Positions 1 through 32,000 of a stretch of DNA of 32,000 nt are shown here, piece by piece. The stretch spans positions 1,110,001 through 1,142,000 of the forward strand of contig OY969425.1 in the NCBI GenBank assembly GCA_963699255.1, in the 5' to 3' direction. The stretch is from an uncultured bacterium (lineage in GTDB: Bacteria; Margulisbacteria; WOR-1; CAVSGV01). The notes under the pieces were generated by a model. It was given only the letters and a program-made list of their open reading frames with translations. It made no database searches and had not been told where the DNA came from. The translations under genes were made by a program, and so were the position numbers. Within the stretch, counting starts at the first letter, position 1; every line of letters begins with the position of its first letter.

Positions 1-49
1 CATTGTTTTCATAACCTGCATCAAGGGCTTCTACTTTCAGCATTTCCAT
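1..49 (-). CDS. ABC transporter ATP-binding protein, N-terminal fragment (continues off the window)
   Basis: The reverse complement of 1-49 reads ATG GAA ATG CTG AAA GTA GAA GCC CTT GAT GCA GGT TAT GAA AAC AAT = MEMLKVEALDAGYENN, a typical first strand of an ABC ATPase. Its ATG (49-47) overlaps the permease stop TAA (51-49) by 1 nt. The gene order is binding protein, permease, ATPase. Confidence 0.5.
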   Translation of the reverse strand, partial: MEMLKVEALDAGYENN

Positions 50-870
50 TATAATCCCAACCTCCTTCTCTGCATTGCGTATATGAACAGCGGACCGCTT
101 AAAACCATCATGACGATCCCCAGCGGTACTTCCGTCGGGAATATTATCCTTGAGAATATATCGATCAAAATAACAAGCGAAGCAGATGTCAATATTGAAG
201 CGGGGATCATGTACTTATAATTGAACCCGGTCACAAGCCTGACATAATACGGGATTATCAAGCCCGCAAGGCACAAAAGGCCGCAGGCGTATACGGCAGC
301 AGCCGACAGGATCAAAGTGACGATGAAAAGAAATACCCTGATCCATCTCACTTCCACTCCCAACGTTTTTGCCGTATATCCGCCGAACAAAAGCGCATTC
401 AGGTCCTTGTAATAAAACACATAAACCACAAGTCCCGCCAGTATGAACAGGAACGTGATAAATACTTTATACCATGTAGTTCCGGTCAGGCTCCCCAGAA
501 GCCAGGGGTATAATGAATGCAGGTTCAATCCGAAAGCGATCATGAAAACGGAAACCGCCGCGACAGCGGATGCGGCCAGGTAAAATAATTTAACGGCCAG
601 ATTATCGATAATTATCACGCCGAATATGCCGAGCATTATGGAGCCGGCCATGGCGAGCAGCGTGCCGGAAAGTATCTCAAGAAAAAGGCGGGGCATCCTT
701 ATTTGCCAGATCATCAAGGAAACATTTGTGCCGCCAAAAGCAAAGACGGACGTGAAAACTTTCTGGGCGGATATTTTTGTGGAACCTATAAGCAGTGAAA
801 GGAAAGACAGGATAACGATGACGATCAAAAGATAAACAACAAAAGGCAGCCGGGTCTTTAGTCTGCTCAT
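49..870 (-). CDS. FecCD/BtuC-family ABC importer permease (iron-siderophore / cobalamin type), unusually short
   Basis: 273-aa polytopic membrane ORF. The N-terminal WQIRMPR...LSGTLLAMAGSIM motif and the C-terminal E-x-P-x-G (PTEVPLGIVMMVLSGPLFIY) are FecCD hallmarks. It sits between a cognate binding protein and an ATPase. It is about 50 aa shorter than typical family members. Confidence 0.85.
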   Translation of the reverse strand: MSRLKTRLPFVVYLLIVIVILSFLSLLIGSTKISAQKVFTSVFAFGGTNVSLMIWQIRMPRLFLEILSGTLLAMAGSIMLGIFGVIIIDNLAVKLFYLAASAVAAVSVFMIAFGLNLHSLYPWLLGSLTGTTWYKVFITFLFILAGLVVYVFYYKDLNALLFGGYTAKTLGVEVRWIRVFLFIVTLILSAAAVYACGLLCLAGLIIPYYVRLVTGFNYKYMIPASILTSASLVILIDIFSRIIFPTEVPLGIVMMVLSGPLFIYAMQRRRLGL

Positions 871-884
871 TTACTCCCCCCGAT

Positions 885-1787
885 CTATGGTAGGGACCAT
901 CCATGTGCAAATGCCGCTATTTCCTCCAGCGCCTGCACAACCCTGGGTCCGGGCCTTGAAAAAACATCTGTCTCTATCGATACCGCCTTCTTGTTCTTCC
1001 CGGCGCTGGTCTTCCTGAAGTCCCTACTATTATATATACCTCTCGGATCGTTTGCAACATTTGTCCCTGTGATTATTACATCCGGATCGGCCTTTGATAT
1101 TTCATCCCTTTTCATCTCGGGGTACATACCTTTTCCCTTGGGAGAGACATCGATGAGGCCGGAAAGCTTAAGCAGGTCATGAAGATATGTGCCATCCGCA
1201 GCGACCGTAAGCGGGCGCTTTTTAACTACGACTACCGCCTTAAGCCTTCTCTCTTTCATTGCCCGCGCCTCGACCCATTCAACGCGGCGTTTCATTTTCT
1301 GAAGAAGGCTGTATGCCGAATGCTCCTTGTTCGTTACGGTCCCTATCACCGAGATCGTATTGTATATGTCGCGAAGGCTGTGAGGGTCCACCGCGAAGAC
1401 CTTTATAGGGCTCGGCTGAGATTCGCCCGATGCCGGCGGAAGCATTGTCCGCCTCAGCTGCGCAATGTCCGATTTTTGAGCCTCCAGGTTTGCCAGGACC
1501 AGGTCCGGCTTAAGTTCAGCGATCTTTCTGATGTCCGCCCTGTCATTGCCGACCTTCTCCGTCTGCTTTGCGTCTTCGGGATAATTGCAATTCTTCGTGA
1601 TCCCGACTATCTTGTCGTTCAGGTTCAAGGCAAAAAGTATTTCTGTAATGGCCGGATCGATAGATATTATCCTGGCCGGAGGCTGCTTTTGTTCCAGTAT
1701 GTCGCCGGACGCGTCCCTGGTCTTTATAGGATAAATGATCCTGTTAAAGCTTATTGCAGAGGCAATACCTGAAGCCAGAAACAACAT
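885..1787 (-). CDS. ABC transporter periplasmic substrate-binding protein (BtuF/FecB-like, class III PBP)
   Basis: 300-aa ORF containing ARIISIDPAITEILFALNLNDKIVGIT...KPDLVL, typical of PBP type 2/8 iron- or B12-binding proteins. It is adjacent to the FecCD permease. The true start may be ATT at 1814 (see findings). Confidence 0.85.
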   Translation of the reverse strand: MLFLASGIASAISFNRIIYPIKTRDASGDILEQKQPPARIISIDPAITEILFALNLNDKIVGITKNCNYPEDAKQTEKVGNDRADIRKIAELKPDLVLANLEAQKSDIAQLRRTMLPPASGESQPSPIKVFAVDPHSLRDIYNTISVIGTVTNKEHSAYSLLQKMKRRVEWVEARAMKERRLKAVVVVKKRPLTVAADGTYLHDLLKLSGLIDVSPKGKGMYPEMKRDEISKADPDVIITGTNVANDPRGIYNSRDFRKTSAGKNKKAVSIETDVFSRPGPRVVQALEEIAAFAHGWSLP

Positions 1788-1859
1788 TATAAGAATAATG
1801 GATGCTTTTCTAATTTTAATCTCCCCTTTTAGCCGGACAATGATACATTATGTTATGAT

Positions 1860-3992
1860 TTACTTTATCCCTAGCGACCTTAACATTTCGCTTGTGGCGA
1901 TAATCTTGCGCGGCTTATTGTCATCTTCAAGAGCTGATACTATCCCAGCGGCTTCCATTTCATCCATAAGCCTGGCGGCGCGATTGTACCCGATCCTTAA
2001 TCTTCTCTGCAGGTGGGATGTGGAAGCCTGTCCGCCGGATACAATGATCTTTACAGCTTCGGCGAAAAGGTCGTCCTTTCCCCCCTCACCCGCGGCTCCT
2101 CCGGCTGCCATCACCCCGGCTTCTATATCGATTATTTCCTGAGAATACTGCGGCTGGGCCTGCTTCTTTATGAAAGACGTGATGCGCTCCACTTCATTAT
2201 CGGAAACGAACGCGCCCTGAAGCCTGAACGGCTTCATAGCCCCTATCGGATGATAAAGCATGTCTCCCTTCCCAAGAAGTTTTTCAGCTCCGGCTATGTC
2301 AAGGATAACACGTGAATCGACTTGTGTGGCTACAGCGAACGATATTCTTGACGGGATATTCGCCTTTATCAGCCCTGTTATGACATCAACCGAAGGCCTT
2401 TGCGTTGCGATCACAAGGTGAATGCCGGTCGCGCGGGCCATCTGGGCTATTCGGCATATGGTCGTTTCAACCTCATTGGCCGCGACCATCATCATGTCCG
2501 CCAGCTCGTCAATGATTATGACCAGGTAAGGCAGGGCCTCAAGTTCTTTGGGCTTAGCCGCGGCCTTAGCGTTGAACGCTTCCAGATTCCTCACACCGGT
2601 GGCGTAAAAAGTCTTGTAGCGGCGGTCCATTTCCTTCAGGACCCATTCCTTTAATGTCCTTGCCGCTTTTCTCGGGTCAGTGACGACCGGAGCCAGAAGA
2701 TGAGGTATATCGTTGTAATGCGACAGCTCTACCATTTTCGGATCGATCATAACGAACTTGACCTCGTCAGGCCTGGCCCTTAAAAGCAGGCTGATGATCA
2801 AAGTGTTAATGCAGACACTCTTACCTGATCCGGTCGTGCCGGCTATGAGCAGATGCGGCATTTTCCCCAGGTCGCCGAAGATCGGAGCGCCTGACAGGTC
2901 CTTGCCGATGCTTATAAAAAGCTTTGAATAATGGTTCTGGAATTCTTCGGTCTTTACGATATCCCTTAACCGGACCGGATTAACGGTGGGGTTGGGCACT
3001 TCTATCCCTACCGCCGCCTTTCCCGGGATGGGGGCTTCTATCCTTACTCCCTGTGAAGCAAGATTAAGGGAAATGTCATCGGCGAGGTTCGCGATCCGGC
3101 TTACTTTAACTCCCGGCTCCGGCTGGACCTCGTACCTTGTCACGGCAGGCCCCTGATGGACGGCTACGACCGAAGCTTCTATCCCGAAAGATCTCAATGT
3201 TTCTTCGAGCGCCTTTTTCCTTATTTCGATCGTTTCCTTTAACTTTTCCTCCCTCTGGCGGTCCTTGTCCGTCGGCAGATCAAGCAGCTCAAGAGGCGGG
3301 AGTTCGTATCTGCCCAGCTTTTTAGGAGAGGCGACAGCAGGTCTGGGTTTTTGCGGCTCAGGCGCTTTTCTTTCTTCTTTCTCAAATTCAATCGTCGCGG
3401 CATTCAATTCCTTAATGACAGGTATCATGGAAGGGATCGATCTTCTATCGGCATTTTCGGCAGGCTTCGGCTTTTTCGCCGGCCATCTCTTAAAAAATAT
3501 TGTAAATAGATAATCCCAGAGCCTGGAAATAGCGTGCGTCAGGGTTATATTGAAGATCAGGATCAAGGATATAAGGAACATTGATGACAGGACAATGTAC
3601 GAACCAGTTGAGCCGAAGGTCCCTTCAAGCCCACCTTTGATGACGGAGCCCAAAAATCCCCCGTCGCCGAAAGAGATCATTGTGCAGAAAAGAAGGAGTA
3701 TCCCAAGGACCTGGACCGTCAGAAGAAAGGTCTGCCGCCTCAGCATGAGTATAACGCCGAAGAATCCAATGAAATAAGGAAGAAAGTAAACCCCTACTCC
3801 GATCGCGGGCATTATGAACTTCCTGACAAGGTAAAGGCCCATAAGACCGGTCGATCCTGCCGGCTGGCCGGAGGAATTCGTTGAAAGGAAAATAAAAAGG
3901 GCAAAAGCAATGAGCAGTATCCCGATTATGTCCTGCCTTAAGTGAGAAGGCTTTCCTGTTTGTTCGAATCTTCGCTTCCTTGCCAATTCCAA
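1860..3992 (-). CDS. ftsK: DNA translocase FtsK/SpoIIIE
   Basis: 710-aa ORF with N-terminal TM helices and a linker, a Walker A (GTTGSGKS), a Walker B ([12 protein letters not shown]), and a C-terminal gamma winged helix ([24 protein letters not shown]). It has a TTG start. Confidence 0.95.
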
Positions 3993-4006
3993 TACCTCTG
4001 GGCGAA

Positions 4007-4015
4007 ATTATAACA
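4007..4015 (-). promoter_or_regulatory. Extended -10 box TGTTATAAT upstream of ftsK
   Basis: The minus strand reads TGTTATAAT-ttcgccCAGAGGTa-TTG(3992). The same 9-mer and the same CAGAGGT recur upstream of gmk. Confidence 0.35.
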
Positions 4016-4181
4016 TAAAAGCAACCGCGACTAAAGCTCTCTTGCTATAGAATTGTAAGGGAAAAGAATATTTCTTCTGTCGGGCTGAATCCGGTGTCGC
4101 GGTTACATGGAAAACATTTGACCTGGCAGGACCATCAAAATGGTGGGCCTCATGATCACGAACGGGCTTATCCTTTTTTCT

Positions 4182-4640
4182 TCAATGCTTTAATAAGACC
4201 TGAATAAGAGTATCGACGACTATTTGTGACTTTCCGGAATCAGCGAGATTCCTTAAAACAGCTATTGACTGACTTCGACCAGTTTCATTACCTCCGGGCC
4301 AACTGCCCCAGTATCCGTTAACGGTCAATATATTGCTGAGTACATTATCGATCTTATTTGATAAGGCGACTTTTGCATGATCTTGAACAACGGTATTTTT
4401 ATCTTTCGATGCTATGTCAAGAGCGTTAATTATTTCTAACTGTAAATCCAAGGAAAGTTTGGAGAAGGTATCAAGGTTGCCAAGGGAATCTGCTGCGCTA
4501 ATTTGACCTTTCACATCATTTCCATTTCTCAGAGCCTTAATAAGATCTTCGATGTCTTTCGTTTTACTCATCATCATTCCATACTCAATCGGCGCCTTCC
4601 TTACTGGCACATTTTTCAAACTATCAACACCATCCGCCAT
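4182..4640 (-). CDS. Hypothetical protein, weak HEAT/armadillo-like repeats, no signal peptide
   Basis: 152-aa ORF behind a strong SD (AAGGAGG, 8 nt before the ATG). Its 18-nt translation-initiation region is identical to that of the neighbouring HEAT-repeat gene. The coding sequence is A+T-rich. Confidence 0.6.
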   Translation of the reverse strand: MADGVDSLKNVPVRKAPIEYGMMMSKTKDIEDLIKALRNGNDVKGQISAADSLGNLDTFSKLSLDLQLEIINALDIASKDKNTVVQDHAKVALSNKIDNVLSNILTVNGYWGSWPGGNETGRSQSIAVLRNLADSGKSQIVVDTLIQVLLKH

Positions 4641-4764
4641 ATTAAACGCCTCCTTTTGTTCCTGCCTATTTAGAGACCATATATCCCAAAAATTTCAGAT
4701 TTTGGAAATTCTGTTCTATAAACGGTTTGCCTCATTAACCCATACCCCCTCCTTGACCATCAAA

Positions 4765-5460
4765 TCATGAAGGGTAGATCTTTTTAAACAGGATATCCTG
4801 AAGAGATTGGAGGTTTTTCTTCCCCGGGTCCAGATCAGTGGCAGTCTTGAGTAATTCAACCACGTCATTATAAATGGATTTTAATTCCGGAATATTGTTG
4901 GACTTATCAATAAATTCCTTTACGTTGCTTGCGATAAATCGAACATTGTCATCTTTGTCCTTCAATAACATCGAGCTGAGTTGACGGCTTATCTTTATAT
5001 TGTCAGCCGAAGAAAGCTTGGTGCCTAGAATATTTTGCAAGGAAAATGCTATGCTGGCCCGAACATCACCATCTTTCTCCTTCTCCGATAGTTTAATTAG
5101 AGGGTCTATCATCTGCGACAACAGATCCCTGGAGGCCCCGACATCGGGGTAGCCAAAAACCCCCAGGGTTTCCGCCGCCACATTTCGAATATTCACATTA
5201 TTATCATTCAATTTATCAATAAGAAATTTGACCGTTGCCTGCTGTGAATGCAAAGAATTCAGTTTGTAAATGGACTTTTGTATTTTGATTTTTGCGCTAT
5301 CCGGTGCCGTACCAGTCCCGCTTTTTACCGCTTCGAACAGATCCTCTATTTGACTTTCTATCGTATCCTTTTTTGGCCCCTCCTTTGGCGCCTGTTTTAT
5401 AGCCTTTTGTTGAGAGAGTTTGTTCCCAGTGCTGTCGATCCTGCTAGAAAAATCTATCAT
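4765..5460 (-). CDS. HEAT-repeat protein (hypothetical)
   Basis: 231-aa ORF with repeated D-x-N/D-V-R-x-x-A/I motifs (NNVNIRNVAAETLG, DGDVRASIAFSLQ, DDNVRFIASNV), characteristic of PBS-lyase/HEAT-like repeats. It has an AAGGAGG SD. Confidence 0.65.
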   Translation of the reverse strand: MIDFSSRIDSTGNKLSQQKAIKQAPKEGPKKDTIESQIEDLFEAVKSGTGTAPDSAKIKIQKSIYKLNSLHSQQATVKFLIDKLNDNNVNIRNVAAETLGVFGYPDVGASRDLLSQMIDPLIKLSEKEKDGDVRASIAFSLQNILGTKLSSADNIKISRQLSSMLLKDKDDNVRFIASNVKEFIDKSNNIPELKSIYNDVVELLKTATDLDPGKKNLQSLQDILFKKIYPS

Positions 5461-5611
5461 ATTAAACGCCTCCTTCTAATGCCCCCCGGAAGTCCCAGCC
5501 ATATGGACATATTACATTATATACCATATATCAGCCATTTTAAATCAAGAAAATTGGAACAGGGAAACACGATCGGGGGCAAGATGGGAGTAAGACAACT
5601 ATACGGGAAAA

Positions 5612-5620
5612 TGATATAAT
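5612..5620 (+). promoter_or_regulatory. Extended -10 promoter TGATATAAT, 8 nt upstream of the ATG at 5629 (leaderless or very short leader)
   Basis: The sequence reads aTGaTATAAT-ccagagtc-ATG. AAGACA at 5592-5597 gives a 17-nt spacer. There is no SD between the box and the ATG. The identical 10-mer ATGATATAAT with identical N8 spacing precedes parA. Confidence 0.45.
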
Positions 5621-5628
5621 CCAGAGTC

Positions 5629-6843
5629 ATGATCGTAATCGTCATTTTCTTGCTTCTGATAGCAACTCTCATTTATTTCTACAAGCGCGAGTTCGAGGTG
5701 AGAACTATCGTTTCGAAGGCCGCCTCAGGCAAAGGGCCCAGGATAGGGATCGTCTCCGACTGGCACAATACGGGAGTTCCATACCAGTCAAGGTTCCTGT
5801 CCGAATGTTTGAGCGGAAAACACGACGTGTTCATATTCGCGTACAACAAATATATGAAAGACAAGGCTGATTGGGGTTATAAAAATCTTGTCTTCACAAA
5901 GAACATCAAGCCCTGGAAAGTGATCAACTGGATCAAAAAAGAAGGTTTGAAAGCGGTCTTCTTTCCTGACAGGCTGGAAGATCCGGAGGTCCTGGACTGG
6001 TGCAAAAAGAGCGGCGTAGCTACAGTGATGATAATAAATTATGAGACGATAAAGAAAGAAGAGTTCGATCTATACGGGAAGAACTCCTTTCTGATGTGCC
6101 CCGTCAGGTGCACATATGACCTGTTAAAAAAATGCGGGCTCAGGAACGTCCGGTTCATCCGCTGGGCGGTGGATGACGGGATTTTCTCCGCCAAAGGCGG
6201 ATCCGCCTCCGGCGGAAGTCCTGGAAAAACGCCGATCAGGCCGCCGATAAGGTTCATCCACAACGCGGGTTTCGGTGGAGCTCAGTGGAGAAAGAACACT
6301 CTCGCCGTCGTGGAAGCATTTGAATCCGCGTGTAAAAAGAACAAGAACATCATCCTGATACTTAAGTCGCAAAAGCCCATTAAGGAATATCCTGAAAAAT
6401 TACGTGATATAATAAACGACAACGGCAGGATAAGGGTGATAGACAAGGACCTGGACCTCGGCAGGCTGATAGAACTTTACCGCTCGTGCCATGTTTCCAT
6501 ATTGCCCAGCAAATGGGAAGGGATAGGCATCCCCTTCATAGAATCCCTTTCGCTGGGGCTTCCGGTGATCACCGTCGATGCTCCGCCCATGAACGAATGG
6601 GTAAAGGACGGCTTCAACGGGCTCCTTGCCAGGGTCCTTAGATGGGAGCAGAGAAAAGACAGGAAGCTTCTGGTCAAAGGCGCGATAGTTGACGCGCCTG
6701 ATCTTTCAAAAAAGATGCTCAAGCTCACGGACGGCAAGCTAATCGAAAGGTTCGGCAGGAACGCGGTCAGTAGCGCCCGGGGGATGAAGAAAAGATTCAC
6801 AAAAGAAGTTGAAAGGCTGGTAATTTCCGCATGCAAAAAGTAG
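5629..6843 (+). CDS. Glycosyltransferase, GT-B fold (GT4/GT1 family)
   Basis: 404-aa ORF with the C-terminal motif PSKWEGIGIPFIESLSLGLPVITVDAPPMNEWVKDGFNGLL (E-x7-E type). It overlaps the next GT gene by 13 nt. Confidence 0.85.
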   Translation: MIVIVIFLLLIATLIYFYKREFEVRTIVSKAASGKGPRIGIVSDWHNTGVPYQSRFLSECLSGKHDVFIFAYNKYMKDKADWGYKNLVFTKNIKPWKVINWIKKEGLKAVFFPDRLEDPEVLDWCKKSGVATVMIINYETIKKEEFDLYGKNSFLMCPVRCTYDLLKKCGLRNVRFIRWAVDDGIFSAKGGSASGGSPGKTPIRPPIRFIHNAGFGGAQWRKNTLAVVEAFESACKKNKNIILILKSQKPIKEYPEKLRDIINDNGRIRVIDKDLDLGRLIELYRSCHVSILPSKWEGIGIPFIESLSLGLPVITVDAPPMNEWVKDGFNGLLARVLRWEQRKDRKLLVKGAIVDAPDLSKKMLKLTDGKLIERFGRNAVSSARGMKKRFTKEVERLVISACKK

Positions 6844-8045
6844 CGATAATCGCCCCGAACTCGCTCCCGATCCCGCCCGTAAGGGGCGGAGGAATTCAAG
6901 CTGTAATTGCCGAGGTCGTCCCTCTCTACAAGGAATTCAAGCCTTATGTTTTTTCAAATTGTGAATACGGGATCGACAATCTGCCATTAAAAGAAACTTC
7001 CGGAGCAGTGGAACACAGGCGCATCTGCCAGTCTCCCTGGGACGAATTCAAGATCAACCTGAGGCATCTTTCCACCATGAACTATTTCCCGTATGTCTTT
7101 GAAATAATCAGGCAGATCAAAGAGATAAAACCGGACCTGATCGAAGTGATGAACAGGCCGTGGTTCCTGCCGATACTGAGAAAGTATCTAGGCCCGGACG
7201 TAAAGATTATCCTCCATCATTTCAACAACTATCTTATGGAAATGAACAAAAATAGGGCGAAAAAATACCTGGACCTGGTGGATGGTTTTGTAGGATGCAG
7301 CAACTTCACCGTCGAGGCGGAAGTATTGCGCAGGTTCCCGGAATATAAAAGCAAATGCTCTACCGTTAGCCACGGCATAGACATAAACAAATTCGATCCC
7401 GACAGGCTGGATCAAGCCGCTCTGGCCAAACTGAGAGAAAAATACGGCATAAAAAAAGATGATATCGTCTTTCTATATATCGGCAGGCTTTCACAAGACA
7501 AGGGCGCCGGACAATTCCTGGAAGCCGCAAAGGTGCTGATAAACAATATCGGGATCAGACAGGTAAAAGTGATGCTCGTCGGTTCAAGCTTTTTCGGCGG
7601 GCAGACCAAGGTAACTCCTTTCATGAAGGAGCTTCAAATTTCCGCGGAAGAAGTCAAAAAGAACATCATCTTCACCGGTTTCATAAACAGGCCGGACATA
7701 CCCGGCATTTACGGGCTCGCGAACATCGTCGTGGTCCCGTCCATAGTGATGGATGCTTCCCCTTCCGTATGCTACGAAGCTTCCGCAATGAGCCTGCCAA
7801 TAATAGCGTCAAAGCGGGGCGGCATACCTGAGATCGTGAAAGACAAAGAAACCGGGCTTCTGGTGAACGATCCCGAGGATATAGACGAACTGGCGGAAAA
7901 AATGCTATATTTCGTCAAGGAGCCCGATGAGGCCAAGGCATTCGGCCGCCGCGGCAGGCAGCTTATGGCAAAACATTATACTTGGGAGGCCGTAGCTGGT
8001 AAAATAGAGGACACGTACAGGAAGGTCCTTAAAGGAAGGAAATGA
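6831..8045 (+). CDS. Glycosyltransferase family 4
   Basis: 404-aa ORF with GRLSQDKGAGQFLEA and PSVCYEASAMSLPIIASKRGGIPEIVKDKETGLLV motifs. It has an ATGA overlap with the downstream gene. Confidence 0.9.
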   Translation: MQKVAIIAPNSLPIPPVRGGGIQAVIAEVVPLYKEFKPYVFSNCEYGIDNLPLKETSGAVEHRRICQSPWDEFKINLRHLSTMNYFPYVFEIIRQIKEIKPDLIEVMNRPWFLPILRKYLGPDVKIILHHFNNYLMEMNKNRAKKYLDLVDGFVGCSNFTVEAEVLRRFPEYKSKCSTVSHGIDINKFDPDRLDQAALAKLREKYGIKKDDIVFLYIGRLSQDKGAGQFLEAAKVLINNIGIRQVKVMLVGSSFFGGQTKVTPFMKELQISAEEVKKNIIFTGFINRPDIPGIYGLANIVVVPSIVMDASPSVCYEASAMSLPIIASKRGGIPEIVKDKETGLLVNDPEDIDELAEKMLYFVKEPDEAKAFGRRGRQLMAKHYTWEAVAGKIEDTYRKVLKGRK

Positions 8046-8941
8046 TGGCGAATTATCTGGTAACCGGCGGGGCCGGGTTCATAGGGTCCCATCTTTGCAG
8101 GAAACTCGAAGGCCTCGGCCACAAGGTCGTTTCTCTGGACAATATGCTGCACCCCTGCGAAAATCCCTTCGAATCGAAATTCGCGGACATCAGGTATTCG
8201 CAGGACATAGTGCAATTCTTCAAGGGGTGCGACGTCTGTTTCCACCTGGCCGCGCAGATATCCGTGGACAGGTCCATCCACAGCCCGCAGGAAACCATAG
8301 ACATAAACATCAACGGCACGCTTAACATGCTTGAGCTGTGCAGGAAACACGACGTTAAGCTCGTTTTCGCGTCAACTTCGGAGGTTTACGGGACCGCCCA
8401 AAAAGAAAAGATGGATGAAGACCACCCTCTTGATGCCCAGAGCCCGTACGGCGCGTCAAAGGCCGCCGCTGACAGGCTTTGCAAATCATACATCGATACA
8501 TACGGGATGAGCATCATGATCCTCAGGAATTTCAACACTTTCGGCCCTTACCAGAACGATGACAGTTACGGAGGCGTCATCGCAAGGTTCACGAAAGCGG
8601 CACTGGCGGGAGAGGATCTGAACATCTTCGGTTCCGGCGAGCAGGAAAGGGATTACATGTGGGTTGATGATGCGGTGAACGCTTACATAAAGGTCATGAA
8701 CCAAAAAGGGGTTTTCAACGCGGGAAGCGGCACCACGATAAAGGTGAACAGGATAGCGCATCTGATAAAGGAGCGCCTGAAAAGCACGAGCAAAATAGTT
8801 CACGTGGCGGGAAGGCCGGGAGAGGTGCAAAGGCTTTGCTGCGACGCGAAAAAAATAAAAGCTCTAGGATGGAAACCGAAGGTATCCATCGAAGAAGGAA
8901 TAAAGAAATATGTCGACTTCTATAAGAATTCCTTTTTATAA
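8042..8941 (+). CDS. NAD-dependent sugar epimerase/dehydratase (extended SDR)
   Basis: 299-aa ORF with a Rossmann motif (TGGAGFIGSHL) and a catalytic S...YxxxK (STSEVYG, YGASKAAAD). Confidence 0.9.
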   Translation: MMANYLVTGGAGFIGSHLCRKLEGLGHKVVSLDNMLHPCENPFESKFADIRYSQDIVQFFKGCDVCFHLAAQISVDRSIHSPQETIDININGTLNMLELCRKHDVKLVFASTSEVYGTAQKEKMDEDHPLDAQSPYGASKAAADRLCKSYIDTYGMSIMILRNFNTFGPYQNDDSYGGVIARFTKAALAGEDLNIFGSGEQERDYMWVDDAVNAYIKVMNQKGVFNAGSGTTIKVNRIAHLIKERLKSTSKIVHVAGRPGEVQRLCCDAKKIKALGWKPKVSIEEGIKKYVDFYKNSFL

Positions 8942-9911
8942 AAGGACCTGGTCCGAGAATGAGATCGAAGCCGTAACCTCGTGCATTAAATCCGGGCATA
9001 TGACCCAGGGGGCTTTGGTCGAAAAATTCGAGGAAGAGTTCAAAGCTTTCGCCGGGGCCAAATACGCGATAGCGGTAAATTCCTGCACCTCGGCTCTTTT
9101 CCTTTGCCTGAAACTCCTGTCTCCGAAAAAAGTCAGCACCCCTTCAATGACGTTCGCTTCGGTCGCGAGCTGCATAATCCATGCGGGAGCCGAACTTGCC
9201 TGGATGGATGAATCGTGGGCCGGATCAAGATATCCTCTCGTATCGAACGATCCCAGATCTGGCATAATATATGATTCAGCCCATGCCCTTCACAGGAGCG
9301 ACGCATCCAGGAAGGAAAACGACCTTGTCTGCTATTCATTCTATCCCACAAAAAATCTCTCCGGGGCCGAAGGCGGCATGATCGCGACGAACAACAAGAA
9401 CTATGCCGAGTGGTTAAGAAAAGCCAGGTGGCACGCGAGGGTCGGCAAAAGCTGGGATTATATAATAGAATTCCCGGCCTGGAAAATGAACATGACGGAT
9501 ATACAGGCTGCGATAGGGATAGAATATTTGAAAAGGCTGGACGAGGAAGCAGGGAAAAGAAAAGAACTGGTGGATCAATATAATAAGCTCCTCGGAACCT
9601 CGATAAGATCGGACCATATTTTCCAGACAGTGGTAAATGACAGGAAGGATTTCGTTAATTACATGGAAGATAACGGCATAGAGTGCAGCATGCACTTCAA
9701 GCCCGTTCACAAACAGCCCGCTTTCAAACAGTTCTACAAGGAACTTCCGAAGACAGAGCACTTTGAAGGCTATGCCGTGTCGCTTCCGCTTTATCCTTCC
9801 ATGAGCGGAACCGAAGTTGAAGAGGTTTGCGGACTGGTCAAGGAATGGGACAAAAGCCATCCCCTGCCCCGGCAGGAATACGCCGAGTTCAAGAGTTTCC
9901 TGAAAGCTTAA
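8910..9911 (+). CDS. DegT/DnrJ/EryC1/StrS-family sugar aminotransferase (PLP-dependent)
   Basis: 333-aa ORF. The N-terminus (WSENEIEAVTSCIKSGHMTQGALVEKFEEEF...NSCTSAL) and the PLP-lysine context (YSFYPTKNLSGAEGGMI) match the family. Confidence 0.85.
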   Translation: MSTSIRIPFYKRTWSENEIEAVTSCIKSGHMTQGALVEKFEEEFKAFAGAKYAIAVNSCTSALFLCLKLLSPKKVSTPSMTFASVASCIIHAGAELAWMDESWAGSRYPLVSNDPRSGIIYDSAHALHRSDASRKENDLVCYSFYPTKNLSGAEGGMIATNNKNYAEWLRKARWHARVGKSWDYIIEFPAWKMNMTDIQAAIGIEYLKRLDEEAGKRKELVDQYNKLLGTSIRSDHIFQTVVNDRKDFVNYMEDNGIECSMHFKPVHKQPAFKQFYKELPKTEHFEGYAVSLPLYPSMSGTEVEEVCGLVKEWDKSHPLPRQEYAEFKSFLKA

Positions 9912-9912
9912 C

Positions 9913-11004
9913 ATGAGCTTTTCCACATGTATCCCCGTAATGATGTACCACCATGTTAGCCCTGAGCCGGAAGATTCAATATCCATAAACCCGCAGAACT
10001 TTGAGATGCAGATAAAATATCTCGCTGAAGCACGCTACAGATCTCTGCACCTTCCGGAATTCTTCAGCCTTCTCAGGAGCTGGAACATCCCTGAAAAGCT
10101 CGTGCTTATAACCTTTGACGACGGATACGCCGACAATTTCATCTACGCTTATCCGATACTGAAAAAGTACGGAATGAAAGCGACGATATTTCCCGTGACC
10201 GCGTTCATAAAGGACAGTATAGAAAAACGGGGAGCCCTTACACCTGATTTTGAGCTGTTGATGAGAACACCTTTTGCCAAAAGGGGGCTTGATGATTTCT
10301 TAACGTGGGAAGAGATGAAGGAAATGCTATCCGGCGGACTGATAGATATTCAGGCGCATTGCCACGATCATGCCGCATACTTTGAGACAGACAAGATAAG
10401 ATCCTTTTACGACGGAAGCGACATGAACACAAAACTTGGCTGGGCAACCGACGGGGACCTGAGGCCGGGTATCCCGATCTATGAGACGGGCCCATCCCTT
10501 TGCGTTAGAAGATATTTCGATGACAAAGAGCTTAGGAACAAGCTCGCGGATCATGTCAAAAGCGGAGGCGGAGCTCTTTTCATGCAAAAGCCTGAAGCGA
10601 GAAAGGAGCTTGAGCGTATCGTCAGAGAACATGGAAAAATGAACGGCCGATTTGAAACAGAAGCGGAATCCGACGGCAGGATCATGAACGAATTGACGCT
10701 TACCAAAGAACTTATTGAGATCAAATTGAACAAAAAAGTGGATTACATATGCTGGCCGTGGGGAAGCGTGGATAGGCCATTGATCGAGCGGGCCAAGCGG
10801 GCCGGTTTCACAGGCGGGATCGGGATGAAAGGCGGGGCGAACATGAGGCTGACGAACATGATGGATATACACAGGTTCAATCCCTGCAGAAAAGATATAC
10901 CTGCGCTGAGACAAAAGCTGTTCAAGCATTCAAATCTCTGGCTTTCATTGTATAATGACAAGCGGATAGATAAATTATTAATAAGAAGGGAGAAGTTCCT
11001 GTGA
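9913..11004 (+). CDS. Polysaccharide deacetylase (NodB homology domain, CE4)
   Basis: 363-aa ORF with LITFDDGYADNFIYAYPILKKYGMKATIFPVT and a downstream H-x-x-x-H (QAHCHDH). It starts 1 nt after the DegT stop. Confidence 0.85.
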   Translation: MSFSTCIPVMMYHHVSPEPEDSISINPQNFEMQIKYLAEARYRSLHLPEFFSLLRSWNIPEKLVLITFDDGYADNFIYAYPILKKYGMKATIFPVTAFIKDSIEKRGALTPDFELLMRTPFAKRGLDDFLTWEEMKEMLSGGLIDIQAHCHDHAAYFETDKIRSFYDGSDMNTKLGWATDGDLRPGIPIYETGPSLCVRRYFDDKELRNKLADHVKSGGGALFMQKPEARKELERIVREHGKMNGRFETEAESDGRIMNELTLTKELIEIKLNKKVDYICWPWGSVDRPLIERAKRAGFTGGIGMKGGANMRLTNMMDIHRFNPCRKDIPALRQKLFKHSNLWLSLYNDKRIDKLLIRREKFL

Positions 11005-12839
11005 ACGCTCTGACATTAATGATAATAGCCTTGTGTGTTTTTGCCCTGGCTTACAGGTATTATTCCGTTTTTCTCACGACCAAGGTACTTGTGCTCGATC
11101 CGAAGAGAAAAACTCCCGCATACGCACTGAACGACGGCCATGATTATCATCCCACCAACAAATGGGTGCTCTTCGGGCATCACTTCGCTGCGATAGCCGG
11201 GGCGGGACCGCTGATCGGACCTGTTCTCGCGGCCCAGTTCGGGTACCTGCCCGGGGCGCTATGGATAATAATCGGCGCGGTCCTTGCCGGCGCCGTACAT
11301 GACTATGTGATACTTTTTGCTTCCGTCAGGCACAACGGGCTTTCCCTTCACAAGATAGCCCGCGACTATATAGGGAGAACGACGGGGATCGCTACCGCCG
11401 TCGCGGTGCTCTTCATCATCGTTACGGCGCTCGCGGGTTTATCGATCGTTGTCGTGAATGCCCTGGCGCAAAGCCCGTGGGGAACTTTTGCGATAGCAGT
11501 AAGCATCCCCGCCGCGATACTTGTCGGAATATACATGAAGATCAGGAAGGAAGCGCTGCTTGAAGCCTCCATCATAGGCACGGGACTGCTGCTTCTTGCC
11601 GTAATATTTGGATTCAACGTCCAGCATTCGCCTATAGCTTTTCTTTTCACTTATTCCAGGCATCAGCTAGCCCTTATCCTTATCGCGTACGGTTTTTTTG
11701 CGTCCGTCCTGCCGGTATGGCTCCTTCTATCCCCCAGGGATTACATAAGCTCGTATCTAAAGATCGGCACGGTCGCACTTCTTGCCGTAGGGATATTCCT
11801 GATCCATCCACAGATCAAAATGCCCGCCATCACTCCATTCGTGTTCGGCGGCGGGCCTATAATACCCGGAGCCGTCTGGCCTTATGTCTGCATAACGATA
11901 GCCTGCGGGGCCATTTCCGGTTTTCATTCGCTGATATCTTCGGGAACAACCCCTAAAATGATATCGAACGAAAAAGACATGCGGATGATCGGGTATGGCG
12001 CAATGCTCGTTGAAGGGTTTGTAGCGGTAATGGCGCTTATCGCCGCGACTTCCCTCATACCGGCCGATTATTTCGCGATAAATACTTCACCGGCCATTTT
12101 CAAGAACCTGGGCATGACGGTCGTTAATCTGCCGGTCCTTTCGAAAATGGTCCAGGAGAACGTGGTTGGACGCCCCGGAGGGGCGGTTTCCCTCGCGGTC
12201 GGAATGGCGCAGATATTTTCCGGCCTGCCGGGGATGAAAAACCTGATGGGCTACTGGTACCACTTTGCGATAATGTTCGAGGCGCTGTTCATATTGACTA
12301 CGATCGATGCCGGAACAAGAGTGGCGAGATACATAACACAGGAGATACTTGGGAAAGTAATAAAACCTTTTGGTGACACGAAATGGAAACCCGGCATAAT
12401 TTTGACGAGCGCAATGGTCGTCTTTGCATGGGGCTATCTTGTTTACAACGGGGACATCTCCACGATCTGGCCGATGTTCGGCGTCGCTAACCAGCTTCTC
12501 GCGACTGTCGCGCTTGTGATAGGGACTTCCGTGATATTAAAAAATAACAATAAAAAACTTTATGCGCTTGTGACCTTCCTTCCCATGCTTTTTATGCTCG
12601 CGACTACCGTTACGGCCGGGATCATGAACATTTTCATTAATTATCTCCCCCAGGGATCTTTCAACGGCAACCTGAACGCGCTGCTCTCCGCGGTCATGAT
12701 CATCCTTGTCGTTATCATCGTGATAGATTCATCCGTTAAGTGGTATTTTTACCTTAAAGAACACGGCTTAAAGACCCGGCAGATCGAAAAAGAAGAAAAA
12801 ACAAAAGAAAAAGATCCGGCCATGGAGCTGGATATATAG
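11001..12839 (+). CDS. cstA: Carbon starvation protein A (peptide/pyruvate transporter family)
   Basis: 612-aa polytopic ORF. The N-terminus ([13 protein letters not shown]...[38 protein letters not shown]) is a near-canonical CstA signature. Its GTG start forms a GTGA overlap with the deacetylase stop. Confidence 0.95.
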
Positions 12840-12861
12840 AAGCGCTCTGAATAATTGACCT

Positions 12862-12978
12862 GGAACCTGCGACTGTCATGCCTGAGGCAGATCCGCCTCT
12901 GGCGGAAAAGTCGCGGTTCCGACACTATAACTGATTGGATTAAGATTTTTGGAACCGAGAATTTTATTCTCAGGTTCC
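12862..12978 (+). repeat. Bulged-hairpin intergenic repeat, copy 1 (module A with a 36-nt loop insert, then module B)
   Basis: GGAACCTGCGAC (12862-12873) pairs with GTCGCGGTTCC (12910-12920). It is followed by GGAACCGAGAAT-TTT-ATTCTCAGGTTCC (12951-12978). The arms match the other three copies. Confidence 0.8.
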
Positions 12979-13004
12979 AAAAAGCATTAAAAAGGCAATA
13001 TAAA

Positions 13005-13964
13005 GTGAAAAAGCTGTCATCAGTATTACCCGCAATCGTTCTTTTTGCCGCAGTTTGTCTTGCTGCCGTCAATACCGTTTCACTTCGATATATCATGCAG
13101 GAAAAATTCGACGGCAGGGACCTTAAGCTCGTTAAAGTGCTGGCTACGAACGAAACGTATACCCGGTATTACATTACTTATATGAGTGGAAAACTGAAGA
13201 TATCGGGGATCATGAACGTGCCGAAAGGCGGCGGCCCCTACCCTGTCATCATAACCGCCCACGGATTCGTCGAGCCGCGTTATTACACGACCGGCAGAGG
13301 GCTTAAAAGAGAACAGGATTACCTTGCCCGCCACGGATATGTCGTCCTCCATCCGGACTACCGAAATAATAACGGATCCGACAAAGACCCGGAAAACAAC
13401 CTGCGGCTAAACCTTGGATATACGGAAGATGTCATAAACGCTGTTTACGCGGTCAGGAACTCAAATTTCACATTCATGGACAGGAACAACATCGGCCTGC
13501 TGGGCCATTCTCTCGGCGGAGGGGTCGCCCTCAATATAATAGTGACAAAACCGGGGCTGATAAAAGCTTACGTTCTATTCGCGCCTATCAGCATGGACTA
13601 CCGCGACAATTACTACCGCTGGATAGCGAGGAGAGGCCCCGATGTGCTGAGAAAGTTCGGGCCGCCCGCGACAAGGGAGAAGATCGAGGCTCTTTACGGG
13701 TCCCCCGAAGCAAACCCGTCCTTCTGGGATGATATCTCCCCGAAGAAATACATAAAGAACGTGGAAGACCCCGTCATTGTCCACCAGGGACTGGCGGACC
13801 AGGAAGTCCCCCCTGATTGGTCGGATAAGCTGGTCGCGGCTTTCAAGCGCAGCGGCAAGGAGATCAAGCTTTACACCTACAGCGGCCAGCCGCACGAGTT
13901 CACTTCCGCCTGGCCCAGTGTCATGAAAACATCAGTCAGGTTCTTTGATTCCATCTTAAAATAA
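13005..13964 (+). CDS. Alpha/beta hydrolase, prolyl oligopeptidase (S9)-like serine hydrolase with N-terminal membrane anchor
   Basis: It has a nucleophile elbow (GLLGHSLGGG), an acid (GLADQEVP) and a His (SGQPHEF). I place the start at GTG 13005 (VKKLSSVLPAIVLFAAVCLAAV, a signal anchor). The longer track ORF from 12855 merely translates the repeat element. Confidence 0.8.
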   Translation: MKKLSSVLPAIVLFAAVCLAAVNTVSLRYIMQEKFDGRDLKLVKVLATNETYTRYYITYMSGKLKISGIMNVPKGGGPYPVIITAHGFVEPRYYTTGRGLKREQDYLARHGYVVLHPDYRNNNGSDKDPENNLRLNLGYTEDVINAVYAVRNSNFTFMDRNNIGLLGHSLGGGVALNIIVTKPGLIKAYVLFAPISMDYRDNYYRWIARRGPDVLRKFGPPATREKIEALYGSPEANPSFWDDISPKKYIKNVEDPVIVHQGLADQEVPPDWSDKLVAAFKRSGKEIKLYTYSGQPHEFTSAWPSVMKTSVRFFDSILK

Positions 13965-14108
13965 CCTTCTTATTCTATTCATCTAACGCTTCAAATAGCC
14001 CTTTTCACTTATTTGCCCATACAAGTTATGCACAAGTTATCCCGATAGTACATATGGAAGAGAGTGCATAACGGTCTCCGAATTTTGTGCGTATAGGAGG
14101 GGAAATAA

Positions 14109-14861
14109 ATGGCTGGAGAGGGAACTAATATTGTAAATTCTGGATCTAATAAAATAACCAATAATCCACATCTTGCTTCAGCACTCCAAAAGAAGGGAGT
14201 CAAAGGAGCAGATCCTCAATCTATCAAATCTGATACAGAAACCAATAACTTTGCCGATAATGAATTTAAATTCGATCCGGAACAGCAAACAAAAAAAATA
14301 AGCGCAATGGTGGTTTATTTTAAAAATAACGCTGCTTCTCTAAATCAAGAAAACCCTATGGTAAACATTGTTATAAGCGCCGGATGTACCAAAGATCCCG
14401 CCAGTCAAAATTTAAAGGATCTGGATAAAGCTATAGCCGATCAAAATCCGGCGGCGATCAAAAATTACCTGAAGAAATTGAACGTCACATCGGACAACTT
14501 TGTTTCAGATGCTGATTTTGCCACGTTTCAGGCCCTGGCAGGTATGAATCAACCTGACCCAAAGCTAGACGGCAACTATTCCCTGCATATTTTAAGATTG
14601 ATGACCATGTTAACAACAACAAAAGAAGCGATAAATAAGTCCGACCTAACCGATATTCAGAAAGCTCAAGCGATCAAGGATATTAAGGTGAAAGTAATTT
14701 GCGGCGGTGTTACGGGCGACCGCTTTGACCAGGCAATACTGGAACCCAAAAGCGAGTTTGCTGTTGGCGAAAACGGAACCGGGATGGTTCTTGTCGATAA
14801 CAGCCCGTCCGGAAAGTGGCATCGCGATGAGCAGGCGGATATCGCAACTGACATAATATAG
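14109..14861 (+). CDS. Hypothetical protein (orphan, A+T-rich islet)
   Basis: 250-aa ORF with a strong SD (tAGGAGGggaaataaATG). It has no signal peptide or TM helix and no motif I recognise. It ends at a TAG that is in frame with the next ORF. Confidence 0.7.
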   Translation: MAGEGTNIVNSGSNKITNNPHLASALQKKGVKGADPQSIKSDTETNNFADNEFKFDPEQQTKKISAMVVYFKNNAASLNQENPMVNIVISAGCTKDPASQNLKDLDKAIADQNPAAIKNYLKKLNVTSDNFVSDADFATFQALAGMNQPDPKLDGNYSLHILRLMTMLTTTKEAINKSDLTDIQKAQAIKDIKVKVICGGVTGDRFDQAILEPKSEFAVGENGTGMVLVDNSPSGKWHRDEQADIATDII

Positions 14862-14903
14862 GCGAATCGGGATGCTATTCTTAATGATAATGCGGAAATT
14901 AAA

Positions 14904-15416
14904 GTGACCAGATTTGCCGGGGATTATAACGGGTATACAAAAAAATTGAGCAGTAGACGCGAAGAGGAAAAAAATTATAAGACCTATTTAACGGTCAACG
15001 CGAAAGAAATTATTAACGGGAAAAAATTTGTTAATATGAGCAAGGCAGACCTCAAAGAAATGATAAAGGCGGGCATTGAAGGCAACGGTTCAAATTCGGA
15101 ATGTGTAGTGACGAACACTGCAGTCGCGTTACAAGATAAAAATCCTCCATCAATAACCTGGACGATAACCGATGAAACCATCCATGATAAAGCTGGGATA
15201 GAAAATCTTATGGCCCTAAAACAGTCTACAGGCGCTAAGGAAGTAAACTTTTTGGTAATAAATACAAAGGATAAGAAGGGGTTCGAATTGGAAAGCTTGA
15301 AACCTTCCGGCGGGGATAATGGTTTACCCAAGGAATATGCGGATCTATTCGGTGAGAACGAGAACAACAATATCAGTAACAACAAAAATCCCGTCATTTA
15401 CTCTTACTTGAAATAG
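14904..15416 (+). CDS. Hypothetical protein, or the C-terminal part of the upstream ORF
   Basis: 170-aa ORF with a GTG start and no SD. It is in the same frame as 14109-14861, and no stop other than the TAG at 14859-14861 separates them. Confidence 0.5.
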   Translation: MTRFAGDYNGYTKKLSSRREEEKNYKTYLTVNAKEIINGKKFVNMSKADLKEMIKAGIEGNGSNSECVVTNTAVALQDKNPPSITWTITDETIHDKAGIENLMALKQSTGAKEVNFLVINTKDKKGFELESLKPSGGDNGLPKEYADLFGENENNNISNNKNPVIYSYLK

Positions 15417-15508
15417 TTATTGCCTGCAGCAAATTGTTGACAGGCAGAACACATCTAGCACTTTTTTCTAATTGGATTGATCGTATCGAGCCGGGAACGG
15501 CTTAAGTG

Positions 15509-16765
15509 TTATTTCCACACGGACGAAGCCACGCTCGATAATACAGGAAAGCTCTCTTTTTTATGAGGTTTGAGTTTTTTTGCGACAAAATCGATGATCT
15601 TTCCGGCAATGTCACTCTTGGACACTAATCCTGTTCTTTCTGACCTCCCGTCACCATAAATAAAACACGCCCTGCTTGAATCGACGTCAAAAGCTTCCGG
15701 CCCGTTCGCAACTATCAGATCAAGGTTTTTATCTTTCAATTTCTTTATTGAATTCTCGATCAAATTGCTTGTCTCAAGCGAAAAGCCTATCAATATCTTG
15801 TTGCCCTTCTTCCTGCCGAGCTCTTCCAAAATGTCATCCGTCCGCCTCAGTTCGATCTTGAGCCCTGATCCGCGGGCTTTCTTCTTCAGCTTTGAGTCCC
15901 GGGCCTTGAGCGGCTTATAGTCAGCCACCGCCGCCGCCATGATCACAACATCCGACCTCTTCGATTCGATCATCACCGCCTGCTTCATCTGCGCGGCTGT
16001 CTCGACTTCAATTATCTTGCAACCGGAAGGCTTCTCGATCTGCGTCGGCGTGGTCACCAAGGTCACTTGAGCTCCCCTTTCAACGGCTGCCCTTGCAGCC
16101 GCATATCCCATTTTCCCGGAAGACCTGTTCCCTATGAACCTTACAGGATCTATCGCTTCTTTTGTTCCTCCGGCGGTTATCAATATTTTAACGCCCGTTA
16201 AGTCTTTGGAAGTTTCGAGCATTTCCATGACTTTTGAGATGATAACGGGAACATCCGCCATCCTGCCCGCACCCGTGCTGCCGCAGGCGAGCCATCCTAC
16301 TTCCGGACCGATGATCTGATGACCAATAGATCTAAGCTTTGAGATGTTTTCCTGTACAACGGGGTTTTCCCACATGTTATTGTTCATGGCCGGAGCGATC
16401 AGCTTTGGCGCTTTCGAGCTTATCACCATGGTAGACAAAGGATCGTCGGCGATGCCCTGTGCGATCTTCCCGATGATATTTGCCGTCGCCGGAGCGATAA
16501 TCATCAGATCGGTTTTCTCGGTAATGGAAATGTGGGGAACTGGGATATCTGTCAGTTCATCAGAAAAAAGGTCGGTAATGACAGGGTTGCCTGAAAGCGT
16601 CCTGAAGGTCAGGGGCGTGACCAGCTTCGCCGCTTCCTTCGTCTCCACAACCCATACATCCGCCCCAAGCTGGACCAGCTTGCTCACGAGGTCAGCGGAT
16701 TTATATGCGGCTATGCCGCCCGTGACTCCAACAATGATAGTTTTATTTTTTAGCTTCATGTTCAT
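15509..16765 (-). CDS. coaBC: Bifunctional phosphopantothenoylcysteine decarboxylase / phosphopantothenate-cysteine ligase
   Basis: 418-aa ORF with an N-terminal flavoprotein domain (IIVGVTGGIAAYKSADLVSKL) and a C-terminal DFP/CoaB domain (ITAGGTKEAIDPVRFIGNRSSGKMG). Confidence 0.95.
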   Translation of the reverse strand: MNMKLKNKTIIVGVTGGIAAYKSADLVSKLVQLGADVWVVETKEAAKLVTPLTFRTLSGNPVITDLFSDELTDIPVPHISITEKTDLMIIAPATANIIGKIAQGIADDPLSTMVISSKAPKLIAPAMNNNMWENPVVQENISKLRSIGHQIIGPEVGWLACGSTGAGRMADVPVIISKVMEMLETSKDLTGVKILITAGGTKEAIDPVRFIGNRSSGKMGYAAARAAVERGAQVTLVTTPTQIEKPSGCKIIEVETAAQMKQAVMIESKRSDVVIMAAAVADYKPLKARDSKLKKKARGSGLKIELRRTDDILEELGRKKGNKILIGFSLETSNLIENSIKKLKDKNLDLIVANGPEAFDVDSSRACFIYGDGRSERTGLVSKSDIAGKIIDFVAKKLKPHKKESFPVLSSVASSVWK

Positions 16766-16781
16766 AATTTGAAATTTACCA

Positions 16782-16866
16782 GGAACCTGCGACTAAACGT
16801 CGCGGTTCCAATTGTTTAGTTGTTATCACTGAATCTTATGGAGCCGAGGCGTTCAGCCTCGGGCTC
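16782..16866 (+). repeat. Bulged-hairpin intergenic repeat, copy 2 (module A, linker, module C)
   Basis: GGAACCTGCGAC-TAAAC-GTCGCGGTTCC (16782-16809), then the linker ...TTAGTTGTTATCACTGAATC..., then GGAGCCGAGGC-GTTCA-GCCTCGGGCTC (16840-16866). It lies between the rpoZ stop and the coaBC start. Confidence 0.8.
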
Positions 16867-16899
16867 TTAACCAAACGCCAAAATGCTGAATTTTAATAG

Positions 16900-17202
16900 T
16901 TATTTTTTCTTGGCTTTAGGAGCTCTCGTCTTCTTTTTTCCCTCTTTGGCCAGCGAGGGTCTTGCCTTGACTTCCGCTTCCACCAGTTCCTGAGGCTTTA
17001 TTATCTCTTTGCCAAGCTTTATCTTGATTTTATCCGCGGCGATCTCTTTCAGGGCAGTAGTGATGGAATCCGTCGGATCAAAGTCGTCCACATAGGGAAG
17101 CGATCCCGCCAGTATCTGTTTGGCCCTTGTGATCGTGGCGTTAACCAGCAAAAACTTGTTCTTTACCTTTGACATTATGTCGTCAATCCTCAGTTCTTTC
17201 AA
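16900..17202 (-). CDS. rpoZ: DNA-directed RNA polymerase subunit omega, with a Lys-rich C-terminal tail
   Basis: 100-aa ORF. MSKVKNKFLLVNATITRAKQI matches the RpoZ N-terminal helix. It sits in the conserved gmk-rpoZ-coaBC order. Confidence 0.9.
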   Translation of the reverse strand: MKELRIDDIMSKVKNKFLLVNATITRAKQILAGSLPYVDDFDPTDSITTALKEIAADKIKIKLGKEIIKPQELVEAEVKARPSLAKEGKKKTRAPKAKKK

Positions 17203-17851
17203 TTTAATAACATCCTTTCTTTTTCCACGTTGATTATCGCCTTTATCTTTTCTGCGGCGGATTCTACCGTATCATTGACCACTATATAATCATACTTTTC
17301 CATGACTTGCAATTCCGCTATGGCGGCCCTCAACCTGTAATTCTGCTCTTCCACCTTCTCCGTCTTTCTCTTCTTAAGCCTGAAAGCCAGAATATCAACG
17401 GACGGCGGGATCAGGAATACAAATACCTGCGATGTGGTGTTTATCCCGTTCTTTGACGCCAGATCCCTTATGTTCGAGGCGCCCTGAACGTCCACTTCCA
17501 GAACAACGGTGCCGCCTTTTTCAAGCTCCTTCTCAACGAATGATCGGGGTGTGCCGTAATAATACCCGTGAACCCTCGCCCACTCCAGGAACTCGCCTTT
17601 CTTTTCCTGCTTGAAAATTCTTCCTCTGAAAGAAAAAAATAATCTTCTTTGTCTTTTTCAAAGGGCCGCTTCGGCCTTGTTGTCGCCGAGGTGGAGAGCT
17701 TAAGTTCCGGATATATCTTGAACAGTTTTGAGACAACCGTACTCTTGCCTACGCCGGAAGGCCCGGAAATTATCAGAAGAAGACCCCTCGACTTCTCTCG
17801 GGACAAGCCCCGCCCAAGGTGGCGGGGCAAGCTCTTTCGCTTCTTTTTCAC
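17199..17851 (-). pseudogene. gmk: Guanylate kinase, reading frame interrupted by an apparent 1-nt deletion near 17614-17617
   Basis: Frame 1 (17851 downward) gives the P-loop ISGPSGVGKST...TTRPKRPFEKDKEDYFFLSEEEF and then nonsense. The next frame continues KQEKKGEFLEWARVHGYYYGTPRSFVEKELEKGGTVVLEVDVQGASNIRD... to the normal C-terminus. The junction falls at a TTTT run. Confidence 0.85.
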
Positions 17852-17860
17852 AACCTCTGA

Positions 17861-17869
17861 ATTATAACA
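17861..17869 (-). promoter_or_regulatory. Extended -10 box TGTTATAAT, 9 nt upstream of the gmk GTG start
   Basis: The minus strand reads TGTTATAAT-tCAGAGGTt-GTG(17851). The same 9-mer and the same CAGAGGT occur at ftsK. Confidence 0.4.
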
Positions 17870-17942
17870 GATTTTTCTTTACATAACAACTGCCGCATGA
17901 TAGGATTTAGCCCAGTAATTATTAATATGGGGAGGAAAATTT

Positions 17943-19022
17943 ATGAAAAAATCACTGTTTTTGGCATTCGTTCTTGTGTCAATGCTGGGCGCAAGCTGCT
18001 TCGCCGTCGGCGCTGGAGTGGGCATCAGGTCCATGGGAATGGGTGGAACGGGTATAGCGACAGCGACCGACATAACGGCGGCGTATTTTAACCCTGCGGG
18101 ACTGATGAACGGGCCGGAGAACTTTGAATTCCAGACTTACGCCGGAGGCACCGGAGGACAGATACAGGCGCTTGCCGATGCAGCCGCGGATCCCGATTAT
18201 CTTGAAAAGCACTTCGATGAAGACCTGAACATCAGTGCGAACATGAATGCGGACCTGGGCGTATCCGTAAAGAAGGTCGGGATCTCGGTCATAGCTCAGG
18301 CCGCGGGCGATTTCGTCCACCCCAAAAACTCCATCTCAAGCGGTTCGATATCCGCTCAGGGCCTCGTGATGACGCCTCTTACTCTCGGTTCAACTTTTTC
18401 TACCCCCGGACTTCCCGTCGCCAGCATGTCCGTCGGCGTGAACCTTAAGCCGATCCAGGTCATAGGCGGAGGAGTTGCAATAACAGGTGTTGGAACCGGC
18501 AAAAGGACATCCGCATCGGGTTCAGGTTTTGGCTTCGATATAGGCATGCAGACAAAGATAACCCCGTTCGTCACACTTGGAGCGGTGGTGCGAAACCTTT
18601 CGGCTTCATATACTACAACGACAAAAACCCAGGGGGTAACGGTCGCCCCGGACGGCACTATCACCGATGTTGGAGCAGAGACCTCGGCAAAAACCACGGA
18701 TACCCTGGCTCCCGAAACGGGGATCGGGGTCGGCGTCTCGATACCATTAATAGGGACATTACTTGCGGCAGACGCGGAAAATTACAGCGTGCCGGGGGAT
18801 AAATCATATGACGACTTCCATCTCGGCGTTGAGCAGGGCATGCTGGCCAATCTCTTGATGCTAAGGATAGGTTATTATACGGACGGGCCGGCGGAAGATA
18901 GCTTTTATACGTACGGCATCGGTTTGAACCTTGGACCGGCGACCATCGGCATAGCCGCGGCTAACAGTTCAAAAGACTCGGTGAACAGCGTTTCATCGGC
19001 GCAGCTTGGAGTCGCGTTCTAG
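17943..19022 (+). CDS. Outer-membrane beta-barrel protein, FadL/TraF-like
   Basis: It has SD GGGGAGG, a signal peptide (MKKSLFLAFVLVSMLGASCFA), the N-terminal motif SMGMGGTGIATATDITAAYFNPAGL (a GMGG...NPA hatch-type motif), alternating beta-strand patterns, and a C-terminal aromatic residue (LGVAF). Confidence 0.8.
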   Translation: MKKSLFLAFVLVSMLGASCFAVGAGVGIRSMGMGGTGIATATDITAAYFNPAGLMNGPENFEFQTYAGGTGGQIQALADAAADPDYLEKHFDEDLNISANMNADLGVSVKKVGISVIAQAAGDFVHPKNSISSGSISAQGLVMTPLTLGSTFSTPGLPVASMSVGVNLKPIQVIGGGVAITGVGTGKRTSASGSGFGFDIGMQTKITPFVTLGAVVRNLSASYTTTTKTQGVTVAPDGTITDVGAETSAKTTDTLAPETGIGVGVSIPLIGTLLAADAENYSVPGDKSYDDFHLGVEQGMLANLLMLRIGYYTDGPAEDSFYTYGIGLNLGPATIGIAAANSSKDSVNSVSSAQLGVAF

Positions 19023-19035
19023 GACCTGAACATCA

Positions 19036-19192
19036 GGAAATTTGGGATAATGGAATAGAGGAATACGGTTTGGGGATCCAGGAATAAGGGAAGATGGAAA
19101 CCAGACCAATCTGTCACATTAATGCTTTGTGTGTTTTCCTTAATCCCTCTTCCCTGCTTTCCCAAACTGTATCCCTTTATCCCCGATTCCCC
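19036..19192 (+). other. Long imperfect inverted repeat (purine-rich arm / pyrimidine-rich arm), candidate structured RNA or terminator
   Basis: The core helix pairs 19060-19082 with 19153-19175, with 20 of 23 positions pairable including 2 G-U. Further pairing occurs on both sides (for example 19096-19100 with 19135-19139). The arms are GGAA/GGGA-rich and TCCC/TTCC-rich respectively. Confidence 0.5.
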
Positions 19193-19205
19193 ATATACCC
19201 CCCGT

Positions 19206-19234
19206 TTGAATTGGCATAGCTTCTAGGCTATAAT
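19206..19234 (+). promoter_or_regulatory. Sigma70-type promoter TTGAAT-17 nt-TATAAT
   Basis: TTGAAT lies at 19206-19211, followed by an exact 17-nt spacer and a consensus TATAAT at 19229-19234. The box ends 6 nt before GTG 19241. It would head the run small membrane protein, tamB, bamA. Confidence 0.5.
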
Positions 19235-19240
19235 CAGCGT

Positions 19241-19624
19241 GTGCTGACCTTTTATCAAAAGATGATCATAGCCGTGGTAATTGCCACTTTTGCAGGCGAT
19301 CCTCTCATTTTTTACCTTAGAAGAACGCTTGTCAATCCGCACGTAAGCTTTGATATCGACATATCCGGTATGATCGAACGGGCCGCATTGATACTTGTGA
19401 TCGTTCTGGGCGGCAATTATGTCGTCCTTATTCCGTTCATTGTGCTTGTAAGGGCCCTATCCCTTATGGGAGAAGGCAATTTTAAGAAATTTTCCAATAT
19501 CATTAAAAGGGAGGAGCCTGCTATCCAATTCCAAAAAATAAGGCTAAAAAGCGAACTTGCGGTGACGCTGCTTGCCAGTCCCACCCTTGGAATATTATCC
19601 GGGATAATCGCAACGCTCGTTTAA
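19241..19624 (+). CDS. Small integral membrane protein (hypothetical)
   Basis: 127-aa ORF with 3-4 hydrophobic helices. The start is GTG at 19241 or ATG at 19262. It lies immediately upstream of tamB. Confidence 0.6.
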   Translation: MLTFYQKMIIAVVIATFAGDPLIFYLRRTLVNPHVSFDIDISGMIERAALILVIVLGGNYVVLIPFIVLVRALSLMGEGNFKKFSNIIKREEPAIQFQKIRLKSELAVTLLASPTLGILSGIIATLV

Positions 19625-19629
19625 GTCAT

Positions 19630-19773
19630 ATGAAAAAGTTCATATTTTTATTTTTGCTTGTGATCTTTGCGTCCGGCTGGTCCCCGATAGATACGATCCC
19701 CGCCCTCAAAAATCTGAAGACGGACATAACAGCACAGCTGAACGAGATCTTCGACAGGGAATATCTCCGTTGA
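19630..19773 (+). other. 47-codon ORF encoding a signal anchor; probable displaced N-terminus of tamB
   Basis: ATG 19630 encodes MKKFIFLFLLVIFASGWSPIDTIPALKNLKTDITAQLNEIFDREYLR and stops at TGA 19771. The tamB frame is open from 19742, so the two frames overlap for about 30 nt. The long tamB ORF on its own lacks any TM or signal segment. Confidence 0.55.
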
Positions 19774-19816
19774 AAGCGTCTCGGGCAGCCTTATAAACCA
19801 AATAGAGCTGAACAAT

Positions 19817-22800
19817 GTGGCCGTTGCAAAAGGTAAAAAACTGTCCGAAGGCTCGATAATAAAGGCGAAAAAAATAGTCATCAGCTACAATCCCTTTAAA
19901 CTGGCCGCCAGCAGAGGGAATATTATCGCCGCCATTTCACAGATCGAGATCATTGAACCGGAGATATTTGTGGAGCGAAGCATCCATGACGAATGGAACA
20001 TGGCCGGCCTTATACCGAAGTCAAAGCCGCTTGAGGAAAAAGAGAAGCCAAAGCCTCTGATGTTCTCGGGAAAAGTGATGATCAAAGGGGGTTACGGCCT
20101 TTACGTGGACCATATGGGCTGGGGCGAAGACCTTAAAGGCAAAGCGTTCACCACAAAAATAAAGGACTTTAACGGAGAGGTTAAGCTCTCAGGAAATAAG
20201 ATCGAACTTTCTGTCACGGCAACTTCGGTAATAGACTCCTCCGTCGCTTTTACGAATACCACGGGTAATTTGAACGTGAAAACAGGCAAATACCGTTTTG
20301 TCGTCATCGCAAAGAACGTTGATCTGGAAAAATGGGGATATTACACATTGAACATCCCTCATTTTAAGCCGATCTCAGGAAGATCCGACATGAAAATGAC
20401 GATGACGAATCCTCCACCCAGAAAAAAAGGGTTGCCTATATTCTTTGACGGGCAGTTCTACATCAAAGACGGCAAGGCAAGGATCTTTGACCGCTCGTTC
20501 AGCGGCATGAACGGGTTCGTAAGCATCCACGATGAGGACGCGAGGTTCAGGAACCTTACCGGATACAGGGACAGGGTCCCTGTTACGGCAAACGGAAGAT
20601 TGTATGATTTCTCCACCGCAAATTACGATCTGACCCTTGATATCCTGAAAACCGGTTCAAGGGAAATATGCCGCGCTTTTCCTGAACTGGCAGGCATCGA
20701 TTTTTCAGGAAAAGCTTCAGCGAATATTCACATAGGCGGAAATTACGGCCATCCGATCTTTAACGGTTATACGATAGCAAACGGGAAACTTTTGGGTCAA
20801 CAGTTAAGCGGCAGGCTCAACTTTTATTCGGAAGGACCCGTTCTTCAGATCAGTTCCGATAACATCTCGGCATATGGAGGGAGATTATACGCGAAAAGCA
20901 TTTTTGATTTCACGCCGACCATACCATTTTTTGATGTCAGCATTTCCGGCGAAAGCTTGGCTCCGGGAAAAGCCCTGCCGATAATCCCCGGACAGAAAGA
21001 AGCGAACCTGCAGGCCAGCATAAAGGGGTCGATGCAAAAGTTCGCGATCAAAAGCGATCTCGCTTTCTCCGGCGGCGGTGCTATATCAGGTTTCGGAACA
21101 GTTGAAGCGGATCATCTTGATCTGCTGCTTTCGTGCACAGACCTGAAGATCTCCTATGATCAGCTCCATGGAAAACTGAACAGCTTCACCGGGAAGCTGT
21201 CCGGCGACCTTCGCGACCCTGAGAAAGACCTGTCACTTGAAGGAGAACTATCCATTGGCGATTCAATGATAGGGGTGCAGCCGATATCGGAAGCAAGCGC
21301 CGCATTTATATATAAAAATAATCAAGTGGATATATCGTCTCTCACGTTATGGTCGGGCAATTCCCGCTTCTCCGTAACAGGGAAAACGGGACTGAACTGC
21401 AAAACCGATCTGATAATTGAAGCGAGCAGCGCGGAAGCCTCCGATCTTAAGATATTGGATGCACTTTTGCCGAAAGAGCTGACGCCTGTTTCAGGAAAGC
21501 TTGATATTTCCCTGTCCGCAAGCGGGGAAATAACGAACATTAAAAAGATCGATCTTTCCACTTTTTCCGTTTCAGGGAGCTGCCATCTAAGAGGCGGCTC
21601 GATCTCCTATGAAAACCTGAAAGAAGCGAAGCTGAACATGAACTGGGAAAATTCCTGCCTCACCTTAAGGGATTCCCGAATAAGAACGAATGCGTCGGAC
21701 ATACTTTTGAACGGTTCAATTGAAGCCGGCGGAAAGATCGACCTGAACATATCGGGAACTCTTGAAATGGCAAACCTGAGGCCGCTGACCATTAAATACG
21801 GCAGGCTCTCCGGATCATCAAGGATCGCTTGCCATCTGGAAGGAAAAACCAGCGATCCCAGCGTTGACATCGATTTTGACAGCGACGATCTAAGGTACAA
21901 TGAAATAATAATCGACAGGGCATCGGGAAGGATCGTATACGACGGCAAGAATATTTTATTCGCGAAACCCCTGACCATAAACCAGGCGGATGACGAATAT
22001 ACGATATCAGGCAGCATCTCGATCGCGAAAAAGCCTGACCTGTCCCTGAGGCTTGATGTATTAAAAGGCGATCTACACACGGCCGTCGATCTAATAGATA
22101 AGGTGAACACCGAGATCGGCACAAAACAATTATTTGGCGTGTCAGAGAAGCGGAATACGATCGTCCTCAATCCAAGCGAGTTCCAGTTCCCGGGAAAAGG
22201 ATCCAAGCTGATATACAATAGCGAGGGGAATAAAACAACCCTTGAAGAGATGAAAATGGCTGAAAGCGAATCATCCACTTTTGGCAAAACAATGAAGGAA
22301 AAGGCCGGCAGGAACGCCAAAGGTAAATTTGCCGGGTTCGTGGAGATCAAGGGCGGCATAGACAATCTTTCGGGCGCGCTGGAGTTTAAGGTTTCCGGCG
22401 GGACATGGGAATCGTACACTTTTGACGAGATCGGCATTAAAACGGGCCTTGAAAACGGGACGTTCGAGGTTTCTTACGCGTATATCAAGAAAGGAGACGG
22501 GATCCTTGCCGCCCGCGGTTCATTTAATCCCCTCTCCTCCGCGTCCCTGGAGATCATAGCGGTCAATATGCCGATAGATTTTCTCTCTCTTTTCATAGGA
22601 AGGGGGAAGTCCTTTGACGGGAAATTCAACATGGCGGCTTTTCTGCACGGGCCCGTTGCATCGCTTGAGGGATACGCAAGTATCGAAGCGCAAAAAGTCA
22701 ACATCGGAGGCGTAAATCTTGACACCATTGTTTCAGACGCCGATTACAGCAACAACACGCTATATTTCAAAAAAATGGAACTTGTGACCGGCGACAAGAA

Positions 22801-24445
22801 AGCCGTCATCAGCGGTCGGCTCCCGCTCGACCAATCGGACATTTCTCTCGGCATAACAATGGAGGGTGAAAGTTTAGGACTTCTTACCCTGGCTTCTTCC
22901 GGCATTTCATGGATCAACGGAACAGGACAGGGTTTCGTGAAAATAACAGGAAGCTTGAGACATCCCAGGTTTAACGGGCACCTCAGTATAAGTGATGCCT
23001 CCGTCAATTTGAAACCTGTTGAATCGAACCTGCAATCAATAAATTCGGAAATAAAAATCAGCAATAACATGATCTCAACCGAAGGGTTTTCGGCAAAGTG
23101 GGTAGGCAAATGGACCCAGAACAACATCAACAAGGTCAAACTCTACGGGAGCCTGGATCTGAACAGCCTATTCTCCAAAGATAAATCCATGTATATTAAT
23201 TTAAGGGCAAATGACGGGGATTTCATTGTTGACCTGCCAAATTTATATAAAGGGGACCTGGAGATCAAGAACTTTTCATTGATCGGGCCGTTGTGGCTTG
23301 GATCGGATAATCCCAAAGCCCCGAAACTTTCAGGAACTTTCAACCTGAGCAACGGAGTAATAATACTTCCAGACATGAGCAAGAAGACAGATCTGCCTCC
23401 CCTGTCTCTCGACCTGACCTTTAACATACTGAAGAATTCCTATGTTTCGGCGGGAGACATAAATAACCTGCTAAGCACGGACCTGAGCAACCTGAACCTG
23501 AACCTTGAGCTGGAGGGACAGAACATCTCCATCACCGGCCTCCTGGATGCGCCAAAGCTACAGGGAAGGACGACTTTCAGTCGCGGCACTGTAAATATCC
23601 TTAACAGGGAGTTTTCCCTTATGTCGGAAGACAGGCAAAAGGAGATCTTCGGCTCCGATCTTGAAAAAGTCAGGCCGAATACGGCGGATTTCCAGGGCGG
23701 AAGTCTCCCGAACCTGACCCTCGCGGCGGAAATAAATGTGAAGTCGACTGAAAAGACAGCCGCGACCGCTCAATCAAAAAATCCCACATACGTCACAACA
23801 AATGTGCTCGTTATATCAAGGATAACGGGGATCCCGTTCTCCAAAGAAAAAGAAGAGGGTCTGAACCTCACATTCTTTTCTTTCATTGAAGACACCTCAA
23901 AGCAACCTTCGGAGTTTACTCCCACCACCTATACCGAGGAAGATATCAAGGTGCTGCTCTTGCCCGACTTCATAAAGAGCTCACTTGGGATCTCCGAAAA
24001 AGGCGTCGGTGAAGTTGACGCCAGCGATGTGCTTGCCGATTATTTGAACAGCAGATTGAATACGTACCTTCTCAGGAACGTTGAACGCAACCTTGCGAAA
24101 AGCCTTGAGCTGGAGAGTTTAACGCTTGAGTATAATTTTGGAAAAGACCTGAAGAACATGATGCCTACAACAAAAACCCCTATTGAGATAGGCCCGCAGG
24201 AAATGCCGGAAACGATGTACGGTATCGGGGCCGTAAAGAGCTTTTTTGGGAGGTTATATCTTGACGTAAACTACTCGCAGGCGGTTGAGGACCAGGCGAT
24301 CATCAATAAGGCTTTCTTGAATTATCAGATCACTTATAAGCTGAATCCGATCCTTTCTGTGGTGTATTACAGGGAGCCTTTCAATTTCATTGAACAAGAG
24401 AGCGATTACTACAAGGTAACGCTAAAAGCCGGTTATCAGCTGTGA
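19817..24445 (+). CDS. tamB: TamB/AsmA-like translocation and assembly module protein (DUF490-type C-terminus)
   Basis: 1542-aa ORF, beta-rich and repetitive, with Gly/Ser/Asn-rich strands such as G-x-L-x-L-x-G. The C-terminus (YQITYKLNPILSVVYYRE...YYKVTLKAGYQL) is typical of TamB. It lies directly upstream of bamA. The annotated GTG start is probably not the real N-terminus. Confidence 0.85.
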   Translation: MAVAKGKKLSEGSIIKAKKIVISYNPFKLAASRGNIIAAISQIEIIEPEIFVERSIHDEWNMAGLIPKSKPLEEKEKPKPLMFSGKVMIKGGYGLYVDHMGWGEDLKGKAFTTKIKDFNGEVKLSGNKIELSVTATSVIDSSVAFTNTTGNLNVKTGKYRFVVIAKNVDLEKWGYYTLNIPHFKPISGRSDMKMTMTNPPPRKKGLPIFFDGQFYIKDGKARIFDRSFSGMNGFVSIHDEDARFRNLTGYRDRVPVTANGRLYDFSTANYDLTLDILKTGSREICRAFPELAGIDFSGKASANIHIGGNYGHPIFNGYTIANGKLLGQQLSGRLNFYSEGPVLQISSDNISAYGGRLYAKSIFDFTPTIPFFDVSISGESLAPGKALPIIPGQKEANLQASIKGSMQKFAIKSDLAFSGGGAISGFGTVEADHLDLLLSCTDLKISYDQLHGKLNSFTGKLSGDLRDPEKDLSLEGELSIGDSMIGVQPISEASAAFIYKNNQVDISSLTLWSGNSRFSVTGKTGLNCKTDLIIEASSAEASDLKILDALLPKELTPVSGKLDISLSASGEITNIKKIDLSTFSVSGSCHLRGGSISYENLKEAKLNMNWENSCLTLRDSRIRTNASDILLNGSIEAGGKIDLNISGTLEMANLRPLTIKYGRLSGSSRIACHLEGKTSDPSVDIDFDSDDLRYNEIIIDRASGRIVYDGKNILFAKPLTINQADDEYTISGSISIAKKPDLSLRLDVLKGDLHTAVDLIDKVNTEIGTKQLFGVSEKRNTIVLNPSEFQFPGKGSKLIYNSEGNKTTLEEMKMAESESSTFGKTMKEKAGRNAKGKFAGFVEIKGGIDNLSGALEFKVSGGTWESYTFDEIGIKTGLENGTFEVSYAYIKKGDGILAARGSFNPLSSASLEIIAVNMPIDFLSLFIGRGKSFDGKFNMAAFLHGPVASLEGYASIEAQKVNIGGVNLDTIVSDADYSNNTLYFKKMELVTGDKKAVISGRLPLDQSDISLGITMEGESLGLLTLASSGISWINGTGQGFVKITGSLRHPRFNGHLSISDASVNLKPVESNLQSINSEIKISNNMISTEGFSAKWVGKWTQNNINKVKLYGSLDLNSLFSKDKSMYINLRANDGDFIVDLPNLYKGDLEIKNFSLIGPLWLGSDNPKAPKLSGTFNLSNGVIILPDMSKKTDLPPLSLDLTFNILKNSYVSAGDINNLLSTDLSNLNLNLELEGQNISITGLLDAPKLQGRTTFSRGTVNILNREFSLMSEDRQKEIFGSDLEKVRPNTADFQGGSLPNLTLAAEINVKSTEKTAATAQSKNPTYVTTNVLVISRITGIPFSKEKEEGLNLTFFSFIEDTSKQPSEFTPTTYTEEDIKVLLLPDFIKSSLGISEKGVGEVDASDVLADYLNSRLNTYLLRNVERNLAKSLELESLTLEYNFGKDLKNMMPTTKTPIEIGPQEMPETMYGIGAVKSFFGRLYLDVNYSQAVEDQAIINKAFLNYQITYKLNPILSVVYYREPFNFIEQESDYYKVTLKAGYQL

Positions 24446-24503
24446 ACAGAAACATCGCTGCATGGTTTATAGCCAGCTTGAGAAATAAGTTGAACTGCAA
24501 GTG

Positions 24504-24509
24504 TATAAT
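24504..24509 (+). promoter_or_regulatory. Candidate -10 box (gTGTATAAT) upstream of the bamA leader
   Basis: A consensus TATAAT sits 12 nt before the heptad palindrome. There is no convincing -35. Confidence 0.3.
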
Positions 24510-24520
24510 AAGTAAACTAT

Positions 24521-24602
24521 ATGAGAGAGATGGGAGATGAGAGACGTGAGATGTGAAAAGACAGATCTCATCTCCCATCTCACATCTCGCATCTCATTTT
24601 TT
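24521..24602 (+). promoter_or_regulatory. Heptad-repeat palindrome plus T6 tract (terminator/attenuator-like) between tamB and bamA
   Basis: Four GAGATGN heptads (24521-24556) are followed by the 7-nt spacer aaagaca, four inverted NCATCTC heptads (24564-24597) and TTTTTT (24597-24602). A perfect 16-bp stem pairs 24527-24542 with 24566-24581. Confidence 0.6.
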
Positions 24603-26396
24603 GAAAGGGGTTCGTCCATTAAAAGATTTGCCGTTATATTAATATTTCTTGCGGCCTTATTGATAGTAAATAATGCCCTGCCCGCATTTGGCGTTATAAT
24701 CGGCTCCCCCGAAGCCCTGCCAAAAGTGGCCCGTCCGCAGCAAAAGATCGAAGTCGGACCTGTCGTTACCGCCATAGAAATAAGAGGGAACAAAACCATA
24801 GCGGAAAGCACGATCATGGATGCCGTTTTCAGCCGCATAGGAGATATCCTTATAGAGGAAAAAGTATCAAGTGATGTCAAAGCGATATATGCAATGGGTT
24901 ATTTTCAGGATGTTTTTGCTTCATTTGAGTCCTATGCCAAAGGAACAAGGATAATATTCAATACGATAGAAAATCCCGTTCTAAATGTGATATCCACTGA
25001 AGGTAATTCCGTATATACATCCGATAAGCTTGTATCTCTCATGAAAACCAGGGTCGGAGATATCCTGAACTTTAAGACCCTTCAAGAGGACATCCAGACG
25101 ATCAACGACTTCTATCACAAGAACGGCTACACTATCGCCAGGGTCGCCGATGTGTCCACTGACCCGAAAACCAGCACGCTTAAGATAAAGATCATTGAAG
25201 GGATAATTGAATCCATAGCACTTGACGGAAACCTTTCAACACGGGATGACGTTATTTTGAGGGAAATAGACACGAAGCCGGGCGATATTTTGAATGAAAA
25301 ATCGCTTTCAAAGGACCTGAGAAGGGTCTTTAACCTGGGCTTCTTCACCGAGCTTACCCCGAATTTTGAGCCGGGAAGTTCCCCGGAAAAAATAGTCCTT
25401 GTCCTCAAAATAAAGGAAGCAAAAACGAACACGCTCAACTTCGGCGGAGGATACGGAGAACAGGAAGGATGGTTCGGCTTCGTTGACACGAGCATGAATA
25501 ATCTGTTCGGTACGGGACATGGAACGATGGTCAAGGCGCAGTGGGGCTCCACTCTGACAACATATCAGTTCAAGTATTACTATCCATGGTTCATGACGGA
25601 CTATTTGGGGTCGAGGACATCCATGACTTACAGAGTATGGAACACGTCCGGCGCCGACATTTACGGCAATGAAGTTGAAGACGCCTTGAGAATAGGATGG
25701 GATATCGCGCTTACGAGGCCGTTCGCCGAATATTTCTCACATTCACTGACGTTCGGAAGCGAGACCGCGATACCTAACGAAGATTCCACTGTCACAAATG
25801 CCGTCACTTTTGAGCAATACTCGTCGGATTTCATCGGGTATTCTATCTCTTACGACACGAGGGACTTCTGGATGAACCCCACGGAAGGAATGTTCCATAC
25901 CATCTCCATCAGAAAAGGCTGGAAAGACACGGATAATGTGATAACCAATTATACGAAACTCGGTCTTGATATGAATGAATTCGTGAAACTCGGGATAAAC
26001 CAGGTTTTGGCTCTTCATGCCTCTACAGGGGTCGGATACGGCGATGTGCCTATCGGCGAACTTTACTGGTGCGGCGGCGCGAACACCGTAAGGGGTTATG
26101 CCCCGTCCGAAGCGGTGCTTGGCGCCAGAAAGCTCATATTCAATATCGAGTACAGGTATACTTTCAACGAGACGTTCCAGGGGGTTGCTTTTTATGACTT
26201 CGGCGACGCCTGGGGTGATGTCGTTAACGGCGAAGTCGACGGCGGCGCCCCTGATTTTTCCCAATTCATGAGCGGAAAAGGACTTGGCCTAAGGTTGAAC
26301 ACTCCAATGGGTCCCATAAGGCTTGACTACGGGATCGGCGATTCAAGGTCGTTCGGCGAAGGCATAGTGCATTTTTCAATTGGACAAGCTTTCTAA
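24537..26396 (+). CDS. bamA: Outer membrane protein assembly factor BamA (Omp85 family)
   Basis: It has POTRA-type repeats (VTAIEIRGNKTIAESTIMDAV..., ISTEGNSVYTSDKL..., IIEGIIESIALDGNLSTRDDVILREI) and a C-terminal 16-strand barrel with VRGY and a terminal HFSIGQAF. The track start at ATG 24537 lies inside the palindrome. The real start is probably ATT 24618 (see findings). Confidence 0.9.
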   Translation: MRDVRCEKTDLISHLTSRISFFERGSSIKRFAVILIFLAALLIVNNALPAFGVIIGSPEALPKVARPQQKIEVGPVVTAIEIRGNKTIAESTIMDAVFSRIGDILIEEKVSSDVKAIYAMGYFQDVFASFESYAKGTRIIFNTIENPVLNVISTEGNSVYTSDKLVSLMKTRVGDILNFKTLQEDIQTINDFYHKNGYTIARVADVSTDPKTSTLKIKIIEGIIESIALDGNLSTRDDVILREIDTKPGDILNEKSLSKDLRRVFNLGFFTELTPNFEPGSSPEKIVLVLKIKEAKTNTLNFGGGYGEQEGWFGFVDTSMNNLFGTGHGTMVKAQWGSTLTTYQFKYYYPWFMTDYLGSRTSMTYRVWNTSGADIYGNEVEDALRIGWDIALTRPFAEYFSHSLTFGSETAIPNEDSTVTNAVTFEQYSSDFIGYSISYDTRDFWMNPTEGMFHTISIRKGWKDTDNVITNYTKLGLDMNEFVKLGINQVLALHASTGVGYGDVPIGELYWCGGANTVRGYAPSEAVLGARKLIFNIEYRYTFNETFQGVAFYDFGDAWGDVVNGEVDGGAPDFSQFMSGKGLGLRLNTPMGPIRLDYGIGDSRSFGEGIVHFSIGQAF

Positions 26397-26409
26397 ACCT
26401 TTCCCCCTA

Positions 26410-26434
26410 CCCCTCTCCTTAATAAGGAGAGGGG
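26410..26434 (+). terminator. Perfect 11-bp stem-loop after bamA
   Basis: CCCCTCTCCTT-AAT-AAGGAGAGGGG begins 14 nt after the bamA stop. No U-tract follows, so it is not a canonical intrinsic terminator. Confidence 0.4.
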
Positions 26435-26459
26435 AGCATAGTAAAGGCTAAAGTAGATT

Positions 26460-27128
26460 ATGATACCGATAAACCCTGGGGTGAGGAAGTTATACGATAT
26501 GAATTCAATAAGAGATAAATACATCAATGAGCTCGTCGAGTGGAACAAAAGGTTCAACCTCACAGGCCTGAAGACCGGGGATGAGATCCGGCTCAAGCTC
26601 TACGATGACTCATTGAACATCTCCAGGGCAGTTGATCTTTCCAAAAGAATTAAGGCGATCGACATCGGCTGCGGCGCGGGATTCCCGGGCATTCCGCTTA
26701 AGATAGAGAACCCTGACATTGAACTCACCCTCGTTGATTCTGTCGCAAAGAAAATAAGCTTTGTTGAACATGTGATAAAGGTCCTTGACCTGAAAGATAC
26801 CGAAGCGATATGCGGGCGGGCCGAGGATATTGCAAAAGACCGCCGGGAACAGTTCGACCTTGCGGTAGCCAGGGCTGTTGCAAAACTCAACACGCTCTGT
26901 GAATACTGCCTTCCTTTCGTAAGGATCGGCGGATCGTTCGTCGCTCAAAAAGGCCCCGACATTGAAGAAGAGCTTAAAGCCGCCGCATCGGCAATATCAA
27001 CTCTGGGCGGCCGCCTCAAGGAGAAGATCGGGGTTCCATCCGGCTGGCTTGTTGTCATTGAAAAGATCAGACCCACGCCTTCCGATTTTCCCAGAAGGGC
27101 CGGGCTCCCGTCCAAAAAACCGCTGTAG
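26460..27128 (+). CDS. rsmG: 16S rRNA (guanine527-N7)-methyltransferase RsmG (GidB)
   Basis: 222-aa ORF with WNKRFNLTG and a SAM motif (IDIGCGAGFPGIPLKI). It sits in the classical rsmG-parA-parB order. An alternative start at ATG 26499 has the better SD (GGGGTGAGGAAG). Confidence 0.9.
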   Translation: MIPINPGVRKLYDMNSIRDKYINELVEWNKRFNLTGLKTGDEIRLKLYDDSLNISRAVDLSKRIKAIDIGCGAGFPGIPLKIENPDIELTLVDSVAKKISFVEHVIKVLDLKDTEAICGRAEDIAKDRREQFDLAVARAVAKLNTLCEYCLPFVRIGGSFVAQKGPDIEEELKAAASAISTLGGRLKEKIGVPSGWLVVIEKIRPTPSDFPRRAGLPSKKPL

Positions 27129-27133
27129 AATTA

Positions 27134-27240
27134 GGAACCTGCGACCTGCCTCGCGGCAAGGCGGGCTAAACGTCGCGGTTCCTGTTATATTAGTTGTTAT
27201 TACTGAATCATTTGGAGCCGAGGCGTTTAGCCTCAGGCTC
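27134..27240 (+). repeat. Bulged-hairpin intergenic repeat, copy 3 (module A with a 26-nt loop insert, linker, module C)
   Basis: GGAACCTGCGAC (27134-27145) pairs with GTCGCGGTTCC (27172-27182). Then come TTAGTTGTTATTACTGAATC and GGAGCCGAGGC-GTTTA-GCCTCAGGCTC (27214-27240). Confidence 0.8.
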
Positions 27241-27254
27241 TTTTTCTAAAAATA

Positions 27255-27263
27255 TGATATAAT
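27255..27263 (+). promoter_or_regulatory. Extended -10 promoter TGATATAAT, 8 nt upstream of the parA ATG (leaderless candidate)
   Basis: The sequence reads aTGaTATAAT-atactgaa-ATG(27272), with no SD. The 10-mer ATGATATAAT and the N8 spacing are identical to 5611-5631. Confidence 0.45.
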
Positions 27264-27271
27264 ATACTGAA

Positions 27272-28036
27272 ATGTCCACTATTTTCGCCACCGTTAACCA
27301 GAAAGGCGGGGTTGGAAAAACCACTACTTCCGTCAATTTGGCGTCATATCTTGCCACCTTCGGCAAAAAAATACTTCTTATTGATTGCGATCCCCAGGGG
27401 AATGCATCATCAGGCCTGGGCATTGACAGGAATGAGGTCACAACATGCATGTACGACGTGATAATCAACGGCGCTGAACTCTCTAGCATCATTAAACCTA
27501 CGGTAATTTCCGGTCTAGATATCGCCCCCGCGACCCCTCGTCTCGCCGGCGCGGAAGTAGAACTCACCGAAATGGACCTTAGGGAATCGATATTAAAGAA
27601 CGCCTTAATGCCGGCCAGGGCGAAATATGATTATCTTATTATTGATTGCCCTCCTTCACTCTCGCTTTTAACCGTTAATGCGCTTACGGCATCCGACCAG
27701 GTGATAATACCGATCCAATGCGAGTACTACGCGCTGGAGGGCTTGAGCCAGCTTGTAAAAACGATAGAGCTGATAAAGAAAAGCTTGAATCCTGACTTGC
27801 GCATATGCGGGATTTTGCTTACAATGTACGACTCAAGGACGCTTTTATCAGAGCAAGTGGTGGAGGAAACAAGGCGGCATTTCGGCGGAAGGGTGTTTAA
27901 GACCATAATCCCAAGGAACGTGAGGCTGGCGGAATCTCCTTCTTTTGGGCAGCCGATAGTGTTCTATGATCCTTCTTCGAGCGGCGCAGTGGCGTATGAA
28001 AACCTGTCCAGGGAAATACTGGACGGGCACATTTAA
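27272..28036 (+). CDS. parA: Chromosome partitioning ATPase ParA/Soj
   Basis: 254-aa ORF with a deviant Walker A (NQKGGVGKTTTSVNLA), IIDCPPSL, and the motif IPRNVRLAESPSFGQPIVFYD. Confidence 0.95.
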   Translation: MSTIFATVNQKGGVGKTTTSVNLASYLATFGKKILLIDCDPQGNASSGLGIDRNEVTTCMYDVIINGAELSSIIKPTVISGLDIAPATPRLAGAEVELTEMDLRESILKNALMPARAKYDYLIIDCPPSLSLLTVNALTASDQVIIPIQCEYYALEGLSQLVKTIELIKKSLNPDLRICGILLTMYDSRTLLSEQVVEETRRHFGGRVFKTIIPRNVRLAESPSFGQPIVFYDPSSSGAVAYENLSREILDGHI

Positions 28037-28056
28037 CAGGATAACAGGAGAAGTTT

Positions 28057-28920
28057 ATGCAGAAAAGAGGCCTCGGAAAAGGATTGTCTGCGCTGATACC
28101 CAACAACCCCAACAATAACGTTCTTACCGGCGGAAGAACGATAGTGAATATCGATATCAACAAGATCGTTCCAAATCCCAGACAGCCCCGAGCGGAATTC
28201 CCCCAGGAAACCCTTACTGAACTTGCTGAGTCGATAAGATCCCAGGGGATCATTGAACCGATACTTGCCCGTCCGAAAAACGGAAAATATGAATTGATCG
28301 CGGGAGAAAGACGCTTCAGGGCGGCAAGAAAGGCGGGCCTGACGGTCCTACCCGCAATAATAAAGGATTTTTCCGATGAGGAATCTCTTGAGATCGCGCT
28401 CATCGAAAATTTACAAAGGGAAGACCTGAATCCAATGGAAGAAGCCGAAGCATACGCGAAACTTTCGAGCGAATTCCAAATAACGCAGGTGGATATCGCC
28501 AAAAAAGTGGGAAAAGACAGGTCCACCGTCGCGAACATGATGAGGCTGCTGGAGCTGCCCAAGGAAATTCAGGCAAGCATAAGGAGATCTCAAATAAGCG
28601 TAGGACATGCGAGACCGATACTTTCGCTCGAGACCGAAATGGAAAAGCTCTCCCTCTGGAAAGAAATATTAAAGAACAACCTGTCCGTCAGGGACGTAGA
28701 GCAGATCGTTCACGGCGGGGACACGGAAGCAAAAAGGCTGAAAAAAAGGAAGCTCCCAAAGAACGAGGAACTGGTAGACCTTACGGAGTTGCTGACGACG
28801 CATCTGGGAACGCGCGTCAGGATACACGGATCGATCAAAAAAGGTAAAATAGAGATCGATTATTTTTCACAGGAGGACCTGGAAAGGATAATCGAGGCCC
28901 TGACAGGGAATATCACCTAA
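28057..28920 (+). CDS. parB: Chromosome partitioning protein ParB/Spo0J
   Basis: 287-aa ORF with the ParB box (IVPNPRQPR), the CTP-binding GERRFRAA motif and an HTH (ITQVDIAKKVGKDRSTVANMMRLL). Confidence 0.95.
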   Translation: MQKRGLGKGLSALIPNNPNNNVLTGGRTIVNIDINKIVPNPRQPRAEFPQETLTELAESIRSQGIIEPILARPKNGKYELIAGERRFRAARKAGLTVLPAIIKDFSDEESLEIALIENLQREDLNPMEEAEAYAKLSSEFQITQVDIAKKVGKDRSTVANMMRLLELPKEIQASIRRSQISVGHARPILSLETEMEKLSLWKEILKNNLSVRDVEQIVHGGDTEAKRLKKRKLPKNEELVDLTELLTTHLGTRVRIHGSIKKGKIEIDYFSQEDLERIIEALTGNIT

Positions 28921-28938
28921 GATCAAATCTCATCAAGA

Positions 28939-28988
28939 GCAGAGCTTGCCTCTGCGAGACCGCTTGAATTCGCGGAGATAAACTCCGC
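28939..28988 (+). terminator. Two short GC hairpins after parB (weak terminator candidate)
   Basis: GCAGAG-cttgc-CTCTGC (28939-28955) and GCGGAG-ataaa-CTCCGC (28972-28988). The second is followed by tctataggTTTTatata. Confidence 0.3.
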
Positions 28989-29021
28989 TCTATAGGTTTT
29001 ATATAACTATTTAGTTTTGCG

Positions 29022-29086
29022 GGAACCTGCGACTGAAAGTCGCGGTTCCAATCAAAGCGGAACCGAGAGTTTTACTCTCAGGTTCC
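29022..29086 (+). repeat. Bulged-hairpin intergenic repeat, copy 4 (compact module A plus module B, 65 nt)
   Basis: GGAACCTGCGAC-TGAAA-GTCGCGGTTCC (29022-29049), then aatcaaagc, then GGAACCGAGAGT-TTT-ACTCTCAGGTTCC (29059-29086). The 3' arm overlaps the ATPase stop codon. Confidence 0.8.
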
Positions 29087-31537
29087 ATAACTCTGAATAG
29101 TTACAGTCTTATTTCTTGAAAATATGAATTTCCTAGCTTCCAATAAAAGATTCAAAGCAAAAGAAAAGCCGGCGGCCATCAGGAAATATTCCAGGCTGAC
29201 GGCGCCTAAATTGATCTTATCGCTTATGTAAGGCACGAAAACACCGATAATCAGGACTGCGATCGCGGTCAATGCCCACAGGTTCATCACGGGATTGGTG
29301 AAAAAGCCAAGCTTATAAACCGGAGCCCTGTCCGAGCGGGATATGAAAGCCAGGGTAATGTGACCGAAGATCCATGCCGTAAAGGACAGGGTTTGCACCT
29401 GGACCAGCGGCAAACCGAGATGCCTGGCGTAGAAATAAACCCCTGTCACTGCGCAGAAAAGAACAAGACCTTTCAAGAAAACATCCATAACGGACGGAGC
29501 GTTCATTATTCGTTCTCCCCTGGCATAAGGAGAGCGGACATAAATATCTTTCTCCTCCGGCTCGCTGACAAATCCGGCCGAGGCCGCAAGGTCCATAAAA
29601 AGCTCCAGAAGGATTATCTGGATCGGGGCAAGAGGCATCGGCAGTCCCGCAATCGCCGGCAAAAGGAATATGAAAATAAGCGCCGCTTTGACCGAGAGGT
29701 AATATTTGATCCCTTTTTTCAGGTTATCATAGAATTTCCTGCCCTCAAATATGCCCTGGGTTATCGTTATGTAATTGTCATCGGCCAGGACGACTTCCGC
29801 GGCTTCTTTTGCGACATCCGTTCCGCGTATCCCCATGGCGATGCCTATATCGGCCGCCTTCAGGGCGAGCGCATCATTGACTCCATCGCCGGTTACAGCT
29901 ACAACCTCTTTGTTCTCCTGAAGGGCTTTTACTAGACGGTATTTATGCTCGGGCTCCGTGCGGGCAAAAACAACGACTTTCTTCACGAGTTCCCGCAGAT
30001 CCGCGTCCGACACTTTATCCAGTTCGGCTCCGGTGACAACTCTTCCGTCGCCGGATAAAATGCCGACCTCCCTCGCAATATATTTTGCGGTTTCAGGATG
30101 GTCGCCCGTTACCATGATGGTCCTTACTCCTGCGCCAGCCGCCCTGGCTATCGTTTCCCTTACGCCATTCCTAGGTGAATCTTCAAAACTGATCAAACCG
30201 CAGAATTTCATGCTCTGCTCCAATTTCTCCCAGTCCGCATGCACATCTTCGCCGGATAGTTCCCTGCGGCAGACAGCTATCACTCTTCGCCCAACAGAAG
30301 TCTGTTTTTTGAGCTCCATCATGACAGCGTTCTTATCAACGTTTTCGCAATGATCGATGATCTTTTCCGGCGCTCCCTTCAGGTAAAGCGCGAATTTACC
30401 CCCCTCTCCCCTGATGACCGAGTTGGTCTTCTTCTCATTGGTAAAATTGCGCTGCCGGACGATATTGAGATTCGATATTTTTCCCGCGGTCTCTTTCATC
30501 AGCACCTCATCAAGAGTGCTTGTGGACAAAGGCGTGGTCGCCATTGTCGCGCAATCCAGGACTTCCCGGCGCGCATTTCCAGGATAAATTTCCTTGATAT
30601 GCATTTTCCCTTCCGTGATCGTGCCCGTTTTGTCCGTTACAATGACGGTCGCATTCCCCAGGGTTTCGGCGGCCTTTATCCTTTTCACAAGAAAATTATG
30701 TTTCGACAAAGTATAAGCCCCCAGCCCTAGTACCATTGTAATGACTATCGGCAGTTCCTCGGGGATCGTAGCGAAAGAAAGCGACAATCCGGTCAATATC
30801 ATCGTCTTAAGGTCCTGACCCCTGAACCACCCTATTACCGGTATGATGATCGACATGAACGCCGCCACATAGACAAGTTTTCCCGCAAGGGATTTCATCT
30901 CGAGCTGAAGCGGGGTTCTCGGCGCCCTCGCCTGCTTTGCGGCGGCGGCTATCTTGCCGAGTTTTGTGTTCTGCCCCGTGGAATATATTTTTGCCGTCCC
31001 CTCCCCTGAGGTAACAACCGTGCCGGCAAACACGGCGGCGCCGTTCATTTTTTCCTGCGGGAAAGACTCTCCAGTCAATGAAGATTCGTCGATCTGCATA
31101 TCTATCGATCTGAGGATATTGGCATCGGCGGGGATCTTCGTGCCCGGCGACAGAACGAGGATGTCCCCGGGAACGATGTCCTTTGAATCTACCGCGGTTA
31201 TCCTGCCGTCGCGCAAAACCTTTGCCTTCGGGGAAGCTATCTCCTCCAGCGCGGCTATCGCTTTTTTAGCCCTGAACTCGTTATACACCTCGGCAAAAAC
31301 AAGCAGTATTATTACCACAAATATCGTAATCGCGTCATCAAGCTTGCCCCAGATGCTGTAAACGATACCAACGAAGAACAGGAGAAGTATCATCGGCTCG
31401 GTGATCTCGTGTCCGGCGATGCCGAAGAAGCTTATCTTCTCCGGCTTGAAGATCTCGTTCGGGCCGAATTCCATTAATTTTATTTGAACCTCTGCTTCTG
31501 ATAAACCAATTTCTTCCATCTTATCCATATTAATCAC
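29078..31537 (-). CDS. Cation-translocating P-type ATPase (P2-type, Ca2+/Mg2+-like)
   Basis: It has TGES (LTGESFPQ), a TM4 IPEELP motif, the phosphorylation site VTDKTGTITEG, the hinge VTGDGVNDALALKAADIGIAMG, and 10 predicted TM helices. The track start is GTG 31537. ATG 31528 (behind SD GAGGTG) and ATG 31519 (7 nt after a TTGACA-16-TAATAT promoter) are alternatives. Confidence 0.95.
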   Translation of the reverse strand: MINMDKMEEIGLSEAEVQIKLMEFGPNEIFKPEKISFFGIAGHEITEPMILLLFFVGIVYSIWGKLDDAITIFVVIILLVFAEVYNEFRAKKAIAALEEIASPKAKVLRDGRITAVDSKDIVPGDILVLSPGTKIPADANILRSIDMQIDESSLTGESFPQEKMNGAAVFAGTVVTSGEGTAKIYSTGQNTKLGKIAAAAKQARAPRTPLQLEMKSLAGKLVYVAAFMSIIIPVIGWFRGQDLKTMILTGLSLSFATIPEELPIVITMVLGLGAYTLSKHNFLVKRIKAAETLGNATVIVTDKTGTITEGKMHIKEIYPGNARREVLDCATMATTPLSTSTLDEVLMKETAGKISNLNIVRQRNFTNEKKTNSVIRGEGGKFALYLKGAPEKIIDHCENVDKNAVMMELKKQTSVGRRVIAVCRRELSGEDVHADWEKLEQSMKFCGLISFEDSPRNGVRETIARAAGAGVRTIMVTGDHPETAKYIAREVGILSGDGRVVTGAELDKVSDADLRELVKKVVVFARTEPEHKYRLVKALQENKEVVAVTGDGVNDALALKAADIGIAMGIRGTDVAKEAAEVVLADDNYITITQGIFEGRKFYDNLKKGIKYYLSVKAALIFIFLLPAIAGLPMPLAPIQIILLELFMDLAASAGFVSEPEEKDIYVRSPYARGERIMNAPSVMDVFLKGLVLFCAVTGVYFYARHLGLPLVQVQTLSFTAWIFGHITLAFISRSDRAPVYKLGFFTNPVMNLWALTAIAVLIIGVFVPYISDKINLGAVSLEYFLMAAGFSFALNLLLEARKFIFSRNKTVTIQSYGT

Positions 31538-31569
31538 CTCGAAAATAATGTCAAATGACCAATTATCAA

Positions 31570-31630
31570 TGACAAATTAATTCCTAATTGGTCAATTACA
31601 AATTAGGAATTGAACATTGGTAATTTGTCA
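31570..31630. promoter_or_regulatory. Nested A+T-rich palindrome between the two P-type ATPase genes
   Basis: The outer arms are TGACAAATTA (31570-31579) and TAATTTGTCA (31621-31630). The inner arms are AATTCCTAATT (31579-31589) and AATTAGGAATT (31601-31611). A related half-site AATGACCAATTA lies just upstream on the plus strand. Confidence 0.45.
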
Positions 31631-32000
31631 TTATAATTTCATGGCTTTTTTAACTTCCATAAACCATAGAGGCAAACTTGAGAGAGCGAACAGATAAAAA
31701 AGTTCCCACCCGGAAAGAGGAACGGTATAAAAGATCTTCTGCAGCATCGGGACATATATTACCATGAGCTGCAGAAGCACCGTCAAGGCAACGGACAGGA
31801 CAAGGTACATGTTCGAAAATATCCCGACCTTGAACACCGAGGCGGTTTCCGATTTGCAGTTGAAGACGTGGTACATCTCAAGAAGCGCGAGGGCAGAAAA
31901 AGCGAGCGTCCTGCCCTTCGCTACGCTGTCTCTCATTCCTACCGTGAACAGGAACAACGAAACCGCGGCGATTATCAGCCCGATAAATACCATGGAAACT
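31631..32000 (-). CDS. P-type ATPase, C-terminal membrane domain (partial, continues off the window)
   Basis: The frame stays open to the window edge. The sequence RTLAFSALALLEMYHVFNCKSE...SNMYLVLSVALTVLLQLMVIYVPMLQKIF is the conserved TM7-TM10 region (Cation_ATPase_C) of P2 ATPases. Confidence 0.85.
   Translation of the reverse strand, partial: VSMVFIGLIIAAVSLFLFTVGMRDSVAKGRTLAFSALALLEMYHVFNCKSETASVFKVGIFSNMYLVLSVALTVLLQLMVIYVPMLQKIFYTVPLSGWELFYLFALSSLPLWFMEVKKAMKL

Follow-up and report, generated by a model that had tools for sequence, protein, structure and literature searches.

The STRR of filamentous cyanobacteria are tandem 7-nt units (CCCCAGT, TTGGTCA, and CAACAGT) that form intergenic hairpins in operon or promoter-proximal spacers and are highly multicopy in each genome. 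The 7-bp-repeat hairpins situated between hupS and hupL have been proposed to stabilize transcripts, and the role suggested for STRR is in transcript stability or coupling (PMC2670836). Xanthomonas genomes each contain 70 to 75 convergent heptamer pairs, which lie near stop codons (PMC4692102), and the GGGAATC arrays of Xanthomonas, like the GGGGA(T/C)T arrays of Nostoc (Rehm et al. 2015, PMC4692102), are intergenic, face one another with the G-rich array first, and vary in length among related species while keeping the same array type. Their G-tracts have been studied as quadruplex formers, and no constraint on them has been reported. Among the long simple-sequence repeats of bacterial intergenic DNA, heptamers are the most strongly over-represented, which has been attributed to polymerase slippage (PMC4692102, PMC4679880). 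One such heptamer, TAACTGA, occurs as intergenic direct repeats in Beggiatoaceae, Cyanobacteria, and Bacteroidetes, often just 5' of start codons, and has been suggested to act in translation or RNA binding (PMC4679880). The binding of one CspB per heptamer is cited in the same paper.

Intergenic palindromes inside operons are also represented by REP/BIME and other intercistronic stem-loops, as at malE-malF of E. coli. Stem-loops of this type are read through, block 3'-to-5' decay, and lower downstream expression; REP elements are not made of tandem short units and constitute species-specific families with RAYT transposases and hundreds of copies. Intrinsic (Rho-independent) terminators, which lie 3' of stop codons, combine a stem-loop of 5 to 14 GC-rich pairs with a U run. 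The HutP and TRAP RNA-binding platforms, which occupy the 5' half of terminator-like leader hairpins, consist of regularly spaced NAG triplets in leaders with a terminator and an antiterminator form, namely UAG triplets at a 7-nt period for HutP and (G/U)AG arrays for TRAP.

Here, we describe a hairpin of approximately 75 nt, built of 7-nt repeats, in the spacer between a TamB-like and a BamA-like gene of an uncultured Margulisbacteria-like bacterium whose phylum is the sister group of the Cyanobacteria. It is contained in a 32,000-nt stretch of DNA, which we refer to as the window. The hairpin belongs to a widespread, little-studied class of intergenic 7-base-repeat hairpins. Of the elements described so far, it is closest to the STRR hairpins of cyanobacteria and the GGGAATC inverted pairs of Xanthomonas, with which it shares at least three tandem units per array, inverted arrays with the G-rich one 5', an intergenic noncoding location, and a variable number of units. 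It differs from STRR in the sequence of its unit (GAGATGN), in occurring once in the 32-kb window, and in having a unit that is found in 11 phylum-level groups; unlike the Xanthomonas and Nostoc heptamers, it cannot form G-quadruplexes. It is far more conserved than synonymous sites. It resembles the TAACTGA repeats in that one heptamer forms tandem arrays across distant phyla, but those repeats are direct (with 1 inverted set among 170) and form no hairpins. Our literature search did not find GAGATGN-type heptad strings in a bacterial context. A first-pass annotation of this locus had stated that no bamA leader of this form was described, which is correct as far as bamA is concerned, but the kind of element has been described, in the form of intergenic 7-bp-repeat hairpins (PMC2670836, PMC4692102).

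Anatomy and gene context of the hairpin

The spacer is flanked, as originally annotated, by a TamB-like gene (Pfam) and an Omp85 gene whose best NCBIfam match is BamA (TIGR03303, at 263.9 bits, below the cutoff of 297). The genes and the parts of the element are as follows.

19630..24445, plus strand: TamB-like gene, 5' of the hairpin (Pfam TamB)
24521..24556, plus strand: 5' arm, comprising a foot (ATGAGA), the heptads GAGATGG, GAGATGA, GAGACGT, and GAGATGT, and then GA
24557..24565, plus strand: central segment, unpaired or weakly paired in the RNA fold (loop region AAAGACAGA)
24566..24596, plus strand: 3' arm, comprising TCTCATC, TCCCATC, TCACATC, and TCGCATC, and then TCA (equivalent to four NCATCTC units)
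24597..24602, plus strand: T6 run, immediately 3' of the 3' arm
24604..24610, plus strand: Shine-Dalgarno sequence AAAGGGG (GGAGG in relatives)
24618..26396, plus strand: BamA-like Omp85 gene (Pfam POTRA and Omp85 domains), with a putative ATT start

Whereas the closest known relative (L001) has an intact gene of 1,604 amino acids, one extra nucleotide near 19762-19763 splits the TamB-like gene of the window.

The sequence quoted for 24521-24602 in the first-pass annotation is correct as read, with four GAGATGN units (24527-24556) opposite four NCATCTC units (24566-24595) and then T6, and the TATAAT that it placed at 24504-24509 is there. Its three pairings also stand: 24527-24542 with 24566-24581 is a perfect 16-nt pair (16/16 Watson-Crick by inverted-repeat search and direct count), and direct counts give 10 Watson-Crick pairs plus one G-U for 24546-24556 with 24580-24590 and 25 Watson-Crick pairs plus 5 mismatches for the nested 30-nt register. 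An inverted-repeat search recovers this last register as 30-nt arms (24527-24556/24566-24595) of 83% complementarity. Tandem Repeats Finder assigns both arms a period of 7 and counts 4.3 copies in 24527-24556 and 4.0 in 24569-24596; the lag-7 autocorrelation is 0.70 to 0.72. G exceeds C in the 5' arm; that is, the G-rich array comes first. With up to 2 mismatches, GAGATGNGAGATG has 8 matches in the 32-kb window, all of them within 24527-24595, against about 2.7 expected by chance, and 0 of 100 shuffles yield 8. The heptad hairpin is present in a single copy in the window and likewise in the 13.7 kb available from L001.

Reading frame and start codon

The element had been annotated as noncoding, with a simple coding region as the alternative, and an open frame does run from an ATG at 24537 into the Omp85 gene, by which the hairpin would extend the Omp85 protein at its N-terminus (MRDVRCEKTDLISHLTSR...). 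The hairpin is nevertheless noncoding, because the one 7-nt unit that is missing from L001 breaks this frame: the ATG that matches window position 24537 is out of frame there, and the ORF stops after 32 codons, which effectively refutes the coding reading. The first 27 residues encoded by the long ORF align with none of the Omp85 homologues, the ATG is hidden inside the stem in the fold, and the product read from the ATT starts with (M/I)KRFAVILIFLAALLIVNNALPAFG, a standard signal peptide, leaving the coding reading a negligible probability.

The ATT is the probable start codon of the bamA-like gene, given that GGAGG-like purines occur 7 to 9 nt 5' of ATT/ATC in 12 of 12 close loci, regardless of the upstream reading frame, and that the N-terminal residues IKR are conserved among relatives of the Omp85 protein. 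The T run ends just about 15 nt before this codon, and the Shine-Dalgarno sequence takes up that interval.

Folded structure

The segment 24519-24604 folds at -37.5 kcal/mol, compared with a mean of -22.3 for shuffled sequences (z of -4.8, with 0 of 200 shuffles equaling it), and its minus strand folds at -39.7 kcal/mol (z of -5.8). The minimum-energy fold is one nested 30-bp hairpin, offset by one heptad from the register that the first-pass annotation had called fully nested, with 24521-24526 paired to 24592-24597 and a 3-nt bulge at 24589-24591; the Shine-Dalgarno sequence stays unpaired. The hairpin of L001 retains the full stem (-38.0 kcal/mol, z of -6.6).

Switching between registers had been suggested from the periodicity of the arms. 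The individual pairings exist, as detailed above, but folding produces one dominant hairpin: each of the 29 suboptimal folds that lie within 3 kcal/mol differs from it only slightly, and no competing register or antiterminator fold appears among the nested folds in that range. At the hairpin site, Rfam returns sub-threshold microRNA-precursor hairpins alone (31 bits, against a gathering score of 69), and no Rfam family reaches its gathering score anywhere in the window. With one dominant fold, no Rfam family, and a heptad block that is missing from 10 of the 12 closest spacers, the proposed attenuator in a bamA leader is not supported.

The terminator geometry that had been pointed out, a hairpin followed directly by a T run, is real, with T6 in the window and T5 in L001, within the range of U runs (at least 4 to 6 directly past the stem) that characterizes intrinsic terminators. 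The stem itself is of another kind, however, being about 30 bp of GAGAUG/CAUCUC with bulges and at least 5 internal mismatches, and A/G/U-rich, as opposed to the short GC-rich stem (about 5 to 14 bp with a 3- to 8-nt loop) of such terminators. A terminator scan of the window did not call the heptad hairpin. The window has its own canonical terminator-like hairpin at 27214-27245, which is shorter and more GC-rich than the heptad stem.

Predicted transcription through the spacer

Three promoter-like boxes precede the hairpin.

24490..24495, plus strand: TTGAAC, a -35-like box, invariant as GTTGAA(C/G)TG in 9 aligned relatives
24504..24509, plus strand: TATAAT, noted in the first-pass annotation, in the stretch of variable sequence that separates the two invariant boxes
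24513..24518, plus strand: TAAACT, a -10-like box within the invariant AAGTAAACTAT (invariant alignment columns)

TTGAAC and TAAACT are spaced 17 nt apart and match only 8 of 12 consensus positions, and a sigma-70 scan calls no plus-strand promoter near the hairpin. Their conservation and their 17-nt spacing suggest that the pair functions as a promoter, from which a transcript would begin at approximately 24524-24527, the foot of the hairpin. The TATAAT had been taken as a -10 element, an assignment that we do not retain: relatives have TATAAA, TTATAA, TTTAAT, TTTAGT, or TAATAA at this position, and the window contains no -35 partner for it at 16 to 18 nt. An alternative promoter may comprise a TAGAAA-like box, an 18-nt spacer, and TATAAW, with starts near the conserved ATG.

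Because conserved promoter-like boxes lie upstream of the hairpin and there is no room for a promoter between the hairpin and the Shine-Dalgarno sequence, bamA-like transcripts would have to read through it. This arrangement also undercuts the earlier proposal of a tamB terminator pure and simple, since the hairpin is located 3' of the invariant boxes, the only promoter-like boxes of the next gene. An efficient intrinsic terminator of the tamB-like transcript, with bamA transcribed independently, would be in keeping with a stable hairpin and T6 situated 76 nt past the tamB-like stop codon (TGA, 24443-24445) and with a second locus, L071, in which a similar hairpin falls between a stop codon and a TATAAT-like box. 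We nevertheless regard it as very improbable, in that the roughly 15 nt between the T run and the start codon could not accommodate a promoter, the conserved boxes are all upstream, the terminator scan makes no call, and the stem greatly exceeds that of the hairpin at 27214-27245 in length and has a lower GC content.

Were TAAACT the -10 element, transcription would begin at the foot of the stem, and the hairpin could act solely as a 5'-terminal stabilizer or processing site, one that guards against 5'-end-dependent RNases or is cut by RNase III, with no meaningful termination. An imperfect stem of 30 bp is of the size of an RNase III substrate, the Shine-Dalgarno sequence is free in the fold, and the downstream gene is probably needed, which speaks against real termination. 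This possibility is, in our judgment, unlikely: the start at TAAACT is only predicted, U6 directly past the stem is the classic terminator arrangement, and most members of the class described below are found 3' of a stop codon or in an intercistronic spacer, not where transcripts begin.

Gain and conservation of the hairpin in related loci

Among the 12 closest related loci (79 to 90% protein identity), the window and L001 alone (2 of 12) have the heptad hairpin, which is missing from the 10 other orthologous spacers, a distribution at odds with the conserved bamA leader envisaged earlier. The hairpin block is bounded by the invariant AAGTAAACTAT on one side and by the Shine-Dalgarno sequence and ATT on the other, and a Shine-Dalgarno sequence with an ATT/ATC start is conserved just 3' of the hairpin position. 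This pattern is best explained by a single entry of the hairpin into the spacer, which would have taken place in an ancestor that the window organism shared with L001. The T run is partly ancestral, since in relatives that lack the hairpin the Shine-Dalgarno sequence is already preceded by a T-rich patch, though a shorter one (TTT or TTTT).

The hairpins of the window and L001 are identical at 71 of 75 positions, including 42 consecutive nucleotides (24523-24564, 100% identical; P of about 1e-8). The loop (24557-24565) retains 8 of 9 positions, with a T-to-C change at 24565, and the remaining differences, at the foot of the stem, are T>A at 24522, AT>TC at 24596-24597, and the 7-nt deletion that leaves the 3' arm of L001 short by exactly one unit; the full stem is kept. 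At four-fold degenerate sites, the identity between the same two genomes is only 0.68 for Omp85 (n = 238) and 0.67 for TamB (n = 146). Given a hairpin that is 71/75 identical while four-fold sites are 67 to 68% identical, we conclude that it is evidently under sequence constraint. As far as these data go, we rejected a recent recombination tract as the cause of this conservation, as four-fold identity adjoining the spacer (0.71 and 0.62) is not raised. Hairpin-free leaders of closer pairs drift faster than the window/L001 hairpin; those of L117 and L118, for example, share 28 of 41 positions at a four-fold identity of 0.76. Conservation extends to the loop and the mismatched seventh positions, which exceeds the needs of stem stability alone and hints at sequence-specific recognition.

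Local alignment of the hairpin (both strands) with 10 "empty" leaders, as a check for an origin in place from the ancestral leader, uncovered no meaningful similarity (best P of about 0.04, for an 11-nt match, in 20 tests), and inspection by eye of filled versus empty sites revealed no target-site duplication. Alternatively, the hairpin may be a neutral or selfish by-product that arose through slippage and fold-back copying, or as a small mobile palindrome, and is tolerated without function. Such an origin would fit the attribution of heptamer over-representation to slippage (PMC4692102, PMC4679880), the one-unit indel between the window and L001, the other lineage-specific hairpin insertions of the window genome, and the GAGATGN copies at other loci of related genomes (L071 and L081). 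We hold it to be improbable in view of an identity of 71/75 against 0.675 at neutral sites, with adjacent codons showing no sign of a recombination tract; orthologous members of the class also exceed their flanks in conservation, a terminal target duplication is not seen by eye, and there is a single copy in 32 kb.

Distribution of heptad hairpins

The GAGATGN palindrome pattern matches 95 stretches in 60 genome assemblies from 11 phylum-level groups, where we estimate that about 0.01 matches would be expected by chance. Loci bearing GAGATGN also hold palindromes of other 7-nt units, and arrays of period 7 predominate (199, versus 9 to 21 for periods 5, 6, 8, and 9). The G-rich arm is 5' in all 33 palindromes that were not selected by the search pattern (the arm order opposite to this polarity being CATCTCNCATCTC, N14-44, GAGATGNGAGATG). 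Gene context was derived from crude longest-ORF calls, which placed 26 of the 95 elements "inside" ORFs, since the repeats lack stop codons; restricted to cases with both neighbors within 200 nt, 13 spacers are convergent, 15 co-directional, and 2 divergent. Co-directional placement is confirmed by Pfam in two cases, sufC-sufD and rpoA-rplQ (18 and 23 nt of the rpoA-rplQ spacer are left over), and these intra-operon hairpins must therefore be read through.

Orthologous members of the class are conserved beyond their surroundings: L074 and L084 share 92 of 96 positions (0.88 in the flanks), and L018 and L058 share 98 of 98 (0.94 in the flanks). In L015 and L033 (Gemmatimonadaceae), the heptad arms are conserved while the center has diverged completely. 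A T run past the 3' arm is discernible by eye in approximately 7 of 25 low-GC examples and in none of the high-GC ones (automated counts of the tails were unreliable, the minimum-energy fold pairing the flanks), and we accordingly dismissed the T run as a class-wide terminator signature. A Margulisbacteria-like copy (L081) is located between apparently divergent genes. The pattern has no matches in 2.9 million viral contigs, a result that lends no support to a phage or mobile origin and leaves viral contigs of no use as a control for shuffled units.

The 5' arm is reminiscent of the HutP and TRAP platforms in that its GAG triplets recur every 7 nt, with 4-nt spacers, on the 5' side of a leader hairpin that resembles a terminator. 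An RNA-binding protein, either ring-shaped and with HutP/TRAP spacing or of the cold-shock type, might bind the GAG-NNNN x4 array, block the terminator, and thereby control read-through into the bamA-like gene; in a DNA version, a repressor would use the eight heptads as an operator. Consistent with regulation of this sort are the conservation of 5' arm, loop, and seventh positions (42 identical nt at a four-fold identity of 0.68), the retention of heptad arms around a diverged center in L015/L033, the placement of hairpin and U6, with the promoter-like boxes immediately on one side and the Shine-Dalgarno sequence on the other, and the recurrence of the GAGATGN unit in 11 phylum-level groups. 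No candidate binding protein was found, however, nor was a HutP- or TRAP-like protein, a ligand logic, or an alternative fold, and no antiterminator fold lies within 3 kcal/mol. The hairpin is missing from 10 of 12 close relatives and therefore is not part of a conserved outer-membrane biogenesis circuit; members of the class use many unrelated heptads and sit in housekeeping operons (rpoA-rplQ and sufC-sufD); and with a 7-bp period each site is turned 240 degrees from the one before it, an uncommon arrangement for operators in double-stranded DNA. A regulated switch thus seems to us doubtful, slightly more so than either a stabilizer or a neutral by-product. The same low weight attaches to the broader proposition that GAGATGN hairpins are, across at least 11 phylum-level groups, a functional and selected class of RNA or DNA element with fixed polarity and a conserved factor that recognizes it, of which the bamA copy would be a protein-controlled attenuator with heptad count as its tuning knob.

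Proposed role

We give roughly even chances to the reading that we prefer, in which the element is a read-through intercistronic stem-loop, that is, an STRR-like heptad hairpin serving as a leaky terminator or a decay barrier. By analogy, it most likely works as REP/BIME-type intercistronic stem-loops do. The hairpin would be transcribed as the first ~75 nt of the bamA-like mRNA and also as the tail of any tamB read-through transcript, and the RNA would form one long imperfect stem-loop and then U6. Its most likely mode of action is in cis, transcription having to proceed through this intercistronic RNA structure. By leaky termination or by holding up exonucleases, the hairpin would determine how much tamB-like message there is relative to bamA-like message and would shield the RNA ends, with heptad units gained or lost through replication slippage. 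Action at the RNA level, whether by leaky termination or by stabilization, and the promoter assignment are our interpretation of sequence and predicted structure. A strong hairpin with U6 fits poorly in front of a gene that is probably essential, unless it terminates weakly, and the conservation of the loop and the mismatched seventh positions, the absence of a T run as a class feature, the divergent placement of L081, the match of the promoter boxes at only 8 of 12 positions, and the single copy in the window also count against the read-through stem-loop.

The tamB-bamA spacer of this lineage does not provide a general model of how bamA is regulated. Its insertion is both dated and constrained, occurring in 2 of 12 spacers and being 95% identical where synonymous sites are 68%, and the class combines a wide spread (60 assemblies, 11 phylum-level groups) with a strict rule, the G-rich arm always being 5'. 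If such hairpins tune relative expression within operons, they add a layer of gene control that has been overlooked; if not, they still provide a clean example of selection on a simple-sequence repeat. The groups with class members include culturable ones, such as Chitinophaga (rpoA-rplQ of Chitinophaga pinensis), Haliscomenobacter, and Gemmatimonas, which allows functional tests.

Other variation at the locus

A further insertion occupies the same spacer.

24442..24478, plus strand: 37-nt small hairpin insertion, separate from the heptad hairpin (alignment A1)

It is flanked by a CAGCT duplication (24437-24441 and 24474-24478) and supplies the stop codon of the tamB-like gene. The insertion is present in the window and L102 and absent from L001, L002, L004, L100, L101, and L103, with a different insert at the same site in L003; L102 and L103 are near-identical apart from it. 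The window genome contains many further lineage-specific hairpin insertions. Separately, the protein P0002, from an 88%-identical relative, has an N-terminus (METRDWRSEIRK) that resembles translated heptads.

The palindrome folds as one nested hairpin

Re-reading the window confirmed the sequence quoted for 24521-24602 in the first-pass annotation and the 7-nt periodicity described there for both arms (Tandem Repeats Finder, period 7; 4.3 copies at 24527-24556 and 4.0 copies at 24569-24596). An inverted-repeat search recovered 30-nt arms with 83% complementarity, plus a perfect 16-nt pair, and all 8 matches to the heptad pattern lie inside the element (~2.7 expected; 0 of 100 shuffles reach 8). 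Direct counts bear out the two partial pairings claimed earlier, one of 16 bp (16/16 Watson-Crick) and one of 11 bp including one G-U; the fully nested register proposed beside them does contain 25 Watson-Crick pairs and 5 mismatches, but the minimum-energy fold, a single nested hairpin of ~30 bp, sits one heptad off. Folding energies are -37.5 kcal/mol (z -4.8) for the RNA of 24519-24604 and -39.7 kcal/mol (z -5.8) for the opposite strand. The 29 suboptimal folds within 3 kcal/mol (pseudoknot-free folding) are all variants of one nested hairpin, with no sign of the register switching that had been suggested. Overall, the original observation is confirmed, and its interpretation is supported in part.

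A constrained, lineage-specific block of the leader

The hairpin has a TamB-like gene upstream and an Omp85/POTRA gene downstream; among curated families, the product of the latter matches BamA best (263.9 bits, slightly short of the cutoff of 297). Next come gidB, parA, and parB. Judged by its homologues, the organism falls among Candidatus Margulisbacteria-like lineages (top protein match 90% identical). Aligned tamB-bamA spacers of the window and its relatives contain two invariant boxes, GTTGAA(C/G)TG and AAGTAAACTAT. TTGAAC and TAAACT have a promoter-like distance of 17 nt; their consensus match is weak, and the promoter scan did not call them. The TATAAT box singled out in the first-pass annotation lies between the invariant boxes, where the sequence varies. 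After the boxes, relatives have 25 to 41 nt of unconserved leader and then a Shine-Dalgarno sequence; the leader is longer in the window (97 nt) and in its closest relative, L001 (90 nt), because it contains the hairpin, which occurs in these two only. The alignment thus marks the hairpin, confined to two of 12 loci, as a lineage-specific block of the leader; it is not a new leader that regulates outer-membrane biogenesis. From the T run to the start codon there are only ~15 nt, taken up by the Shine-Dalgarno sequence, so every bamA-like transcript must contain the hairpin.

Between the window and L001, identity at four-fold degenerate sites is 0.68 in Omp85 (n=238) and 0.67 in TamB (n=146). 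The hairpin is identical at 71 of 75 positions, apart from a one-unit indel, with 42 identical nt in succession across the 5' heptads and loop (P about 1e-8). Synonymous identity in the 50 codons flanking each side is not raised (0.71 and 0.62), which argues against a recent recombination tract, and hairpin-free leaders of even closer pairs change at the pace of synonymous sites (28 of 41 leader positions in the related loci L117/L118, at a four-fold identity of 0.76). In L001, the few changes at the stem foot and the loss of a unit leave the full-length stem cleaner (-38.0 kcal/mol, z -6.6). By these comparisons, the hairpin is under constraint.

Coding capacity and start codon

A long ORF from ATG 24537 passes through the hairpin. 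We rejected a coding role, as L001 lacks one 7-nt unit of the 3' arm, which puts the corresponding ATG out of frame and stops the ORF after 32 codons; judged from sequence, the hairpin is non-coding. In all 12 loci (79-90% protein identity), ATT (ATC in L100 and L119) stands 7 to 9 nt downstream of a GGAGG-like Shine-Dalgarno sequence and begins a standard signal peptide, (I)KRF...AFA.

Window 24604-24620, and the related loci L001-L004, L100-L103, and L117-L119: Shine-Dalgarno sequence and ATT of the BamA-like gene (sequence comparison)

A conserved ATG within AAACTATG shares the frame of the gene in some loci but not in L102, L103, and L118, and L001 lacks it. In the three out-of-frame loci, the short upstream ORF from this ATG runs to a TAA that shares bases with the ATT (AT-TAA), an arrangement suggestive of coupling by termination and reinitiation. 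Because Shine-Dalgarno plus ATT/ATC is the sole start-site feature, among those compared, that is common to all 12 loci, we infer that the BamA-like gene probably has a non-canonical ATT start. Gene callers picked various upstream ATGs or truncated downstream starts for this gene. In P0002, an 88%-identical Omp85 protein, the called N terminus, METRDWRSEIRK, resembles translated GAGAYNN heptads immediately 5' of the ATT codon, in a spacer of only ~80 nt; these heptads may represent the hairpin of a third lineage in a reduced or collapsed form.

GAGATGN hairpins as a class

One genome per species was scanned for two GAGATGN units facing two NCATCTC units (exact pattern). The scan matched 95 stretches (chance estimate, ~0.01) in 60 assemblies from 11 phylum-level groups (Gemmatimonadota, 42; Acidobacteriota, 17; Bacteroidota, 16; Chloroflexota, 9; and others). 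Among these assemblies are two Margulisbacteria-like genomes with GAGATGN palindromes at other loci; viral contigs yielded no match to the pattern. The DNA around matches holds 199 period-7 arrays, versus 9 to 21 for periods 5, 6, 8, and 9, and palindromes of other heptads are common there (e.g., GATTTCG, GGCAGAA, AATGCAA, TTGATAA, and GGGGATY); GAGATGN is therefore one unit among many. Gemmatimonadota, Acidobacteriota, Bacteroidota, Chloroflexota, and further groups have heptad palindromes with a variety of unit sequences, and the G-rich arm is 5' in 33/33 palindromes of the match-bearing contigs that the search pattern had not selected. Orthologous elements of other phyla exceed their flanks in conservation (contig pairs L074/L084 and L018/L058), and the pair L015/L033 combines identical heptad arms with a wholly diverged center. 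Within one genome, palindrome centers can form a GC-rich hairpin family of their own, e.g., ..GCCTCGGGAAGC..CCCGAGGC.. in DATFPD01.

With both neighbors within 200 nt, crude ORF calls give 13 convergent, 15 co-directional, and 2 divergent placements. Two co-directional placements, confirmed by Pfam, leave only 7 to 23 nt to spare per side; hairpins in this position have to be read through:

L073 5555-5602: GAGATGN hairpin that fills the rpoA-rplQ spacer of a MAG labelled Chitinophaga pinensis
L075 6004-6049: GAGATGN hairpin that fills the sufC-sufD spacer of a Cytophagaceae MAG

Functional tests could use cultured relatives of both groups.

Proposed function and known heptamer repeats

Since a long stem with U6 separates a stop codon from the ribosome-binding site of the next gene, and class members are placed alike, the element is most likely an intercistronic RNA stem-loop read through by transcription. 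By leaky termination, or as a barrier to exonucleases, it would set the relative levels of the messages, and slippage would alter the number of heptad units. The REP elements of Escherichia coli are established as read-through intercistronic stem-loops affecting relative message levels. Sequence-specific recognition of the heptads, an alternative that we regard as unlikely, would draw on conservation deep enough to take in the loop and mismatched seventh positions, and on the GAG-NNNN period, reminiscent of HutP-type platforms with their comparable triplet spacing.

For the STRR hairpin that lies between hupS and hupL, a role comparable to the one we favor has been proposed (PMC2670836). Heptamer repeats are the most over-represented long simple-sequence repeats of bacterial intergenic DNA. 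Xanthomonas GGGAATC repeats form facing pairs, 70 to 75 per genome, with the G-rich array first (PMC4692102), as in GAGATGN hairpins, and TAACTGA, a single heptamer common to several phyla (PMC4679880), is a precedent for the spread of one unit. The hairpin thus belongs to a known, functionally unexplained kind of element and offers a well-defined way into an old question about heptamer repeats. In the literature searched, we found no description of the GAGATGN unit, its 11-group spread, the evidence of constraint, or the bamA-like leader position, nor any bamA leader of such form, in agreement with the first-pass annotation.

Other features of the window

At 19755-19820, the TamB-like gene has one base more than L001 (near 19762-19763), which brings in a stop at 19771-19773 before the long ORF restarts at GTG 19817. 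Either the frameshift is real or the assembly has an error here. The tamB-like stop codon comes from a short hairpin insertion of 37 nt (24442-24478), bordered by duplicated CAGCT. The window and L102 have this insertion, and L105 resembles them; L103, nearly identical to L102, lacks it, as do L001 and L004. It makes a second indel polymorphism in the tamB-bamA spacer, independent of the heptad hairpin. The Omp85-gidB spacer contains a perfect 11-bp hairpin, CCCCTCTCCTT-AAT-AAGGAGAGGGG (26404-26436), with the C-rich arm 5', a polarity opposite to that of the heptad hairpins; in L001, the two genes overlap without a spacer. At 27245-27275, a stretch kept in L001, TATGATATAAT precedes parA with only 9 nt from a -10-like box to the ATG and no Shine-Dalgarno sequence, and the parA mRNA may be leaderless or nearly so.

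Two further features lie elsewhere in the window:

Window 16782-16870, 27136-27245, and 29022-29086: dispersed two-hairpin repeat, all copies intergenic
Window 19036-19195: long imperfect hairpin of ~130 nt (fold, z -4.1)

The two-hairpin repeat consists of GGAACCTGCGAC..GTCGCGGTTCC and, ~30 nt on, GGAGCCGAGGCGTT(C/T)AGCCTC(G/A)GGCTC, then a T run; there are 2 to 3 copies in the 32 kb of the window, with 0 expected by chance, and the corresponding L001 spacers lack it. The long hairpin, also missing from L001, lies upstream of a conserved promoter (TTGAAT, 17 nt, TATAAT). Its 5' half is purine rich and its 3' half pyrimidine rich, with a 7- to 8-nt periodicity (units such as AGGAATA), and it shares its polarity with the heptad palindromes.

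Follow-up and report, generated by a model that had tools for sequence, protein, structure and literature searches.

Inverted doublets of a 28-nt bulged hairpin form a probable REP/BIME-like repeat family in Margulisiibacteriota and Saganbacteria

The 32,000-nt stretch of DNA analyzed here (the window) carries four spacer repeats, at 12862-12978, 16782-16867, 27134-27241 and 29022-29086. Every one of them is a doublet that joins an invariant "A" hairpin to a B or C hairpin in inverted orientation, and all hairpins share one 28-nt architecture with a 6-bp foot, one bulged base, a 5-bp upper stem and a KTTYA loop. These copies are probably lineage-wide, non-autonomous DNA repeats working like REP/BIME (REPIN-like) elements. 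By analogy with known systems, a Y1 transposase would bind, cut and move the units, and a gene for it presumably resides in the window's own genome. The host group, Margulisiibacteriota/Saganbacteria, is a sister lineage of Cyanobacteria.

A first-pass annotation had proposed four copies, and all four are present in the window. The extents it gave for modules A and B held, whereas module C is best drawn as a unit of 28 nt (16840-16867 in copy 2 and 27214-27241 in copy 3) whose last base is unpaired. The arms of module A (GGAACC-T-GCGAC...GTCGC-GGTTCC) are, as claimed, the same in all four copies, and the reported loops were correct throughout: 36 nt in copy 1, TAAAC in copy 2, 26 nt in copy 3 and TGAAA in copy 4. 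All features are given on the plus strand. In copy 1, unit A (12862-12920) has the foot GGAACC/GGTTCC, a bulged T and the upper stem GCGAC/GTCGC, and its expanded loop (12874-12909) contains a nested double mini-hairpin (12880-12907; GCCTGAGGCAGA TCCGCC-TCT-GGCGGA). The nested palindrome belongs to a separate small family (D16), another member of which lies at window positions 6187-6217. A 30-nt linker found in copy 1 only (12921-12950) precedes unit B (12951-12978; GGAACC-GAGAA-TTTTA-TTCTC-A-GGTTCC), which is inverted with respect to A and scores 47.1 bits with the unit covariance model. Copy 2 consists of unit A (16782-16809), scoring 49.4 bits on the minus strand, the B orientation of the model; a linker (16810-16839) containing TTAGTTGTTATCACTGAATC; and unit C (16840-16867; GGAGCC-GAGGC-GTTCA-GCCTC-G-GGCTC(T); 40.7 bits).

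The type copy, copy 3, starts with unit A (27134-27182), where a 21-nt palindrome (27146-27166), nested in the loop region (27146-27171), separates the 5' upper stem from TAAAC. In copies 1 and 3 alike, the long "loops" arise from nested insertions of other small palindromes. Its linker (27183-27213) contains TTAGTTGTTATTACTGAATC and leads to unit C (27214-27241; GGAGCC-GAGGC-GTTTA-GCCTC-A-GGCTC(T); 42.8 bits), followed by TTTTTCT. The linker and module C had been described as common to copies 2 and 3, and the two are 91% identical over 53 nt (family D2); the linker of copy 2 recurs, in addition to copy 3, in doublets of another species (L062, L080). Copy 4 is made up of unit A (29022-29049; 48.2 bits), a 9-nt linker (29050-29058) and unit B (29059-29086; GGAACC-GAGAG-TTTTA-CTCTC-A-GGTTCC). 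The B units of copies 1 and 4 differ by an A:T to G:C pair, bearing out the compensatory change noted earlier.

When the DNA was folded, the bulged hairpins came out exactly as described (z-scores -4.8 to -8.2). The exact 12-mer of module A occurs four times in the window; at up to two mismatches it gives 8 matches against 2.2 expected, a number reached in 0 of 100 shuffles. Run over the window with filters off, the unit covariance model gave six strong matches (40.7-49.4 bits), which are the short-loop units, and its best unrelated match scored 16.3 bits. The long-loop A units appeared as a weak partial match at 27139-27177 (11.3 bits) or, for 12862-12920, went unreported. Taken together, the search indicates that the window contains eight units, organized as four doublets, and no others.

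Searching Rfam with the whole window at gathering scores returned zero matches, and a permissive search (E up to 10) with the type copy returned only microRNA/MicC noise with E values of 0.37 or worse, far below the cut-offs. The comparison with Rfam that the first-pass annotation had suggested therefore yielded no matching family. No tRNA or tmRNA was found in the window. Viral contigs, plasmids and E. coli genomes gave no matches to the element, and our literature search found no description of repeats in Margulisbacteria or Saganbacteria.

Relatives of the window carry the same family. The exact A hairpin was found in 25 species-level assemblies (101 stretches), almost all of which carry the label Margulisiibacteriota, Saganbacteria or WOR-1, with a modest count of roughly 5-20 per representative MAG; matches in Solibacteraceae and Actinobacteria MAGs (L081 and L091, with 33-34-nt "loops") were set aside as chance similarities of GC-rich coding DNA. 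In about 720 kb of DNA from relatives there are 184 distinct units, as opposed to 2 in the shuffled-sequence control, and 482 kb of ParA-linked control loci, taken from a metagenome scan with ParA and representing relatives at 68% identity or less, contain none. The closest contig match to the window among other species is about 78% identical in nucleotides over 629 nt. The single architecture proposed for A, B and C, with A inverted relative to the others, generalizes to 70 distinct 28-nt variants in relatives. Single units are common there, and where two units are adjacent, A precedes B in 74 of 78 pairs with spacers of 5-64 nt. The linker TTAGTTGTTATYACTG recurs in different species, and the A-linker-C composite, 87-92% identical, occupies non-orthologous sites in another species. 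At the type site, the rsmG|parA spacer of a distant syntenic relative measures just 13 nt, so the site is empty there. For the sites of copies 1 and 2 in distant species, the cstA|esterase synteny is lost in L073 and the coaBC|rpoZ spacer of L018 contains unrelated repeats; at this distance the species do not serve to delimit the element.

The units are enriched between genes, ORF interiors holding 23% of them versus 81.5% of the bases (p about 1e-65). The spacer location assigned to the four window copies accordingly stands as a bias, but copy 4 is not strictly intergenic because its unit B overlaps the 3' end of a P-type ATPase gene (29078-31537, minus strand), supplying the last two codons and the stop (GGA-ACC-TGA), and in-frame intragenic copies are common in relatives. 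With many further copies in relatives, the intergenic enrichment and the missing Rfam match, the REP/BIME-like reading of the earlier annotation was strengthened.

Inside genes, the units use all five stop-free frames and never the stop-containing one. Their in-frame hosts are MutS, LeuRS, ValRS, MetH, UvrD and Lnt, and also MiaA, MiaB, QueA, RsmA, MoeA and HemN; Pfam domains flank the unit on both sides, and the host ORFs are real housekeeping genes. The inserted module is either the 28-nt hairpin or a 65-110-nt doublet, encoding about 9-35 residues, with peptides such as EPRRLVAGS, EPATKRRGS and NRDVQSQV.

The window contains no Y1 gene, in agreement with the earlier claim that no RAYT or IS200-type gene lies there. 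In relatives, a tblastn search with an IS608 TnpA sequence as the probe found Y1 matches that were confirmed by Pfam and NCBIfam, giving eleven HUH/Y1 transposase (Y1_Tnp) genes (L036, L041, L006, L071, L102, L103, L106, L187, L188, L189 and a pseudogene in L039). Protein homology reached six of the eleven independently. A B-oriented unit lies at or overlaps the 3' end of all eleven genes, and an A-oriented unit is found within about 120 nt upstream of nine. The units next to Y1 come up to the start codon, ending about 10 nt before it, and overlap the stop codon. The flanking units are inverted, the upstream one having its bulge in the 5' arm and the downstream one in the 3' arm, and their upper stems are often unlike those of the dispersed doublets in the same MAG. 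This bracketing of gene by units is REPtron-like and was seen in relatives only. The IS200-type Y1 enzyme, apparently encoded by a low-copy gene, is the likely mobilizer of the units, by analogy with IS200/IS605 TnpA and TnpA-REP.

The Y1 proteins are about 150 aa long and match Pfam PF01797 with E values of 2e-19 to 5e-27. They score 66-92 bits with the NCBIfam IS200 model NF033573 (cut-off 55), and 48-54 bits with the REP_Tyr_transpos model NF047646, below its cut-off of 80. In four aligned Y1 proteins, H53, H55, Y116 and Q120 are invariant; the tyrosine motif is YI[EKN][NG]Q, and the class 1 motifs DHVH and YIxNQ are present. Their PDB matches are IS200-type TnpAs only (2fyx, 2f4f, 2xm3 and 2a6m), E. 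coli TnpA-REP not being among them up to an E value of 1, and tblastn with an E. coli RayT sequence gave no convincing match. Judged by these sequence features, the enzyme is of IS200 class 1 and not a canonical RAYT.

The same class assignment also fits an alternative that we consider very unlikely: the units might be preferred landing sites of an IS200-type insertion sequence, where Y1 inserts while the units spread or arise otherwise. REPs serve as landing sites for IS1397 and ISPpu9. Small palindromes nest inside units, which makes the unit hairpins insertion targets for something, and the Y1 genes occupy several different chromosomal positions, with one MAG having an intact Y1 copy plus a pseudogene. 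However, these positions are syntenic across species (RecJ-Y1-PurD three times, ABC-Y1-MoeA twice and Y1-SpoU twice), and the syntenic proteins are 55-78% identical between species. Each Y1 protein cluster appeared on only 1-2 contigs in the search results, and no identical duplicates were seen in these fragmented MAGs. Moreover, the genes lack separate LE/RE hairpins, the units themselves taking the places at start and stop codons, and the inverted arrangement of the flanking units differs from the end geometry of IS200/IS605, in which the hairpins are direct on one strand.

Upper stems were perfectly complementary in 203 of 212 units across nine stem sequences, in a test that demanded only the core ARCC...KTTYA...GGYT. 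Double changes affected 7 of 11 pairs, and the covariation score was 0.467 compared with 0.160 after shuffling. The hairpin is conserved rather than its sequence. Such strong covariation could also be expected of a structured RNA, be it a cis-regulatory motif, a terminator or mRNA 3' stabilizer, or a small RNA, kept for its RNA function and not by transposition. Most copies are indeed found in spacers or at the 3' ends of genes, and a terminator-like signal (27220-27234 plus the T-run) coincides with unit C of copy 3, directly after rsmG. We nevertheless consider this very unlikely. Within the window, the intrinsic-terminator pattern and a T-tract are confined to unit C of copy 3, and the permissive Rfam search found no matching family. 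In relation to flanking genes, 16 units were co-directional and 14 anti-directional, with 6 in convergent and 3 in divergent settings; doublet orientation is independent of flanking genes. In-frame units within coding sequences occur in both orientations, and a transposase gene is bracketed by units. A role in RNA may be a secondary effect of the units. The shared absolute orientation noted earlier holds for four of four window doublets, albeit without significance on its own (p = 1/8), and the orientation of units relative to local GC skew was not significant either (odds ratio 0.48, p about 0.1).

Some units have persisted at fixed sites. At MoeA, a decayed unit and an intact unit stand at orthologous sites, pointing to long vertical persistence. 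In mutS, the A unit is identical at 28 of 28 positions at the same codon positions of four species with about half of the flanking columns invariant, a comparison biased by the fact that the loci had been found by requiring the exact A sequence. Persistence of this kind, together with a type copy adjoining parA, would suit host-maintained DNA sites, conserved by selection, recognized for instance by a nucleoid, topoisomerase or segregation protein and now immobile, with the Y1 link as a relic. Besides the selection of the mutS loci, this idea is rendered highly improbable by the presence and orientation of units, which vary at the same site between related species, by lineage-specific B variants and linkers, which speak for continuing turnover, and by the lack of any resemblance of the units to parS.

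The doublets could finally be conventional TIR-type MITEs moved by a DDE transposase, their hairpins being the TIRs (ends GGAACCTG...CAGGTTCC), inasmuch as A and B are mutually inverted and so give composite inverted termini. In JACRPM01, a doublet does lie inside an element of about 150-190 nt with TIRs GG[TC]TC..AGCAAACAGTGTGC, 9-bp target duplications and at least 11 identical copies. We rejected these copies as recent doublet transposition, since the element is a MITE with TIRs and TSDs and the doublet is its passenger. Outside JACRPM01, the doublets have neither target-site duplications nor conserved flanks, single units are common, the differing upper stems of A and B make poor TIRs for each other, and no DDE transposase was seen beside units; bulged hairpins whose loop is conserved are, in addition, the type of substrate used by Y1 enzymes. 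The MITE explanation is hardly credible on these grounds. Three further identities were dropped. CRISPR repeats would form arrays, which are absent; integron attC sites do not fit copies scattered through core genes with no integrase present; and to parS there is no similarity.

The reading of the window copies as REP/BIME-like repeats can be set against known systems, first of all REP/BIME elements and REPINs with their RAYT (TnpA-REP) in E. coli, Pseudomonas and Stenotrophomonas (PMC2817692, PMC3116915, PMC5581495). Shared with REP/BIME are short imperfect palindromes with an element of asymmetry, here the bulge, and a multi-copy distribution mostly between genes with few copies in divergent promoter regions. 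As in REPs, compensatory changes keep the stems paired, and as with BIME Y and Z units, there are inverted doublets, two unit types and recurring linkers. The syntenic and apparently low-copy Y1 gene bracketed by inverted units in relatives resembles a REPtron. Unlike REPs, the units lack a GT[AG]G or CGTC head beside the foot; base profiles over 15 nt on each side of 192 units revealed no conserved GTAG, CGTC or guide-like tetranucleotide, only mild A/T richness. Roughly a quarter of the units are intragenic and in-frame, which is also unlike REPs, and in contrast to REPINs the two units of a doublet cannot pair into one long hairpin. The hosts are Margulisiibacteriota/Saganbacteria, with no sequence similarity to E. 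coli genomes. Furthermore, the RAYT tyrosine motif is Y---NP (PMC6006769; PMC2817692), whereas the enzyme here lacks both Y---NP and NP(L/V)(R/K)xG and falls under the NCBIfam RAYT cut-off.

IS200/IS605 elements (IS608, ISDra2) provide the best matches to the Y1 protein, and the putative substrates are likewise 20-30-nt imperfect hairpins with an extrahelical base, which would be read on single-stranded DNA. Apart from the inverted hairpins, the differences are that the Y1 gene here is syntenic and apparently low-copy instead of a proliferating IS, that no tnpB gene is adjacent to it, and that the multi-copy entity is the hairpin and not the gene. Y1 enzymes of the Y---Q type that are low-copy and not IS-like have been described as TnpA-Y1 subclass 1.2 and class 3 (Quentin et al. 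2018, PMC6006769) and as "IS200 Group 3" (Bertels et al. 2017, PMC5581495). Class 3 (PMC6006769) and IS200 Group 3 (PMC5581495) go with abundant atypical hairpins or 16-mers. Together, the three groups set a precedent for REPtron-like behavior outside the canonical RAYT clade. The signature Y---Q--HH of subclass 1.2, which was reported without REPs (PMC6006769), is missing from the Y1 proteins here. Class 3 enzymes, from Planctomycetes and Acidobacteria, have NHVH and YV..EQ motifs and a CnGA foot (PMC6006769), as opposed to DHVH and YIxNQ in the present proteins. The in-frame copies recall the Rickettsia palindromic elements (RPEs; Ogata 2000, 2002), selfish repeats of about 100-150 bp that are Rickettsia-specific, have no known transposase and often enter unrelated housekeeping genes in-frame, adding a short peptide but not destroying the protein (PMC10969869). 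The likeness lies in behavior only, namely a palindromic repeat in-frame in unrelated protein genes; the two are unlike in sequence, size and host, and the units here have a candidate Y1 enzyme.

From these comparisons we propose the following mechanism. The basic unit is the 28-nt bulged hairpin, made of NNARCC, a 5-bp G[AC]G[AG]N stem, KTTYA, the complement of the stem, an extrahelical base (usually A) and GGYTNN. The propagating form would be the doublet in fixed inverted order, with A (stem GCGAC), a linker of 5-64 nt and a lineage-specific B or C. Since an A unit and a B unit bracket the Y1 gene in relatives, the doublet looks like a gene-deleted version of that arrangement. By analogy with IS200/IS605 TnpA and TnpA-REP, a Y1 dimer would bind hairpins folded in single-stranded DNA and recognize them by foot, extrahelical base and loop, leaving the covarying upper-stem positions unread. 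The enzyme would then cut at the hairpin feet and re-ligate the doublet elsewhere. Selection would purge harmful insertions and leave copies that sit in spacers, at the 3' ends of genes or, in-frame, in protein loops that tolerate them. Any influence on transcripts, for instance as a 3' hairpin or as the terminator at rsmG, would be a by-product.

REP/RAYT systems have been characterized mainly in Proteobacteria. Slightly short of an even chance, in our judgment, is the joint proposal that, in an event independent of the canonical RAYT clade, an IS200 class 1 Y1 of Margulisiibacteriota/Saganbacteria was domesticated into a REPtron-like system, and that its A hairpin, nucleotide-identical across about two dozen species and tolerated or perhaps actively maintained in-frame in essential genes such as mutS, leuS, valS and metH, is a long-lived vertical replicator that remodels protein loops. 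Arrangements of the REPtron type are on record for enzymes of class 2 (Y---NP) and class 3 (PMC6006769). What would set the present system apart is the genomic logic of a REPtron on an IS200-type class 1 enzyme, with no GTAG head. The hairpin is very compact, at 28 nt, and its upper stem is free to covary, which clearly predicts foot, bulge and loop as the features that the enzyme reads. The frequent in-frame copies in aminoacyl-tRNA synthetases, MutS, MetH and the like would follow the Rickettsia RPEs as a second case of "selfish DNA inside proteins". They would explain short peptide insertions in host proteins and could serve as natural insertion-tolerance maps. For genome reconstruction, the units are a likely cause of contig breaks and could be used as a lineage marker for binning MAGs of Margulisiibacteriota/Saganbacteria.

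All four spacer copies reported by the first-pass annotation were found at their sites exactly as described, each a doublet of 28-nt bulged hairpins (units) in which an A unit is followed, after a linker, by an inverted B or C unit. Copy 1 (12862-12978) is flanked by the genes for CstA (11001-12839, +) and an esterase (from about 13005, +), copy 2 (16782-16867) by those for CoaBC (15509-16765, -) and RpoZ (16900-17202, -), and copy 3 (27134-27241), the type copy, by those for RsmG (26460-27128, +) and ParA (27272-28036, +). Copy 4 (29022-29086) is flanked by the ParB gene (28057-28920, +), and its B unit overlaps the P-type ATPase gene (29078-31537, -), whose last two codons and stop (Gly-Thr-stop, GGA-ACC-TGA on the minus strand) are the unit sequence at 29078-29086. 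Several HUH/Y1 transposase (Y1) genes also terminate within a unit. Every copy opens with module A, GGAACC-T-GCGAC [loop] GTCGC-GGTTCC, with identical arms in all four and loops of 36 nt (copy 1), TAAAC (copy 2), 26 nt (copy 3) and TGAAA (copy 4). Copies 1 and 4 continue with module B, GGAACCGAGA(A/G)TTTTA(T/C)TCTCAGGTTCC, which varies between them by one compensatory pair. In copies 2 and 3, a common linker leads to module C, GGAGCCGAGGCGTT(C/T)AGCCTC(G/A)GGCTC, and the linker plus C is 91% identical over 53 nt. The module A 12-mer occurs exactly four times in the window, and allowing up to two mismatches gave eight matches versus 2.2 expected, a number reached in none of 100 shuffles. Folding as single-stranded DNA produced two independent bulged hairpins in each copy (z-scores -4.8 to -8.2). 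With a covariance model built from the unit family and filters off, the short-loop units were the six strong hits in the window (40.7-49.4 bits), the best unrelated hit scoring 16.3 bits; the long-loop A units gave one weak partial hit, with 12862-12920 unreported.

The proposed common architecture of A, B and C also held, the opposite strand of A reading GGAACC-GCGAC-GTTTA-GTCGC-A-GGTTCC. To avoid circularity, our pairing test required the outer core and loop alone (ARCC N5 KTTYA N5 N GGYT). The upper stems were perfectly complementary in 203 of the 212 matches, spanning nine sequences (GCGAC, GAGGC, GCGAA, GAGAC, GAGAG, GCGAG, GAGAA, GCGGC and GACAC), and the bulged base was A in 182. Among 70 distinct unit sequences, two-sided changes occurred at 7 of 11 base pairs, and the covariation score was 0.467 versus 0.160 in shuffles, with register-shifted controls collapsing; this alignment was selected for pairing, so the core-and-loop test is the fairer one. 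Upper-stem positions 2, 4 and 5 can covary freely, while there is almost no variation at positions 1 and 3 or in the foot core, bulge and loop. The structure is thus conserved via compensatory change.

Further copies were expected beyond the window. Scanning species-representative genomes with exact module A and a 5-35-nt loop returned 101 stretches in 25 assemblies, nearly all labelled Candidatus Margulisiibacteriota, Saganbacteria or WOR-1, with modest counts per MAG. The assemblies scanned exclude the window's own genome, and the closest shares about 78% identity over 629 nt. Two hits, in a Solibacteraceae and an Actinobacteria MAG, were rejected as chance matches with "loops" of 33-34 nt. 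At the related loci, a second hairpin normally follows module A after 5-64 nt. A purely structural search of the loci (6 bp + 5 bp stem, 1-nt bulge, 3-7-nt loop) recovered 194 perfect hairpins, of which only about four lie outside this unit family, and the KTTYA loop with at most two stem mismatches defined 204 units in 736 kb versus 2 in shuffled sequence. Units were absent from 80 ParA-linked control loci of other organisms (482 kb). The first reading did not recognise a named family, and comparison of the window and the type copy with Rfam gave no family match; no description of the unit family was found in Rfam, E. coli genomes, plasmids, viral contigs or the searchable literature. The hairpin doublets are a family specific to Margulisiibacteriota/Saganbacteria and distributed across this phylum-level lineage.

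Adjacent units are ordered A-B in 74 cases, B-A in 2, A-A in 1 and B-B in 1. With doublet polarity set by the GCGAC-bearing member, 16 intergenic doublets are co-directional with both neighbouring genes and 14 anti-directional, with 6 lying between convergent and 3 between divergent genes. Among the window units, only C of copy 3 resembles an intrinsic terminator. The family behaves as DNA rather than as an oriented RNA motif. The A-linker-C composite of copies 2 and 3 recurs in another species (loci L062 and L080) at unrelated sites with 87-92% identity. The rsmG-parA gap measures 13 nt in a distant syntenic relative (L108; BamA-like, RsmG, ParA, ParB) versus 143 nt in the window, 107-108 of which are the element. 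A further Margulisbacteria MAG (JBAZPF01, L018) has no doublet between coaBC and rpoZ; an unrelated short tandem or inverted repeat, tagacctctggac...ggtctagaggtcta, occupies the place of copy 2 there (762-855).

The single orientation claimed for the window A units was confirmed for all four. Within contigs, 11 of 12 additional A units are oriented as the first on the same contig, some of them at distances of 70-250 kb (CAVSGV010000006.1, CAVSGV010000001.1, JBDRHP010000060.1, JBDRMQ010000060.1, JBAZPF010000001.1, JACRPM010000006.1 and JALOPZ010000002.1); the exception is on contig JAFGDE010000029.1. This one-strand arrangement suggests a replichore-linked bias; the correlation of A-unit orientation with local GC skew was not significant (p about 0.1).

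The predicted intergenic preference is pronounced: as estimated from ORFs, 81.5% of locus bases fall in ORF interiors, yet these contain only 43 of 184 distinct units (23%; binomial p about 1e-65). The intragenic copies are real, since either Pfam domains or alignments to E. coli MutS continue on the two sides of the unit. In-frame units were found in LeuRS, ValRS, MetH, a UvrD-type helicase, Lnt, MiaA, MiaB, QueA, RsmA, MoeA, a HemN-like protein and others, and MutS carries one at a common site in four species. The encoded peptides vary with orientation and frame (EPRRLVAGS, EPATKRRGS, NRDVQSQV, GTATFSRRF, NLRLNVAV). The sole stop-containing frame (GGA ACC TGC GAC TAA) is never used among intragenic units, and all NRDVQSQV-frame copies seen have a C-containing loop variant that avoids a TAG codon. 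Such a distribution and frame use are what would be expected if units inserted blindly and were then filtered by selection. Rickettsia palindromic elements (PMC10969869) offer the closest precedent. The load of in-frame copies is unusually high.

The solo A unit in mutS (L072 6974-7001, L006 753-780, L087 3971-3998 and L070 534-561) is identical at 28 of 28 positions in the four species, including all synonymous sites, whereas invariant columns make up only about half of the flanking coding sequence. Nucleotide-level constraint on the hairpin or its re-homogenisation could account for this. The comparison carries an ascertainment bias, since the exact A sequence was what identified the loci. 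At an orthologous MoeA site in two species (76% protein identity), an A+B doublet (L036 3264-3330) corresponds to one flipped unit into which a palindrome is nested (L103, about 3760-3820), and at a second site a unit intact in one species (L036 4004-4031) has decayed in the orthologous L103 site (GNRDFQSQVP versus GNRGFQPQGP). Taken together, this mixed evidence indicates that long vertical persistence and turnover both occur.

Other small repeats accompany the units. A 20-nt perfect palindrome, CCTGCCTGCCGGCAGGCAGG, and its decayed versions are repeatedly nested in units, at the stem-loop junction or in the 3' upper stem and in either orientation (window 27146-27166; L015 3953, L033 5824, L074 2720, L022 6854 and 7680, L050 2834, L013 1890, L103 3784), and also occur solo (L024 5013, L062 4706, L070 253, L071 2105, L096 4658). 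The 26-nt "loop" of copy 3 is a degenerate copy, positioned as in L074. Another element thus seems to use unit hairpins as insertion targets. A third repeat, a tandem mini-hairpin pair (TCCGCC-NNN-GGCGGA twice), lies in-frame at 6187-6217 of the window within a GT1 glycosyltransferase ORF (5629-6843), encoding SAKGGSASGG. The DNA sequence and the peptide recur in MiaA of a different MAG, and the copy 1 loop has a nested variant (12880-12907). Outside the window, the repeat lies at L050 3174-3205 and L017 466-500. At 24528-24604, the repeat listing contains short direct repeats, AGATGGGAGATGAGAGACGTGAGATGTGAAAAGACAG, followed by partly complementary CTCACATCTCGCATCTCAT; these lie immediately 5' to the BamA-like ORF and extend over its start.

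In two MAGs, doublets are enclosed in longer elements. MAG JACRPM01 has at least 10-11 identical copies of an element of about 150-190 nt with terminal inverted repeats GG[TC]TC..AGCAAACAGTGTGC and 9-bp target duplications (e.g., CTACCAAAC, TTACTTTAT), each copy enclosing an A+B doublet (L012, L016, two in L023, L024, L032, L052, L060, L090, L100). The element is a conventional MITE in which a doublet hitch-hikes, and its copies therefore do not represent independent doublet insertions. In a lineage-specific doublet subfamily of MAG JBAZPF01 (L025, L037, L045, L049, L055, L066, L067, L084, L099), A and B lie between the arms of an additional, outer inverted repeat, about 9-10 bp long (CCGATATAG...CTATATCGG), and the entire element could form one longer REPIN-like hairpin.

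The window contains no Y1 gene, as the annotation had stated for RAYT/IS200-type genes. A tblastn probe approximating the IS608 TnpA sequence matched five related loci with ORFs of 141-164 aa, which match Pfam Y1_Tnp (E 2e-19 to 5e-27); the HUH histidines, the tyrosine and a glutamine are invariant in four aligned proteins. A protein search yielded 17 clusters, a small family in which the search table places each cluster on 1-2 contigs, and six further contexts fetched from it brought the set to 11 loci. A B-oriented unit lies at or overlaps the 3' end of Y1 in 11 of 11, and an A-oriented unit lies within about 120 nt upstream in 9 of 11, often about 10 nt before the start codon. The upper stems of these flanking units are often unlike those of dispersed units. 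Neither tnpB nor other terminal hairpins were found at the 11 loci, where the neighbours are housekeeping genes in recurring orders (RecJ-Y1-PurD three times, ABC ATPase-Y1-MoeA twice, Y1-SpoU methylase twice); the L039 copy is a pseudogene. The dispersed doublet looks like this A unit-Y1 gene-B unit bracket minus the gene. The data support Y1 as a cognate-looking enzyme of the unit family in relatives, in a REPtron arrangement with inverted units bracketing the gene.

A canonical RAYT identity for Y1 is ruled out at the sequence level by motif, NCBIfam score and PDB matches. The tyrosine motif, YI[EKN][NG]Q, is of the type that marks class 1 (IS200-type) and differs from the Y---NP of class 2/TnpA-REP (Quentin et al., 2018; PMC6006769), and the NP(L/V)(R/K)xG motif of Nunvar et al. 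(PMC2817692) is missing. The ORFs pass the NCBIfam cut-off for "IS200/IS605 family transposase" and score 48-54 bits against a cut-off of 80 for "REP-associated tyrosine transposase". Their PDB relatives are IS200-type TnpAs (2fyx, 2f4f, 2xm3, 2a6m), E. coli TnpA-REP being absent from the matches at E up to 1. IS200-like, non-IS precedents exist in subclass 1.2, class 3 and "IS200 Group 3", whose signatures are unmatched here where comparable. Unlike REP super-families, which typically have a GT[AG]G or CGTC head (PMC3733652), the units lack such heads, and their flanks are only mildly A/T-rich. Judged by sequence, the family falls outside both RAYTs and GTAG-type REPs.

By analogy with IS200/IS605 TnpA and TnpA-REP, we infer that a Y1 dimer would bind the folded unit on single-stranded DNA via its invariant foot, extrahelical base and loop, cut at the hairpin feet and relocate the A-linker-B doublet. 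This proposal is weakened by the lack of a Y1 gene in the window, the differing upper stems of many Y1-flanking units and the low exact-A counts per MAG. The many copies in relatives, the intergenic bias and the bracketed Y1 genes in relatives support the REP/BIME-like reading originally proposed, in which the unit family would work like a REP/RAYT system.
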